This document shows, in pieces, positions 1 to 64,000 of a DNA stretch of 64,000 nt. The DNA is from an uncultured Holophaga sp. (GTDB lineage Bacteria; Acidobacteriota; Holophagae; Holophagales; Holophagaceae). The notes below the pieces were generated by a model. It was given only the letters and a program-made list of their open reading frames with translations, was not told the DNA's origin and made no database searches. Location: positions 704,001 to 768,000 of the forward strand of contig OY761614.1 in assembly GCA_963664825.1 (NCBI GenBank). The letters are read 5' to 3'. Within the stretch, counting starts at the first letter, position 1. Every line of letters begins with the position of its first letter. The position numbers and the translations under genes were made by a program.

Positions 1-10
1 GGAATTCCAT

Positions 11-883
11 GTGGGGGCCGCCAATGCCCGGGGCATCCCCCTTTCGGAGCATTTCCTGGACCGCGAGGTCCAATCCTCGGGAAGACCCCGGGCCGAACTC
101 TGGGAGCTCATGCGCACCCGCATCGCCGTCATGCGGCATTCCCTGAAGCGCGGCCTGGAGGCTCCCCAGCGCTCCCCCAGCGGCATGGTGGACGGGGCCG
201 CCTATCGGCTTTCCCAATGGGCTTCGAAAGACCATTCCCTCCTGGGGCCCGCCTTCTCGCAGATGCTGGCCTCGGCCCTGGCAGTGGCGGAGGTCAACGC
301 CTGCATGGGGCGCATCGTGGCGGCTCCCACGGCCGGTTCCTGCGGCGTGCTGCCCGCGGCGCTCTTCACGGTGGCCTCCCAGCGCCAGGTGCCCGAGGAA
401 GCCCTCGTGAGGGCCTTCTTCACCGCCGGGGGCATCGGCACGGTGATCGAGAAGCTCGCCAGCCTGTCGGGGGCGGAGGGGGGCTGCCAGGCCGAGGTGG
501 GATCGGCCTCCGCCATGGCCGCCGGCGGCCTCACTGAGATGCTGGGAGGCGACCCGGAGCAGGTCTGCCACGCCGTCGCCTTCGCCCTCGCCAATGTGAT
601 GGGCCTCATCTGCGACCCGGTCAGGGGGCTGGTGGAGGAGCCCTGCGTGCGGCGGAACACACTTGGGGCCCTCAACGCCACGGCCTCGGCCGAGATGGCC
701 CTGGCGGGCATTCCCTCGGTGTTTGGCGCCGACGCCGTGATCGAGACCATGGGACGGGTGGGGAGGCGCCTGCCGGAGGAATTCCGGGAGACGGCCCGGG
801 GGGGGCTGGCCCTCCTCCAACCCAGCGTCCGGGATACCCAGGGCGGAGCGGGCCCCGAGGCCCTTTCACCTCTGGAGAAATGA
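11..883 (+). CDS. sdaAA: L-serine dehydratase, Fe-S dependent, alpha subunit (probably 5'-partial)
   Basis: Motifs EVNACMGRIVAAPTAGSCG, GAEGGCQAEVG, GLICDPVRGLVEEPC; frame open to window edge. Confidence 0.9.
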   Translation: MGAANARGIPLSEHFLDREVQSSGRPRAELWELMRTRIAVMRHSLKRGLEAPQRSPSGMVDGAAYRLSQWASKDHSLLGPAFSQMLASALAVAEVNACMGRIVAAPTAGSCGVLPAALFTVASQRQVPEEALVRAFFTAGGIGTVIEKLASLSGAEGGCQAEVGSASAMAAGGLTEMLGGDPEQVCHAVAFALANVMGLICDPVRGLVEEPCVRRNTLGALNATASAEMALAGIPSVFGADAVIETMGRVGRRLPEEFRETARGGLALLQPSVRDTQGGAGPEALSPLEK

Positions 884-1009
884 CCGACCCTGTTTATACA
901 TTTAAGCCAACGCCTCCCATCTCCCTCGTCAACGTTTGGTTGTGGGCATCGGTTGTGGGCCCAGGTGGCGGGCTGTAGCATCGATGACGCAGGCAATGGG
1001 GAGTGAGCC

Positions 1010-1291
1010 ATGAGCGCTGAAGACAACGCCCGAAAGGGCAAGGGGACAGTATTCGTGCGAGTGGAGGTCTGCAAGGGCTGCTCCTACTGCATCGATTTCT
1101 GCCCCAGCCACGCCCTGGAATTCGGCCGGGAGTTCAACGCCAAGGGCTACCACTATCCCGTGCTCGGCCGGGCCGAGGATTGCACGGGCTGCGACCTCTG
1201 TGGGCTCTACTGCCCGGATTTCGCCATCTTCGGGACCCGCTGGAAGGATCTCGACGAGAAGCGCCAGGCTGCGGCCCCGACGCGCCCCTGA
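1010..1291 (+). CDS. 2x[4Fe-4S] ferredoxin, delta subunit of 2-oxoacid:ferredoxin oxidoreductase
   Basis: Two CxxCxxCxxxCP motifs; first gene of the oxidoreductase operon. Confidence 0.9.
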   Translation: MSAEDNARKGKGTVFVRVEVCKGCSYCIDFCPSHALEFGREFNAKGYHYPVLGRAEDCTGCDLCGLYCPDFAIFGTRWKDLDEKRQAAAPTRP

Positions 1292-1324
1292 ACCAGATCG
1301 TCATCGCAACGGACGGAGGAAATA

Positions 1325-2494
1325 TTGAAAGCGGATCCCAAGGGCGTACTCACGGGTGTCCACTTCATCGACGGCGATCACGCCGCCTGTGAAGGGGCCC
1401 TGGCAGCTGGCTGCCGCTTCGTGGCCGGATACCCCATCACCCCCAGCACGGAGATCGTGGAGCGCTTCGCCACCCGCATCCCCCTGGTGGGAGGCCTTTT
1501 CATTCAACTCGAGGACGAGCTCGCGGCCTCCATTGCCATCCAGGGCGCCGTCTGGGGTGGCCAGAAGGTCATGAACGTGACCTCGGGCCCAGGCCTCAGC
1601 CTGATGATGGAGCACCTGGGTTTTGCGGCCATGACCGAAACCCCCTGCGTATGGGTGGATGTGCAGCGGGGGGGCCCCTCCACGGGACTTCCCACCTTGC
1701 CCGCCCAGGCCGACATGATGCAGATCAAATGGGGCAGCCACGGCGACTTCGAGATCATCGCCCTCTGCCCCAATTCCCCCCAGGAGTGCTTCGATCTCAT
1801 GATCAAGGCCTTCAACCTCGCCGAGGAATACCGCTGCCCGGTCTTCCTGATGATGGACGAGGTGGTGGGCCACATGACCGAGCGGGTGACCATTCCCCCC
1901 GCGGACCAGATCGAGATCACGGAACGCAAGTGGACGAAGAAGCGCCCCGGCGAATACGAGGCCTATGCCACGACGTCTGAGGATCTGGTGCCCGAGATGG
2001 TCAAGGCCGGGGACGGATACCGCATCCATGTGACGGGCCTCACCCACGACGAGCGCGGCTACCCCGCCATGGACGTTCAGAATCAGGCCAAGCTCATTCC
2101 CCGCCTGCTCAACAAGATCCGCAATAACGCCTCCAAGCTGGTGGACGTGCGCATGGACGGCTGCCAGGACGCCGAGATCATCGTGATGTCCTTCGGCATC
2201 ACCTCCCGGGTGGCCGCCGAGGCCATCGATGCGGCCAGGGCCAAGGGCCTGAAAGTCGGCCATCTGCGCCTGATCATCTGCTGGCCCTTCCCCGGGTCGG
2301 TCATCCGGAAACTGGCGGCAACGGCCAAGGCCTTTGTCGTGCCCGAGCTCAACATGGGCCAGATGGTCCATGAGGTTCGCCGAGCCGTCGCCGAATCGGA
2401 GCGCAGTGTGAAGGTCATCTCCGTGCCCCATCCCGGCGGCACGGTGCACGAGCCCGAGATCATCCTCGAGCAGATCCTGGAGGCCGCGCGATGA
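1325..2494 (+). CDS. 2-oxoacid:acceptor oxidoreductase alpha subunit
   Basis: GYPITPSTE, TSGPG, VQRGGPSTGLPT motifs; TTG start after GGAGG. Confidence 0.92.
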   Translation: MKADPKGVLTGVHFIDGDHAACEGALAAGCRFVAGYPITPSTEIVERFATRIPLVGGLFIQLEDELAASIAIQGAVWGGQKVMNVTSGPGLSLMMEHLGFAAMTETPCVWVDVQRGGPSTGLPTLPAQADMMQIKWGSHGDFEIIALCPNSPQECFDLMIKAFNLAEEYRCPVFLMMDEVVGHMTERVTIPPADQIEITERKWTKKRPGEYEAYATTSEDLVPEMVKAGDGYRIHVTGLTHDERGYPAMDVQNQAKLIPRLLNKIRNNASKLVDVRMDGCQDAEIIVMSFGITSRVAAEAIDAARAKGLKVGHLRLIICWPFPGSVIRKLAATAKAFVVPELNMGQMVHEVRRAVAESERSVKVISVPHPGGTVHEPEIILEQILEAAR

Positions 2495-3378
2495 GCGAAT
2501 CCCTCGACCTTCAGACGGCTGGATTGGAGAACCCTGTCCTGCCCTACCTGCGCCAGGATCGTCTCCCGCACATCTGGTGCCCCGGATGCGGCATCGGCAC
2601 CTCCGTCAATTGCTTCTGTCGCGCTCTCTCGGAGAGCGGCCTGGACCTCGACAAGGTGGCCATCGTCTCGGGCATCGGTTGCACGGGGCGCACGGCGGGC
2701 TACCTGAACCTGGATAGCTTCCACACCACCCATGGCCGGGCGATCCCCTTCGCCACGGGCCTCAAGCTGGCCAACCCCGAACTGAACGTGGTGGTCTACT
2801 CCGGCGATGGGGATCTCTTCGCCATCGGCGGCAATCACTTCTTCCATGCCGCCCGACGCAACATGGATCTCCTGGTCATCTGCGTGAACAACTTCACCTA
2901 CGGCATGACCGGCGGTCAGGTGGCCCCCACCACGCCCCTGGGCCCCACCCAGACCACCATGCCCTACGGCAATTTCGAAAGCCCCTTCAACCTGCCCTTC
3001 GTCGCCGACGCCTGCGGGGCCACCTACGTGGCCCGCTGGACGGTCTATCATGTGCGCCAATTGGCCAAGGCCATGAAGGAGGCCCTGGATAAGAAGGGCT
3101 TCCGCTTCATCGAGGTGATGAGCCCCTGCCCCACCCTCTATTCCCGGCGCAACCGCCTGGGGGATGGCGTGGACCAGTTGAAGTATTACAAGGAGAAGAG
3201 CGTCATCAAGCAAGGTGCCGACACCAAGGACATCGGCCTGGATTTCCAGGGCGATATCGTGGTGGGCAAGTTCGTGGACCGGGAGCGCCCCACGTGGCTC
3301 GATTCCATGAACACCCATCTGGGCCAACACTTCGGCGATGCCTTCCAGCCCTACGGAGTCAAGCATGGCCAAGACTGA
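2491..3378 (+). CDS. 2-oxoacid:ferredoxin oxidoreductase beta subunit (TPP-binding)
   Basis: WCPGCG, SGIGC, GDGD, YGMTGGQ motifs; ATGA overlap with alpha. Confidence 0.92.
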   Translation: MSESLDLQTAGLENPVLPYLRQDRLPHIWCPGCGIGTSVNCFCRALSESGLDLDKVAIVSGIGCTGRTAGYLNLDSFHTTHGRAIPFATGLKLANPELNVVVYSGDGDLFAIGGNHFFHAARRNMDLLVICVNNFTYGMTGGQVAPTTPLGPTQTTMPYGNFESPFNLPFVADACGATYVARWTVYHVRQLAKAMKEALDKKGFRFIEVMSPCPTLYSRRNRLGDGVDQLKYYKEKSVIKQGADTKDIGLDFQGDIVVGKFVDRERPTWLDSMNTHLGQHFGDAFQPYGVKHGQD

Positions 3379-3916
3379 GATCCGCGTCGGCGGCCTGGGA
3401 GGCCAGGGCGTCATCCTCAACGCCTCCATCCTGGGCAAGGCCGCCAGCATCTTCGAAGGCAAGCACGCCACCCTCATCCAGGCCTTCGGCCCCGAGGCCA
3501 GGGGCAGCGCGTGCAGCGCCCAGGTGACCATCTCCACCGAACCCATCGCCTACCCCTACGTCAAGCGTCCCGATGTGCTGGTGCTGATGAGCCAGGACGC
3601 CTACAACCAGTTCGTGCCTTCGCTGAAACCCGGCGGTCTCGTCCTCTTCGAGGAGGAGTTGGTCACGGTGGATGGGCACCTACCCAAGGGGGCCCGCGCC
3701 CTCGGCATCCCCGCCACCCGCTTCGCAGAAGAGCTGGGCCGCCGTCTCGTGCTCAATATCGTGATGGTCGGTTTCTTCGCAGGCGCCACGAACCTGCTCT
3801 CCTTCGAATCGGTCGAGAAGGCCGTGCGAGATTCCGTGCCCAAGGGCACCGAGGACCTGAACATGCGCGCCCTCCGAAAGGGCTTCGAATACGGTCGCAA
3901 CCCCCAGGGGGCCTGA
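3365..3916 (+). CDS. 2-oxoacid:acceptor oxidoreductase gamma subunit
   Basis: GLGGQG and FGPEARG motifs. Confidence 0.9.
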   Translation: MAKTEIRVGGLGGQGVILNASILGKAASIFEGKHATLIQAFGPEARGSACSAQVTISTEPIAYPYVKRPDVLVLMSQDAYNQFVPSLKPGGLVLFEEELVTVDGHLPKGARALGIPATRFAEELGRRLVLNIVMVGFFAGATNLLSFESVEKAVRDSVPKGTEDLNMRALRKGFEYGRNPQGA

Positions 3917-3955
3917 TCCGAAGGATGCGGAGACGCTTTTAAACGCGCAACCACC

Positions 3956-4696
3956 TCACAGGTTCTTCAGCACTTCCTGGCGCTTCTGCTGGTATTCCTC
4001 CTCGGTGATCAGGTTCTCGTCCCGCATGCGCTTCAGGGCGCGCAGGCGCTTCTCCTGCTGCTCGAAGAAGGTGGCATCCCGAGCCGTGGGTGCGGCAACC
4101 GCGGGCGCCGACGCACTCAAAGGCGCAGCCGCCAGGGGAAACATCAACCAATCCGCCCTATGGGAGATCGCCACCGGACTCTGCAGGCTAACGGCACTGG
4201 CCACCATGCGGGAACCGTACTGGAATTCGGGCAGGACCTGCATCCCGCGGTAGCGGTCGACGAATTCCAGCCGCGTATCGTGCACGATGAGGTTGAGGCT
4301 GCCCCCCTGGACGAAGAAGCGTGCCGTGACGCCATTAGGCGTGTTCAGGAAGCTGCCCTCTCGCCGGTGGGTGCTGAGCAGCAGGAGATCGTCCCCGGGA
4401 CCCGCCACGGCCAGGGCCTCGCGCAGCGCGCCCAGGAGGGGGGGCAGCTCGTCCTTGAGAAAGAGGGCTTCACCGCCTTTCTCCGTGGCGAATCGAACCG
4501 AACTCAGTTGCTGGCGCAGCGCCTCCGCATCGACCTGGGCCGGATGCTCGTTCACGGGAGCCCCGGCCTCCGCAGGTAGGCGCTTCACCCAGGTGAATTC
4601 GCTGATCTTCCACTGTCCCCGGGGAGCCCCGGCCACCAGTGGCACCGTGCAGATCAAGGTCGCGATCATGCGCAGAATCCGGGGCGGAATACCCAT
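3956..4696 (-). CDS. Exported protein with C-terminal SHOCT domain
   Basis: Signal-like N-terminus after AGGAGG; C-terminal LRALKRMRDENLITEEEYQQKRQEVL. Confidence 0.75.
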   Translation of the reverse strand: MGIPPRILRMIATLICTVPLVAGAPRGQWKISEFTWVKRLPAEAGAPVNEHPAQVDAEALRQQLSSVRFATEKGGEALFLKDELPPLLGALREALAVAGPGDDLLLLSTHRREGSFLNTPNGVTARFFVQGGSLNLIVHDTRLEFVDRYRGMQVLPEFQYGSRMVASAVSLQSPVAISHRADWLMFPLAAAPLSASAPAVAAPTARDATFFEQQEKRLRALKRMRDENLITEEEYQQKRQEVLKNL

Positions 4697-4832
4697 TTCG
4701 ACCTCCTTAAGGGCTTGCATCCGCCAGTGTATAAGAACAGCGCCCCGCGAGGCCCAAGAAGGCTCCTCGGAGGGCTTCCATTCCATGGAAGAATGACCTC
4801 ACACATTCCCTAAATTTCCAGAGGATCCCGCC

Positions 4833-5759
4833 ATGGGCCTTTCCGTCACAGACCCCATCGAACGCGCCATCGATCACACCACCTCCATCCTGTTCAAGCC
4901 TTTCCGGGCCGGGAAGTGGCTCGCCCTGGGTTTCTGTGCCTTCCTGGCCCATCTGGGAAGCGGAGGGGGATTGCCTTCCTTCGGCAACCTCGGAGGGCGC
5001 CAGGAGGTCGGGGGATCGCTGAAATCCATGGCGGAGCCGGTCCATACCTGGGCCCAGGCCCACATGGCTCTCGTGATCGTGCTTGCGATCGTGGCGCTCC
5101 TGGTGGGGCTGGTCCTCCTGTGGCTGAAGGCCCGGGGGCAGTTCATGCTAGTGGATGGCCTCAGCCACAACCGTGGAGAGATCGCCGCCCCTTGGAGGGA
5201 ATACGCCGCCGAAGGCAATGGCCTCTTCGGTTTCAATCTCGCCTTCGGCGTCTTGCTGGTGCTGGGGATCGCGGGAATCGTGGGCCTCGGCATCGTAATG
5301 GCCCTGCCCGATATCCGCGCCAATGAATTCGGTTCCAGGGCTCTCCTCGCCCTCCTGACAGGCATCCCCCTGCTGCTGGTATTCCTCCTGGCCTCAGCCA
5401 TCATCGGCGTATTGCTGCACGACTTCGTCGTCCCGGCCATGTACCTGCGCCGCCAGGGCGTCCTGGAAGCCTGGGGCACCGTACACCGGGAAGTCCTCAG
5501 GGGCCAGACGGGCACCCTCGTCCTCTATTTCCTCATGAAGATCGTCCTCGCCATCGCCATCGGCATCCTGGCCCTCCTCGGGACCTGCCTCACCTGCTGC
5601 TGCGTCATCCTCCCCTACATCGGCACGGTGATCCTGCTGCCCCTCTTCGTATTCCACAGGAGCTATTCCCTCTGCTTCCTGGAACAGCTGGGAGAAGGGT
5701 GGAGGATCTTCGGGGCAGGAGAAACGGCCGAAGCCGAATTGGGCAAGGGAAACGACTAA
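4833..5759 (+). CDS. Multi-pass membrane protein of unknown function
   Basis: 308-aa ORF with several hydrophobic segments and a CLTCCC cluster. Confidence 0.7.
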   Translation: MGLSVTDPIERAIDHTTSILFKPFRAGKWLALGFCAFLAHLGSGGGLPSFGNLGGRQEVGGSLKSMAEPVHTWAQAHMALVIVLAIVALLVGLVLLWLKARGQFMLVDGLSHNRGEIAAPWREYAAEGNGLFGFNLAFGVLLVLGIAGIVGLGIVMALPDIRANEFGSRALLALLTGIPLLLVFLLASAIIGVLLHDFVVPAMYLRRQGVLEAWGTVHREVLRGQTGTLVLYFLMKIVLAIAIGILALLGTCLTCCCVILPYIGTVILLPLFVFHRSYSLCFLEQLGEGWRIFGAGETAEAELGKGND

Positions 5760-5803
5760 TGCGCGTTATCCCATGGCTCCCTCCCATGGCGACCCGAACG
5801 CAG

Positions 5804-5836
5804 ACGTGGTGTCCGGGCTTCGCCTGGACACCACGT
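5804..5836. repeat. Near-perfect palindrome (15-bp stem)
   Basis: ACGTGGTGTCCGGGC-TTC-GCCTGGACACCACGT. Confidence 0.7.
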
Positions 5837-6173
5837 GGGGGTCAAAGGGGGGACGCAGAGCGGACTCTAGCGAGCGGGCGGTCCCCTCTTTCATGGCAGA
5901 CGATGTGTGCAGCAAATTCCACACCCCCGAACCCTGCCCCACGCTGAAGATTCATTCCGATTTCCGTTTTCTCCCCTCGTTGGTTAAATTTGTCCCTATC
6001 AGACCTATCCGTCCCCCCAGCCAGGTGGCTCATGAGACTTTCCGAGAAGGCCCAGATCGGATTCAAGAAGGATGAAACCCGGAATTATCGGGGAGAGCTC
6101 ATCGGACCGGGCGACCGACTGCCGCGCATCCTCCTGATGGCAGCTCAGAACCAAGGGAAGTAGAGGACTCGAG

Positions 6174-7250
6174 ATGCCCATGCACCCACTCCTCATCCTC
6201 CGTGTCCATACCGACCTCCGGCTTGGCTTCGGCCATGTCATGCGCGGCCTGGCGATCCAGGAGCAATGGGCCTCCCTGGGCGGGCAGGCATGCCTGGCCG
6301 TCAGCGGCGATGAACGCGCCCGGCGAGTGGGTTCCGGCCTGCACCCCTTCCTCGACCAAGCGCTGCCCTGTGAGGCGATGGATCTCGGCGAGGATCCCCA
6401 TGCGGCCATTCCCCAGGAACTGAGGGCCCGGGCGGATGTGGCGCTCTTGGACCAGTGGGATTGCGCGCCGGAGCAGATCCAGGCCCTGCGCCCCCTGAAG
6501 GTGGCGGTGATGGAGGATGACGGCGAGGCCCATGAACAGGCCGACCTCCTCTTCCAGCCTTTCCTGGAGGGCGCCCGATGGCCCGCGGGCCCGCCGAAAC
6601 TGGTGGATGGTCGCAAGGTGCGGCCCTGTGAGACACGCCATGGCGCCTGCAGGGTGCTCCGAGGGCTGGATTTCGTGGTGGTAAACCCCGTGGCCACCCG
6701 GCTGCGGCCCCGACGAGAGGCCATGCAGCCCCTCTCGGTCAAGAAGCTGCTGGTGACCTTCGGGGGAACGGATGGTCCCGGCCTCGCCCAGCGCGCCTTC
6801 CACGTGCTCGGAGAGCTCGTCGCCCAGAGACTCTGGACGGGCACCTGCACGCTGCTCGCGCCGAAGGGAGTGGAAGGCCCGCCCGTGCCCGGATGCACGG
6901 TCCTTTCCCACCTGCCCGAACTCACCCGCAGGCTCCAGGACTTCAACGCCATCTGGTGCGCCGCGGGCCTCACGCTGGCGGAAGCCCTGTGCGTGGGCGT
7001 CCCGGCGGCCGCCTGGGGGCAGAACGAACGCCAGGCGCGCATGATCGGGGACCTGGCCATGGCCAATGGCTGCTTTAGCCTGGGCCTAGGACTCGAGGCC
7101 GACCCCGCCGCGGTCGTCCAGGCCCTGGCCCACTGGCTCAGCCCCGAAGGCCAGGAAAGCCGCCAGGAGCAGGTCCGGGATGGCATGGCCCTGGTCGATG
7201 GAATGGGTGCCTCCCGAGTGGCCCAGGACCTCCGGTTGCTGGCCCCGTAG
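6174..7250 (+). CDS. PseG/SpsG-like GT-B fold sugar-nucleotide hydrolase or glycosyltransferase
   Basis: LGFGHVMR, LLVTFGGTD, AAGLTLAE and DGMGASRVA motifs. Confidence 0.65.
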   Translation: MPMHPLLILRVHTDLRLGFGHVMRGLAIQEQWASLGGQACLAVSGDERARRVGSGLHPFLDQALPCEAMDLGEDPHAAIPQELRARADVALLDQWDCAPEQIQALRPLKVAVMEDDGEAHEQADLLFQPFLEGARWPAGPPKLVDGRKVRPCETRHGACRVLRGLDFVVVNPVATRLRPRREAMQPLSVKKLLVTFGGTDGPGLAQRAFHVLGELVAQRLWTGTCTLLAPKGVEGPPVPGCTVLSHLPELTRRLQDFNAIWCAAGLTLAEALCVGVPAAAWGQNERQARMIGDLAMANGCFSLGLGLEADPAAVVQALAHWLSPEGQESRQEQVRDGMALVDGMGASRVAQDLRLLAP

Positions 7251-7271
7251 GCTGTCCAGGGAAATTCATCC

Positions 7272-7300
7272 TTGACCCTCACTCCGTTAAGCGATAAGGT
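7272..7300 (+). promoter_or_regulatory. Putative sigma70 promoter of rplM-rpsI
   Basis: TTGACC-17 nt-TAAGGT. Confidence 0.55.
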
Positions 7301-7364
7301 TTCCTTTCTGCGACCTGCCGAGGGCGGGCCGCGTATGCGACGCCAGAGGCATCGGAGTTCGGCC

Positions 7365-7802
7365 ATGAGCACATTTTTCCCCAAGGCCCAAGATCAGATC
7401 GACCGTAAGTGGTTCCTCGTGGACGCCACGGGAATCCCCGTGGGCCGCTTGAGTACCGTTCTTGCGGACATTCTATCGGGCAAGATGAAACCCACTTGGA
7501 CCCCCTTCCTCGACATGGGCGACCATGTCGTGGTGATCAACGCGGCCAAGGCCGTGCTGACGGGCCGCAAGCCCCAGCAGAAGATATACCGCCGCACCAC
7601 CACCCAGCCCGGCTCCATGAAGGAAGTCCGTGCCGACGTGATGCAGGCCGTTCATCCCGACCGGGTCATCGAAGCCGCCGTGAAGGGCATGCTTCCCAAG
7701 GGCCCCCTGGGACGGGCGATGTATCGCAAACTTAAGGTCTACGACGGCGCTGAGCATACGCAGGAAGCCCAGAAGCCCGAACCCCTGACCATCAAGCTGT
7801 AA
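7365..7802 (+). CDS. rplM: 50S ribosomal protein L13
   Basis: RKWFLVDA, GDHVVVINA, AVKGMLPKGPLGR. Confidence 0.98.
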   Translation: MSTFFPKAQDQIDRKWFLVDATGIPVGRLSTVLADILSGKMKPTWTPFLDMGDHVVVINAAKAVLTGRKPQQKIYRRTTTQPGSMKEVRADVMQAVHPDRVIEAAVKGMLPKGPLGRAMYRKLKVYDGAEHTQEAQKPEPLTIKL

Positions 7803-7817
7803 TCTCTCGAGGCCACC

Positions 7818-8210
7818 ATGGCGATTTCCCAGAACTATGGAACGGGCCGTCGTAAGACGTCCGCTGCTCGTGTTTTCATGCGTCCCGGCACCGGTGCCAT
7901 CACGGTGAACGGTCGAACCCTGGAACACTATTTCCCCAATGCGGTGCTCCGCATGGTGGTGCATCAGCCCCTGTCCATCACGGACATGGCCGGGCAGTTC
8001 GATTTCCTGGTCACCGTCGCGGGTGGCGGTCCCTCCGGTCAGGCCTCGGCCATCCGTCTGGGCATCTCCCGCGCCCTGCTGCGCTACAACGATCAGCTCA
8101 GAGCCACCCTTCGTCAGGTGGGCCTGTTGACCCGCGATCCTCGCATGAAGGAACGTAAGAAGCCCGGTCAGAAGGCCGCCCGTCGGCGCTTCCAGTTCTC
8201 GAAGCGCTAA
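7818..8210 (+). CDS. rpsI: 30S ribosomal protein S9
   Basis: GTGRRKTS N-terminus; [20 protein letters not shown]-terminus. Confidence 0.98.
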
Positions 8211-8250
8211 TATATTTTCGGGTGTCCCGAAAATATATGTAATTCTCACG

Positions 8251-8279
8251 CGGGGAGCCTTCGGGCTCCCCGTTGTTTC
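8251..8279 (+). terminator. Intrinsic terminator-like hairpin after rpsI
   Basis: CGGGGAGCC-TTCG-GGCTCCCCG followed by TTGTTTC; preceded by a second perfect 13-bp inverted repeat at 8210-8238. Confidence 0.7.
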
Positions 8280-8374
8280 ACCGGACCGCCCCAGGGCGGT
8301 CGAATCGGGCGGGCAACCGCCTTTCATCCCAACCGCAGTGGCGAACAGCCGCTGGATTTGTTGAGGAGGCCATC

Positions 8375-9133
8375 ATGGCTGCCATTCAAATGAAGGAACT
8401 GCTCGAAGCCGGTGTTCACTTCGGGCATCAGACCAAGCGCTGGAACCCCAAGATGAAGAAGTACATCTTCGGGGCCCGGAATAGCATCTACATCATCGAT
8501 CTGCAGAAGACCCTGCGCCTGTGGAATACGGCTGCGAACTTCCTGACCAAGTCGGCCAGCGAAGGTAAGAACTTCCTCTTCGTGGGCACCAAGCCCCAGG
8601 CCCAGGAACTCATCGCCGAACAGGCCGCGCGCTGCGGAGCCCACTACGTCAACAATCGCTGGCTGGGCGGCATGCTCACGAACTTCGCGACCATCAAGAA
8701 GTCCCTGGACAAGCTCAAGGAGTTCGAGGCCATCCTGAACGATCCGGCCCGCACCGCCCTCATGTCCAAGAAGGAGATCCTCACCCTGGATCGCCAACGC
8801 ACCAAGCTGGACGACTCCTTCCACGGCATCCGCGATATGCGCGGTGTGCCCGATGTCATCTTCGTCGTCGATCCCCACCGGGAAGAGATTGCCATCACGG
8901 AAGCCAACAAGCTGGGCATCAAGATCGTGGGTATCGTCGACACCAACTGCGACCCCGAGCAGATCGACTACGTGGTTCCCGGCAACGATGACGCCATCCG
9001 CTCCATCCTGCTCTTCTCCGAGCGCGTGGCCGATTCCATCCTCGAGGGCCGCCAGTCCTTCCGCGACAAGTCCGACACCGAGGACATGAAGGCCATGATG
9101 ACCGAGAAGATGAACGAGGGTGGCGAAGCCTAG
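8375..9133 (+). CDS. rpsB: 30S ribosomal protein S2
   Basis: [43 protein letters not shown]. Confidence 0.98.
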
Positions 9134-9235
9134 TTTCGCCGGAGACCTTCTCCGGATCTTGGTCCCTGGGGCCGGGATCTAGAGAAGGCTTGAAGCGTTT
9201 CCGACCTTGTTTGTACCAATTTGGAGAAGATCGAT

Positions 9236-9892
9236 ATGGCATTCACCGCATTGGATGTGAAGTCCCTCAGGGACAAGACCGGCCTCGGCATGATGGATTG
9301 CAAGAAGGCCCTGGAAGCCAACGATGGGAATATCGACCAGGCCGTGGATTGGCTCCGCAAGAAGGGTCTGTCGGCCGCGGCCAAGAAGGCTGATCGCATC
9401 GCCGCTGAGGGCATCGTGGAAGCCTACATTCACCCCGGGGGCCGCGTGGGCGTGCTCATCGAGATGAACTGCGAAACGGATTTCGTGGGCAAGACCGAGG
9501 GCTTCCAGCGCTTGGTGCGCGAGATCGCCATGCACTGCGCCGCACACGATCCCCAGCCTGTCTTCGTTCGCCGCGACGAGGTGACGCAGGATTTCATCGA
9601 GAAGGAAAAGGAAATCGCCCGCGCCCAGGCCGAGGCCACCGGCAAGCCCGCCGCCATCATCGAAAAGATCGTCGAGGGCAAGCTGAATTCCATCTACAAG
9701 GACTCCTGCCTCTACGAGCAGCAGTTCGTGATGAACCAGGACATCACCGTCGAGCAGTACATCTCCCAGAAGACCGCCGAGATTGGCGAGAAGCTCACCG
9801 TGCGCCGCTTCACGAAGTGGGTCATGGGCGAAGGCCTCGAGAAGCGCAAGGATGATTTCGCCGCAGAAGTGGCTGCCCAGATGGGCAACTAA
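9236..9892 (+). CDS. tsf: Translation elongation factor Ts (short form)
   Basis: [28 protein letters not shown]. Confidence 0.97.
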
Positions 9893-9898
9893 ATAACT

Positions 9899-10005
9899 CA
9901 CGACGGAGGCACGGAGATCACCGAGCTTTCACGCGGAGGACACTGAGACAAGAACTGAATGTTCTTCTCTGTGTCCTCCGTGCCTGCGTGGTGGATCGTT
10001 TTTTT
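9899..10005. repeat. 9-nt-periodic CACGGAG-type inverted repeat hairpin with T tract
   Basis: CACGACGGAGGCACGGAGATCACCGAG...CTCTGTGTCCTCCGTGCCTGCGTGGTG, then TTTTTTT. Confidence 0.65.
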
Positions 10006-10016
10006 AGGAGACGAAG

Positions 10017-10955
10017 ATGAACAAAGTCGCATGGTTGTTTCCTGGCCAGGGTTCCCAGGCCGTGGGCATGGGCATGGGCCTAGTGGCCACCGAACCCGCC
10101 GCCACGGCCCTGCTGCGGGAGGCCGACGAGGCCCTGGGCTTTTCCCTCTCCAAGGTGATGGCCGAGGGCCCGGAAGAGACCCTCAAGCTCACCGAGCACA
10201 CCCAACCGGCCATCCTCACCCACAGCAGCATGGTAGTCGCGGCCTATCGTGCCCGCCTTCCCAAGGCCGACTTCGTCGCGGGCCACAGCCTGGGGGAATA
10301 CAGCGCCCTGGTGGCCGTGGGCTCCTTGAACTTCCAGGACGCCGTGCGGACCGTGCGTGAGCGCGGGCGCGCCATGCAGGTGGCCGTGCCCGTGGGCGTG
10401 GGCGCCATGGCTGCCATCATCGGCATGACCGCTTCCGATGTGGAGGCCGGATGCCTCGCAGCGGCCGCCAGCACGGGCAAGATCGTGGTGCCCGCCAACT
10501 TCAATGGCGCCGGCCAAATCGTCATCGCAGGCCACGCGGAGGCCGTGGAGGCCGCCATGGAGATCCTGAAGGCGAAGGGAGCCCGCAAGATGGTGAAGCT
10601 CCCGGTGAGCGCACCCTTCCACAGCCCCCTGATGGAACCCGCCCAGACTCACATGACGCCCGTCCTGCAGGCCCTGGATTTCAAGACGTCGGCATGCCCG
10701 CTGGTGAACAACGTGGACGCTCGCCTGGTCACGGACCCCGAGCAATTGCGCGACGGTCTCGTGAGGCAGATCCCCGGTGCCGTGCGCTGGGAGGCCATTG
10801 TCGCCCTGCTCCTGAGGGAAGGCGTTACCACCTTCCTGGAACTGGGCCCCGGCAAGGTGCTCTCCGGCATCGCCAATCGCATGGCCAAGGAGGCAGGCAT
10901 CGAGATCAAGGCTATGGCCCTCGGCACACCGGAGGATCTGGCCCAGCTGGGCTGA
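10017..10955 (+). CDS. fabD: Malonyl-CoA:ACP transacylase
   Basis: FPGQGSQ, GHSLGEY, VSAPFHS. Confidence 0.97.
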   Translation: MNKVAWLFPGQGSQAVGMGMGLVATEPAATALLREADEALGFSLSKVMAEGPEETLKLTEHTQPAILTHSSMVVAAYRARLPKADFVAGHSLGEYSALVAVGSLNFQDAVRTVRERGRAMQVAVPVGVGAMAAIIGMTASDVEAGCLAAAASTGKIVVPANFNGAGQIVIAGHAEAVEAAMEILKAKGARKMVKLPVSAPFHSPLMEPAQTHMTPVLQALDFKTSACPLVNNVDARLVTDPEQLRDGLVRQIPGAVRWEAIVALLLREGVTTFLELGPGKVLSGIANRMAKEAGIEIKAMALGTPEDLAQLG

Positions 10956-10990
10956 ACCCTTCTTGGCATAACGGAACCCCGGGAATTGCC

Positions 10991-11497
10991 ATGCACGCCA
11001 GTGATGAACCCGCCCCCCAGAGCCTTACCTTGCCCATGCCGCGCTGGCCCTTCCTGTGGCCGGCGCTGCTGGTTCCAGCGTACCTAATTAATCCGGCCTT
11101 CCACCTGACCCGAAGCTGGAACGGGCCCCTGCGTTTCCGCCTGCTGGGCATCCTGCTGGTGGTGGCGAGTCTGGTCTGCGGCGCCTTGCTTTCCGTGGGC
11201 GCGCTGGCCTCCCACCATTGGCGAGAGCTCCGGATCGAACGGGGCTGCATCTTCCTCAAGCCCGCCTTCCAGGTGCCCCACTGGGCCCGGTGGTGCTACA
11301 ACCCAGGACAATCCCGCACCTTCAAGGAGGGTTTCCTGGAATTCTCCCTGGACCAGGCGAGCCTGGAATGGGTGGGGAAGACCCTTCTGCTGCACGGCCA
11401 TCCCGAGATGGATGTGCGCCTGGGGCGAGGCCCGGGTGCCGAGCACATCGCCCAATGGCTAATGGCCCAGGGATTGCCCACTCCCGTGGGGAGATGA
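10991..11497 (+). CDS. Hypothetical membrane protein
   Basis: 168-aa ORF with two hydrophobic segments, fills the gap after fabD. Confidence 0.55.
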   Translation: MHASDEPAPQSLTLPMPRWPFLWPALLVPAYLINPAFHLTRSWNGPLRFRLLGILLVVASLVCGALLSVGALASHHWRELRIERGCIFLKPAFQVPHWARWCYNPGQSRTFKEGFLEFSLDQASLEWVGKTLLLHGHPEMDVRLGRGPGAEHIAQWLMAQGLPTPVGR

Positions 11498-11557
11498 TTT
11501 GGACTTTCCAGGCATAGAGACTGGCGCAGAGCCGTGTTTGGCTGTCAAGATGGAACC

Positions 11558-12196
11558 ATGACAGCGCTTGTCTATCTGCATGGCTTCGCCTCGGGTCCCA
11601 CGGGTCGCAAGGCCGATCATTGCCGGGAATGGGCGGAAGGCCGAGGGATTCCATTCCTGGCCCCGGACCTGAACCTGCCCACCTTCGAGACGCTCACCAT
11701 CAGCGCTCAGGTGGAAGCTGTGGAAGCCCTCCTGGCCACCCTTTCCACACCTCCCGTCATGGTGGGTTCCTCCCTGGGAGGCGTGATCGCCACAGCCGTG
11801 GCCCATCGAGGCGCCACCTTCAAGAAGCTCATCCTGTTGGCGCCCGGACTCGGTTTCGCCAAGCGCCGCCTCTTCTCCACCCGCTGGGCGGGCTATCGCC
11901 AGCATCGCAGACTGCCCGTCTACCATCACGCCTACCAGCGCTGGGTGAAGCTGGGGGCCGCACTGCTGGATGATCTGCCCTTCTGGGCCGATGACGACAC
12001 CTGGCAGGTGCGCACCCCGGTGGTGGTGATCCACGGGCGGAGGGACGAAGCGGTCCCTGCTGCGGAAAGCGAGGCCTTCCTGGCGCGCCACCCTGGGGGG
12101 GTGCTACACCTCATGGATGACGATCACGGGCTCCTGCGGCCCGCAACCTTGGCAGTGCTGGATCTGGAGCTGGAAAAGGCCTTCAGCGAGGAATGA
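11558..12196 (+). CDS. YqiA/YcfP-family alpha/beta hydrolase
   Basis: YLHGFASGP, GSSLGG nucleophile elbow, DDDH. Confidence 0.85.
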   Translation: MTALVYLHGFASGPTGRKADHCREWAEGRGIPFLAPDLNLPTFETLTISAQVEAVEALLATLSTPPVMVGSSLGGVIATAVAHRGATFKKLILLAPGLGFAKRRLFSTRWAGYRQHRRLPVYHHAYQRWVKLGAALLDDLPFWADDDTWQVRTPVVVIHGRRDEAVPAAESEAFLARHPGGVLHLMDDDHGLLRPATLAVLDLELEKAFSEE

Positions 12197-12839
12197 CGAA
12201 GAAGAGCACCGAAACCACATGGCAGGCACTGCCCAAGATCACGAACAAGTGCCAGATGGCATGGTGGTAGGACAGCTTCTTCCAGACATAGAAGAGCACC
12301 CCCGCCGTATAGAAGATGCCGCCTCCGAAGAGCGAAAGGATACCGCCCATGGGCAGGGCCCGGGTCAGGGGCCCGAGGGCCACGGCGATCAGCCAGCCCA
12401 TGGCGATGTAGACGGCGGTGGAGAGCCAGGGCAGCCGAGGGCCGAAGGTGGCCTTGAGGGTGACCCCGATGGCCGCCAGGCCCCAGGCCACGCCGAAGAG
12501 GCTCCATCCCCAGCTGCCCTTGAGCGTGGCCAAGCAGTAGGGCGTGTACGTTCCCGCGATGAGCAGGAAGATCGCCGCATGATCCAGGATATGGAAGACC
12601 TTCTTCACACGGGGGCCGCGGAAGGCATGGTAGAGGGTCGACATGGTGTAGAGCACCACCAGGCAGCCTCCGAAGAGACTCACACCCACCACATGGCGGG
12701 CCGTGCCCTTCAGGGCCGCGCACACCACCATGGCCACCAGAGCCCCAATGGCCAGGGCCACCCCCAGACCGTGAGTCAGGCTATTGGCGAGTTCGAGGCG
12801 CCGGGATTCATCGGGGAATTCTTCCGCATGGCATTCCAT
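12183..12839 (-). CDS. Hemolysin III / PAQR family membrane protein
   Basis: ANSLTHG, STLYH, DHAAIFLLIAGTYTP, HAIWHLFV. Confidence 0.93.
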   Translation of the reverse strand: MECHAEEFPDESRRLELANSLTHGLGVALAIGALVAMVVCAALKGTARHVVGVSLFGGCLVVLYTMSTLYHAFRGPRVKKVFHILDHAAIFLLIAGTYTPYCLATLKGSWGWSLFGVAWGLAAIGVTLKATFGPRLPWLSTAVYIAMGWLIAVALGPLTRALPMGGILSLFGGGIFYTAGVLFYVWKKLSYHHAIWHLFVILGSACHVVSVLFFVIPR

Positions 12840-12890
12840 GCTTCATGATCGCATGGACATGGCCCCGCGTGCGGTGGTCCAACCCTCGAA

Positions 12891-13442
12891 CTAGTCCAGC
12901 CTGTCGAGTTCCAGCAGCCCTTCGGGGGGATCCAGATCGATGCGGCGGTTGGGCAGATCCAGGGTGAACCAGGCCTTGATGAAGGGAATGTCCCGGCGCC
13001 CGGTGCGGCCCTTCCGCAGATCCCGCATCACCACCATGTCGTAATCCATGGGGGTGGGATCCAGGCGCAGCACCTCGCCGACCTTCTCGCCCTTCACGAA
13101 GACCTCGCAGCCGATCCACTGGTGGCGGAAGCTCTCCCCCTCCTCCAGTTCGGCCTGTTCCTCCGGCATCCACAGGGCCCAACCCTTGAAGGGCTCGGCG
13201 GCAGTGCGGTCAGGGATATCCAGGAAGGCCACGCAGGCGCGATCCTGGTGCCAACGGAAGAGGCGCAGCTTCACCAGGCGGGCCGGAGGCGGCGCGATTT
13301 CAAGGAGGTCCAGGGCCATCTCCGGGGGCGCCAGGATGAGCTTTTCCAGGTCCTGGAGCTTCTCGGGCTTATCCATCACCTCGTGGAGCAGGAACTCACC
13401 CTTGAGTCCCTGGATCTTGGCCAGATGGGCGAGGAGGAGCAT
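12891..13442 (-). CDS. rimM: Ribosome maturation factor RimM
   Basis: QGLKGE N-terminal motif, PRC-barrel-like C-terminus (IPFIK...DPPEGLL), synteny after rpsP-KH. Confidence 0.85.
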   Translation of the reverse strand: MLLLAHLAKIQGLKGEFLLHEVMDKPEKLQDLEKLILAPPEMALDLLEIAPPPARLVKLRLFRWHQDRACVAFLDIPDRTAAEPFKGWALWMPEEQAELEEGESFRHQWIGCEVFVKGEKVGEVLRLDPTPMDYDMVVMRDLRKGRTGRRDIPFIKAWFTLDLPNRRIDLDPPEGLLELDRLD

Positions 13443-13744
13443 CAGGGGACCTCGACCCGGGGCGCTCGTTCCCGACTTTCCGGACGCCGCGCGCGACGCT
13501 CGTCCTCTTCTTCGAAGATCTCGAGATTGACCCGCTGGCCCGTCTTTTCGCCAGCCACCTGGCAGAGGGTGCGGAGGGAGCTGATCATCCGCCCGCTCTT
13601 GCCGATGATGCGGCCCCGATCCTTGGGCTCGGCATGGATGAGGACATTGCAGGTGCGGCCCTCTTCCTTCACCTCAATGCGCAGGGCCTCGGGGTGGTCC
13701 AGGAGGGGTGTGAGGACATCGCTAAGGAAGGCTTCCAGGTTCAT
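13442..13744 (-). CDS. khpA: KH-domain RNA-binding protein
   Basis: DRGRIIGKSGRMISSLRTL; position between rpsP and rimM. Confidence 0.85.
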   Translation of the reverse strand: MNLEAFLSDVLTPLLDHPEALRIEVKEEGRTCNVLIHAEPKDRGRIIGKSGRMISSLRTLCQVAGEKTGQRVNLEIFEEEDERRARRPESRERAPRVEVP

Positions 13745-13828
13745 GGAGACTCCAGGGGGAGACTTCAATCTTAGACACACGAAAAGCCGGGACAAGCCCG
13801 GCCTTCCGCACAATCGGAAACAAGATGT

Positions 13829-14071
13829 TTAGAGGACCGCGTTCTTCTTGAAGAGCTCGAGGACGGTCTTGGAGGGGCGGGCACCCTTCTGGATCCAGGC
13901 CTTCGCCTTGTCGGCGTCGATACGAATGACCTCACCGGCGGAGGCGATGGGATTCACGAAACCCAGAATCTCAAGGGCCTGCCCGGTGGGAATGCGATCG
14001 TTTTCGGAGACGACGATGTGATAGAAAGGCCGCTTCTTGGCACCATTGCGAGCGAGACGGATGGACAGCAT
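13829..14071 (-). CDS. rpsP: 30S ribosomal protein S16
   Basis: MLSIRLARNGAKKRPFYHIVV...GARPSKTV. Confidence 0.97.
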   Translation of the reverse strand: MLSIRLARNGAKKRPFYHIVVSENDRIPTGQALEILGFVNPIASAGEVIRIDADKAKAWIQKGARPSKTVLELFKKNAVL

Positions 14072-14130
14072 CAGGAACTCCTAGAGCAGAATAGTCTACC
14101 GGGGAAGAGGGGAAAGCCCAAGCCTGAATA

Positions 14131-15513
14131 TCACGAAAGGCCTGGGAAACCAGGGGCGCCACCTTTGGCCATGGCCTGCATGCGCTTCATGAAGCGGGGG
14201 TCGTTCATCTGGGACATCATCTTCTTCATCTCCAGATATTGTTTGAGTAACTGATTGACCTCCTGGACGGGACGGCCCGCACCGGCAGCCACGCGGCGCT
14301 TGCGCTTGGCGTCCAGCAGCAGGTGGTTGCGGCGTTCCTTGGGGGTCATGGAGGTAAGGATGGCCTCCAGGTGCTTGATCCGCTTGTCGGAGGCGACGGT
14401 GGCGAGCTGTTCCTTGATCTGGCCCATGCCGGGAAGCATGCCCAGGATCTTCTGCATACTGCCCAGCTTCTGCACCTGGCGCATCTGGCTCAGCATGTCC
14501 TCGAGGGTGAACTGGTTCTTCACGAGACGCTTGGCCATGGCCTCCGCGTCCTTCTCGTCGATCTTGTCCTTGGCGTGCTCGATGAGCGTCAGGACATCAC
14601 CCATGCCGAGAATGCGCTGGGCCATGCGATCCGGGTGGAAGCGCTCGAAATCGTCCAGTTTTTCGCCCGAGCCCACGAACTTGATGGGCTTGCCCGTGAC
14701 ATGTTTGACACTGAAGGCCGCGCCACCCCGGGTATCGCCATCGGCCTTGGTGAGGATGACGCCGGTGATGGCCAGCTTCTCGTGGAAGGCCGAGGCCGAA
14801 CGCACCGCGTCCTGGCCCGTCATGGCATCGGCCACGAAGAGGATCTCCGTGGGTTCGCAGGTCGCCTTGATGCGGGCCAGTTCCTCCATCAGGGCGTCAT
14901 CCAGATGGAGGCGCCCCGCGGTATCGAGGATGACCACGTCCCATCCCTTGAGGCGGGCCTCTTCCACGGCGGCTTGGCAGATCTTCACGGGATCGCGCTC
15001 ATCGGTATGGAAGCTGGGCACACCCGCATCCTTGGCGACGATGTGCAGCTGCTCGATGGCCGCGGGCCGATAGACATCGGCCGGCACCAGCAGCGGCGAG
15101 CTGCCATTCTTTTTCAGGAACTTGGCCAACTTGCCGCAGGAGGTGGTCTTGCCCGAACCCTGCAGGCCCGCCATCAGCACCACCGTCGGGGGCTTCAACG
15201 CGAAGTCCAGAGGCTTCTCGGAGGCCGTGCCCCCCATGACCTCCGTGAGTTCCTGGTAGACGATATTGATGAACTGCTGGGCGGGGTTCAGGCCCTGGAG
15301 CACGGCGGCCCCCTTGCCGTCCTGCCCCTGGGAGAGGGCCTTCTCCTTCACACGCTGAAGGAAGGCTCGCGCCACCTGAACGTGGACATCGGCCTCCAGG
15401 AGTGCCATGCGGACTTCGCGCAGCACGTCCTCGAGATTCTTCTCCGTGAGGCGGGATTCGCCCCGGAGGCTCTTCATCGCCTTGGTGAGCTTGTCGGTGA
15501 GGGACTCGAACAT
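14131..15513 (-). CDS. ffh: Signal recognition particle protein
   Basis: GLQGSGKTT, DTAGR, TKADGDTRGGAA, Met-rich M domain. Confidence 0.98.
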   Translation of the reverse strand: MFESLTDKLTKAMKSLRGESRLTEKNLEDVLREVRMALLEADVHVQVARAFLQRVKEKALSQGQDGKGAAVLQGLNPAQQFINIVYQELTEVMGGTASEKPLDFALKPPTVVLMAGLQGSGKTTSCGKLAKFLKKNGSSPLLVPADVYRPAAIEQLHIVAKDAGVPSFHTDERDPVKICQAAVEEARLKGWDVVILDTAGRLHLDDALMEELARIKATCEPTEILFVADAMTGQDAVRSASAFHEKLAITGVILTKADGDTRGGAAFSVKHVTGKPIKFVGSGEKLDDFERFHPDRMAQRILGMGDVLTLIEHAKDKIDEKDAEAMAKRLVKNQFTLEDMLSQMRQVQKLGSMQKILGMLPGMGQIKEQLATVASDKRIKHLEAILTSMTPKERRNHLLLDAKRKRRVAAGAGRPVQEVNQLLKQYLEMKKMMSQMNDPRFMKRMQAMAKGGAPGFPGLS

Positions 15514-15662
15514 GGAACTCCTGGGCCGGTTCGGGGCCAATCATCCATTCTATCGACCCGGGAAGAAGCTTCCAGGTTTGATCCTGGAAACGAAACCCTG
15601 GGACAAAATGCACGAAGGCAGAATTGTCCTCTTGATGCCCCGACTTTCGAACCTAACTTTCC

Positions 15663-15790
15663 GTTTGGGTAAGCAGTCTCGCCCTCTTCACCAAAAAGGG
15701 GCCATAAACCTACGAGCCCCACCGCAGTGGAGGAGTTTAGGATCCTTCACCTGCGAGACCCCAAACTGGGCACCCTCGGGTGCCCTTTTT
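15663..15790 (+). ncRNA. Candidate structured small RNA (~125 nt) with its own promoter and terminator
   Basis: TTGATG-16-TAACTT upstream; closing stems GTTTGGG/CCCAAAC and GTCTCGC/GCGAGAC; terminator GGGCACCC-TC-GGGTGCCC-TTTTT on + strand although both neighbours are on -. Confidence 0.55.
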
Positions 15791-15808
15791 GTTTTCCGTG
15801 ACGACGAC

Positions 15809-17326
15809 TCAATCCTCTTCGGGTTCGCTCTCCCCTGGGGCCATCTTCATCGGGCGCATCAGGGGGAAGAGGATGACATCCCGGATGCTGGTGGAATTGG
15901 TCATGAGCATCACCATTCGGTCGATGCCCACACCCAGACCGCCTGTGGGCGGGAATCCGTGTTCCAGGGAACGAACGAAATCCAGATCCAGCAGCATGGC
16001 CTCGTCGTTGCCCGCTTCGCGCTCGGCCAGCTGGGCTTGGAAGCGCTCCATCTGCACGATGGGGTCGTTGAGCTCCGAATAGGCGTTGGCAAGCTCCATG
16101 CCCGCCATGAAGAGCTCGAAGCGATCCACGAAGGCCGGATCCCCCGGCAGGTTCTTGGTGAGGGGGCTCAGTTCCACCGGGTATTCGGTGATGAAGGTGG
16201 GCTGGATGAGCTGCTTTTCCGCATGGTGTTCGAAGAGATCCCCCAGCAGGGTGCCGGATGACTTCTGGTTCACCTCTTCCACATGGGCCTCCCGGGCCAG
16301 CTCGGCGATATCTGCGGGGTCCTCGAGGCGGGCGCGGTCGATGCCACCATATTCAGCTATGGCGTCCTTCATCGTCATGCGCCGGAAGGGTGCCGCGAAG
16401 GAGATCACGAGGTCGCCGTACGAGCGTTCCACGCTCCCGCAGAGGGTGGCGATTTCCTGGAAGAGGTTCTCGGTGAGCCGCATTACGTCCCGCAAATCAT
16501 CACCGGCCGAGTAGCTCTCCATCATGGTGAATTCGGGGTTGTGCCGCTGATCGATACCCTCGTTGCGGAAGCTGCGGTTGATCTCGAAGACCTTGTCGAA
16601 GCCACCCACGATGAGGCGCTTGAGGTAGAGCTCCGGCGCGATACGCAGGTAGAGATCCATATCCATGGCGTTGTGGTGGGTCACGAAGGGACGTGCCGTG
16701 GCGCCGCCCGGAATGGGCTGGAGCATGGGGGTTTCCACTTCTAGGAAGCCCTGGCCCTCCATGTAGCGGCGCACACCGGCCACGATGCGGCTGCGCATCT
16801 GAAGCGTTTGGAAGACCTCCGGATTGCTCACCAGGTCCAGGTAGCGCCGACGGTAGCGCAGTTCCTTGTCCTGGAGCCCGTGCCACTTCTCGGGGAGGGG
16901 CAGCAGGGCCTTGGAGAGGAACTGGAAGGTATGGACGCGCACCGAGAGTTCGCCGGTCTTGGTGCGCATGAGTATGCCCGTCACACTAATGAAATCGCCC
17001 ATGTCCAGGAGTTTGAGGGCCTCCCAGGCCTGGACATCGCGTTCGTCCAAATCGTTCTTGCGGAAATAGGCCTGGAGCTTCTGGCCATTCTCGCTCAAGT
17101 GCATGAAGACGCTCTTACCCATCTCTCGCACGGCGATGATACGGCCCATGACGCTGAGCTTCACGGGTTCGGCCTCAAACTGCTCACCACTGCACTCCGC
17201 GAAATCCACCACCACCTGGGCGATGCTGTGGGTGCGGGTGGCCTTGGCAGGCCACGCCTCGATGCCCATGGACTTGAGCTTCTCGAGCTTCTCGAGACGG
17301 ACCTGGCGATAGGGGCTTTCCTGCAT
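15809..17326 (-). CDS. lysS: Lysyl-tRNA synthetase (class II)
   Basis: RYRRRYLDL, LRIAPELYLKRL, FRNEGID, GLGVGIDR. Confidence 0.98.
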   Translation of the reverse strand: MQESPYRQVRLEKLEKLKSMGIEAWPAKATRTHSIAQVVVDFAECSGEQFEAEPVKLSVMGRIIAVREMGKSVFMHLSENGQKLQAYFRKNDLDERDVQAWEALKLLDMGDFISVTGILMRTKTGELSVRVHTFQFLSKALLPLPEKWHGLQDKELRYRRRYLDLVSNPEVFQTLQMRSRIVAGVRRYMEGQGFLEVETPMLQPIPGGATARPFVTHHNAMDMDLYLRIAPELYLKRLIVGGFDKVFEINRSFRNEGIDQRHNPEFTMMESYSAGDDLRDVMRLTENLFQEIATLCGSVERSYGDLVISFAAPFRRMTMKDAIAEYGGIDRARLEDPADIAELAREAHVEEVNQKSSGTLLGDLFEHHAEKQLIQPTFITEYPVELSPLTKNLPGDPAFVDRFELFMAGMELANAYSELNDPIVQMERFQAQLAEREAGNDEAMLLDLDFVRSLEHGFPPTGGLGVGIDRMVMLMTNSTSIRDVILFPLMRPMKMAPGESEPEED

Positions 17327-17365
17327 GAGGACTCCAAGACAACCCCTCCAGCTTATCGCGTCTGT

Positions 17366-17399
17366 AAGACAAAGGCCTCGCGGGCGAGGCCTTTGTCTT
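17366..17399. terminator. Terminator-like perfect inverted repeat
   Basis: AAGACAAAGGCCTCGC-GG-GCGAGGCCTTTGTCTT. Confidence 0.75.
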
Positions 17400-17415
17400 G
17401 AGAAGTGGATGGAGG

Positions 17416-17766
17416 CTAGTGAGAGTCGTGGTTCGCCGTGGGTGAGGGCGCGCCCCTGTATTCCACCTTCCGGCTGAAGAAGATCAAATAGAAGCCGTAG
17501 GCGGCCATCAATCCCAGCCCCAGGGCCATCATGCCCGCCAGCAGGGGCTGAAGGCCGACCCAGCCATGGCTCAGCAAGGCCGCCAAGAGGCTCATGTAGC
17601 CATAGCCCGCTAGGAGGCCACCCCAGATCCGGGCCTTATCGGGCGCCTGGGCCACCTCCTCGGGCACGACCCCCATGGGTTCAGAGATTTCCCCGAAGGC
17701 ATGGGTGCCCTGGAAGACGAGCACCGCCGCCAGGAGATAGAAGAAGGTGTAGTTCAACAGATCCAT
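17416..17766 (-). CDS. Small hypothetical membrane protein
   Basis: 116 aa, three hydrophobic segments. Confidence 0.6.
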   Translation of the reverse strand: MDLLNYTFFYLLAAVLVFQGTHAFGEISEPMGVVPEEVAQAPDKARIWGGLLAGYGYMSLLAALLSHGWVGLQPLLAGMMALGLGLMAAYGFYLIFFSRKVEYRGAPSPTANHDSH

Positions 17767-17860
17767 GGGCGCGTCCTCGGTTCCCTTCCCTGCCAGGCCA
17801 TCATACCCATTCGCCGTCGCCCACGCAGGGCTGGAGTCCCGTCCCCAAAAGGGACTTGAC

Positions 17861-17912
17861 TCAATCAATCGATTGATTAACCCTGGAGGTTCTTAATCAA
17901 TCGCTTGATTGA
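17861..17912. promoter_or_regulatory. Tandem palindromic operators upstream of TetR-efflux operon
   Basis: TCAATCAATCGATTGATTAA (17861-17880) and TTAATCAATCGCTTGATTGA (17893-17912) next to a TTGACT -35. Confidence 0.75.
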
Positions 17913-17926
17913 GAACCGAGGTCCCC

Positions 17927-18610
17927 ATGCAACGACTCCCCGAGTCCTCCCAGGATGTCCGCCAACGCCTCCTGGAGGCCGCCATTCACCTCTTCGCCGA
18001 GAAGGGCTACAGCGGCGTCGGCATCCGAGACATCGCCCAGAGGGCCCAAGCCAATAGCGCGATGGTGCAGTACCACTTCGGCGGCAAGGAGGGCCTCTAT
18101 CTGGCTACCATGCACTTCCTCTTCGAGCAGGGCCATGATGCCATCTCCTCCCTGGAGCCGCCTCCCTCCCCGGAGGAGGAGGGGGCCTTCCCCAGGGCCA
18201 TCGTCTGCCTGGAGGCCTACATTCGGGCCTTCCTGGAGGAGGTCTTCGCCTGCCATGCCGGGGAATATTGTTCCCCGGAGATGCAGGCAGCGGCCCAGCT
18301 CTTCCTCACCCGGGAGCTGCTGGATCCTCGGCCGGGCTCCTCGGAGATCATCCTCGGTCATATCCGGCCCCACGTGGATTACATCAACGCCTGCCTGCTC
18401 GTCCTGAGGCCGGACCTGGACGAGGAGGCCCGCTTCCTTGCTGGGAGCAGCATCCAGGCGCAGGTTTCCATCCACTTCCAGCACCGGGCCGTCGTCGGAC
18501 TGCTGAGGGGCGTCCCTTATGGCCCCCAGGACATTGGAAAACTGACCGCCCACATCACCGAATTCAGCCTCCGGGGCCTGGGCCTCGGGGATACCCATCG
18601 AGGAGCCTGA
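17927..18610 (+). CDS. TetR/AcrR-family transcriptional regulator
   Basis: RLLEAAIHLFAEKGY...IRDIA...YHFGGKEGLY HTH. Confidence 0.92.
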   Translation: MQRLPESSQDVRQRLLEAAIHLFAEKGYSGVGIRDIAQRAQANSAMVQYHFGGKEGLYLATMHFLFEQGHDAISSLEPPPSPEEEGAFPRAIVCLEAYIRAFLEEVFACHAGEYCSPEMQAAAQLFLTRELLDPRPGSSEIILGHIRPHVDYINACLLVLRPDLDEEARFLAGSSIQAQVSIHFQHRAVVGLLRGVPYGPQDIGKLTAHITEFSLRGLGLGDTHRGA

Positions 18611-19944
18611 TGATGCTATTTTTCCTCCCCCCACCGGCCCTGGTCGCGGAAGCACCGGCCCAGGCCCCCTTGAACCTGGACATGATCGGCGCCCTGTCCC
18701 GGGCTCGCACGGAGAACCCCAATATCCGCGCCGCCCGGGCCCGGATCGATGAGCGCCGCGGGCTCATCACCAGCACCCGCGCCGACGCCCTGCCCCAGTT
18801 CACCCTCATCGGGGATTTCACCCGCACCCGGGACGTGAGCATGCTCAACAGCGGAATCGGAGGCATCTTCTCGGTCTTCGACGCCTTCCAGACCAAGCCG
18901 GGTGTCACCCTCGCCCCCTTTGACACCAATTCCCTGGTGGCCCCCCGGAACTACTACACGACCCAGGCCACGGCCAGTCAGCCCCTCTTCTACTGGGGGA
19001 AACTCGGCACCGCCATTGAGGTGGCCAAGATGGGGGAAAAAGAAGCCGGCTACGCCTACACCACCGCCGAGTTGGAGATCCTCCATGCCGTGGCAAAGGG
19101 CTACCTAGCCGTGCTCTCCACCCGGGCGGAGCTCGAGGTCATCGAATCCCGGAAGAAGACCGCCGAACAGTTCCTCGCCGATGTGAAGGCCAAGCTGGAG
19201 GCCCAGACGGCCACCGAGCTGGACCGGCTGCGGGCCGAGAGCGAATACCTGGCGGTGGTGCCTGAGAGCCTGCAGGCCGAGGCCAACCACAAGCGGGCCA
19301 TGGAAGTCTTGAACGGTCAGCTCGGCCTGGATCCCAGGACCCCCCTGCAACTCGCCGATCTGGGGCTGCCGCCCCTGGATGACACCTTCGAAGCCAGCGA
19401 ACGCAGCGAGATCGCCCAGCTCCGGCAACAGGAGGCCATGTACCGCGCCAACGACGCCATCATCAAGAGCGATCTCCGACCCAAGTTCGACCTGAACGCC
19501 TCCTATGGCTACCAGGCCGCGAAGACCGACAACCTCTTCAAGGAGCCCTACGACACCTGGAAGGTGAATGTCACCATGCGCTTCCCGATCTTCGACGGCC
19601 TGCGCAGCTCCGGGAAGCGGGCCCAGAACAGGGCCCAGCTCGAGCAGGTCCGCCAGACGCGCCTGGACAAGGAGCGCTCCATCGCGGTGGAGAAGAGCAC
19701 GGCGGTGCGCGAACTGGAGAAGGCCCTCGCCTTCTTTGAAGCCGCCAAGAAGGCCTATGCCGCGGGGCTGGAAGCGCTGCGCATGAGCCGGGAGTCCTTC
19801 GAACAGGGCCTCATCACCTCCCTGGATCTCCTCCAGGCCGAGCGCACGGAGCGCCAGCTGGAGAGCCAGCGGCGGCGCGCCGAGCTGGGTCTCTGGACGG
19901 CCCGCTTCGAATACCGCCGTTCCTACGGCCTGCCTCCCCTTTGA
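18610..19944 (+). CDS. TolC-family outer membrane efflux protein
   Basis: Duplicated OEP repeats; operon context. Confidence 0.88.
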   Translation: MMLFFLPPPALVAEAPAQAPLNLDMIGALSRARTENPNIRAARARIDERRGLITSTRADALPQFTLIGDFTRTRDVSMLNSGIGGIFSVFDAFQTKPGVTLAPFDTNSLVAPRNYYTTQATASQPLFYWGKLGTAIEVAKMGEKEAGYAYTTAELEILHAVAKGYLAVLSTRAELEVIESRKKTAEQFLADVKAKLEAQTATELDRLRAESEYLAVVPESLQAEANHKRAMEVLNGQLGLDPRTPLQLADLGLPPLDDTFEASERSEIAQLRQQEAMYRANDAIIKSDLRPKFDLNASYGYQAAKTDNLFKEPYDTWKVNVTMRFPIFDGLRSSGKRAQNRAQLEQVRQTRLDKERSIAVEKSTAVRELEKALAFFEAAKKAYAAGLEALRMSRESFEQGLITSLDLLQAERTERQLESQRRRAELGLWTARFEYRRSYGLPPL

Positions 19945-19997
19945 GCCGGAAGGCCCTGAACCCCATCGTCGCGAACCCACGCTTTCGAGGTACGACC

Positions 19998-21110
19998 ATG
20001 AACACTCCGAAACTGATCCTCTACGCTGGCCTCCCCGCGCTCATCCTCGTGGGCGCGGTGGGAATGCACCGCTATAAGCGCAACCAGGAGCTCAATAAAC
20101 AGCGGGCCCAGAAGACCGAGGGACTGGTCCCTGTGACACTGGCCACCGTGGAGAGCCGATCCTTCAGGGGTTCCATCCCCTTCACCGGCACGCTCCTGGC
20201 GGTCAACCGGGCCGAACTGAAGGCCGAGGTCTCGGGCCGGGTCACCCGGGTGGGCGTCCAGGAGGGGGACCGGGTGAAGGCTGGCGCCCTCCTGAGCGCC
20301 CAGGACGAGGACGAGCTGCTGCTCTCCGTCCAGGCCGCCGAGGCCCAATTGGCCCAGGCCCAGGCCCAGGCCCAGCAGGCCCGGCGCGACAATGACCGGG
20401 CCCAGAGCCTGCTGGAAAAGCGCAGCGTCACCCGCCAATCCGCTCAGCAGGCCGAAACCGCCTTCAACGCCACCATGGCCGTGGCCCGGGCCGCCGAGAG
20501 CAACCTGGGCCTGGCCAAGAGTCGCCTCAACAAATCCCGCATCAGATCGCCCTTCGCGGGGGAAGTGGCCCAGCGCCTCGTCCAGCCCGGAGAAGTGCTC
20601 TCCCCCGGCCAGACGGCCTTCACAGTGGTGGATAACCGCCGCCTTGAGATCCAGGCCGATCTGCCGGCGGAAGTGGTGGCCAGCATCAAGGTCGGCATGA
20701 AGGCCGCCTTCCGCGTGACAGGCTTCGACCAGCCCTTCGAGGCCACCCTCACCCAGATCAGCGGATCCGTGCAACAGGATGGCCGTACCCTGCGCGTACG
20801 ACTGGAAGTGCCCAATTCGGATGGACGCCTCAAGAGCGGTCTCTTCGCCGGGGGCGAGATCCTCTCCGAGGGCCAGATCACACGCACCGCCCTGCCGACT
20901 TCCGTGCTCACGGCCGTGGGGCGGGATGCGGAAGTCTACGTGGTGGTCAATAATGTCGCCCGTCGCCAGCGGATCCTGCTCTCCGGGCAGGAACAGGGCG
21001 GATGGCGCCCGGTGGAAGGGCTCAGTGCGGGCGCCCAGGTGGTGGCCCTGGGCCGGGACCTGGTGACCGACGGCACGCGCGTCCAAGCCGCTTCCAGTAA
21101 GGGGAACTGA
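19998..21110 (+). CDS. RND efflux periplasmic adaptor (MFP)
   Basis: Lipoyl-like VSGRVTRVGVQEGDRVKAG, coiled-coil hairpin, IRSPFAG. Confidence 0.92.
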   Translation: MNTPKLILYAGLPALILVGAVGMHRYKRNQELNKQRAQKTEGLVPVTLATVESRSFRGSIPFTGTLLAVNRAELKAEVSGRVTRVGVQEGDRVKAGALLSAQDEDELLLSVQAAEAQLAQAQAQAQQARRDNDRAQSLLEKRSVTRQSAQQAETAFNATMAVARAAESNLGLAKSRLNKSRIRSPFAGEVAQRLVQPGEVLSPGQTAFTVVDNRRLEIQADLPAEVVASIKVGMKAAFRVTGFDQPFEATLTQISGSVQQDGRTLRVRLEVPNSDGRLKSGLFAGGEILSEGQITRTALPTSVLTAVGRDAEVYVVVNNVARRQRILLSGQEQGGWRPVEGLSAGAQVVALGRDLVTDGTRVQAASSKGN

Positions 21111-21112
21111 GC

Positions 21113-24100
21113 ATGTTCCTTTCCGACCTCTCCATCAAGCGACCCGTCCTCACGACCTGCGTGATGCTGGCCCTGGTGATCCTGGGCCTCTTCTCCGTGC
21201 GGACCCTGGGCCTGGATCTCTTCCCCAATATCGATATCCCCGTGGTGACCGTGAGCGTCGCCTATCCCGGCGCCAGCCCCGATGCCGTGGAACAGGATGT
21301 CATCAAGAAGATCGAGGAGGCCGTCAACCCTCTCGAGAAGGTCGACGAGATCAGCTCCACCAGCCAGGAGGGTTTCGGCACGGTGATGATCCAGTTCGCC
21401 ATCGAACGGGATATCGATAAGGCCGTCGACGATGTCCGCTCCAAGATCAGCCAGATCCGCCGAGACCTCCCGGACACAATCAAGGAGCCGGTCATCCAGA
21501 AATTCGACCCGGCCCAGCTGCCTGTGCTCTCCCTGGTGGTGAAGCCGGATGGAACCCACAAGGACATGGGCCCGCGGGAGCTCACACGCATCGCCGACGA
21601 GTTCCTCAAGCGGCGCCTGGAGAACATCCCCGGCGTGGGCAAGGCTGAGGTGGTGGGCGGTTCCACCCGCAATATCCTGGTGCAGGTGGAACCCCAGAAG
21701 CTGGAAGCCCTCGGGCTCAATCTCCAGCAGGTGATGAGCGCCCTGGGCCAGGACACTCAGTCCATCCCCTCGGGCAATCTGCTCACCGACACCCGGGAGA
21801 TCAGCGTGCGGGTGGACGCCAAGGCCCGGCGCGTGGAGGATTTCAACCACGTGGTGGTGGGCAACCTGAAGGGCCGCCCCATCGAGCTGCAGGAAGTAGC
21901 TCGCATCCTGGACGGCATCAAGGAGAAGCGGAGCCTGGCCCGGCTGGATGGTTCGGACGCCGTGGCCCTGGAGATCCAGAAGCAGTCCGGCGGCAACACC
22001 GTGGCCATGGTCAAGTCCGTGGGCAATAAGCTCGAAGAACTCCGGCCGGAGCTCACCAAGCTGGGGGTCACGACCGTCAAGGCCAAGGACAACTCCAAGT
22101 TCATCGAAGACGCCGTGGAGGACGTGACCATCTCCATCATCCTGGGCGGCCTGCTGGCGGTGCTGGTGGTCTTCTACTTCCTGAAGAGCTGGCGCTCCAC
22201 CATCATCACCAGCCTCACGCTGCCGGTTTCCGTCATCGGCTCCTTCGTGATCATGAAGGCCCTGGGCTTCACCCTCAACACCATGACCCTGATGGCGCTC
22301 TCACTGGCCATCGGCATCCTCATCGACGACGCCATCGTGGTGCGGGAGAACATCACCCGTCATTCCGAGATGGGCAAGGATCACATCACGGCCGCCCGGG
22401 AGGGCACGGCCGAGATCGGCCCGGCGGTCATCGCCACCACCCTCTCCATCCTGGCGGTGTTCATTCCCGTGGCCTTCATGGGCGGCATCGTGGGGCGCTT
22501 CTTCTTCTCCTTCGGCATCGTGGTGGCCTTCGCGGTCACCATCTCGCTATTCGTGAGCTTCACCCTGGATCCCATGCTCAGCGCCGTCTGGCCCGATCCC
22601 GAGCACGAGAAGGGCTACCAGGAATCCCATCACGGCCACCGGCACTTCATCATGAAGACCGTGGACTGGTTCAACGACCGGGTCGACGGTTGGGAGAAGT
22701 CCTACCGCGTGGGCATCGAATGGGCCCTGGATCACCGCTGGACCGTGATCCTGAGCGGCTTTGGCAGCTGCGTCCTGGCCTTGATGCTCATGGGGCTGCT
22801 GGGGGGTGATTTCCAGCCCGATTACGACCGGGGCGATCTCCAGGTGGGCTTCAAGGTGCAGGCCGATTCCAGCCTGGAGGCCACCAAGCGCAAGGCCGAG
22901 GAGATCGAGCGCATCATCCGAACCCATCCCGATGGCACGCCCAACCCCGAGGTGGAACACCTCTACACCACCATCGGCACGGGCCTCACGGGCACCATCC
23001 GGGATGGCCAGGTCTACGTGAAATTCACCGACAAGAGCCGCCGAGGCATCGTGGCCATCCGCCGGGAACTGCGGGACCGCCTCCAGAAGGTGGCCGGCGC
23101 CGAGATCGATATCAGCGCCGTCTCGGACATGGGGGATGCCAAGGCCGTGACCCTCGCGCTGGTGAGCCCGGATCGCCGGGCCGTGGAACAGGCCGAGCCC
23201 CTGGTCATGGAGGCCGTCCGCAAGACCGACGGCGCCGTGGATATCACCAGCAGCCGGGACAAGGGCAAGCCCGAACTGCGCCTGGCCGTGGACCGCAAGC
23301 AGGCCTCCGACCTGGGCGTCTCCCCCATGGCCGTGGCCAACCTCCTGCGCCCCCTGGTGGATGGACTGGACGTGGCCAAGTACGAGGACCCCGCCAACGG
23401 TGAGCAGTACGATGTCAACGTGCGCCTCTCGGACCTCAATCGTTCCCGAGGCGATCAGCTGGAATCCATGACCGTGGGCTCCACCAAGAAGGACAAGGTC
23501 GGCAACAATCTGCAGATCAAGCTCAGCAACGTGGCCCGCTTCGAGAACACCACCTCGCCGGCCAAGCTGGAGCGCCGGGGCCTTCAGCCCCAGGTCCTCA
23601 TCTCCGCCAACAAGGAGGGCAAGACGCTCAATGAGGTAGTCGCCGACATGAACCAGAAGGTCGATCAGCTTCACAAGAGCGGAGCTCTCCCCGAGGGCGT
23701 GAAGTTCGCCCCCACGGGCAACGCCAAGCACAACAAGGAGACCGCGGGATACATGGGCACCGCCATGCTGCTGGCTGTCTGCTTCATCTACTTCGTGCTG
23801 GCCAGCCAGTTCGAGAGCTTCAAACTGCCCATCACCATCATGCTCACCCTGCCCCTCTCCATGGTGGGCATGGTGCTCATGCTCCTGGTGACGGGGGACT
23901 CCATGAGCATGATGACCAGCATCGGCCTGATCCTTCTCATGGGCCTGGTGACCAAGAACGCCATCCTGCTGGTGGACCGGGCGCTCCAGAACATGCGGGA
24001 ACACGCCATGCCCCGGAAGGAGGCCCTCATCGAGGCCGGCATGACCCGCCTGCGCCCCATCCTCATGACGACGCTGGCCATGATCGGCGGCATGTTGCCC

Positions 24101-24283
24101 CTCTTCCTGGCCCTGGGTTCCGGCGCCCAGATGCGCGCCCCCATGGCCCGCGCCGTAGTGGGGGGCATCATCACCTCCACCCTCCTGACCCTCATCGTGA
24201 TCCCGGTCTTCTTCGATATCCTGGATGATTTCACCTGGAAGAAGGCCTGGCAGTGGGTGAAAACCCGGATTCGAAGGTCGTAG
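21113..24283 (+). CDS. RND efflux permease
   Basis: 1056 aa; [35 protein letters not shown]. Confidence 0.95.
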
Positions 24284-24287
24284 ACAG

Positions 24288-25007
24288 ATGACAGAGCCCC
24301 TTGAATCCGCCGCCACCTTCCACCGCATCGTCGAGGAGCGCCGCACCATCCGCGCCTTCCGGCCCGATCCCGTGCCCCAGGAGGTGCTGGACCGCTGCCT
24401 GGATAGCGCCCTGCGCGCCGCCAGCTCCAGCAATCTCCAACCCTGGGAATTCGTGATCATCCGGGATCCCAAAGTGCGCCAGGCGGCCAACGCCATCTGC
24501 TTCCACCAGCGGGGCCCCGAGACCGCCCCCCTGCTCATCGCCATCATCACCCACCGGGAGACTTGGCAGCGCCACTGCCGCTACATCCTGGACACCTTGA
24601 AGGAGCGCGGCATCCTGCGCAAGAGTCAGCAGCAGTATTGGGGTCGCCTCATGCCGCTGATCTACACCCAGGGGCCCTTCGGCATCCTGGGTCTCTTCAA
24701 GAAGGCCGCCAGCAGAGTGATCTCGATCTTCCGCCCCATGCATAACATGCAGAGCCGGGCCGATCTCCGGGTGATGACCCACAAGTCCACGGCCCTGGGA
24801 GCGGCCACCTTCATGCTGGCCCTCAAGGCCGAAGGCTACGATTCCTGCCCCATGGAGGGCTTCGACCCCTGGCGGGCCAAGAAGCTACTGAAGCTCCCGC
24901 GGGGCGCCGAGGTGTGCATGTTCCTGGCCGTGGGCAAGCGCTCCGAGACCGGGATCTGGTGGGAGCGCATCCTCGTGCCCCGGGAATGGACCGTGCGAGA
25001 GATCTGA
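24288..25007 (+). CDS. Nitroreductase family protein
   Basis: RRTIRAF, ASSSNLQPWEF, GYDSCPMEGFD. Confidence 0.9.
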   Translation: MTEPLESAATFHRIVEERRTIRAFRPDPVPQEVLDRCLDSALRAASSSNLQPWEFVIIRDPKVRQAANAICFHQRGPETAPLLIAIITHRETWQRHCRYILDTLKERGILRKSQQQYWGRLMPLIYTQGPFGILGLFKKAASRVISIFRPMHNMQSRADLRVMTHKSTALGAATFMLALKAEGYDSCPMEGFDPWRAKKLLKLPRGAEVCMFLAVGKRSETGIWWERILVPREWTVREI

Positions 25008-25445
25008 TCCCACGCGTTCAACACCGGGGGAAAAGGAGAACCACGGAGAACTCTGATGAACGCCGATGGAAATCAGAGGGCTGGCCACGCTCCCGTGCGA
25101 CCGCCTCTGGCTTCCTATCTGCGTTTATCTGCGTGCATCAGAGTGAATCCTTGTTTTCTGTTCTTCATGGATCCGAGTGGAGAGCGGCTTCCCCCCAAGG
25201 CCTGCAGTTGGGCGCGGTCGGGCGCATGCGGAAATACCTGAAGCACAGGGATGCAAGGGATCCTGACCTCGGTCGGGGGAAATCTCCTTCGGAAAGGAGT
25301 GTCACCCCAGCGGGCCCAATGGCCTGCCCCCAGCAGAAACGGATCCTCCATTTTCCTCCCTGCTTTTCTCCGTGCCCTCCGCGTGGTGGGACTTTCCTTA
25401 CGGCACAGCCCCGTTGGGCCTGGAAGGAGAAGGCGAGCTTAGTCC

Positions 25446-26915
25446 CAATACGGTTCACTTAAGGCTTTGAATGGAGATGGCGGGGGTGCAGCGGGCGTTG
25501 CACTTGATGGTTCTGTCGCGGACGTTCCAATTGCTCATTTTACGCTTGACCCCCCGGGGATTGGTGCGATTTCGACTGGAGCTGGCCGGTTCCTTCACGA
25601 GCTCTTGCAGAATGGCGTTGTGGGCGATCAGGCGTTGGGTTGGGGGGAGAGAGCCGCGAAGTGCGGCAGGGTGCGGCGGATGACCCTCACGGCATGGATG
25701 AACGATAGTCGATCCGGGTCGATCTCGGCCTGGAGTGCGGCTTCATGCATGAGGCCCCGAATGGCGAAATGGGCCATCATCAGGCCGTAGAACTCCTGGC
25801 GGATGAGATCGGGGGTCTTGCTGCGCAACAGCATCTGGCGGCCTCGGAGGTGGGTCTTCAGCTCGTCGAAGGCGGACTCGATCTCCCAGCGTTCGGGATA
25901 GAGCGCGGCCAACTCGACGGCCGGGGCGATCTTGGGATCCAGGAGGGTGGTGATGAGACGGTAGGTGGTTTCGCCCTCGGAATCGGGGGGCATTGGAATG
26001 CCCTGGAGTGTGTAGGCGATGACTCGCACCCGAACGCCTTTTGAGGGGTGTCGATATTCACGGGTGGGATACAGGGTGGAGAGGTAGGAGCCGTCTTCGA
26101 GTTCCTCTTCCCTGGGCAGGCCGAGCTTGGCATTGACCCTCCAGAGGAGGTCAGCACCGGTGGCCCTGGCTTTGTTCCAAAACTCGAAGCCGTAGAAACC
26201 GCGATCGGCGAGACAGAGCATCCCTGGGGTCAGGGCCGGGAGGAGTTGGTGGGCGATGGCTTTCTCGCTGGTGTTGAAGCCCTCCATGCGGGAAGCAAAG
26301 AGGACATGGGTACCGCTCTCAACCAGGGAGACGAAGCGCACCTGTGGATAGGCGCTGGTTCCTCGGGCAACGCCGGGGCGGCCGAACTCCGTTTCGATGG
26401 CAGGATCCTCGGGAACATCCAGGGTGCTGCCGTCGATGCTGACAATGCGCCACTGGCGGTACCAGGCCCCGGGGGTGTCCGGGGTGGCGATGGGCTGGAC
26501 AACCTTGTCGTGAAGACGCTGGAGAGGTTCCCAGCCGAGACGGGACCTAGCCTGAGAGATGGCGGACTTCCCGGCGATATGCAGGTCGTCGGGGGTGCCT
26601 TGCAGCCACCGGAGCCCCTCCATGAGGCAGCGCAGGACCTCTCGGCAGGAGGCCTGGGTAAAGAGGGCCAGAGCAATGACGTAGTAGATCACCACATGCG
26701 CCGGCAGATCTCGGTGGCGTTGACTCGCCCGCCCAGTCTCCTTGAGCACCGCTTCCACCTGGTGCGTGGGGAAGAGCCGGGCCACCACCCCGAGGGTGAT
26801 GAAGTCCGAGATTCGCGTTCCACCCTCGAGCGTAGCTGGTGTCCTGGCCATTGTGAGCCCTACACCGAATCTAGGCAGTCACACAGGCCTGTCAAGGCTT
26901 AAGTGAACGGTATTA
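25446..26915 (-). mobile_element. IS4-family insertion sequence, intact
   Basis: Imperfect TIRs CAATACGGTTCACTTAAG / TAATACCGTTCACTTAAG; target duplication AGCTTAGTCC at 25436-25445 and 26916-26925. Confidence 0.92.
25628..26851 (-). CDS. IS4-family DDE transposase
   Basis: SIDGSTL, LADRGF, YPERWEIESAFDELK (YREK motif). Confidence 0.93.
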   Translation of the reverse strand: MARTPATLEGGTRISDFITLGVVARLFPTHQVEAVLKETGRASQRHRDLPAHVVIYYVIALALFTQASCREVLRCLMEGLRWLQGTPDDLHIAGKSAISQARSRLGWEPLQRLHDKVVQPIATPDTPGAWYRQWRIVSIDGSTLDVPEDPAIETEFGRPGVARGTSAYPQVRFVSLVESGTHVLFASRMEGFNTSEKAIAHQLLPALTPGMLCLADRGFYGFEFWNKARATGADLLWRVNAKLGLPREEELEDGSYLSTLYPTREYRHPSKGVRVRVIAYTLQGIPMPPDSEGETTYRLITTLLDPKIAPAVELAALYPERWEIESAFDELKTHLRGRQMLLRSKTPDLIRQEFYGLMMAHFAIRGLMHEAALQAEIDPDRLSFIHAVRVIRRTLPHFAALSPQPNA

Positions 26916-26985
26916 AGCTTAGTCCCCTCTGCCGCCTCCGGTGTCGGCTACCGTTAGAGGCACCTTCTCATCGGGAGCCCTGACG

Positions 26986-28119
26986 ATGCCCTTCTCCCCT
27001 CTAGCCCTCGGCCCCGAGCTGGAACGCGCCTTCGCGGCGCTGGGCTACACCCGGCCCTTCCCCGTGCAGGAGCAGGCGATTCCCGCTGTACTGGCGGGCC
27101 AGGATCTGGTGGTGCAAGCCCAGACAGGCTCGGGGAAAACCATCGCCTTCCTGGCGCCCCTCCTCCACATGCTGGTGCAAGGCCATTCGGAGCCGACTCC
27201 AGGCAACCCGCCCCGTGTCCTGGTGCTGGTGCCCACCCGGGAGCTGGCCATGCAGGTGGGAGACAGGGCGAAGGAACTGGCGAGGCACCTGGCTGTCCCC
27301 CTGAAGATCCGCACGGCCTTCGGGGGCGTCTCCATCAACCCCCAGATGATGGCCCTGCGGGGGGGCGCGGACCTGGTCATCGCCACACCGGGACGCCTGC
27401 TGGACCTGGTGCGCCAGAATGCCCTGAGCCTGGGGAGGCTCCGTCATCTGGTGATCGATGAGGCCGATAAGCTGCTGGAACTGGGCTTCAGCGACGAAAT
27501 GGAAGAGGTCCGGCGGCTGTTGCCCTTCCAGCGCCAGACGCTCCTGTTCTCCGCCACCATGAACACGGCCGTCCAGGAGCTCGTCCAGTCCTTCCTGAAC
27601 GATCCCCAAACCCTCCAGGTAGAGGCCGGACCGGAACTGGCCCTCTCCATCGAGGAAAAGGCCTACCTCCTCCCCCAGGAGACCAAGGGCCCCTTCCTGC
27701 GGGAACTGCTGGCCCGGGAGACCTGGCCACAGGTGCTGGTCTTCGTGGCCTCCGGCAGGCGGGCCGATAACGTGGTCCGCAAGCTGGCCAATAACGGCAT
27801 GAGGGCTCTTTCGCTGCACGGCGACAAGAGCATGAGCGCCCGCATGGACGCCCTGGACCAATTCCGGAACGGCAGCCTCCGGGTGCTGGTGGCCACCGAT
27901 CTCATCTCCCGGGGCATCGATGTGAGCGGCCTTGCCTGCGTCATCAACTATGATCTGCCCCGGTCTCCCCGGGACTATGTCCACCGCATCGGCCGCACTG
28001 GAAGGGCGGGCCTGAGCGGGATCGCCATCAGCCTCGTGGGGCCAGACGAAGAAGCCCACCTGGGGCTCATCGAGAAGAAGGTCGGCCGGAGGTTCGTGAA
28101 GGAAACGGTCCAGCCCTAG
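26986..28119 (+). CDS. DEAD-box RNA helicase (RhlE-like)
   Basis: AQTGSGKT, PTRELA, DEAD, SAT, HRIGRTGRAG. Confidence 0.95.
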   Translation: MPFSPLALGPELERAFAALGYTRPFPVQEQAIPAVLAGQDLVVQAQTGSGKTIAFLAPLLHMLVQGHSEPTPGNPPRVLVLVPTRELAMQVGDRAKELARHLAVPLKIRTAFGGVSINPQMMALRGGADLVIATPGRLLDLVRQNALSLGRLRHLVIDEADKLLELGFSDEMEEVRRLLPFQRQTLLFSATMNTAVQELVQSFLNDPQTLQVEAGPELALSIEEKAYLLPQETKGPFLRELLARETWPQVLVFVASGRRADNVVRKLANNGMRALSLHGDKSMSARMDALDQFRNGSLRVLVATDLISRGIDVSGLACVINYDLPRSPRDYVHRIGRTGRAGLSGIAISLVGPDEEAHLGLIEKKVGRRFVKETVQP

Positions 28120-28160
28120 GCCGGAGGCACGCAGGGCAAGGAGATGAACGCGAAACCGTA

Positions 28161-29843
28161 TCAGCCCTCCCGGATGGCCTGAAGGAAGGCCGCTCCGTAG
28201 AGTTCCAGCTTCTTCATGCCCACGCCGCTGAGGGCCAGGAAGTGGTCTTCGGTCTCGGGACGGAAGCGGGCCATGTGCTGCAAGGTGGCGTCGGTGAAGA
28301 CCACGTAGGCCGGGACGCCCCGGGCATCGGCCAGCTGCTTGCGCAGGGTCTTGAGGCGCAGATAGAGGGCCTCTTCCTCATCCTGGGCCACGGGCTCCGG
28401 GGCCGTGAAGGGGTGGGCCGATTTCAGGCGGGTCTGCCTGGAGGCCTTCGGCGCTTCCACCAGCAGGTCCCTGCCCGTGCACACATCGCAGCTGGAGCCG
28501 CAGGGGGCAAGCTCCTCGCCGAAGTGCCTGGCCAGGGCCTGGTGGCGGCACTGGTTGGATTCGGCGAAACGGAACATCTCCCGCACCTGCCGCTTCTGGA
28601 TCTCCGCCTGCTCGGCCTCCACGCCATCGGAAAAGCGTTCCAGGCTCATCACATCGGCCCAGGAGTAGAAGAGCACGCAGTCGGCGTCGGCCCCATCGCG
28701 GCCAGCACGGCCGATCTCCTGGGAGAAGCCCTCCAGGCTCTTGGGCATATCCCGGTGGATCACGAAACGGACATTGCTCTTATCGATGCCCATGCCGAAG
28801 GCGATGGTGGCCACCACCACATCCACATCGTCCCGGCGGAAGGCCTCCTGGGCCTCCTCCCGGGCCGCGGCGTTCATGCCCGCGTGGTAGGCCGCGGCCC
28901 GCACCCCGTGGGACTGGAGGTATTCGGCCGTGGAGTCCACACTCTTGCGGCTGAGGCAGTAGACGATGCCCGTCTGGCCCCGGCGGGCCAGCACCAGGCG
29001 CAGGATGGCGTCCCTCACGGTGGGGCCGTCGCCCCCCTTCTTGAGGGCGTGGATCTTCAGATTGGGCCGGAAGAAGGAGCCCCGATAGGCGAAGGGGTCC
29101 TTCATGCCCAGCTGTTCCATGATATCGGCCGCCACGGCCTCCGTGGCGGTGGCGGTGAGGGCCAACACGGGCAGGCCACCGAAACGTGCCTTCAGGCCTG
29201 CCAGGTTGCGGTAGCTGGGCCTGAAATCGTGGCCCCAGTGGCTGATGCAATGGGCTTCGTCCACGGCGATGAAGCGCAGATCCAGGCGCTCCAGCAGGGG
29301 GCCGATGCTCTGTTCGATGCCCTCGGGAGCCGCATACACCAGCTCGAAATCGCCCCGATGCAGGCCCCGGATGCGCTCCGCGCGCTGCTCGGAACTGAGG
29401 CTGGAGTTGAGACAAGTGGCCCGCAGACCTCCCTCGGTGAGGGCGTCCACCTGGTCCTTCATCAGCGCGATGAGGGGCGAGATCACCAGGGTCGTGCCGC
29501 CCATGACCCTCGCCGGGAGCTGGTAGAGCAGGCTCTTGCCGGCCCCGGTGGGCATCACGGCCAGGGCGTCGCGCCCGGCGAAGACCGCCCGGATCACATC
29601 CTCCTGGCCCGGCCGGAAGCTCGAATAGCCGAAGACCTCCTTGAGCTGGGTGCGCAGCTTCACGGACTCCCCCAGGGCCTTCAGCTCCGCCAGCACCGAG
29701 GGCCGGAAGGCCTTGGAATGGCTCCGGTAGGTCCCCCTCAGACCCTCCAAAATCCGCTGGGCCCCTGCGAAATCCCCGCCTGCCGCAGTGGCCCGGAGCG
29801 CGTGGAGTTCGGTTTCAAGGGTCTCCGGAGAAGGATCAGCCAT
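28161..29843 (-). CDS. recQ: RecQ-family DNA helicase with HRDC domain
   Basis: MPTGAGKS, DEAHCISHWGHDFRP, QEIGRAGRDG, Zn-binding Cys cluster, VPAYVVFTDATL. Confidence 0.92.
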   Translation of the reverse strand: MADPSPETLETELHALRATAAGGDFAGAQRILEGLRGTYRSHSKAFRPSVLAELKALGESVKLRTQLKEVFGYSSFRPGQEDVIRAVFAGRDALAVMPTGAGKSLLYQLPARVMGGTTLVISPLIALMKDQVDALTEGGLRATCLNSSLSSEQRAERIRGLHRGDFELVYAAPEGIEQSIGPLLERLDLRFIAVDEAHCISHWGHDFRPSYRNLAGLKARFGGLPVLALTATATEAVAADIMEQLGMKDPFAYRGSFFRPNLKIHALKKGGDGPTVRDAILRLVLARRGQTGIVYCLSRKSVDSTAEYLQSHGVRAAAYHAGMNAAAREEAQEAFRRDDVDVVVATIAFGMGIDKSNVRFVIHRDMPKSLEGFSQEIGRAGRDGADADCVLFYSWADVMSLERFSDGVEAEQAEIQKRQVREMFRFAESNQCRHQALARHFGEELAPCGSSCDVCTGRDLLVEAPKASRQTRLKSAHPFTAPEPVAQDEEEALYLRLKTLRKQLADARGVPAYVVFTDATLQHMARFRPETEDHFLALSGVGMKKLELYGAAFLQAIREG

Positions 29844-29871
29844 GGATTGATTGTGACATCGGAAGGGGCCC

Positions 29872-31260
29872 TCAGATGCGCTCTGGAACCTGGGACCCGA
29901 GGATCTTCCGGAACTGGGCCTTCAGGATGAAGAGCGTCACGATGGACGCCGTAAGATCGGCCACCGGTTCGGCGACCCACACGCCATTCAGCCCCCAATG
30001 GAGGGGGAGCAGGATCAGGAAGGGGATCAGGAACAGGACCTGCCGGGAGAGGGAAAGCACCACGGAGATCTTCGCCCTGCCGATGGACTGGAAGAAACCG
30101 GAGGTCACCATCTGGAATCCGACGATGGGGAACAGCAGGAAGATGAGGCGCATCCCCCTCACGGCCTCGCGGACGAGCTCGGGATCCCGCGTGAAGGCAC
30201 TGGCCACGGTCGTCGGGATGAGCTCTCCGAGGAGGAATCCGCAGGTGGTGACGCAGGTAGCGGTGATCACGGCGCACCGGAAGACGCGCCCCACCCGCTC
30301 GAACTGCCGGGCGCCGAAGTTGAAACCGGCGATGGGCTGCATCCCCATGATCACACCCACCACGATCATCACGAAGAGCCCGGCCAGGCTATTGATGATG
30401 CCGAAGGCACCGATGGCGTAATCCCCCCCGTACCGCGCCAACCGCAGATTGAAGACGACGGCCACCATGCTCGCGCAGAAGAGGGTGGTAAAGTTGGACA
30501 TGCCGATGGCGAAGATGCCCCGGATGATCTTCAGCTTCGGCCGGAAACACCCCGGGATGAAGTGGACGGAGCTGCTCGGACGGGCGAAGTGCAGAAGCGT
30601 CCAGAGGGTGCCGAAGGCCTGGGCGCACACCGTGGCCAGGGCGGCTCCCCGGATCCCCCAATGGAAGGCGAAGATGAAGAGGGGAGCCAGGGCCAGGTTG
30701 ATGCCCACCGTGAGCAGGGTGGTGACCATGGCCTTGCGGGGATAGCCCGAGGCCCTCATGACGCCATTCAGGCCCAGATAGAGGTGCGTAAAGATATTAC
30801 CCAGGAGAATGATCTGCATGAACTGCCGGGCGTAGGGCAGCGTCTCCAGGCTGGCCCCCATACCGAACAGGATCCTGTCCAGGAAGATGAGCCCCAGCAG
30901 GGAGGTGCAGATGCCGATAACCACATTCAGGAAGACCGTATTGCCCAGGATGGCATCCGCTTCGCCCTTGTTGCGTTCTCCCAACCGGATGGAGACCAGG
31001 GAGGCGGCGCCCGCCCCCACCAGGGCCCCGAAGGCCGCTGCCAGGTTCATCACGGGAAAGGTGAGGGCCAGTCCCGAGATGGCCATGGCCCCCACGCCGT
31101 GGCCGATGAACACGCGGTCGATGATGTTGTAGAGCGAGGCGGCAGCAGTGCCGATGATGGCCGGAATGGAATACTGGACCAGGAGTCGCCCCACGCCGCC
31201 CGTCCCCAGGGCATTGCTGGGATGGGCTTCCAGGGAGGCTATGTCGTCATCAATGGGCAT
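29872..31260 (-). CDS. MATE-family efflux transporter
   Basis: LYNIIDRVFIG, GIRGAALAT, QPIAGFNFGA; about 12 TM segments. Confidence 0.92.
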   Translation of the reverse strand: MPIDDDIASLEAHPSNALGTGGVGRLLVQYSIPAIIGTAAASLYNIIDRVFIGHGVGAMAISGLALTFPVMNLAAAFGALVGAGAASLVSIRLGERNKGEADAILGNTVFLNVVIGICTSLLGLIFLDRILFGMGASLETLPYARQFMQIILLGNIFTHLYLGLNGVMRASGYPRKAMVTTLLTVGINLALAPLFIFAFHWGIRGAALATVCAQAFGTLWTLLHFARPSSSVHFIPGCFRPKLKIIRGIFAIGMSNFTTLFCASMVAVVFNLRLARYGGDYAIGAFGIINSLAGLFVMIVVGVIMGMQPIAGFNFGARQFERVGRVFRCAVITATCVTTCGFLLGELIPTTVASAFTRDPELVREAVRGMRLIFLLFPIVGFQMVTSGFFQSIGRAKISVVLSLSRQVLFLIPFLILLPLHWGLNGVWVAEPVADLTASIVTLFILKAQFRKILGSQVPERI

Positions 31261-31357
31261 GGTTCTTCTTTTTCAGAGGGAAGTTTATCTGTTCGGGAAG
31301 GCGAAGGCCCCCGGCTGGGGGCCTTCACGGGAAGAAGGAGCGGCTTTCAGAAAAGGT

Positions 31358-32734
31358 TCACAGCCGCCCGCCCAAAGCCTTGTAGAGCGTGATCTGATTG
31401 GTCTGGCAGGCTAGGCGGGTGGCCGCCAGGCCCTGCTGAGCGCCGTAGAGGGATCGCTGAGCCACCAGCACACCCAGATAGCCATCGAGACCTTCCTTGT
31501 AGCGGATCTCGGAGAGGTGATAACTGGCGTCGAGGGCTTCCACCAGGGAACGCTGGGCGTCCAATTGCTCCACGAGAGAGGAACGCCGGACCAGGCCATC
31601 GGCGACTTCCCGGAACCCGGTCTGGATCGCCTTTTCGTACTGGGCGACGGCGATATCCCGATCCAGCTTGGAGACCTTCAGGTTCGCCAATAGGGATCCA
31701 CCGGCGAAGAGGGGCGCTACGATCTGGGGCGTAAAGCTCCAGGTGCGCGTCCCGGAAGAAAAGAGATTCGAGAAATCGGGGCTCATGGTGCCCACCCCCG
31801 CCGTGAGGCTGATGCGGGGGAAGAAGGCCGCTCGCGCCGCTCCGATACTCCCATAGGCCGCCTTGAGCTGGTACTCGGCGTTGAGGATATCGGGACGGCC
31901 GAAGAGCACCGCCGAGGAGAGACCTGCGGAGATGTCCTTCAATTCCCCGGTCCCATCGAGGCCCTTGGGAAGCAGCTCCGGGGGGACAGGAGCACCCACC
32001 AGGAGATCCAGCGCGTGCTGGTCGGTGGCGACCAGACCCCGGAACTTCGCCACATCGGATCGCGCCGAATCCATCTGGCTCTGGGTCTGCCGGAGCTCCA
32101 ATTCGGAGGCGACGCCCAGTTCACGGCTCTTGCGGATCAATTCGTAGTAGGCCTTCTGGGATTCGAAGGTGGCCTGGGCCAGCTGGAGATTATCGCAATC
32201 GGTGGCATACAGGAGGTAGCCCTGGGCGACGGTGGCCACCAGGGAAATCTGGGCGGAGACGCGAGCCTGCTCCGTGGCCAGATACTGATTCAAGGCCCGG
32301 TGCTTGAGGCTCCGGATGCGGCCGAAGAAATCAATTTCCCAGGACATGATGCCGACGTTGACGCTGTCCTGTTCCTTGAGGGTGGCCGTCCCGCCGTTCA
32401 TCTTCTCCGGCAGCCGGTATTTGTTGCCATTGCCCATCACGCCGGCATTGGGTAACAGGTCAGCCCGCTGGATCCGATAGGCGGCCTGCATCTTCTCGAC
32501 GTTCAGGGCGGCGATCCGCAGATCCCGGTTATTGGCCAGGGCCAGCTTGATGACCGATTGCATGCCCGGATTGGTGAAGTAATCCTGCCAATGGATATCG
32601 GCGGCATCGGGTTTCCCGCCCCCCTCCGGCCATGTCTCAGGCACGGGAGCCGCGGGCCGTGTGTACTTCGGAGTCAGGTTGCAGCCGGTCAAGACCAGCA
32701 GGACTCCAGCAGAAAGAATCGACTTCGGTACCAT
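31358..32734 (-). CDS. OprM/NodT-family outer membrane efflux lipoprotein
   Basis: Lipobox LTGC; ALANNRDLRIA; IGAARAAFFPRISLT; LYKALGG. Confidence 0.93.
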   Translation of the reverse strand: MVPKSILSAGVLLVLTGCNLTPKYTRPAAPVPETWPEGGGKPDAADIHWQDYFTNPGMQSVIKLALANNRDLRIAALNVEKMQAAYRIQRADLLPNAGVMGNGNKYRLPEKMNGGTATLKEQDSVNVGIMSWEIDFFGRIRSLKHRALNQYLATEQARVSAQISLVATVAQGYLLYATDCDNLQLAQATFESQKAYYELIRKSRELGVASELELRQTQSQMDSARSDVAKFRGLVATDQHALDLLVGAPVPPELLPKGLDGTGELKDISAGLSSAVLFGRPDILNAEYQLKAAYGSIGAARAAFFPRISLTAGVGTMSPDFSNLFSSGTRTWSFTPQIVAPLFAGGSLLANLKVSKLDRDIAVAQYEKAIQTGFREVADGLVRRSSLVEQLDAQRSLVEALDASYHLSEIRYKEGLDGYLGVLVAQRSLYGAQQGLAATRLACQTNQITLYKALGGRL

Positions 32735-32735
32735 G

Positions 32736-35700
32736 TCATTCCTCCGTCGACAGATCAATGGATGCGGGTTGGGCGTTCGCGGCCTTCTTCTTCCCGAAGA
32801 ACTGGACAACGACCACGTAGAACAGCGGGATGAAGAAGATGGCCAGGAAGGTGGCCGTGAGCATGCCGCCCAGCACGCTGGTGCCAATGGCCATCTGGGC
32901 GCCCGCACCGGCTCCGGAGGCCATGGCCAGGGGCAATACGCCGAATCCGAAGGCGATCGACGTCATGAGGATAGGGCGCAGCCGAAGCTTCGCGGCCTCG
33001 AGGGTGGCCTCGATGAGCCCCATGCCCTGCTCCATGTGCCCCTTCGCGAACTGGACGATGAGGATGGCGTTCTTGGTTGTGAGGCCCAGCACCGTCAGGA
33101 GCCCGATCTGGAAGTAGACATCGTTGGCCATGCCGCGCAGGGAGGTCGCAATGATTCCTCCGATGAGGCCCAGAGGCAGGGCCAGCAAGATGGTGATGGG
33201 AACCGTCCAGCTCTCATAGAGGGCTGCCAGCACCAGGAAGATCACCAGGATCGAGAACGTGTAGAGGAGCCCGGCCTGGGATTCGGACATGCGCTGCTGG
33301 TAGGAGAGGCCGGTCCACTCAGAGGCCGTGCCCTGGGGCAGTTTCTTGACCAGATCCTCCATGGCGTTCATGGCCTCGCCGGAGCTGTACCCAGAGGCGG
33401 GCTCGCCCTGGATGTTCATGGCCGGGAAGCCGTTGTAGCGCTCCAGGCGAGGGGATCCGTAGACCCAGTGGCCCGTGGCGATGGCCGAGAGAGGCACGAG
33501 GCCACCCTTGTCGTTGCGGACATGGATGCGGTTGAGGTCCTCGGGAACCATGCGGAAGGCGGTGTCGGCCTGGGCGTAGACGCGCTTCACGCGGCCGCCC
33601 TGGACGAAGTTGTTGATGTACTGGCTCCCGAAGGCCGCCGACACGTAGCTCTGGACGGAGCTGATGGGGACGCCGAGGGCACCGGCCTTCTCCCAGTCGA
33701 TGTCGATCTTGTACTGGGGCACGTCGGCCATGCCATTGGGTCTCACGCGGGCGAGGCGCGGGTCCTGGGCGGCCATGCCCAGCAGCTGGTTCTGGACCTC
33801 GGTGAGCTTCTCGTGGCCCATATCGCCGCGGTCCTGGAGCATGAAATCGAAACCGGTGGCGTTGCCCAGTTCTGTGACGGCGGGGGGAGGGAAGCAGAAG
33901 ATGCTCGCGCCCTTGATGCGGGCGAAGACCCCCATCGCGCGGCCCGCCACGGCCTTGGCCTTCAGCTCGGGACGGTTGCGCAGATCCCAGTCCTTGAGCT
34001 TGACGAACATCATGGCCTGGTTCTGGCCAGTGCCGGCAAAGCCCATGCCCGCGCCGCCCATGGTGGATTCCACGGCGTCCTTCTGGTCCTCCAGGAAGTG
34101 CTTCTGCACCTGCTGCACGACAGCCTCGGTCTGCTCCAGGGTGGAGCCCACGGGCAGCTGGATCATGGTCATGAGAGTGCCCTGGTCCTCGTCCGGCAGG
34201 TAACCGGTGGGCATGCGCAGGTAGAGAACACCCATGGCGACCACCAGCCCCAGGAAGATGGCGCCGAAGCGCGCCTTCCGACCCAGGATGTAGCTGACGT
34301 ATTTCATGTAGAGATCGCGCAGGCGGAAGAAGGAGCGGTCGAACCACAGAAAGAAGGGGCGCAGGACGCGGATGCCTGTCTCGGCGGCCTCGTGCCCCTT
34401 CTCCACGGGCTTGAGCAGCGTGGCGCAGAGCACGGGGGTCAGGACCAGGGCCACCACCACGGAGAGCATCATGGCGGCGATGACCGTCACCGAGAACTGC
34501 CGGTAGATGACGCCCGTGGAACCGGGGAAGAAGATCATGGGACCGAACACGGCCGACAGCGTGAGGCCGATGCCGATGAGAGCGCTCTGGATCTCTCCCA
34601 TGGACTTGCGGGTGGCCTCCCAGGGACCGAGGCCCTCCTCGCTCATCACGCGCTCCACGTTCTCCACCACCACGATGGCATCGTCCACCAGGAGCCCGAT
34701 GGCCAGCACCATGGCGAACATGGTGAGCATGTTGATGGAGTATCCGAAGGCCGCCATCACGCCGAAGGTACCCAGCAGCACCACGGGCACGGCAATGGTC
34801 GGAATCAGCGTGGCCCTCAGATTGCCCATAAAGAGGTACATCACCAGGAACACCAGGATGACGGCCTCGAAGAGGGTCTTGATCACCTCGTGGATGGCCA
34901 CGCGCACGAAGGGCGTGGTGTCGTAGGGATAGACGACCTTCACGCCCTCGGGGAAGAAGTGGGAGAGCTCCTTCATCTTGGCCTTGACGCCCTCGGCGGT
35001 CTCCAGGGCGTTGGCCCCGGCCTCCTGGCGGATGGCGATGCCCGCGGCGGGGCGGCCATTGTAGAGGAACTTGGTGTCGGCAGATTCGCTGGCAAGCTCC
35101 GTACGACCGATGTCCTTGATGCGCACGACGGAACCATCGGGGCTGGTGCGGATGGGAATGTTGGCGAATTCCTGGGGCGTCACCAGCATGGACTGCACCA
35201 AAATCGAGGCGTTGAGCCGCTGCCCGGGCACGGCAGGACCGCCGCCCAGCTGGCCCGCGGAGACCTCTACGTTGTAGGCCCGCACGGCCGCAGCGATGTC
35301 GTCGGAGGTCATCCCGTACTTGGTGAGCTTGTCGGGATCGAACCAGACGCGCATGGAGTAGCCGGTGCCGAAGATCTGAACCTCGCCCACGCCCTTCACG
35401 CGAGCCAGCACGGACTCGATCTTGGACTTGGCGTAATCCGTGAGATCGGCGTTGCCCATGCTGCCGTCATCCGTGGTGAGGGCCGCGATGATCAGGTAGT
35501 TCCGGGTGGACTTGCTCACGGAGACGCCCATGGTCTGCACCACGGTGGGCAGGCTCGGGATGGCCAGCTGGAGCTTGTTCTGCACCTTGGACCAGGCCAT
35601 ATCAGGATCCGTGCCCGGCGCGAAGGTGAGGGTGACGTTCGCACTGCCGGAGGAATCCGCCGTGGAGTACATGTAGAGCATCTTGTCCAGGCCGGTCATC

Positions 35701-35906
35701 TTCTGTTCGATCATCTGGATGACGCTGTCTTCCACCGTCTTGGCGGAGGCGCCGGGATAGGATGCGCTGATGCTGATGGAGGGGGGGGCGATGGGCGGGT
35801 ACTGGCTCACGGGGAGCTGGAAGATGGCCATGGCGCCCAGGACCATCATGGCGATGGCGATGACCCAGGCGAAGACGGGGCGATCCAGGAAGAAACGCGA
35901 AATCAT
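32736..35906 (-). CDS. AcrB/MexB-type RND efflux permease
   Basis: [39 protein letters not shown]. Confidence 0.96.
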   Translation of the reverse strand: MISRFFLDRPVFAWVIAIAMMVLGAMAIFQLPVSQYPPIAPPSISISASYPGASAKTVEDSVIQMIEQKMTGLDKMLYMYSTADSSGSANVTLTFAPGTDPDMAWSKVQNKLQLAIPSLPTVVQTMGVSVSKSTRNYLIIAALTTDDGSMGNADLTDYAKSKIESVLARVKGVGEVQIFGTGYSMRVWFDPDKLTKYGMTSDDIAAAVRAYNVEVSAGQLGGGPAVPGQRLNASILVQSMLVTPQEFANIPIRTSPDGSVVRIKDIGRTELASESADTKFLYNGRPAAGIAIRQEAGANALETAEGVKAKMKELSHFFPEGVKVVYPYDTTPFVRVAIHEVIKTLFEAVILVFLVMYLFMGNLRATLIPTIAVPVVLLGTFGVMAAFGYSINMLTMFAMVLAIGLLVDDAIVVVENVERVMSEEGLGPWEATRKSMGEIQSALIGIGLTLSAVFGPMIFFPGSTGVIYRQFSVTVIAAMMLSVVVALVLTPVLCATLLKPVEKGHEAAETGIRVLRPFFLWFDRSFFRLRDLYMKYVSYILGRKARFGAIFLGLVVAMGVLYLRMPTGYLPDEDQGTLMTMIQLPVGSTLEQTEAVVQQVQKHFLEDQKDAVESTMGGAGMGFAGTGQNQAMMFVKLKDWDLRNRPELKAKAVAGRAMGVFARIKGASIFCFPPPAVTELGNATGFDFMLQDRGDMGHEKLTEVQNQLLGMAAQDPRLARVRPNGMADVPQYKIDIDWEKAGALGVPISSVQSYVSAAFGSQYINNFVQGGRVKRVYAQADTAFRMVPEDLNRIHVRNDKGGLVPLSAIATGHWVYGSPRLERYNGFPAMNIQGEPASGYSSGEAMNAMEDLVKKLPQGTASEWTGLSYQQRMSESQAGLLYTFSILVIFLVLAALYESWTVPITILLALPLGLIGGIIATSLRGMANDVYFQIGLLTVLGLTTKNAILIVQFAKGHMEQGMGLIEATLEAAKLRLRPILMTSIAFGFGVLPLAMASGAGAGAQMAIGTSVLGGMLTATFLAIFFIPLFYVVVVQFFGKKKAANAQPASIDLSTEE

Positions 35907-35915
35907 GGGGCCTCC

Positions 35916-37085
35916 CTACTTCTTCGAGGCGGAGGGCTGAATGCCTTGCGCCTGAGAGTTGAAGGGAACGGCCTTGACCGTCATGCCCGGCTTGACCTTC
36001 TGCTGGCCTTCCACGATGACCCTGTCCCCGGCCGCGAGGCCGCCGGTGACGAGCCACCTGTTCCCCATGGCCCGATCCACGTTCAGGATCCGCTGTTCCA
36101 CCTTGTTGGACTTGTCCAGGACCAGGGCGATGGCATTGCCCTTGGTGTCGCGGGTGACCCCCTGCTGCATGGCCAGGATGGCCTGCTCGTCCACGCCATC
36201 TTCCACGATGGCCCGCACGAACATGCCAGGGAGCAGGGTCTGCTTGGGATTGGGGAATACCATGCGGAGCGTGACCGCCCCCGTGGAGGGCTCTACCGTG
36301 ACATCCCGGAACTGGAGCTTGCCCTCCAAGGGATAGGTCGTTCCATCCTCCAGGAGCAGCTTCACCTTGCGGGCGCTATCCCCACTCTTGAGGTGGCCGC
36401 TCTCCATGCTGCGCCGCAGGCGGAGCAGATCGGAACTGGACTGGGTGACATCCACATAGATGGGATCCATCTGCTGCACCGTGGCCAGGGCAAGGGGCTG
36501 GTACGCGGCCACCAGGGCTCCCACGGTGACGCTGGACATGCCCGTGCGTCCGGAGATGGGGGCCTTGATGGGCGTGTTGGCGAGGTTGATGCGGGCGCTC
36601 TCCACGGCCGCCTTGGCCGCCGCCACGCTGGCGATGGCCCGCTGGTGGGCGGCCTCGGCCTCCTCGGCATCCTGCTCGCCCACGGCATGGATCTTCACGA
36701 GGCTCTTCATGCGCTCGGCCCGGGACCGGATCGAGGGAAGGCTCAATTCAGCCGAGACCAAGGCGGCCTGGGCCTGATCCAGGGCCGCCTTGTAGGGGGC
36801 CGGATCGATCTGGTAGAGCGTGCTTCCAGCATGCACCAGCGACCCCTCCTGGAAGAGCCGCTTGAGGATGAGACCACTCACCTGGGGCCGAATCTCGGCG
36901 ACGAGAAAGGCCGAGATACGCCCAGGCAGTTCGGTCGTCAGAACCACCCGCTGGGTGCTGACGGTCTGGACGGCCACTTCGGGAATCGGCTTGGGCGGAG
37001 GTGCGGACTTGCATCCCATGGCTGCGCCGACAATCCCAATAAGGCCCGCGACGGCCAGCCAGTTTGCTTTGTGCTCGATTTTCAT
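35916..37085 (-). CDS. AcrA/MexA-type periplasmic adaptor
   Basis: ELPGR...AEIRPQVSG, APISGR, LLPGMFVRA. Confidence 0.94.
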   Translation of the reverse strand: MKIEHKANWLAVAGLIGIVGAAMGCKSAPPPKPIPEVAVQTVSTQRVVLTTELPGRISAFLVAEIRPQVSGLILKRLFQEGSLVHAGSTLYQIDPAPYKAALDQAQAALVSAELSLPSIRSRAERMKSLVKIHAVGEQDAEEAEAAHQRAIASVAAAKAAVESARINLANTPIKAPISGRTGMSSVTVGALVAAYQPLALATVQQMDPIYVDVTQSSSDLLRLRRSMESGHLKSGDSARKVKLLLEDGTTYPLEGKLQFRDVTVEPSTGAVTLRMVFPNPKQTLLPGMFVRAIVEDGVDEQAILAMQQGVTRDTKGNAIALVLDKSNKVEQRILNVDRAMGNRWLVTGGLAAGDRVIVEGQQKVKPGMTVKAVPFNSQAQGIQPSASKK

Positions 37086-37156
37086 ACGCACCTCAAAGAA
37101 AGAACCATCATCAGCCTGAATTCGGTCATCTGCACAGTTTCCTGCGGAGGGAGCCC

Positions 37157-37690
37157 CTAAGCATCACGGATGTGTGAAGACAGCACCTGGGACGGCCCCT
37201 TGGCCATCTGTGCATCAAGAGCATCTGCGCAACGGTCGCCGACCATCGTAAGGAGCCGTGCGAGTTCACGGCGGTCCTCCACCCGGAGGGGGCTGATGGT
37301 GGCTTCGAGATGTTCGCGGAAGGCTGCCAGAATCTTGTCCCGCATCGCCCACCCCGCCTCGCTGAGTCGAATGCGCATCAGGCGCTGGTCTTTGGGATCC
37401 GACCAGCGTTCGATGAAGCCCTGTCGTTCGATGCGTTGCAGCATGGTGGTGATCGTGGCGGGGGAGAGATGGAGGATCGCCACCAAATCCCGTTGGGTGA
37501 TGTCCTCATGCTCACCCAGGATTCGCAAGCACTCCAACTGGGCCGGATGCCCCCCGGCGATAGGAACGGCGCGCATGAGCAGTTGGCGCCGGAGATGGGA
37601 AAGCCGCCGGAACTGGCGCACGACCTCCATGGACATCGGGTCCACGTCAGCGAACGCGCTCTCACCGGAACAGCCCTCGGGGTGGGTCAT
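37157..37690 (-). CDS. MarR-family regulator
   Basis: ITQRDL...SPATITTMLQRIERQGFIER..DPKDQR winged HTH. Confidence 0.9.
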   Translation of the reverse strand: MTHPEGCSGESAFADVDPMSMEVVRQFRRLSHLRRQLLMRAVPIAGGHPAQLECLRILGEHEDITQRDLVAILHLSPATITTMLQRIERQGFIERWSDPKDQRLMRIRLSEAGWAMRDKILAAFREHLEATISPLRVEDRRELARLLTMVGDRCADALDAQMAKGPSQVLSSHIRDA

Positions 37691-37828
37691 CTTGCATCCT
37701 TTCGGCAGCGCATCGGGCAGATCATCCTTCGCTACCGAAAGATTAGCACGCGAATCATTCCCCGCATAGCCCTGGGGATGACTTGCCTCCAGGAAGCCCG
37801 GGGTTGAAGCTGGGGAGGGAGGTCACGG

Positions 37829-38521
37829 ATGCACGCGCACAAGTCTCAGTCAGATGCCTTCTTCAGCCCGGCGCTCTTCCGTTTCCTCACAGAATTGGCG
37901 GTTCACAACGACAGGACGTGGTTCCAGGCCAACCGGGAGCGCTTCGAGACGGAGGTTCGGGAGCCCATGCAGGCCTTCATCGCGGCCTTCGCCGAACCCT
38001 TGAGGGCCCTGAGTCCCCACTTCCTGGCAGACCCCCGGCCCTCGGGCGGTTCCATGTTCCGCATCTTCCGTGATATGCGCTTCTCCAAGGATAAGAGCCC
38101 GTACAAACTCAACGTGGGTGCCCAGTTCCGCCATCGGGAAGGTTCCAAGGACGTCCACGGACCGAGCTTCTACCTGCATCTGGAGCCCGGAGGATGCTTC
38201 ATGGGCGCGGGCCTATGGCATCCGGGCCCGCCTTCCCTGCGCCAGGTGCGCACGCACATGGTCGGCCACCCGAGGGAATGGAAGGCCCTCCGCTCCCAGG
38301 GCATCCAGGTGACCGGAGAGGCCCTCAAGCGTGTGCCCCAAGGCTTCGACCCGACCCATCCCCTGGCCGACGATCTCAAGCTCAAAGACTTCTACACCTG
38401 CACGCCCCTCACCGAGCAACAGGCCTGTGCGCCGGGTTTCCTGGAGCACTACACGGAAGCCTGCCAGCGGGATGCCCCCCTGATGCGCTTCCTCTCCCAG
38501 GCGCTGGAGTTGCCTTACTGA
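37829..38521 (+). CDS. DUF2461 (TIGR02453) family protein
   Basis: HNDRTWFQANRERFE, FRIFRDMRFSKDKSPYK. Confidence 0.88.
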   Translation: MHAHKSQSDAFFSPALFRFLTELAVHNDRTWFQANRERFETEVREPMQAFIAAFAEPLRALSPHFLADPRPSGGSMFRIFRDMRFSKDKSPYKLNVGAQFRHREGSKDVHGPSFYLHLEPGGCFMGAGLWHPGPPSLRQVRTHMVGHPREWKALRSQGIQVTGEALKRVPQGFDPTHPLADDLKLKDFYTCTPLTEQQACAPGFLEHYTEACQRDAPLMRFLSQALELPY

Positions 38522-38604
38522 AACCGAGGCCTGATACGAGGGCCCTCATCCTCTCATACGGAAATACCGATACATACACGGAAAGATGACGAGAGGCTAG
38601 GCCG

Positions 38605-38865
38605 ATGTCACGATTCGACGACGAAGGCGCCCCACTCATCACCCGGACCGTAACGGACCGCTGGAACCTTCCGGTCCCCAACATCCAAAGCGTCCTCCGA
38701 ATGCAATCCACCGCCCTGAGGCTCCGATGGGAGGCCCTCCGGAAAAGCGCCGCCGATGGCCCGCCCGAGGCCGAGCCGGAGGATGCGGAAGCCCCAGAAG
38801 CCTATGGCGAGCACGGAGAGCGGCTTCACGGGGCCCCCACCCCGCACATTCGCCTGGAGGGGTGA
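38605..38865 (+). CDS. Hypothetical protein
   Basis: 86-aa ORF with GAGG upstream; no recognised motif. Confidence 0.35.
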   Translation: MSRFDDEGAPLITRTVTDRWNLPVPNIQSVLRMQSTALRLRWEALRKSAADGPPEAEPEDAEAPEAYGEHGERLHGAPTPHIRLEG

Positions 38866-38913
38866 ATGGGTAGGGCTCCGCCAGGCCTTGCCCTCAGGGG
38901 ATCCGAAGGAGTG

Positions 38914-39030
38914 CTATCCGAGCTTATTTTTCGGACTCTTCTCCTGCTTGGTCTTGGCCTTCTCCTTGAGCTTCTCGGAGTTCTGCTTCTGGGCCTTTTC
39001 CTTGTCCTTCTTGCCGCCCTTATCTCCCAT
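38914..39030 (-). CDS. 38-aa lysine-rich small protein (MGDKGGKKDKEK...)
   Basis: AGGAGG RBS at good spacing; strongly host-like codons (AAG, GAG). Confidence 0.65.
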   Translation of the reverse strand: MGDKGGKKDKEKAQKQNSEKLKEKAKTKQEKSPKNKLG

Positions 39031-39437
39031 GATTTCCCTCCTGGATGGTTGGTAGCCTTCGCCGCTAATCGGCTCTGATGTGTGTAGAAGTCGATGCCAT
39101 CTTCGCATCGTTTTTCTCAAAACGGAGGGGTGTTTTGGAGAGGCCGAAGACCCTCATCCTGGGCTGACCCGCCCAAGGGGCATCACGCGGTGGGAAGGGG
39201 CAGGTCGTGTGAACGCAGGAAGGTCCACTTGTCCCAGGAGCCGCGTTGGAAAACAATCTGCCCTTTTCTCGATTTCAGCTTCACTCCGACTCATCAAGCG
39301 CATCCTGGAGATGGCCTGGATCCGAGCAACAGCGGCCATGGGTTCTCCTGACCCATCAGGCGGTCCCCCCTGCCTTGGCAGGGATCGGTACCGGGTGCCG
39401 ACTTGGCCTGGCCAAATGAACGAGAGGATGGAACGGA

Positions 39438-39608
39438 ATGGAAGAGCGGAAAATCATTCAGATCACGGCCATATCCAATGGCGACATCCTTGCTTTGGCC
39501 AGCGATGGCACGATCTGGCGTGGCCAGGACCTGGGACGGGGAGGGCTGGAATGGGGACGGGAGTCAGGCCCTTTTGAGGCGGGAAAAAACGAATCGTCAC
39601 GAACCTGA
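39438..39608 (+). CDS. 56-aa small protein (MEERKIIQITAISNGDILALASDGTIW...), below the ORF-track cutoff
   Basis: Translated by hand; protein-like beta-strand pattern. Confidence 0.45.
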   Translation: MEERKIIQITAISNGDILALASDGTIWRGQDLGRGGLEWGRESGPFEAGKNESSRT

Positions 39609-39894
39609 GTGAAGAGATCAACAGCGGCCCGAGGCTGACGCCTCTTCGCGGATATCGAGGACAAGAGCCGCGCCAGGTAGTGCGCCTTCCGAGACTCTCC
39701 CGCGATGGACTTGCCTTCTGAACGGTGGCCTTTCATACTAGAAGTGGAGTCTGGATGCGCCATCAGCACGCGACAACCTGGATGAACTTGGAGACGGTTG
39801 AAGTCTCCAGGACCGAAGCCTAGGCTCCGGCCCTCACCCACTCAGAGGTGCCCCCAGGAGGGGCTTGAGCGGTCATTCATCCAGGAAATCCACC

Positions 39895-41004
39895 ATGACG
39901 CATCATGCGCATTCTTTTGCAGGCCTCGGCCTGCCATCATTCGATCCCCTCGCACCCTACGGCTGGTCCCCAACTCGCAGTGAGGAGTTTCACGCCATCG
40001 CCCCTCCTGGCTGCGAGCCAGGACGCATCGTGGCCTCAACTCGAGGCCTCGCCCTCGCGCAAACCGCCAGGGGCGAATGCTGGGGCGTGCCCACGGGCCG
40101 CCTCCGCGAGCGCCTCCAGCGCACAGAGCTGATCCTATGCGCCGGGGACTGGATCATCCTCCAGGCGAATTCCGGCCCATCGAAAGCCTCCGTTGTGGAT
40201 CTACTCCCTCGCGAAGCTTCGCTCACGCGGCTGGGGACTGGGGCTGGCAGTCGCTCCCAGTGCCTTGCGGCCAACCTCGACGTGCTCTTCCTGGTCATGG
40301 GATTGGACCGCAATTTCAACCCGGCCCGAATGGAGCGCCTGCTGGCCCTGGCCTGGGGCAGCGGCGCCCAGCCCGTGGTGGTGCTCACCAAGCGCGACCT
40401 CAACCCGCGATGGGAGGCCTTTGCCGCCAGGATCGAGGGAAGCGCTCCAGGCGTGCCCGTGCGAGCGATTTCCGCGTGGAGCCGAGAAGGCCTGGAAGAT
40501 ATCCAGGAGCATCTCTCCGAAGGGCGCACTGGTGTCATGGTGGGATCCTCGGGTGCCGGGAAGTCGACCCTCCTCAACGCCCTGATGGGCAGCGATGTGC
40601 GGCGCACGCAGGAGGTTCGCGTCGCGGATGGCCGAGGGCGCCACACTACGTCCTTGCGCGAACTCTTCCTGTTGCCCAGTGGCGGATGCCTCATCGATAC
40701 GCCAGGCATTCGCGAAGTGGGCCTCAGTGCCGAGGGAACCGACCTGGATTCAGCATTCTCCGACATCGCAGGTCTTGCCAGTGGTTGTCGATTCCGCGAT
40801 TGCACCCACGGCGCCGAGCCGGGGTGCGCTGTGCAGGCCGCCCTCTCGGTAGGCTCCCTCGATCCGGACCGCTACGGCCACTATCTGCGCCTGCGCCGGG
40901 AGGTGGCCTTCGAGGCTGCCCGCAGCGATGAGCACCTCTGGCGTGAGCGCGAGGAGAAGTGGCGCCGCATCAGCAAACTCCAGAAGCACTTCAAGAAGAG
41001 GTGA
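39895..41004 (+). CDS. rsgA: Ribosome small subunit-dependent GTPase A family protein
   Basis: Circularly permuted GTPase: TKRD, GSSGAGKST, GRHTT, DTPG, CRFRDCTHGAEPGC. Confidence 0.93.
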   Translation: MTHHAHSFAGLGLPSFDPLAPYGWSPTRSEEFHAIAPPGCEPGRIVASTRGLALAQTARGECWGVPTGRLRERLQRTELILCAGDWIILQANSGPSKASVVDLLPREASLTRLGTGAGSRSQCLAANLDVLFLVMGLDRNFNPARMERLLALAWGSGAQPVVVLTKRDLNPRWEAFAARIEGSAPGVPVRAISAWSREGLEDIQEHLSEGRTGVMVGSSGAGKSTLLNALMGSDVRRTQEVRVADGRGRHTTSLRELFLLPSGGCLIDTPGIREVGLSAEGTDLDSAFSDIAGLASGCRFRDCTHGAEPGCAVQAALSVGSLDPDRYGHYLRLRREVAFEAARSDEHLWREREEKWRRISKLQKHFKKR

Positions 41005-41007
41005 CGC

Positions 41008-41355
41008 ATGTCCCACCATCAACGCCAGCCCTTCAGCCAGCCGACTGACGCCTTTCTCTGCGCACACTGCGGCAGTACCGTGCCGGGAGAGGCGCCGGGA
41101 ACTCGGCAGCGCAATCACTGTCCACGCTGTCTCCACAGCCTTCATGTGGACATCACGGTGGGGGATCGGCGCAGCCTGTGTAAAGGCGTCATGGATCCCA
41201 TCAGCGTATGGGTCCGCCACGGAGAAGAGGTCGCCCTCCTGCACCGTTGCCAGCGCTGCGGCGTCATCCGCTCCAACCGGATCGCGGGGGACGACGATTC
41301 CGAACCCTTGCGCGAACTTTTTCGACTCCTTGAGGTCGCAGGAGGGGCGATCTGA
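41008..41355 (+). CDS. RNHCP domain protein
   Basis: FLCAHCG, RNHCPRCLHSLHVD, HRCQRCG, NRIAGDD. Confidence 0.9.
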   Translation: MSHHQRQPFSQPTDAFLCAHCGSTVPGEAPGTRQRNHCPRCLHSLHVDITVGDRRSLCKGVMDPISVWVRHGEEVALLHRCQRCGVIRSNRIAGDDDSEPLRELFRLLEVAGGAI

Positions 41356-41373
41356 GGTCCTCTAGAATCTCTG

Positions 41374-41450
41374 TGTAGCGCGGCAAAATGAATCGTCTGG
41401 AATCCGTCAGATTGATTGGTAATTTTCAATTATTTTGACGGATTTAGCCT
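41374..41450 (-). mobile_element. Orphan Mu-like right end, copy 1
   Basis: TGTAGCGCGGCAAAATGAA followed by AATCCGTCAGATTGATTGG and an inverted site; matches 44181 and 50766. Confidence 0.85.
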
Positions 41451-41616
41451 ATCGGCTTCAGTTCCCGTTACGGAAACGGAAGTTCTTACAAAAAATGACC
41501 GCAATTGCCCATCCCCATTGGTTTCCCGAGGATGGGCGTGTTGTTGAACTGGCTACATGGTGAATTGGAGTAGTTCGAAAACCCTCTTCTGATATGGCGT
41601 TGCTGAGGCATTCCGA

Positions 41617-41735
41617 GTCGTTCCCTTTGAATTCCTGAACGGAGACGGGAATGCCCTCCCGGTTTCAGATGAGGCCCACCATGATCTGGAGCTTGTCGTT
41701 GCGCCCCTCCTTGCCGTGGGAGTAGGCACCCAAGG
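41617..41735 (-). pseudogene. IS1634-like transposase fragment
   Basis: Hand translation LGAYSHGKEGRNDKLQIMVGLI*NREGIPVSVQEFKGN, with an internal stop. Confidence 0.6.
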
Positions 41736-41951
41736 TCCCTGGGTGTCAGGTGCTCAGACCAGGTTGCGTCCGAAATTACACAGTGGATCAGAGATACCCG
41801 GATTTTTGGGTTTGCCACATACTCTAAAAAGTTAGGAGTCCGCGCCGTTTCATCCGGATGGCTCCGCGTTCTGCTTCATACCCAGGTTAAGGCAGACTCG
41901 GCATGGTCTCGTGGGATCACTTCTCACGCATGCCCCCCCAAGGAGACCGGA

Positions 41952-43775
41952 ATGGAAGAGAAGATGTTACCCACCCCCATTGATAAAATGTTCGAGCTTT
42001 TATGTGAGAACGAGAAAAATGCCAGTGATTTAATCAGTATAAACAGGGATCTTGTTTTAAGTAACGAAAGCCTGGCTACGGACCTGATCGTCGCCAACAA
42101 AAACCTCGCTTGGGAAAATGAGAAGCTGACTTCGGAACTGATCTTAATAAAACAGGGGATCGCCGACCACCAAGTGGGTGAAGCTCGGCGGGCCGCCGAA
42201 CTGATCGTGGCCGATCATGAACTCGGGTTCCAGCAAAGCGAAAAGCAGAAACGTGCGGAGGAATTGGAGGTCGCCAATGCGGAGCTGACGTTCCAGCAGG
42301 GAGAGAAGAGTGAAAGGGCCGCCGAACTGGTGATCGCCAACGAAGAACTTCTCTATCAGCAAGGCGAGAAGGAAAAACGCGCGGCGGAATTGGAGGTCGC
42401 CAATGTGGAGCTGATGTTCCAGCAGGGTGAGAAGAGTGAAAGGGCCGCCGAACTGGTGATCGCCAACGAAGAACTTCTCTATCAGCAAGGCGAGAAGGAA
42501 AAACGCGCGGCGGAATTCGTGCTGGTGAATAAGGAACTCACCAAAGAAGGTGGCGAAGGAAGACGCGTGGCCGACCTGGTCCTCGCCAACCGGAAGCTGG
42601 CGTCCCAAAACGAAGAACTCGAGAAAAGATCGAAGGGCTTGCTCATCGCCAATAAGGACCGGCTGGAGTTGTTGGCCAGGCTGCTCCAGTCCCAGAAACT
42701 GGAAAGTCTCGGCACCCTTGCCGGTGGCGTGGCGCACGACATGAACAATGTGCTGGGTGCTATCCTAGGCCTCGCCTCGGTGCACCTGGAAATTCAGCCG
42801 CCGGAGAGTCCTGCCTACCGGGCCTTCGAGACCATCGCAAAGGCAGCAGTCCGAGGCGGGAAAATGGCCAAGAGCCTGCTTAGTTTTGCCCGTCAAAGTC
42901 CGGCCGTGGAGAACGAACTCGACCTCAACACCCTTCTCCGCGAGGAGGTCCGGTTGCTAGAGCGCACCACCCTGGCCAAGATCCACCTCAGCATGATGCT
43001 GACGCCGGACCTGCGGCCCATCCAGGGGGATGCCAGCGCCCTGACCAACGCCTTCATGAACCTATGCGTGAATGCTGTGGACGCGATGGAGGACAACGGC
43101 AGGCTGACCCTCCGAACCCACAATGTGGACAATGACTGGATCGAGGTCGAGGTCGAAGACACGGGGCGCGGAATGACGAAGGATGTTCTGGCGAAGGCTT
43201 TGGACCCCTTCTTCACGACCAAGGCGGAGGGTAAGGGCACAGGGCTGGGACTCTCACTGGTCTACAGCACGGTGATGGCGCACCGGGGTTCCATGACCAT
43301 CCAGAGCGCGCCGGAACAAGGCACCTGTGTAAAGATCCGCTTTCCCACCAGTGAGCCCCTGATCAAGGCGATGGAACTTGAGGATGCACACCCATCCTTG
43401 CCCTTCACCCACCACCTGCAGGTGCTAGTGGTGGACGACGACGACCTAGTGAGAGGTTCCACCCAAACCATTCTGGAATTGCTGGGACATACGGTTACGG
43501 GCGTCCCTAGCGGTGAAGAAGCCTTGGAGCAATTGGCAAGCGGCTTGGTGCCCGAGGTCGTGCTCTTGGATTTGAACATGCCTGGTCTCGGCGGAGCCGA
43601 GACCTTGAGCCGGATCCGCCTCCAATACCCTGACTTGCCAATTCTCTTGGTCACGGGCCGGGTCGACCAGACCGCTTTGGATCTCGTGGGGGCCCACCCA
43701 AATGTCACGCTGCTGGCCAAGCCCTTCACCATAAAGGAACTTCAGGCCCAGTTAAAAGCCCTGGGGTGGACGTGA
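41952..43775 (+). CDS. Cytoplasmic hybrid histidine kinase / receiver with N-terminal 21-aa coiled-coil repeats
   Basis: LAGGVAHDMNN, NLCVNAVDAM, DTGRG, FFTTK, GTGLGL; receiver VVDDD...LLDLNMPG...AKPF. Confidence 0.93.
   Translation: MEEKMLPTPIDKMFELLCENEKNASDLISINRDLVLSNESLATDLIVANKNLAWENEKLTSELILIKQGIADHQVGEARRAAELIVADHELGFQQSEKQKRAEELEVANAELTFQQGEKSERAAELVIANEELLYQQGEKEKRAAELEVANVELMFQQGEKSERAAELVIANEELLYQQGEKEKRAAEFVLVNKELTKEGGEGRRVADLVLANRKLASQNEELEKRSKGLLIANKDRLELLARLLQSQKLESLGTLAGGVAHDMNNVLGAILGLASVHLEIQPPESPAYRAFETIAKAAVRGGKMAKSLLSFARQSPAVENELDLNTLLREEVRLLERTTLAKIHLSMMLTPDLRPIQGDASALTNAFMNLCVNAVDAMEDNGRLTLRTHNVDNDWIEVEVEDTGRGMTKDVLAKALDPFFTTKAEGKGTGLGLSLVYSTVMAHRGSMTIQSAPEQGTCVKIRFPTSEPLIKAMELEDAHPSLPFTHHLQVLVVDDDDLVRGSTQTILELLGHTVTGVPSGEEALEQLASGLVPEVVLLDLNMPGLGGAETLSRIRLQYPDLPILLVTGRVDQTALDLVGAHPNVTLLAKPFTIKELQAQLKALGWT
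42261..42517 (+). repeat. 126-bp tandem duplication (63-bp base unit) inside the kinase
   Basis: GAATTGGAGGTCGCCAATG at 42261 and 42387; GAATT again at 42513. Confidence 0.9.
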
Positions 43776-43813
43776 ATTCCGGCTCTTCGCTGAATTGTGT
43801 GGGTAGGGCCTCT

Positions 43814-44180
43814 GGGTATCTGCCCCTGGAGCGACAGGCGGGCCATCTCCTGTTCCATCTGGTGCGCCGCCGCTATGAGAAGGGCAGCCTGCTGCTCACC
43901 AGCAACCAGCCCATCGAAGCCTGGGGCGAGATGCTGGGCGATAAGATCGTGGCGACCGCCATCCTGGACCGCCTGCTGCACCACAGCCATGTCCTGAGCA
44001 TCAAGGGCGACAGCTATCGCCTGCGAGAGAAACGCCGAGCCGGGATAGTCCCGGCACCGGAAGCCGTGGCCCCATAATCGCCGCGCCCGATGGGGCGCCC
44101 TCCGCTTCGGCCTACGCCCTCCGCTCCGGGCACCCCATCGGATTCACAACCAACAGGGGGTCAATATTCGTGTCGTCGGG
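43814..44180 (+). pseudogene. istB: IS21-family remnant (IstB C-terminus plus truncated end)
   Basis: GYLPL...RRYEKGSLLLTSN...AILDRLLHH..VLSIKGDSYR (stop 44077); GGGGTCAATATTCGTGTCG end cut off by the Mu-like end at 44181. Confidence 0.85.
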
Positions 44181-44355
44181 TGTAGCGCGGCAAAATGAAC
44201 CATCATAAGTCCGTCAGAATGATTGGTCGTTTCCAAACATTTTGACGGGTTGGCCTATCAGCCTCGGTTTCCACAACGACTGCGGAACCAAGCGCGAGAA
44301 AGCCCCGAAGCGCTGATGTCCGGAGGTTTCCTGGGGTGCTGCGATATGCGGGCAG

Positions 44356-44871
44356 TCAGATCCCAAGGATGGCATCCTTGTCCGTCGCCACGATCCACGC
44401 CCGCTGAGCCTCGTAGGTCGCAACGGGGATCAGGCCCGCTGCTAGGAGGTTGGCGCGGTAGAGGACAGAGTAGGACGCCACGGGCACCACGAGTGCTGGA
44501 CGCCCCGTTTCGGCCAGCGCGGCAGTGGTCCAGGCCGCCTCAGCATCGGCCTCGCTGATCTGCGGGTTGGCCTTGATCGCGTCGATGGAGGCGGCCTTCC
44601 CCGCGAAACGCTCGGCACGCAGGAGCTGGTCGATCGTGGAATACTGGCCAAACTCGGATGTCAGCCCCGGCCCGGCACCAATCTGGAGCGCGGCCAGCTC
44701 CTGATGCGCGGAGACGTATTGCCTCCCCGCATCCTGGGACAGGGAGCCGATCACCTGGGCGGCGTTGCCCAGGGCCGTCATTTGGCCCTTAATGGACTCC
44801 ACACGGAGGGCGGCCTGCTGGCGGCGGACCTCCTGGGCGAGAGCGGTCTGGGTGTTCTGATCGAGTGCCAT
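44356..44871 (-). CDS. Hypothetical phage protein at the right end of remnant 2
   Basis: 171-aa ORF with AGGAG RBS. Confidence 0.65.
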   Translation of the reverse strand: MALDQNTQTALAQEVRRQQAALRVESIKGQMTALGNAAQVIGSLSQDAGRQYVSAHQELAALQIGAGPGLTSEFGQYSTIDQLLRAERFAGKAASIDAIKANPQISEADAEAAWTTAALAETGRPALVVPVASYSVLYRANLLAAGLIPVATYEAQRAWIVATDKDAILGI

Positions 44872-44889
44872 AGTGGTCTCCTTGAAAGA

Positions 44890-46038
44890 TTACGTAGCGG
44901 GTTGAAGGACTTCGTCGTAGCGCGCTTTCAGGTTGTGGGAGAGCACGTCATCGCTGAAATAGGTGTGGCATCCATCCACCACGAAACTGATGACCTGCCC
45001 TTTGCCGGTGGGGATGATCGACTTCACGCGGCTCTCGCGCTGGGCGACGAGGAGATCACCAGGCTTGAGGTTGCGGACCTCTGCCCATCCCCCAGAGATC
45101 AGGGCCACGCGATGCGAGTCAGTGAATTCAGGCGCTCGGCCATCCTCCATCACTACGCACACCCGGTTGACCCAGCGCATATGGGGCTCTCGCACGGTGC
45201 CCACCGAGGGCTCCATGGTGGACTCGTCCACACCCACAACCTGCATCCCGTCGACGAGACTGCCCTTGGCGTCCATGCCTTCGGGCACGACCAGGCCGGG
45301 AGCGTCGATGAGCTTATTGGCCACCGCGATGTAGCGGCTCTGCTCGATATCGCCGGAATCCGCCGGGTAGGTGAGCATCAGCCGGTCGTGGGCATAGCGG
45401 GGATAATCCCGGTACGTGGCATAGGCCACGGCCACCTTGACCCGCGTCCACCGAGGCACGGTGCGGCCCCTGCCCAGGCCCCAGGGATTGCGGAAGTGGC
45501 TCCCATGCCGGTGCAGGATCAGCTTCCCAGGCTCCCAGACCCGCCCATTCACCGTGGGCGTCCGGTCCACGTCGAAGTTCAGGTAGAAGGGATCGAAGCT
45601 CTCCAGCTCCTGGGGCATCAGGTGGCCCTTGCGAACCTCCCAATGCACCTCCACGGGCACGAGGCCGTAGTAGCTGGCCTTGGCCAGTTCCTCGAAGTCC
45701 TCGATCAGGTTGAGCCCTTCCAGGGCCTCCCGGACGAGGTCCGTCACGGCCGTGGGAGTCCCAGGGCCAGGCTCCAGCGTCCAGGGCAGGCTGGAAACCA
45801 CTTGGCAGCGCAGATCCAGGCAGGCGGCGGCCTTGGGATCCCGCAGGGCGTCATGCAGCTCCTGCCACTGTCCAAGTCGATCCGTGCCGGTGTCCAGGTT
45901 CGGGTTCAAAAACCCCCCCGGAGAAAGCCAGGGAATGGCCGGGTCCGTCTCCTGGAGCACATCCAGGCGCTGGGGCTGGCTGGGCTGAGCCGCGAGAAGC
46001 GCGGGTAGGCTGCGAAGGCGAGTCCAGAGGCTGCTCAT
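44890..46038 (-). CDS. Chimeric ORF: Mu gp29/DUF935-like portal N-terminus fused to a C-terminal Hint domain
   Basis: Portal-like RDPKAAACLDLR, YYGLVPVEVHW, NPWGLG; Hint-like WAEVRNLKPGD...VDGCHTYFSDDVLSHN. Confidence 0.75.
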   Translation of the reverse strand: MSSLWTRLRSLPALLAAQPSQPQRLDVLQETDPAIPWLSPGGFLNPNLDTGTDRLGQWQELHDALRDPKAAACLDLRCQVVSSLPWTLEPGPGTPTAVTDLVREALEGLNLIEDFEELAKASYYGLVPVEVHWEVRKGHLMPQELESFDPFYLNFDVDRTPTVNGRVWEPGKLILHRHGSHFRNPWGLGRGRTVPRWTRVKVAVAYATYRDYPRYAHDRLMLTYPADSGDIEQSRYIAVANKLIDAPGLVVPEGMDAKGSLVDGMQVVGVDESTMEPSVGTVREPHMRWVNRVCVVMEDGRAPEFTDSHRVALISGGWAEVRNLKPGDLLVAQRESRVKSIIPTGKGQVISFVVDGCHTYFSDDVLSHNLKARYDEVLQPAT

Positions 46039-47690
46039 TCAACCACCCCACTGCGCATGCCCAGGGCCGCTCCGCCGAAGGGACGCTTCTTGAAGCGACC
46101 GCCCGTAGCGCCCTGGAGGGCATCGGGGCCGTCGTCGTTGGGCCCCTTCGGGAACTGGAGGAGCTGCTCCTTCAGCTTCCGGATCCCCGACGCGCCCCCA
46201 TTGGCCATGGGTTCGATGGAGCCATTGCCCAGGGCCGCCGGACTCAGCCGGGGGAACCGGATCCGGCCCGTATCCACGGCGGGCGCCATGCTCTCGATGC
46301 GGGCGGTCTTCTCACCCTTGGGGGGCACCGTCGCAATGGCCAGAAAGATCCCTTCCTGGTCTGCCAGCAGCGCCACGATATCGGCCAGGGATTCCTGGTA
46401 GGCCACGGATTCAGCCTGGATGCGCCCGCCGTAGGTCTCCCGCTGGGCCAGAATGGCCTTGCCCGTCGCCGTGGGGCCAAGCTTCCTGATAACGGCATCC
46501 AGCACGTAGCAGACGCCCTCGGAGAATCCCACGGTCACCAGGGCCGTAAAGTCCCCGCGTTTCTTGCCCAGGGCCGGGTCGATATGGGTCACCAGGGTGA
46601 GCCGCTCGGGAAGCCGGTCGTACTCGTCAAAATGTTTGAAAGGTTTCGCGTCGTCGCCCTGGGCGCGGTTCTCCATCTCCTGGCTGAAGCTGCCCGGATC
46701 CTCGGCGTCCATCTTGGAACGCAGCCAGCGCAGGTGCTTCCCGGGGAAGCGCTCGGGCCAGAGGGGATTCTCGTCCTCGTCCCAGCAGCGCCAGATGGCG
46801 CCCCCGAAGGTGTGCAGCAGGGACATGAGCAGGCTGTCGTCGTGCAGGACCGTGCCCAGGCAGAGCAACGATCCCCGGGTGGGATCCAGCGCCGGGATCA
46901 CGGCCTTGATGAACCAGCCCCGGAGCTTCTTGCGGCGGGCCGGGCTCTCCACGGCCTCGTCGTTCTCCACGTCGTCCATCACCACCAGGTCCGGACGGCG
47001 GCCCTGGAACGTGCGACCACGGAGCTTCTGGCCCGAGCCGAAGGCCTGGAGGCGAGCGTGCTTGAAGGGGGGCTTCTCGCCCCCTGCCCTTGCGGGAATC
47101 ACCAGGTCTAGGACGCCCTCGGGGCCTTCCGCATGGATCTGCCCATAGTCCGTGCGGATGCGGGGGCTCTCCTCAAGCACCAGGCGCACAGCCTCCACAA
47201 AGCCCTTGGCCTGGTCGAAGGTGTCGCTCACGGCCTGGGCATAGCCCTTGCGGCCCTCCAGGAGGCACCACGCCAGGAAGGCGATGGTCCCCCAGGTGCT
47301 CTTAGCATGGCCACGGGGCGCGGCCAGGACGGCGGCATGGATGTCCGGCGTCTCCTCCCCTTCTTCCACCTGGCGCGGCACCAGCTCCCCGAAGGGACCC
47401 GGATCCACGGGCACCGGCTCCCGGCCCTCGGCCAGGGCCTGGCAGGTGGCCGCCAGGGCTTCATGCAGGGCGCATCCGTTCCCCTGGATCAGCTCGGGAA
47501 GGTAGGTCCGAGCGAAGAAGGTGAAGTCCTGGTGGGCGCGGGCGCGGCGGCGCATGCCGCCCTCGGGGGTGCGCTCGGAGACCGGGAAGTCCTCCATCTC
47601 CCGCAGTCGGGAGATCAGCTCCTCCAGCTGCTGGGCAGCCTTTCGAGCCTGCGCCTTGCTGGCGCGGGGAATGGAGACGCGGGAAGCCAT
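46035..47690 (-). CDS. Terminase large subunit
   Basis: APRGHAKST Walker A, RPDLVVMDDVEND Walker B, IDPA and FPKGPNDDGPDAL nuclease motifs. Confidence 0.92.
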   Translation of the reverse strand: MASRVSIPRASKAQARKAAQQLEELISRLREMEDFPVSERTPEGGMRRRARAHQDFTFFARTYLPELIQGNGCALHEALAATCQALAEGREPVPVDPGPFGELVPRQVEEGEETPDIHAAVLAAPRGHAKSTWGTIAFLAWCLLEGRKGYAQAVSDTFDQAKGFVEAVRLVLEESPRIRTDYGQIHAEGPEGVLDLVIPARAGGEKPPFKHARLQAFGSGQKLRGRTFQGRRPDLVVMDDVENDEAVESPARRKKLRGWFIKAVIPALDPTRGSLLCLGTVLHDDSLLMSLLHTFGGAIWRCWDEDENPLWPERFPGKHLRWLRSKMDAEDPGSFSQEMENRAQGDDAKPFKHFDEYDRLPERLTLVTHIDPALGKKRGDFTALVTVGFSEGVCYVLDAVIRKLGPTATGKAILAQRETYGGRIQAESVAYQESLADIVALLADQEGIFLAIATVPPKGEKTARIESMAPAVDTGRIRFPRLSPAALGNGSIEPMANGGASGIRKLKEQLLQFPKGPNDDGPDALQGATGGRFKKRPFGGAALGMRSGVVE

Positions 47691-47929
47691 CAGCGGCGGC
47701 CCTTCCGGCGGGGCTGAAGCTCATCGGCGGCTGCGGTCGCATACCAGGCGGCCTTCCGGAGATCCTCAGCCGCAGGGCCCTTGAGTCCGGCCCGCCAGGC
47801 GTATTTCACGACAGCACCCCGGCAGTAGGCCTGGAAGCCTTCCGGCCCGAGGGCCGCCTTCAGGGCCTCGATGCACTCGATGTCGCCTTGGGTGTAGTGG
47901 CTGGGATGATTGATGAGATCGGCTTTCAT
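47690..47929 (-). CDS. DUF3310-like phage protein
   Basis: INHPSHYTQGDIECIEA...KYAWRAGLKG..EDLRKAAWY. Confidence 0.88.
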   Translation of the reverse strand: MKADLINHPSHYTQGDIECIEALKAALGPEGFQAYCRGAVVKYAWRAGLKGPAAEDLRKAAWYATAAADELQPRRKGRR

Positions 47930-48078
47930 GGCTTTTCCTTGTCGGGATCACGGAAGGGGCAGTCGTCAAAGGCGGCGCCGCAGGAATCCAGCACGCGGCA
48001 GACCCGGCACTCGGGGGCCACCGTGGCGGCCAGGAAGTGGTTCACGTCAGGCTCTGGAGGCAGCAGCGGCACGCTCAC
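47926..48078 (-). CDS. 50-aa Cys-rich phage protein
   Basis: GTG start; CRVC..C..CPF; 4-nt overlaps with both neighbours. Confidence 0.6.
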   Translation of the reverse strand: MSVPLLPPEPDVNHFLAATVAPECRVCRVLDSCGAAFDDCPFRDPDKEKP

Positions 48079-48572
48079 ACGGACCTCCGCTGCATTTCAT
48101 CCAGGAAGCCCTTCCAGGCCTCCAGCAGGGCCGGAGCCTCCTCCGGGCATTCCTTCAACACGAAGGCCTGGAACTCCTCACCCACCACCAGCGCGGCATC
48201 CATGAGCCGGTAGCCCTGGCGTTTGGCGATCATGAGCTTGAATTTGTTGACGTTGCCAAGGAGGCTCAGCAGGTCGGGAATGGGCAGGTCGTCGCCATCC
48301 CGGTCCAGGCGGCCCAGGAGGCGGCGCAGGGCCCGCTCCTCCAGGTCATCCAGGGCCATGCCATGGACCTGGAGCCAGCTTTCCCGCGCCTCCCGCCAGT
48401 GCCCTTCCTTGGCCCAGGCCTGCACTGTGCGGGAGCTGCATCCGATCGCCTCGGACACCTGGTCAGGCGTCTTGGCATCCTCAATGAAGAGGCGCCGTGC
48501 CTTCGCCCGATCCTCGTCCGTCCAGCGGGTATTGCCATGGGGTTTTGCCGGGGGCTGGGGCTTGGGCTTCAT
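48075..48572 (-). CDS. DUF1804-like HTH protein (putative Mu-type small terminase)
   Basis: ARRLFIE...VSEAIGCSSRTVQAWAKEGHW; position upstream of TerL. Confidence 0.65.
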   Translation of the reverse strand: MKPKPQPPAKPHGNTRWTDEDRAKARRLFIEDAKTPDQVSEAIGCSSRTVQAWAKEGHWREARESWLQVHGMALDDLEERALRRLLGRLDRDGDDLPIPDLLSLLGNVNKFKLMIAKRQGYRLMDAALVVGEEFQAFVLKECPEEAPALLEAWKGFLDEMQRRSV

Positions 48573-48886
48573 GGCCGAGCCGCTTTCTTGGCAAATTCAA
48601 GAAGCGTTGCCTGGAGGGTCTGTCCCATGGCATCCAGGCGGCCTTCCATGCGGACGGCCAGCGCTTCCAGGCGATCGCGCATCTCGTCGCCCGTCGGCAG
48701 GGCTTCCATGCCCTTCTTGAGCACGGAGACGAGGGTTTCCAGGTGCTGGACCTTCCGCTCCAGTTCGTTGATCTTGGCCCACTGGGCCCTGGCGTCGGAC
48801 TTGGCCTGGGCTCGAAAAGCTCCCCAGATGGCGATGGAGATCATGGCCAGGAGGGCGGCCAAGGCGATCCAGTCGGCGGGTTTCAT
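48569..48886 (-). CDS. Membrane-anchored coiled-coil phage protein
   Basis: N-terminal TM helix plus coiled coil, between holin and small terminase as in Mu-like phages. Confidence 0.6.
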   Translation of the reverse strand: MKPADWIALAALLAMISIAIWGAFRAQAKSDARAQWAKINELERKVQHLETLVSVLKKGMEALPTGDEMRDRLEALAVRMEGRLDAMGQTLQATLLEFAKKAARP

Positions 48887-49357
48887 TCATCCCCCGCCGC
48901 AGGCTTGGACTTGAAGAGGAGCGCATCCTTGGCCCGGCTACCGCTGGAGGAGCCGTAGTAGTAGTTCACACAGCCGACCCAGGCCGTGCCCAGGGAGCCG
49001 AGCATCGTATAGACGCTGGCCTTGTTGGAGTCCGGGATGGGCCGGATGAGCAGGAACACCAGCAGCCCGAAGAACCCCACCGTGATGGCATAGAACCCGA
49101 TGGCCGGGACATGGTCCCGCACGGACATCTCACGTTTGCGGGCGCTGTCCCGGTCGCTGGCGGCGATCTGCTCCAGGTCCACCAGCTGCTTGAAGCCCAT
49201 GGCCTGCATGCGCTCCTCGTGCTCCTGCTCGGCCTGATTCAGGGCCAGGAACTGGTCCCCGGTGAGGGAGCCCGCTGCGGCCATCTGGGCGGCCTTCTGG
49301 GCGTTCTCCAGGCTGGGAGCCAGGCCCGTGGCTTTGCAGACGGCCTCCACGGCGATA
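48883..49357 (-). pseudogene. Holin-like protein, 5'-truncated by IS256
   Basis: DRDSARKREM, two TM helices, YYYGSSSGS. Confidence 0.7.
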
Positions 49358-50044
49358 GAGTCCCATCAAGTGGTGTAGCAGTGGTTCAGTGAGAGGTGGC
49401 CACCGGTTCCGTAAGGTGAGGTTTGCGAACTTACCGAACGGAGAGACCGATGGCCATCAATAGGGTGTCTGGGCTGGAAGCCCTGAGCAAGGTTTTGGAG
49501 GAGGGGAACGGTGATTTCCTGCGGCGTGTGCTGCTGATGGGGCTGGAGGCGGTGATGGAGTCCGACGTTTCGGGGCTCTGCCAAGCGGGCCCTGGGGAGC
49601 GGACGCCGTCACGGGAGAACCACCGAAACGGCTACCGCGACCGGGAACTGGAAACGCGGCTGGGCACGCTGCCGCTGGCCATCCCAAAGCTCCGGCAGGG
49701 CAGCTACTTCCCGAACTTCCTGGAGCCGCGCCGTCGGTGGGAACAGGCCTTCGTGAACGTGGCGGCAGAGGCCTACGTCGCGGGCGTGAGCACGCGAAAG
49801 GTCGAGGCGTTGGTGGAGGCCCTAGGCTGCCGGGGGATGTCGAAGTCCGAGGTCTCCCGGCTGGCGCAGGAGTTGGATGCGGAGGTGGAGGCGTTCCGGA
49901 ACCGCCCGCTGGAAGGTTCTTTCCGCTACCTCTGGCTGGACGCCCTCTATCCGAAGGTTCGGGAAGGCGGGCGCGTGGTAGGGCTGGCGGTGATGGTGGC
50001 CATGGCCGTGAATGCGGAGGGTAAACGCGAGGTGCTGGGGCTGG
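49358..50044 (+). mobile_element. IS256-family element, 3'-truncated (transposase ATG at 49450)
   Basis: RNGYRDRELETRLG, PKLRQGSYFP, GVSTRKV, YLWLDA; similarity stops at GKREVLGL. Confidence 0.88.
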
Positions 50045-50452
50045 GTTCGCCTGTGCATATCGAATTGGGCGCTTTCCAGTGCTTTGCGTTCAGATACGCC
50101 CCGGCATCGCCGCATTGGGACACGATCAAGATCCGGATGCGTTCCCAAAATTCATCTGGAGTCTTGGACGTTTTGGACATTGGAAAATGTCTGGACCTCT
50201 AAGTTGAAGCCCCCGCCATGATTGGCTCTCGGACGTTTCGGTCATTCCAACATTCTCCTGTAATGAACCGCATGGTTTGGCACGTCACTACTGATTGTTC
50301 TGGTGCGCCAAAGCAATCGAACCATGACGCGCCTTCACTCGGTTTGGGAAACGCCACTGAAATCCAGTCCCACAGCAAGAATGAGACTGCCGTATGGGCG
50401 ATTTGCCCCCAACAATAAAATATGGGTAGAAGGATGGGTTGACATAGCAATG

Positions 50453-50489
50453 AATCGTCAAGTCACCTTTTAACAGTGACTTGGCGATT
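50453..50489 (-). terminator. Hairpin downstream of tRNA-Ser
   Basis: AATCGTCAAGTCAC...GTGACTTGGCGATT. Confidence 0.6.
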
Positions 50490-50493
50490 GTTT

Positions 50494-50583
50494 TGGCGGA
50501 GAGATAGGGATTCGAACCCCAGTTACGGTCACCCGTAAACCTGATTTCGAGTCAGGCGCATTCGACCACTCTGCCATCTCTCC
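50494..50583 (-). tRNA. tRNA-Ser(CGA)
   Basis: GGAGAGATGGCAGAGTGG...CCTGA-CTCGAAA-TCAGG, long variable arm, GGTTCGAATCC, encoded CCA. Confidence 0.97.
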
Positions 50584-50845
50584 AGGCGCAGAATCATATC
50601 AGGATTCCGGCTTCCGCTGGAGGGGCACTCCACAATCCTGGATACAGGAGGCCTGGATGACGATTTCGCAAGGGGCGGCGCTTTGGGCTACCCGGCGCTG
50701 ATGCCCCGAGCCGCGCCTCCGGAGGCTACAGGGCGAACATGGCTGGGCGGTTTCGCCGTTCAGACTGTAGCGCGGCAAAATGAATCGTATGGAATCCGTC
50801 AGAATGATTGGTAGACTTCAAACATTCTGACGGCTCAGCCTACGG

Positions 50846-51184
50846 TCACTCCTTCACCGCCGCTAAATCGGCCCGGATTTCGATATCCAGGAGCGCCTCC
50901 CATAGCCCCCCAAGGGTTGTTTGGGTGCCATTCCCCAGGGTTATGACCGTCGCCAAGATTGCAGCGGTTTTAGACACATCCAGGGACAGCCAGTGGGCGT
51001 TCATCCCCAGAGCCAGGGGTGTTGTCTGCCCGTTCGCCCCAACTGCGAACTTATCATCAGCGTAAGCCAGGGTCAGAGAATGCTGGGACGTCCCATCGGG
51101 CATCTGGAGGCGGTTGACGCTCCAGTTGGTGGCTATGGTCTCCGTGACGATGTTCTCTGTCGTGGTGGTGGTTTGTGCGGCCAT
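50846..51184 (-). CDS. Hypothetical phage protein downstream of the tail-fibre fragment
   Basis: 112-aa ORF with GAGG RBS. Confidence 0.6.
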   Translation of the reverse strand: MAAQTTTTTENIVTETIATNWSVNRLQMPDGTSQHSLTLAYADDKFAVGANGQTTPLALGMNAHWLSLDVSKTAAILATVITLGNGTQTTLGGLWEALLDIEIRADLAAVKE

Positions 51185-51199
51185 GTGGGTTCCTCTTTG

Positions 51200-51665
51200 T
51201 TAGTTGGTGCATAGCAGAACCACGTCGTAGACGTAGACTGTCGCCTGAGCGGTGTGGTAGCCGTCCTTTGCATTTCCCGCCCTCGCCGATGAGAGGGTGA
51301 CCCGTACCCGGATGGTTGTGCTGTTTGTAACTGTGATATTTGCGATCGTGACGGGACTGCTCGCGGAAAGGCTAAGGTTCGAGCCAGGGGCCGTGATGGT
51401 CTGGGAATAGGGCCATGTGGAACCGTTATCAAGAGAGATCTCCACTTTGACCGAGGCATTCGTACGGATTGTTGTATCCGCAACGGAGTTGTGCCAGGTA
51501 ACCCCTCCGAGAGTGCCACCGAGGGCGACCATCAGGACTCCATTACGCGTCCCGGTGCCACCCCAGCCCTGATAAACCCCATACGCGTAGTTGATGCCAA
51601 TAGTGGTAGCGGGAGGGGTCTGGGAATTGGTCGAATAGGTGCTAGTTTCAACGCCTGCGCTGAAA
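51200..51665 (-). pseudogene. C-terminal fragment of a tail fibre / receptor-binding-like protein
   Basis: Thr/Ser-rich beta-strand frame open well upstream of the first ATG (51532); lower GC; located near the right end. Confidence 0.55.
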
Positions 51666-51852
51666 CGCGACTGGAGGTCGTGACGGGATCATCGGTCACC
51701 GTCACATTGGGCAGCGTCCGGAGATAGACGGCCTGGGCGGCGGTGATGGGGATCGCCGTATCGGCCGTCAGTTCCAGGCCGGAGGCCGGAATGGAGGGAT
51801 CGTTGCTGGAGTTGAGGCAGAGCGTGCTGCCGGTGTGGATCGCTTTGGGCAT
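51532..51852 (-). pseudogene. Small phage protein running across a probable deletion junction near 51670
   Basis: MPKAIHTGS...; C-terminus reads out of frame over the tail-fibre fragment. Confidence 0.45.
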
Positions 51853-51856
51853 GGGG

Positions 51857-52240
51857 TCATCCGATGAGTTGGGCGAAGAGCGCCCCGACGAAAACGGGGT
51901 GGAGGCGCTCTGGGCGAGTGGTTTTGGGAACGAAATTGGTGTGGGCCTCTTCCATCCAGGCCCGAATGGCGAAAAGGGCGTCCATGGCGCTCTGGCGCCG
52001 GACCTTCTGATCCGTCCCAGGCACCACGGCGCAGAAAGCGAAGTCGATCGCATCTCCGCCACGCACGACATGGTTGCCTCCCACCACGGCCACCAGCAGG
52101 TGGGGCGCTGCCAGGTTCAGTTCGTCGTTTTCCAGATCCACCTGGCCTGCCAGGGATTCGATGGCGAATTCCCGGAGTTCAGGCAGATCGGCAGCGATCA
52201 GGGCTTCCACGGCGGATTCCTCGAGGGCAGTGACGTTCAT
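51857..52240 (-). CDS. Mu gp37-like tail terminator / completion protein
   Basis: 127 aa; assignment mainly from position after gp36-like and G-like genes. Confidence 0.5.
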   Translation of the reverse strand: MNVTALEESAVEALIAADLPELREFAIESLAGQVDLENDELNLAAPHLLVAVVGGNHVVRGGDAIDFAFCAVVPGTDQKVRRQSAMDALFAIRAWMEEAHTNFVPKTTRPERLHPVFVGALFAQLIG

Positions 52241-52821
52241 GCGCCCTCCTGGATCCGTCCGGTGAGGATGAAGGTGGTCACCATCTCGGCGTAGTTCTCC
52301 GCCTCCCCAGGCTGAAAGAGGAGGTAGGGGCGGGCGGGCATGGGAATGCCATAGGCCCCATGGGTGAAGGCCCGCTCCACGGCCCGCTTGTGATGGCCAG
52401 CCGCAAAAACCGCCAGGTGGGAATTCCGCCCCTCGGTTCCCTGCCGGAGCAGACGGCCCTTGGCGTCCGTGCGCAGGCGCACGGTGCCGCTCTTTGCAGA
52501 ACGGGGGATGATGCCCCCCTCCTGATGGATCCGGGCGTAAGGCCAATTCGAGCCGATGGCGACGGTTTTCCCCTGCACTTGGGCCACGACCGAGCGGGCC
52601 AGGTTGCCCGACCATGTGAGGATCTTGCTCTTCCCTCTGGCGGTCTTCCGCCGACGGGTGGCCTTCTTCACTTCCTGCCAGCGATCGGGGCGCCCCTCGG
52701 CCCGGAAGTTCTGCTCCGTGCTTCGGATCATCAGATCCCCGATCGCCTTCAGGACGGGCGTCGGGTCCTCCGCCCTGGCCTGGGTAGCTTGCAGACTGGT
52801 GAGCAGCTCCTGAGGTGTCAT
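52237..52821 (-). CDS. Phage virion morphogenesis protein (Mu gpG-like)
   Basis: LKAIGDLM..STEQNF..EGRPDRW, IGSNWPYARIHQEGG, MPARPYL. Confidence 0.88.
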   Translation of the reverse strand: MTPQELLTSLQATQARAEDPTPVLKAIGDLMIRSTEQNFRAEGRPDRWQEVKKATRRRKTARGKSKILTWSGNLARSVVAQVQGKTVAIGSNWPYARIHQEGGIIPRSAKSGTVRLRTDAKGRLLRQGTEGRNSHLAVFAAGHHKRAVERAFTHGAYGIPMPARPYLLFQPGEAENYAEMVTTFILTGRIQEGA

Positions 52822-53249
52822 GGGCGCCCCCCGAAGGCGCCGTCCACGGCATGGGCCGGGTCCAGCACCTCGATGCGATGAGCGGAGGTGGACCCCGCCA
52901 GGCCGCCCGGAATCGGGATCTCTCCCGAGGCCAGGCGATCCAGCAGAGCCCGACTGCGTTTGATGCGACTGTCCCAGCCCTCGGGGATCTTGGCGGCCAT
53001 GCCCTTCTGGCGGAGATAGAGGGCCTCCACCGCCAGGTCCAGGCAGATCTCCCGGAGGATCCCCTCCGGGGTGACCGGAAGGGCATGTCCAGCCAACACG
53101 CCCCGAACCTCCACCTCCGCCCGGTCCAGGACGCCCTGCAGCACCGTTTCGTCAGGAGCGGCCGCACGTCCTTCTCCGGTGGAGAGGGTGATCAGGTCCG
53201 CCTGGGAGAGGCGGGCTTGCAGGGCGGAGGGCTGGAACCATGCGCTCAT
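52818..53249 (-). CDS. Mu gp36/DUF1320-like head-tail connector
   Basis: LITLS...LDRAEVEVRGVL...LPV.P..LREICLDLAVEALY...LDRLASGEI. Confidence 0.8.
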   Translation of the reverse strand: MSAWFQPSALQARLSQADLITLSTGEGRAAAPDETVLQGVLDRAEVEVRGVLAGHALPVTPEGILREICLDLAVEALYLRQKGMAAKIPEGWDSRIKRSRALLDRLASGEIPIPGGLAGSTSAHRIEVLDPAHAVDGAFGGRP

Positions 53250-53251
53250 GG

Positions 53252-54151
53252 CTACAGCACGCCGGAGAGGCCGCGACCGAGGTCGGCGCCGACCTTCTTC
53301 ATGTCATAGGCCGCACCCAGGGCGATGACGCTGCCACCGGAATTGCCGATCTCCGGGTCTTCCCAGAGGCGCACCAGGCGCCCCCGGTCATTGGCCGCAT
53401 AGACCTGGCTGGTGGTCTTCGGGGCCTCGGAAGCATAGAGTTCCTGCCCCTCCAGCTCGAAGATGGCGGCGAAGGTGGCATCGGCCTCGCTCAGTTCGTC
53501 CTGGGGAGCGCGGTAGCAGAGGAAGACCTCGTCGCCCCAGACGTAGTCATAGACCGCCGCCCGGCCCTTGGGGGTGGTGATGCCCTTCATCTCGGGCACC
53601 AGGATCTCCTTCACCTCAAAGATCTCCGCCAGCTGGGGGAGCGTCAGGGATCCGGGCTGGGCGTTTCCGCGCAGGGCCAGCATCTTGGGGTGGTATTGCA
53701 GACGGTCCACCACCCGACGGCCCAGGACGCAGAGGTTGCTGCCCATGAGGACCTTCTGACGCAGGGCCTTCATGTCCTTGACGGGATCGGAGGCGTCGTC
53801 GGACCACTTGGTGGCCACGGCGTCGTGGGTGAATCCGGCCACCAGGACGGCGGCATCGGCTTCCACATCCATATCCAGCTTTCCCTGAAGGGTCTGAACC
53901 GCCCGATTGACGCGGTTGACCTGGAAGGGGGTGAGGGTCTGGATGCCGAAGGGCACTTCCTGGCGGAGGCCCCAATCCTTGCAGGCATAGCCGTCCGTCG
54001 TTTCACCTTCGGTGATGGACTTGGGGCGGGCTAGGCGGGCCATCTTGCCGCTCTCACGGCGGAACACGGCCTCCTTGTCGAAGAGGGTGTAGGTGCCGCC
54101 CCGGAGGGACACCGGCACTCGGTTGAAGAGCCGCCGGGCAATGGGGAGCAT
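53252..54151 (-). CDS. Major capsid protein (N-terminus probably trimmed by deletion)
   Basis: IARRLFNRVPV..GTYTLFDKE, KWSDDASDPVKD, LQYHPK, LAEIFEVKEILV, YVWG; position before gp36-like gene. Confidence 0.78.
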   Translation of the reverse strand: MLPIARRLFNRVPVSLRGGTYTLFDKEAVFRRESGKMARLARPKSITEGETTDGYACKDWGLRQEVPFGIQTLTPFQVNRVNRAVQTLQGKLDMDVEADAAVLVAGFTHDAVATKWSDDASDPVKDMKALRQKVLMGSNLCVLGRRVVDRLQYHPKMLALRGNAQPGSLTLPQLAEIFEVKEILVPEMKGITTPKGRAAVYDYVWGDEVFLCYRAPQDELSEADATFAAIFELEGQELYASEAPKTTSQVYAANDRGRLVRLWEDPEIGNSGGSVIALGAAYDMKKVGADLGRGLSGVL

Positions 54152-54312
54152 GTGCCATCGTCCTCCAACTTCCAATCAGGGGAATTCGAAGGTTGGATAA
54201 GGGAATTTGCAGGTTGTGGCGATGGCGTGCTTGGTTGTGGCGTGGTTCCGATTAGCGACACAACCGCCGCAACCTTCGGTTGCGTCGCCAAGATGGTAGC
54301 CAGGGATTCCAT
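54152..54312 (-). pseudogene. 5' stub of the gene after ner (position of the transposase A gene in Mu)
   Basis: ATG 10 nt after the ner stop; after about 53 codons runs out of frame into capsid sequence. Confidence 0.45.
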
Positions 54313-54321
54313 CGGTGATCC

Positions 54322-54654
54322 CTATGCCACATTCTCGGCCTGGCGGCCCCACATACGATTAGCTTCGAGACCAAGGCGAGTCGCAATTACATTCTCAACG
54401 GTGGCATCGCGGCGGGTACGGTCGATAACTTGATGAAAGTAGGCGTCGCTATAACCAGCCGCCTCTGCCATGGGTTTGACCTCAACACCCTTGAATTTGA
54501 GCAGGGCGCGGATGGTCTGGGACATCAGGCTGCCATCGGCGTTCACCCCACCAGCCATAATGAGTTGAACGTCCTGGGTGCTCCTCAGGAAGACATTTAG
54601 ATCTGCAGGCAAGCCATAGGCCGCCCTCTTACGTTGGGCCTTTTCGGGTAGCAT
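54322..54654 (-). CDS. Ner/Cro-like HTH regulator
   Basis: IRALLKFKGVEVKPMAEAAGYS...VENVIATRLGLEANRMW; divergent from the repressor. Confidence 0.8.
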   Translation of the reverse strand: MLPEKAQRKRAAYGLPADLNVFLRSTQDVQLIMAGGVNADGSLMSQTIRALLKFKGVEVKPMAEAAGYSDAYFHQVIDRTRRDATVENVIATRLGLEANRMWGRQAENVA

Positions 54655-54697
54655 CTTGGTCTCCAGTTGCTTTGAACACGAAGCGTGTCTGTCCACT

Positions 54698-54725
54698 AGA
54701 ATAGATTCTGAACGAATCGCGTCAA
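54698..54725 (-). promoter_or_regulatory. Putative early promoter with palindromic operator
   Basis: TTGACG-16-TATTCT on - strand; GATTC-N5-GAATC palindrome in the spacer. Confidence 0.5.
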
Positions 54726-54752
54726 CTCTTTTTTGAGTCTAAACGTATCAAA

Positions 54753-55475
54753 ATGGATAACTCCCAGCCACATGAGAGACTTACATTGGCGAGGCAAACC
54801 CTTGGCCACAGCCAACGAGCGTTCGCTATTCCCCTAGATGTCTCCCAGGCGGCCGTGCATCGCTGGGAATCAGGGGATGTAGCGTTGACACGTATCGTAT
54901 TGACCGCGATTGAACACATCCACGGGATTTCTGAGCACTGGGTCAATACTGGCGAAGGCCTTATGTGGGCCCCAAAAAACACATCTCCCGAAGGCGGCGC
55001 CGACCTGGAATACCGCCCTCTCATCTCGGGCGCGGCCTCGTGTGGCCCTGGTGGGGAGATCGCCGACCCTGGCCCAACGGCAATGCGAATGCCCTTCCGC
55101 AAAGACTTCCTCCAGGAGCTGCTCCAAGAAAGCGGTGCCGGATCCACAGAAGATCTCTATGTCGTGGAATGCTCCGGTGAATCCATGCGGCCAGCCGTCC
55201 ACCCTGGCGACATGGCTCTCATCAACACATCCCTTGAACTTCGGATACAACCCAAGCGGAACGCCCTCTACCTAGTGCGTTCCGACCCAGCCAGTGCAGA
55301 GGGCCGCATCAAGCGAGTCCGCATTGATGCCGATGGTCAGCTCTGGTTCATGTCGGATGCACCAGGCTTTCCACCAATCGCTGTCGACCTGGATAGCCTG
55401 CCCTTGCAGAGCCTCATCCTTGGCCGCATCTGCTGGCTTGCCCGCAGCGTCGTTAAGGACGAGCGGAACTGGTAG
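54753..55475 (+). CDS. CI/LexA-like repressor (XRE HTH plus S24 peptidase)
   Basis: SQRAFAIPLDVSQAAVHRWESG HTH; ASCG cleavage-like site; GESMRP and IKR catalytic motifs. Confidence 0.92.
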   Translation: MDNSQPHERLTLARQTLGHSQRAFAIPLDVSQAAVHRWESGDVALTRIVLTAIEHIHGISEHWVNTGEGLMWAPKNTSPEGGADLEYRPLISGAASCGPGGEIADPGPTAMRMPFRKDFLQELLQESGAGSTEDLYVVECSGESMRPAVHPGDMALINTSLELRIQPKRNALYLVRSDPASAEGRIKRVRIDADGQLWFMSDAPGFPPIAVDLDSLPLQSLILGRICWLARSVVKDERNW

Positions 55476-55654
55476 GCGGCTCGTTCCAAACATATTGACG
55501 GATTTAGAAGGTCCACGAAGGATCCGAAGCTCATCCGCAGCATCCGCGCATTCTTTTTGACGGATTTCCGCTTCGTTACGCGTCATCCGTCCCAAACTTA
55601 TTGACGGATTCGCAGGTATTCAGATCACCATGAAAGCCCCGCCCGCATTGAATT

Positions 55655-56821
55655 TCAGGCCATGTGCCCGAATCGGTCGTCATGCGAATCATTTCGACGG
55701 ATCACACAGACGCTGGATGCCGGCGGTGTTTTGAAACAGCCAAAGTAGTCCCGGTCCCCCTGGAGCAGGTGGTCGCGGACCACCTCCACGGCGAGGAAGG
55801 TCACCAATCGCCCCAGATCCAGGCGGCCCGCATCCAGATCCTGTTCCAGGTCCTGGATGGAACTCAACAGCCGCTGGTGCTCGGCGGCATGGGCGGGAAG
55901 GGCCGGGTAGCCAACTTCCAGAAGCCGCGCCTCCTCGTCATGGAAGTGCTGCGCCACGTGGGCGATGAGGCGCCGCAGGTGGAGCCCCAGATCGGCCGAG
56001 GGCTGGCCGCCGTCCATGGAGGCGAAGAGACTGTTCGTCAGTTCGAAGAGTTCCTGGTGCTGGGCATCGATCTGGGGCTGCCCGGAGGCGTATGCGTCGT
56101 CCCAGTTCAGCCGGAAGGGGATGGCGTGGACACCTTCCAGGAGCCCCACCACCCTCGACGCGCACTCCAGGCGGTTCCGCCCCCCCTCCTTGGCGCGATA
56201 TAGAGCCTGGTCCCCCCGGGCGATCCAGTGTTCAAACTCCTCCCCCAGCCCATACTCGGCTACGCCCAGACTCAGGGTGAGGCTTCCGCAGCCGGGAAAG
56301 ACCGTGGAGGCCACGGCCAGACGGATTTTCTCGCCCAAAGCCATCGCCCCCTCCAGGCGCGTCCCCGCCGCCAGGATCAGGAATTCCTCCCCTCCCCAAC
56401 GGGCCAGGAAATCCGAAGCCCGCAACTGCTCGCGCACCACCTCGGCCACGGTGGCCAGCACCGCGTCCCCGACGGCATGACCGTAGGTGTCGTTGACGCG
56501 CTTGAAGTAGTCCAGATCGAAGAACAGGAGGCTGAGAGGGTCCCCCCGGCGACCCGCCAGGGCGATGAGGGTAGTCCCGGCCTCCTCCAGGCGCCGACGG
56601 TTCCACAATCCCGTCAGCCGGTCGGTGCCCGCCACCCGCTCGAGGCTCTCGACAACATTGAGCAGCTCCCGGTTGGCATGTTCCGCCGCATCCCTGGCGC
56701 GTTCCGCCTCTGCCAGGTACCGACATGACCTCCTTCCACCCAGGAGATAGCCGATCCACGCCCCGCCGAGGAGGAGCGACAGACCCAGCAGCCAGGGGAT
56801 AGAGAGCATGAACCTACTCAT
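55655..56821 (-). CDS. Diguanylate cyclase with C-terminal hemerythrin domain
   Basis: DLDYFKRVNDTYGHAVGD, RWGGEEF; IDAQH, HFHDEE, HAAEH, HLLQGD. Confidence 0.92.
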   Translation of the reverse strand: MSRFMLSIPWLLGLSLLLGGAWIGYLLGGRRSCRYLAEAERARDAAEHANRELLNVVESLERVAGTDRLTGLWNRRRLEEAGTTLIALAGRRGDPLSLLFFDLDYFKRVNDTYGHAVGDAVLATVAEVVREQLRASDFLARWGGEEFLILAAGTRLEGAMALGEKIRLAVASTVFPGCGSLTLSLGVAEYGLGEEFEHWIARGDQALYRAKEGGRNRLECASRVVGLLEGVHAIPFRLNWDDAYASGQPQIDAQHQELFELTNSLFASMDGGQPSADLGLHLRRLIAHVAQHFHDEEARLLEVGYPALPAHAAEHQRLLSSIQDLEQDLDAGRLDLGRLVTFLAVEVVRDHLLQGDRDYFGCFKTPPASSVCVIRRNDSHDDRFGHMA

Positions 56822-57279
56822 CGACGGCGATGGAAGAAGGCTTGAAGCACCGCTCGGCATTCGGTCTCCAGCAATCCGCCTTCCAGGCTGAAGCGGTGGT
56901 TGAGGTTGGCCCGTTCCAGGAGCTCCCGGTGCTGGGAGACGCCCACCTTGGGATCCGGCGCGCCGTAGACCACCCGCTCCACCCGGGCGTGCGTCAGGGC
57001 GCCGAAGCACATGAGGCAGGGTTCCAGGGTCACGTAGAGGGTGGCGCCCACCATGCGGTAGTTCTTCAGCCATTCGCAGGCACTGCGCAGGGCCATGATC
57101 TCCGCGTGAGCGCTGGGGTCATGGCGCCCGACGGGGCAATTGTGGCCCCGGGCCACGAGCTGGCCGTCCAGCACCAGCACCGCCCCAATGGGCACTTCGT
57201 CCTCCCGATCCGCCTGTTCCGAGGCTTCCAGGGCGAGTTTCATGAAGTAGAGATCATCATCGGTCCACATGACGCTCAT
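56818..57279 (-). CDS. tadA: tRNA adenosine(34) deaminase
   Basis: EVPIGAV, HAE, TLEPCLMC. Confidence 0.93.
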   Translation of the reverse strand: MSVMWTDDDLYFMKLALEASEQADREDEVPIGAVLVLDGQLVARGHNCPVGRHDPSAHAEIMALRSACEWLKNYRMVGATLYVTLEPCLMCFGALTHARVERVVYGAPDPKVGVSQHRELLERANLNHRFSLEGGLLETECRAVLQAFFHRRR

Positions 57280-59117
57280 CTTCGCATTGGAGCAGTGAGC
57301 CTTGTGAAGACTTGCCATTCGCGGTCCAGGGCCACCACGTTTGCATCCCGATGCAGCTTCACCAGAGCCTCGCGCAGGAAGCCGAAAATCGGCTGGGCCG
57401 CTTCCATCCAGGCCTCCCGATCGCGGAGGTTCTGGGGAAATTGCCCCAGCCCTGTCCGGGCCTCCTGGAACCATTGGCGCATGGCCTCGAAATCCGCCTG
57501 AGAGCGCAGGGCCTCGGCGACGGCCTCGTGGACCTCCCTGGGCAGTCCCACAATCCACCGAGTCTTGGAGCCCCAGAGTTCCACCTGCTGGGCCATGTTC
57601 AACACCGAGGGATGCCGGGGATGGAAGGCCGCCCAGCTCACCCAGGCCTTCCAGAATGCGGGTTGGGAGGGCCAGTGCCGGATCGCTTCCTCCAGTTCGG
57701 GCAACACCTTCAGGGCCGCATTCGCCCAGAGATCGGGATCCGGGTGCCAGGCCTTCTCCTGGCGAAAGGGCAGAGGGATCCAGGCAAGACGGGCATCCTC
57801 GGCCAGATTCCACTCCAGCACAGGCTGGGGCATCCTCGATAGCTGAAGGGAAAATCGCTCCCGGCGCACATCCAGGTTCCCGGGATCCCGGGAAAGGCGC
57901 TCATCCAGGCGCTGCAACTGGGTCAAGCCACCCATGGCCAATCGCTCTGCCAAGGCCTGAGCGCTGGGACACGCGAGCTCCGAAGCCAGCATCGTTTCGC
58001 CCTGGAAAAGGGCCCAGCGGGGTTCTTCGGACCAGCCCAACCGCTCCCGCTGGAGGACCGTCGTCTCGGCAGCCGACTCCCACCGCAATTCCTCGGGCCC
58101 CCAGGGGACCAGGGGCACCGAGAAGCGGAGCGCCTCCCAGCGTCCCGCCCAATCGGCTTTGCCGAAGCGCACCAGGCGAAGGGGCTCGAAGGCGGGCGGC
58201 GGAGGCTGGGGCCTCAACTCCCAGGGCACCTGGGATCCCTCGCCGCTCCCCAGAAACTCACCCAGATTCACCCATCCTTCGCCCAGGATCCGCCTGGCGC
58301 TCTTGGGCTCTCGCCGCCAGGCTTCCAGCATTTCCGGCCGCATCCGCTCGGCAATGCCCCGCACCCGGGGCGATTCACCTGCCCCCACAGGCCCGAGGCC
58401 CCCCATGCGCAGGAAGTCGGCCCGGCACCGGGTCCATTGGGGCACCCTCATGAGCCCTTCCAGCCCATCGGCCATTTCCTTGAATATCTCGTCAGCCCGC
58501 ACAGCGACTGCGGTTACAGCGCTATCACCGGAACCATAACCCGACCGCTGGCCGGATCGCAACCGGGATGAGAAAGCCGTGCCTTGGCCCTCGAGATTCG
58601 CGATCCGCAGCTGCGCCAACCGAAACCCGCACTGGGCCAGGTCCAGCCATGCCTCGCCCTGCTCCGGGTGTTCCCTCAGGAAGGCCTCCCGACGCTCCCA
58701 AGTGGTCCGGTAGCCCGCGGCGGCGAGGGTCTCCAGGATCTTGTCAGCAGGGGGAACGCCGCGTCCTTCCAGGGCCTTTCGTCCCCTGGAATCCAGAAGC
58801 GCCCAGGGAAGGGGATCCGTCGGACGCTTCGCTGCGTTTCGCATTGTCTCGGCGATCCGTGGGCCTGCCGTGGAGACGAGTAGATCCCCGCCAGCCACGA
58901 GCCTGCATAGCTCGTCCTGCTGGCGCCACTCCGCTCCGGGCTGATCCCCCGAAGCCAGCTCCAATACCCAGGGCGTCGAGCGCGGACTTTGCCCCAGGAC
59001 TGGCAGCCCGAGAGAGGACTTCCGATCAGCCCGCAGTTGTTCAGGCCTCCAGGGCACAGGTGCTGGCCCTTGCGCCAGGACAGGCAGCACGAGGAGAAGG
59101 GCCGGGAGGCTGTGCAT
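57276..59117 (-). CDS. Hypothetical exported protein
   Basis: 613 aa, signal-peptide-like start, ATGA-coupled to tadA. Confidence 0.65.
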   Translation of the reverse strand: MHSLPALLLVLPVLAQGPAPVPWRPEQLRADRKSSLGLPVLGQSPRSTPWVLELASGDQPGAEWRQQDELCRLVAGGDLLVSTAGPRIAETMRNAAKRPTDPLPWALLDSRGRKALEGRGVPPADKILETLAAAGYRTTWERREAFLREHPEQGEAWLDLAQCGFRLAQLRIANLEGQGTAFSSRLRSGQRSGYGSGDSAVTAVAVRADEIFKEMADGLEGLMRVPQWTRCRADFLRMGGLGPVGAGESPRVRGIAERMRPEMLEAWRREPKSARRILGEGWVNLGEFLGSGEGSQVPWELRPQPPPPAFEPLRLVRFGKADWAGRWEALRFSVPLVPWGPEELRWESAAETTVLQRERLGWSEEPRWALFQGETMLASELACPSAQALAERLAMGGLTQLQRLDERLSRDPGNLDVRRERFSLQLSRMPQPVLEWNLAEDARLAWIPLPFRQEKAWHPDPDLWANAALKVLPELEEAIRHWPSQPAFWKAWVSWAAFHPRHPSVLNMAQQVELWGSKTRWIVGLPREVHEAVAEALRSQADFEAMRQWFQEARTGLGQFPQNLRDREAWMEAAQPIFGFLREALVKLHRDANVVALDREWQVFTRLTAPMRR

Positions 59118-59208
59118 GGAATGGATCCAAGGAAGAAAGAAGTATTGTCTCCTGGGTGGCCCTCAAATTCGAGACTGTTTCTCAACCCAATTCAGTTCCA
59201 CAATCCAC

Positions 59209-59275
59209 AAGGTCTCCACCAGGAGGCCTATCCATGAAAGCGCCGCCAGGGCATGTCTGGCGGCGCTTTTTCTAG
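59209..59275 (+). promoter_or_regulatory. Candidate attenuator / leader of carAB
   Basis: Hairpin AGGTCTCC-ACCA-GGAGGCCT; terminator AAAGCGCCGCCAG...CTGGCGGCGCTTTTT; 13-aa uORF 59234-59275. Confidence 0.55.
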
Positions 59276-59356
59276 AAGGAGGCACGCGTGAGGGCACACC
59301 TGATCCTGCAGGACGGCACCACCTTCCGGGGCAGGGCACCCCTGGGCTTCGGGGGC

Positions 59357-60985
59357 GTATCGATTCACCCCCCTTGTCCCTGTGACCACGTAAGCCGGTG
59401 GCAGGCAGCCATGATGGGCTGGTGATGTCCCGCTTGCCCTGGCAGCCTCAGGCTGGTTCCAGTGCCGGTAGGGGCTGGTTGGATCGGGCGGAGTGGAGGG
59501 CCCTGAGCAGCCAGTCGAAGTAGGGGACGCCGCGGATGCGGGCGGTGGTGCCCAGGCTCAGGAGGCGTTCGAAGAATCGCTTTCCGTCCGCGCTGGGCAG
59601 TCGCTGGAAGATCCGCTTGAGGATCACGAGGGGGCGCAGGGCCCGCTCGGCCGCATTGTTCGTCGGCTCCACGCCCTCGACCTTCAGGAACACCCAGAGC
59701 TTGTCCCATTTCCGGAGGAGGTCCTTCCCGAGGTTTCGGGCGGCCTTGTGATCCATCGCGCTGGCCTGGATCAGACCGCGTTTGAGCCGCGCCAGATTGA
59801 TGGCGGTGCAGGCCCGGAGCTCTTTCCGGCTGATGTCGCCCGCCCGGAAGGTGTGCCACAGCGCAAAGATCTCCTCCTGCTCGGCGAGCAGTCGCTTTCC
59901 CAGTGCGGCCACCTCGGGCTTCTGGGATTCGCTCAGGGCGACGAACTCGCGGCGCAAATGGGCCCAGCAGAACTGGCGAACGGCAGATTTTAAGGCGTTG
60001 TAGGCGCCGTAGCGGTCCGTGCCAATCACGCCTTGGAAGTCCTCGGGAAGTATCGCCTTTAGGGCCCTCGCCCCACGGGTGTCACTGAAGTGGAAGAGGG
60101 CCGTACGGGCGGAAAGGGCCACCCAGATCCAGTCCCGGTCCTTCCGGCCGAAGCCGGTCTCGTCGAGGTTGAGCACATCCGCCGTACGGATCTGCTGGGA
60201 GAGGTCCTCCCAGGCGGGGAGTAGGTGGCTCCCCAGCGCCACACCGCTCTCGTGCAGCCAACCGCGTGAGACCGCTACGCCCGTCACCTCCGAGAGGAAA
60301 CGCTGGAGCGGCGTCAGGCTCATGCGGCCCTCTGTGCGCAGATAGGCCGCCGCAGCCTGAAGGCGCGGGCCGATCCCGCCCGGCGCAGCCTCTGGGGGAA
60401 GCGGCGCCTGCACCTTCCTCTGGCAGTGCGGGCAGATCCCCTCCTCCAGCGCGTAGGCGATGACTTCTGTGAGGCGCTGAGCCAGATCCACCACCCGGTG
60501 CAGGCGCGTCCCGGTGATGGCCCCTGAAGGAACCTCGCCTCGGCAGTGGGGGCAACAGGCGAGGGGCACCGAAACCGTACGGTCCTCGCTGCCTTCCGGC
60601 AGCATCACCCGAGCGGATCCCTTCCGTCCCGGTTGGCCGCCGCGCTTGCGCCCCGTGGGCGGCGCCGGTGGCTTGGGTGGCGCCGCGGGTCCGTCCGAAC
60701 TGGGGGGCTTGCTGCTGTTGCGACTGTCCTTCCCGAGGCGATCCTGGAGCGACTCCAGCAATTTTTCCAGGCGTTCCATCGCCTCCCGCAGGCAGACCAT
60801 TTCCGCACGCAGTTCCCCGTTCTCGGCAGCCAGGGCCAGATAACGCGGATCAGTCAGAACAGGATCAAGCTCCATCCTTCAGAATCTGACTGGTTTGAGA
60901 CCAAAGTACAAGCGAATTATTCACTTGCGGTGATTTTATCCTCAATCACGAGTTGAGCCTGCATGGGGGGGGGGTGAATCGATAC
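59357..60985 (-). mobile_element. IS66-family element (single-ORF type), intact
   Basis: TIR GTATCGATTCACCCCC at both ends; 8-bp duplication TCGGGGGC at 59349-59356 and 60986-60993. Confidence 0.95.
59448..60875 (-). CDS. IS66 transposase
   Basis: DSRNSSKPPSSD, CPHC zinc finger, LDETG, TDRYGAY, CWAHLRR, PTNNAAERALR. Confidence 0.95.
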   Translation of the reverse strand: MELDPVLTDPRYLALAAENGELRAEMVCLREAMERLEKLLESLQDRLGKDSRNSSKPPSSDGPAAPPKPPAPPTGRKRGGQPGRKGSARVMLPEGSEDRTVSVPLACCPHCRGEVPSGAITGTRLHRVVDLAQRLTEVIAYALEEGICPHCQRKVQAPLPPEAAPGGIGPRLQAAAAYLRTEGRMSLTPLQRFLSEVTGVAVSRGWLHESGVALGSHLLPAWEDLSQQIRTADVLNLDETGFGRKDRDWIWVALSARTALFHFSDTRGARALKAILPEDFQGVIGTDRYGAYNALKSAVRQFCWAHLRREFVALSESQKPEVAALGKRLLAEQEEIFALWHTFRAGDISRKELRACTAINLARLKRGLIQASAMDHKAARNLGKDLLRKWDKLWVFLKVEGVEPTNNAAERALRPLVILKRIFQRLPSADGKRFFERLLSLGTTARIRGVPYFDWLLRALHSARSNQPLPALEPA

Positions 60986-61585
60986 TCGGGGGCGATGGCG
61001 AGACCGTCTTCACCACCTCCATGGCGGGTTACCAGGAGATCCTCACGGACCCGAGCTTCCAGGGACAGATGGTCTGCATGACCTTTCCCGAGCAGGGGAT
61101 CTACGGCATCCACGAGGGCCTGAACGAGGCGGCCCGCCCCTGGGCCAGCGCCCTACTCTGTCGGCGCCTCACGAGCGTGCCCGATCATGTCTTCTCGGAG
61201 AGTTCCCTGGGCGCCTGGCTCCGCCGCCACCACGTGCCCGTCATGACCGAACTGGACACCCGCGCCCTCACACTCCACCTCCGGGATGGGGGAGCCCAGC
61301 CGGGTCTGATCTGGACCGAAGCCGAGGGCTCCCTGGAAGAGGGCCGCCTCCGGGCCGCCCAGCTCCCGGAGATGAGCGGCCAGGCCCTCGTCTCCCAGGT
61401 GAGCTGTTCCGACCATTACGAGATCCCCAATGCCGACGCCCAGTTCCGTGTGGCCGTGCTGGATGGGGGCATCAAGGCCTCCATCCTGAGGCAGCTCCAG
61501 GCCGCCGGGTTGCACCTGGAGGTCTTCCCCTGGGATACACCGGCGGCGGAACTCACGGAGGCCCGCTTCGGCGGGCTTTTTCTTA

Positions 61586-62915
61586 GGTTCTTCACGTTTT
61601 TCCGGGGAAGGCCGCACGGATCTTAAGGAAGAAGTAGCCCTCATCCCGGTAGCCGTAGGCGATGCGCTTGAGGACTTTGATCTTGTTGTTGATCCCTTCC
61701 TGGACGCTGGTATTGAGCGGCCAGCGGCAATGGGAGAGGATTCCGTCGATCCGCTGGGCGAGATTCTTGGCGAACTTCACGAGGGGCTGGAGTCCACTTG
61801 AGGTGGCGAGTTCCATCCAGTTCTCCCAGGCCTTCAGAGCCCAGCCCTCCCGCGTGTAGCGCCACAGTGCCTTCAGGGCGTCTTTCAGCACGTAGGCGGT
61901 CATCAGAGGCTGGTTCGCGTCCAATAACTCGTTGAGGCGGACTTTGGCATCCCGATTCGGCAGGTTCTCCCAATTGCCCAGCAGGAGCCACTTCGCGCCC
62001 TTGACGAGCTCCCGCGAGGCCTTGTCGTGCCGGTATCGATTGGCCTCATCCACCCGGATCCGGTCGATGACGTCATGGCCGTACTTTGCCACGACATGAA
62101 ACTGGTCGTAGACGATCTCGGCGTTGGGACAGCGCGCCCGGACTTCGCCTTCGAAGGCCGCCGACATGTCTATGCCCACGGCCTGGATCCGTTTGCAGCC
62201 CTTCTTCCCGATCAGATCGAAGAACGGGCGGATGTCCTCGCGGCCACGCCCTTTCCCGACCCAGAGCACGCGACGCGTTTCCGCATCCGTGATGACCGTG
62301 GCATAGCTCTGTCCCTTGTGGATGGCGAATTCGTCCATCAGAAGAAGCCTCGCCTTGCTCAGCTTCACGGGCCCAAGTTCTCGGTCCAGGTAAGCCTTGT
62401 CGATCGCCTTCACCGTGCCCCAGTGCAGGTCATAGTGCTCCGCGACCTGTTTGATGGGCATGACCTTGCAAAGCCGCGCCACGCTCGCGGCAAGCCGGTT
62501 CGTGATCCGGGCATGGGGCTCCAACCAGTCCAGGGCTTCCAGCTTCGGGCCGCACCGGGGGCAGGCTACTCGAGCCCGCCACACCACTAGGACTGTGTCG
62601 GCGTCGAACAGCGGAAGGTCGCGGATCTCCCGCTCTGACCAGTCGTGGACGCTCCGCACGAAATGCCCACAACCGCTGCACTTCCGGGGATGATCGCCGA
62701 ACCCAAGCAACTCGATCCACACCTCGGCCCGCGGCCCCTTCACCCCGGCTTCGAAGCGCTCCACGATTCCGACGCGTTGCCCTTTCCACCCGCCCAAGCG
62801 GGACATAAGCTCTTTGGTAGGCAGTGGCGGCCTCCTTCATCTCGAGTTCTCGACAAACCCAAGATGCCTGAAATCCGCCACTGCCGACCTACTTCACGCA
62901 AATCCGCGAAGAACC
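61586..62915 (-). mobile_element. ISL3-family element, intact
   Basis: TIR GGTTCTTC...GAAGAACC; 8-bp duplication TTTTCTTA at 61578-61585 and 62916-62923. Confidence 0.95.
61592..62806 (-). CDS. ISL3 transposase
   Basis: CSGC/CPRC, MDEFA, IDMS, YDQFHVV, EGINNKIKVLKRIAYGYR. Confidence 0.95.
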   Translation of the reverse strand: MSRLGGWKGQRVGIVERFEAGVKGPRAEVWIELLGFGDHPRKCSGCGHFVRSVHDWSEREIRDLPLFDADTVLVVWRARVACPRCGPKLEALDWLEPHARITNRLAASVARLCKVMPIKQVAEHYDLHWGTVKAIDKAYLDRELGPVKLSKARLLLMDEFAIHKGQSYATVITDAETRRVLWVGKGRGREDIRPFFDLIGKKGCKRIQAVGIDMSAAFEGEVRARCPNAEIVYDQFHVVAKYGHDVIDRIRVDEANRYRHDKASRELVKGAKWLLLGNWENLPNRDAKVRLNELLDANQPLMTAYVLKDALKALWRYTREGWALKAWENWMELATSSGLQPLVKFAKNLAQRIDGILSHCRWPLNTSVQEGINNKIKVLKRIAYGYRDEGYFFLKIRAAFPGKT

Positions 62916-63337
62916 TTTTCTTAGCAACGGCCCCGGGGACCCTTCCGCCCTCGCGGACATGCAGCGGGAGGTCACCGCCTGCCTGGGGAAGCTGCCCATC
63001 TTCGGCATCTGCCTGGGCCACCAACTGCTGGGCCACGCCTTCGGCGGCCGCACCTTCAAACTCAAGTATGGCCACCGGGGGGCCAACCAGCCTGTGTTGG
63101 AGCTGCGCACGGGCCGGGTCCAGATCACCGCCCAGAACCATGGCTTCGCCGTGGACGAGGGGAGCCTCCCCTCGGAGCTGGAAGTGACCCACCGCCACCT
63201 CAGCGATGGCACGGTGGAGGGCCTGCGGCACAGGAGCCTCCCCATCTTCAGCCTGCAGCACCACCCCGAGGCCAGCCCCGGTCCCCACGACGCCAGAAAC
63301 GCCTTCGGGGACTTCCTGCGGATGATGGAGGCCCACC

Positions 63338-64000
63338 ATGCCTAAGCGAAACGATATCCACAGCGTCCTCGTGCTGGGCTCTGGCCCCATCCAGATCGGC
63401 CAGGCCTGCGAATTCGACTACTCGGGAACTCAGGCCCTGAAGGCCCTGCGGGAGGAGGGCATCCGCACAATCCTGCTCAATTCCAACCCGGCCTCCATCA
63501 TGACCGACCCCAAGCGGGCCGACGCCACCTACATCGAACCCCTCACGCTGCCGGTGCTGGAGAAGATCCTGGAGCGGGAGAAGCCCGATGCCATCCTGCC
63601 CACGGTAGGCGGCCAGACGGCCCTCAATCTCGCATTGCAGGCCGCCAAAACGGGCCTCTTGGCCAGGTACGGCGTGGTGCTCATCGGCGCCCAGGTGGAG
63701 GCCATCGAGCGCGGCGAGGACCGGGCCCAGTTCAAGCAGCTGATGGACGAACTGGGTCTGGAGACCTGCCGGGGCGGCTTCGCCCACACCCTCGACGAGG
63801 GTCGGGAGATCGTCGCCACCACGGGCTTTCCCGCCATCCTGCGGCCCTCCTTCACCCTGGGGGGCAGCGGCGGCGGCATCGCCTACAACATCGACGAATT
63901 CGAGACGATCCTGAGGGGGGGCCTGGAGCTCTCCCCCATCCACCAGGTGCTGGTGGAGGAGAGCATCCTGGGCTGGAAGGAATTCGAACTGGAAGTAGTG
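63338..64000 (+). CDS. carB: Carbamoyl-phosphate synthase large subunit (3'-partial)
   Basis: [49 protein letters not shown]. Confidence 0.97.

What the first reader, a model, noticed from the sequence alone, without database searches (positions are those of the whole stretch)
50766..55706. 4.9-kb 'mini-Mu' with both ends and target duplication intact, keeping immunity switch and capsid but no transposase
Seen: TGT...ACA termini flanked by an exact CAGAC duplication. Contents are repressor, Ner-like gene, capsid, gp36-, gpG- and gp37-like genes and a tail-fibre stub, joined by two apparent internal deletions (near 54152 and 51670). Transposase A/B, lysis, terminase, portal and most tail genes are absent. 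Known: Mu-like phages make 5-bp duplications and are several-fold larger, and mini-Mu derivatives with both ends can be mobilised in trans. Inference: this is either a natural non-autonomous satellite-like element of a transposable phage, or a domesticated immunity/interference cassette. Neutral in-situ decay of a full prophage is the simpler alternative.
Basis: partly seen in the sequence, partly recalled or inferred. Interest (0 to 1): 0.85.

Follow-up and report, generated by a model that had tools for sequence, protein, structure and literature searches.

The report
Internally deleted Mu-like prophage remnant
This is the 4.9-kb leftover of a roughly 38-kb jumping bacterial virus that lost most of its middle after it inserted, one of several such crippled copies in this genome; it is most likely ordinary prophage decay, not a new kind of mobile satellite.

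Summary
Ends (TGT…ACA), CAGAC duplication, gene content and both junctions are real; read contigs span both junctions. But the capsid gene is not intact: it lacks about 23 N-terminal residues present in 6 of 6 close homologues, a ~55-codon transposase stub survives, and both junctions cut genes. Full-length relatives exist (G066, 38.5 kb, own 5-bp duplication). This genome holds four repressor–ner remnants, each with transposase cut at a different place, even two 99.9%-identical twins. No junction occurs twice, and no intact transposase, MuB or helper remains. Similar end-intact deletion products occur in other genera (G093 4.1 kb; G091 12.3 and 18.7 kb), and the scan noted such elements before on other DNA. 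Best reading: in-situ deletion after insertion, favoured because losing transposition and lysis removes a lethal burden; the intact repressor probably still gives immunity as a by-product. A mobile satellite is not supported. One oddity remains: the truncated capsid has a strong ribosome-binding site and start codon, downstream of the repressor-controlled early promoter region.

The parts
50761..50765 (.). left copy of the 5-bp target duplication CAGAC
   Evidence: empty-site reading restores the host stop codon
50766..50833 (+). tail-side end (TGT...), with inverted transposase-binding-like sites; the same end motif occurs 7 times in the genome
50846..51184 (-). intact 112-aa terminal ORF, no family hit; its last 25 codons are duplicated 100% at C1:2988508-2988582
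51200..51680 (-). 3' fragment of a probable tail/fibre gene, native start lost, out of frame with the upstream stub
   Evidence: frames; label positional, only weak unnamed PHROG hits
51670..51688 (.). deletion junction 2 (removes tail tube, tape measure and most tail genes)
   Evidence: G066 65-aa gene matches residues 1-55 up to 51688; DNA homology to G019 stops at 51837; spanned by contigs in X1, X2, X4
51688..51852 (-). 5' part of a small conserved late gene (65-71 aa in relatives), cut by junction 2
51857..52240 (-). gp37-position gene, intact, 127 codons
   Evidence: 48-50% to G019/G066 genes; no Pfam/PHROG hit
52237..52821 (-). gpG-like virion morphogenesis gene, intact
   Evidence: phrog_26, PF05069
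52818..53249 (-). gp36-like head-tail adaptor, intact
   Evidence: phrog_195, PF07030
53252..54151 (-). major capsid gene lacking about 23 N-terminal residues; usable ATG at 54151 with GGAGGA 9 nt upstream
54143..54165 (.). deletion junction 1 (removes most of A, all of B, other early genes, lysis, terminase, portal, protease, decoration gene); exact base not fixable without the parent
   Evidence: spanned by contigs in X1, X2, X4, X5
54143..54312 (-). N-terminal ~55 codons of transposase A; its frame runs on out of frame over the capsid start to a stop at 54031
   Evidence: assignment by position and a short shared motif, no family hit
54322..54654 (-). ner-like regulator, intact
   Evidence: phrog_769; 52-58% to homologues
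54673..54725 (.). region with two overlapping divergent sigma-70-like sites; by analogy with Mu it would hold operators and the transposition enhancer
   Evidence: 2 sites found, 1.4 +/- 1.2 expected, so not above chance; enhancer position by analogy, PMC3145075
54753..55475 (+). immunity repressor, HTH plus peptidase S24, intact 240 aa
55482..55706 (+). repressor-side end (...ACA) with four transposase-binding-like repeats; 4 such ends in the genome
55707..55711 (.). right copy of the target duplication CAGAC
55655..57073 (-). host GGDEF-type gene whose stop codon was split by the insertion; it now reads about 16 codons into the element
   Evidence: domain label from the visible GGEEF motif, not scanned

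Best explanation
A ~35-38 kb temperate transposable (Mu-like) phage with a non-contractile-type tail module inserted here by its own transposase, making the CAGAC duplication (shown). Two large internal deletions with breakpoints inside genes then removed about 87% of it (shown against full-length relatives; that they came after insertion is inferred). Such deletions are favoured because loss of transposase A/B and lysis ends lethal induction; whatever lies outside the breakpoints, including the repressor next to one end and a capsid-to-neck block in the middle, is carried along (inferred). The remnant cannot move or make particles in this host, which has no intact A or B (shown). Its intact repressor most likely still blocks homoimmune superinfection as a by-product (inferred, untested). 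It is one of four such remnants in the chromosome, with three different repressors.
For: Full-length relatives with the same end motifs and their own 5-bp duplications: G066:C2:306156-344631, 38.5 kb, CTGAT; G019 in three contigs, ACCGC. 4 of 4 repressor-side ends in G000 carry intact c and ner and a cut transposase, at four different places: about codon 55 (this element), 22 (E5), 226 (E2b, E2a numbering) and 395 (E2a). E2a and E5 are 99.93% identical over 1461 bp yet have non-nested deletions, so deletions arose independently in near-identical copies. A twin of this element's tail end (158 of 158 bp) sits at C1:2988665 with another flank and lost everything beyond, including the rest of the host gene it interrupts, so deletions do not spare both ends. 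G019 B, A residues 377-811, protease, decoration, tube, tape-measure and tail proteins have no tblastn match in G000. Both junctions fall inside genes. Other genera hold end-intact deletion products with yet other breakpoints: G093 4148 bp, G091 18.7 and 12.3 kb. Rapid large-segment deletion and small border-intact degraded proviruses are described in PMC13626063 (passages).
Against: The order 'insertion, then deletion' is not directly shown: no relative with the full prophage at this site was found, and the 158-bp twin is too short to show which form moved. The truncated capsid has an in-frame ATG with a strong Shine-Dalgarno site (-9.3 kcal/mol), which a random junction gives in only 30-60 of 17199 simulated cases. 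Four retained late genes and c/ner have no stops or frameshifts, though copies appear too young for that to count. G091 copy a keeps full-length A and B, so loss of transposase is not universal among such remnants. The deletion mechanism is unexplained: no Ku, no matching CRISPR spacer, only about 2 bp overlap at the one junction with both parents known.
Confidence: 0.76

Rival explanations
1. Domesticated immunity cassette: the host keeps c-ner modules under selection, building a panel of three heteroimmune repressors against this phage family; deletion of the rest is the domestication step.
For: c and ner intact in 4 of 4 repressor-side ends; three repressor types (73% and 58% identity to ours). 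c also intact in the G093 mini element.
Against: Geometry alone predicts much of it: c lies within ~1 kb of the end, and a left breakpoint placed at random between the end and the transposase core spares c about 70% of the time, about 0.25 for four of four (hand estimate from the coordinates). 3 of 7 tail-side ends have no repressor-side partner. Relatives were found by searching with ner, so retention there is built in. dN/dS against G019 (0.14-0.55 across six genes) measures phage-lineage history, not selection after deletion.
Confidence: 0.13
2. Capsid-interference cassette: junction 1 placed a truncated capsid plus neck genes under the repressor-controlled early promoter with a working translation start; on derepression these subunits poison assembly of a related phage.
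For: ATG at 54151 with GGAGGA 9 nt upstream, -9.3 kcal/mol, as strong as the best native sites in the element; random-junction rate 0.17-0.35% at that strength, 1.9-3.8% at -5. Lost residues include the near-invariant R19 and N20. gp36, gpG and gp37 follow intact.
Against: The test is post hoc, on one of several junctions, with a null drawn from relatives' A genes. The start may be parent-derived: G066 capsid codons 10-12 are the same ATG CTC CCC and homologue N-termini read M-L-x-I. No sibling or relative remnant keeps this block. The A-stub frame overlaps the start. The promoter should be silent in the lysogen.
Confidence: 0.07
3. Non-autonomous satellite of a transposable phage: the 4.9-kb form arose earlier, moves with a helper's A/B proteins and is packaged by it.
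For: Both ends, the duplication and the c-ner interval are kept, which are the cis parts that laboratory mini-Mu needs (PMC3145075, passages). A second copy of the same tail end exists at another site. Small end-intact elements recur in the family.
Against: The deleted form occurs once in the genome; 0 exact junction-1 matches in JGI metagenome contigs; end motifs gave 0 matches in IMG/VR; contigs of runs X1 and X2 show no branch at the junctions and depth like the flanks, 21.9 against 18.9-22.7 in X1. No helper in the genome. No two small elements share an architecture. Its own repressor would silence a homoimmune helper (established Mu biology; enhancer specificity of heteroimmune helpers is recalled, one search found no paper to cite).
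Confidence: 0.04

Closest known systems
Laboratory mini-Mu(LER) elements (PMC3145075, passages read)
   Same: Both ends, the repressor-ner interval where the enhancer lies in Mu, most genes missing, needs A and B in trans.
   Different: Natural; no helper in the host; mobility not shown; repressor is of the HTH plus peptidase S24 type, which from recall differs from the Mu c protein.
Cryptic or degraded proviruses made by rapid large-segment deletion (PMC13626063, passages read)
   Same: Large deletions from a full-length ancestor, core viral genes lost; that paper also notes small proviruses that keep borders but are degraded.
   Different: Transposable phage with both ends and the 5-bp duplication kept; four parallel cases in one chromosome.
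B3-like Pseudomonas transposable phages (B3, JD18, JBD67) and Mu-like alphaproteobacterial phages (POA1180, vB_ThpS-P1, vB_RhkS_P1)
   Same: Closest named capsids (about 27% identity) and transposases (27-34% over a quarter to a third of the protein); genomes of 38-42 kb.
   Different: Only distantly related; the parent family (G019, G066, G000 remnants) had no close record in the GenBank phage collection searched.
Capsid-forming PICI (PMC10085698, passages read)
   Same: Small element with regulator, capsid and head-tail genes and no complete tail.
   Different: No integrase, primase, terminase, portal or protease; capsid truncated; derived by deletion from a phage rather than a conserved family.

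Membership tests
Mu-like (transposable) prophage, defective | TG...CA termini with repeated transposase-binding-like sites | tested here: met
   same motifs end G019 and G066 prophages
Mu-like (transposable) prophage, defective | 5-bp target duplication | tested here: met
   CAGAC; empty site restores host stop
Mu-like (transposable) prophage, defective | repressor divergent from ner-A-B at one end | tested here: met
   c, ner and A stub here; full c-ner-A-B in G019 and G066
Mu-like (transposable) prophage, functional | intact transposase A and B, head, tail and lysis genes | tested here: not met
Non-autonomous satellite / natural mobile mini-Mu | cis parts for transposition kept (both ends, enhancer interval) | tested here: met
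   ends; the enhancer itself is inferred from position only
Non-autonomous satellite / natural mobile mini-Mu | same deleted form at more than one site or host | tested here: not met
   one copy in G000; 0 in metagenome contigs; not in 60 relatives; very near genomes may be left out of collection scans
Non-autonomous satellite / natural mobile mini-Mu | a helper supplying A, B and particles | tested here: not met
   none in this genome; an outside helper cannot be excluded
Non-autonomous satellite / natural mobile mini-Mu | packaged and transferred on induction | not testable with these tools
   needs virion DNA sequencing
cfPICI | integrase, primase-replicase | tested here: not met
   no such ORF among the element's ORFs
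cfPICI | own head module: terminases, portal, protease, whole capsid | tested here: not met
   absent from the element; capsid truncated
Domesticated immunity cassette | intact repressor | tested here: met
Domesticated immunity cassette | purifying selection after loss of autonomy | tested here: inconclusive
   dN/dS 0.14-0.55 against G019 reflects phage history; no second, diverged copy of the deleted form to compare
Domesticated immunity cassette | expression and protection | not testable with these tools
   no RNA holder listed

The most novel reading that the evidence does not exclude
This host lineage repeatedly tames Mu-like phages into a panel of heteroimmune repressor cassettes, and this copy has gone one step further: its deletion wired an N-terminally clipped capsid and three neck genes to the repressor-controlled early promoter with a strong ribosome-binding site, so that derepression releases decoy subunits that spoil assembly of related phages, a prophage-derived capsid restriction factor.
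Probability: 0.07. Interest if true: 0.78.

Novelty: new member of a known kind. Interest (0 to 1): 0.32.

Why it matters
As decay, it is ordinary, but unusually well documented: four parallel transposase-cutting deletions in one chromosome, plus end-intact remnants of 4-19 kb in two other genera, show how transposable prophages that cannot excise get neutralised, and warn that 'both ends plus target duplication' is not evidence of mobility. It also points to a family of transposable phages with no close named member. If the clipped capsid were expressed and inhibitory, it would be a new route from prophage debris to anti-phage defence.

Tried and rejected
Assembly artefact: rejected; contigs from four runs cover junction 1 and three cover junction 2. 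X1 and X2 may be the source sample or one data set filed twice; X4 and X5 are other samples of the same two studies. CRISPR self-targeting as cause: 112 spacers from three arrays; none matched the remnants, best match on 11 phage-bearing loci 24 of 33 nt, protein-level matches like shuffled spacers; the deleted DNA itself is unknown, so this is not excluded. Ku-type end joining: PF02735 not found, control rang in B. subtilis. PF09299 search rang nowhere, including controls, so it says nothing. Expression: no RNA holder listed. Structure prediction of a full-length capsid relative was poor (mean pLDDT 49.7, residues 1-22 under 50); fold and sequence searches give 3bjq and lambda-type capsids but do not tell what the lost residues do. 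Scans of viral and metagenome contigs with capsid or transposase found one distant locus or nothing. dN/dS was computed and set aside as uninformative. The tblastx was noise and was not used. The G142 match to the end motif lies in host genes and was dropped. Four ner loci (G025, G137, G004, G094) were seen only as +/-1.5 kb and were not classed. Host taxon was not determined (one search gave no names). Literature searches found no paper on natural satellites of transposable phages or on truncated-capsid interference; the library lacks most classical Mu papers, and no supplements were opened (the provirus tables of PMC13626063 could hold such elements).
Full report
Observation. The element runs from TGT at 50766 to ACA at 55706 (4941 bp) between two exact CAGAC copies. 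Both ends carry repeats of a TTGACGGATT motif, direct at the repressor side and inverted at the tail side. Removing the element and one CAGAC restores a TGA stop to the neighbouring host gene exactly at the site. A 4689-nt contig in runs X1 and X2 covers 50894-55582 without differences, across both junctions, at a depth like the flanking contigs; shorter contigs in X4 and X5 also cross junction 1, and one in X4 crosses junction 2. These four runs come from two studies and may include the source sample, so they show the structure is real, not that it is widespread.

Gene content. PHROGs and Pfam confirm an HTH plus peptidase-S24 repressor, a ner-like gene, a capsid, gp36 and gpG. The gp37-position gene has no family hit but is 48-50% identical to the gene at that place in two full-length relatives. 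Two corrections matter. First, the capsid gene is cut: similarity to the 320-aa G019 protein starts at residue 24, and 6 of 6 close homologue clusters are 319-320 aa against 299 here; the lost part includes near-invariant R19 and N20. Second, the first ~55 codons of transposase A remain after ner. Junction 1 thus joins the A stub out of frame to the capsid gene. Junction 2 cuts a 65-71-aa gene after about residue 55 and joins it out of frame to a startless tail-gene fragment.

The parent. Of 133 genomes of the host's family, 11 hold a ner homologue. G066 has a contiguous 38.5-kb prophage with the same end motifs, a CTGAT duplication and the order c, ner, A, B, early genes, terminase, portal, protease, capsid, gp36, gpG, gp37, tube, tape measure. 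G019 has one in three contigs with an ACCGC duplication. The element keeps about 13% of such a genome. The nearest named phages are distant: B3-like capsids at about 27% and alphaproteobacterial Mu-like transposases at 27-34% over part of the protein.

The genome context decides the reading. G000 has 7 tail-side ends and 4 repressor-side ends of this family. All 4 repressor-side ends carry intact c and ner, and in all 4 the transposase is cut, at about codon 22, 55, 226 and 395. Two of them, E2a and E5, differ by one base in 1461 and then diverge into deletions that cannot derive from one another. A twin of this element's tail end, 158 of 158 bp identical, sits at C1:2988665 with a different flank; it lost everything beyond, and the 3' part of the thioredoxin-like gene it interrupts was not found. 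The capsid and neck genes have no second copy. G019's B protein, A residues 377-811, protease, decoration, tube, tape-measure and tail proteins have no match in G000, so there is no helper. The exact junction-1 35-mer gave 0 matches in JGI metagenome contigs, with the caveat that very near genomes may be left out.

Other genera show the same outcome with other breakpoints. G093 has a 4148-bp element with both ends, a TTTGC duplication, intact c, and ner fused in frame to a tail protein. G091 has three siblings of a related group whose early genes join directly to tail genes; two have mapped ends and duplications (18.7 kb AGAAG, 12.3 kb CTGGC) and the third keeps full-length A and B. These were found through ner, so their c-ner retention is built into the search. 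G021 looks near-complete and G082 is fragmentary; four more loci were seen only briefly and not classed. Earlier notes of this scan describe two comparable naturally deleted Mu-type prophages on other DNA, one without a repressor (unchecked).

Mechanism. Shown: insertion scar, two intragenic deletions, no transposition or particle genes left in the host. Inferred: a transposable prophage cannot excise cleanly and kills on induction (established Mu biology), so deletions that remove A/B and lysis are favoured, while a deletion removing only the repressor would be lethal. The repressor lies within 1 kb of the end, so it is often spared; a hand estimate gives about 0.25 for four of four by geometry. 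The repressor very likely still binds its operators and gives homoimmune protection; its S24 domain passes the Pfam cut-off and the cleavage and catalytic motifs look intact by eye (motifs recalled), which would make it DNA-damage inducible. Polylysogeny and rearrangement by a Mu-like phage under selection for lower induction are described in PMC11406979 (abstract and passages), and rapid large deletion of proviruses in PMC13626063 (abstract and passages). How the deletions are made is unexplained: no Ku, no matching spacer among 112, about 2 bp overlap at the E5 junction.

Selection. dN/dS against G019 is 0.27 (capsid), 0.36, 0.52, 0.55 (neck genes), 0.14 (ner) and 0.23 (c), but this spans the divergence of two active phage lineages. 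With sibling copies differing by under 0.1%, intact frames are expected without selection.

The result against my reading. The clipped capsid has an in-frame ATG at 54151 with GGAGGA 9 nt upstream, -9.3 kcal/mol against the host's anti-Shine-Dalgarno. Random junctions into three relatives' A genes give a start this strong in 30 of 17199 cases within 5 codons and 60 within 10; at -5 kcal/mol, 330 and 660 (the threshold there was read one base off but had the same value). The test is post hoc, and the start may come from the parent: G066 capsid codons 10-12 read the same nine bases. It still leaves open that a clipped capsid and neck block is made on derepression.

Comparison. It works like a mini-Mu in its cis parts (PMC3145075, passages) but fails the satellite tests that could be run. 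It is not a cfPICI, lacking integrase, primase, terminase and portal (PMC10085698, passages). PMC8987985 (passages) had nothing on this case. Searches found no paper on natural satellites of transposable phages; older Mu literature is mostly outside the library and supplements were not opened.

Verdict. A real, young, internally deleted Mu-like prophage; a new member of a known kind. Decay in place 0.76, selected immunity cassette 0.13, capsid-interference cassette 0.07, mobile satellite 0.04. Interest 0.32.

Noticed in passing
window 44181-49353: A second remnant of the same phage family 1.4 kb away: tail-side end, a 171-aa gene, a portal gene cut where an intein-like stretch ends, terminase and holin-like genes, broken off by an IS256 fragment. 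Its genes follow on from those where E2b stops at another IS256 copy, so the two may be halves of one prophage.
   Followed up: partly
window 41374-44180: Another tail-side end followed by a hybrid histidine kinase with repeated 28-aa blocks and an IstB-like fragment; no partner end found.
   Followed up: no
L001-L003 (G000:C1:2637009-2677958): Two heteroimmune remnants in tandem, 39 bp apart, inside one outer GCCGC duplication; the 39-mer is unique in the genome and is confirmed by read contigs. Their transposases differ at the N-terminus but are 99% identical over a 282-bp core stretch. The interval carries IS elements, signalling genes and what looks like a lanthipeptide cluster with ABC transporters.
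   Followed up: partly
L005 (G000:C1:3459590-3462880): Remnant E5: both ends share a GCTAG duplication but face the same way, with an IS66-like copy between them, suggesting an IS-linked inversion.
   Followed up: partly
L079:13845-17992 (G093:C1:2535845-2539992): A 4148-bp natural mini element of the same family in another genus, inserted just past a radC-like gene; ner is fused in frame to a tail-protein domain.
   Followed up: yes
L068-L076 (G091): Three sibling Mu-like prophages whose early genes join straight to tail genes; one keeps full-length A and B and could mobilise the other two, a better place to look for in-trans movement.
   Followed up: partly
G000:C1:469682-476297 and 2797584-2797733: A 109-repeat CRISPR array beside a type I-E-like cas cluster, and a 3-repeat mini-array whose second spacer matches the chromosome 33 of 33 at C1:1700705-1700737.
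   Followed up: no
window 50037-50519: 96% copy of C1:2678317-2678796, including the 3' end of the tRNA-Ser gene, next to a methyltransferase cluster there: probably attachment-site remains of an integrative island.
   Followed up: no
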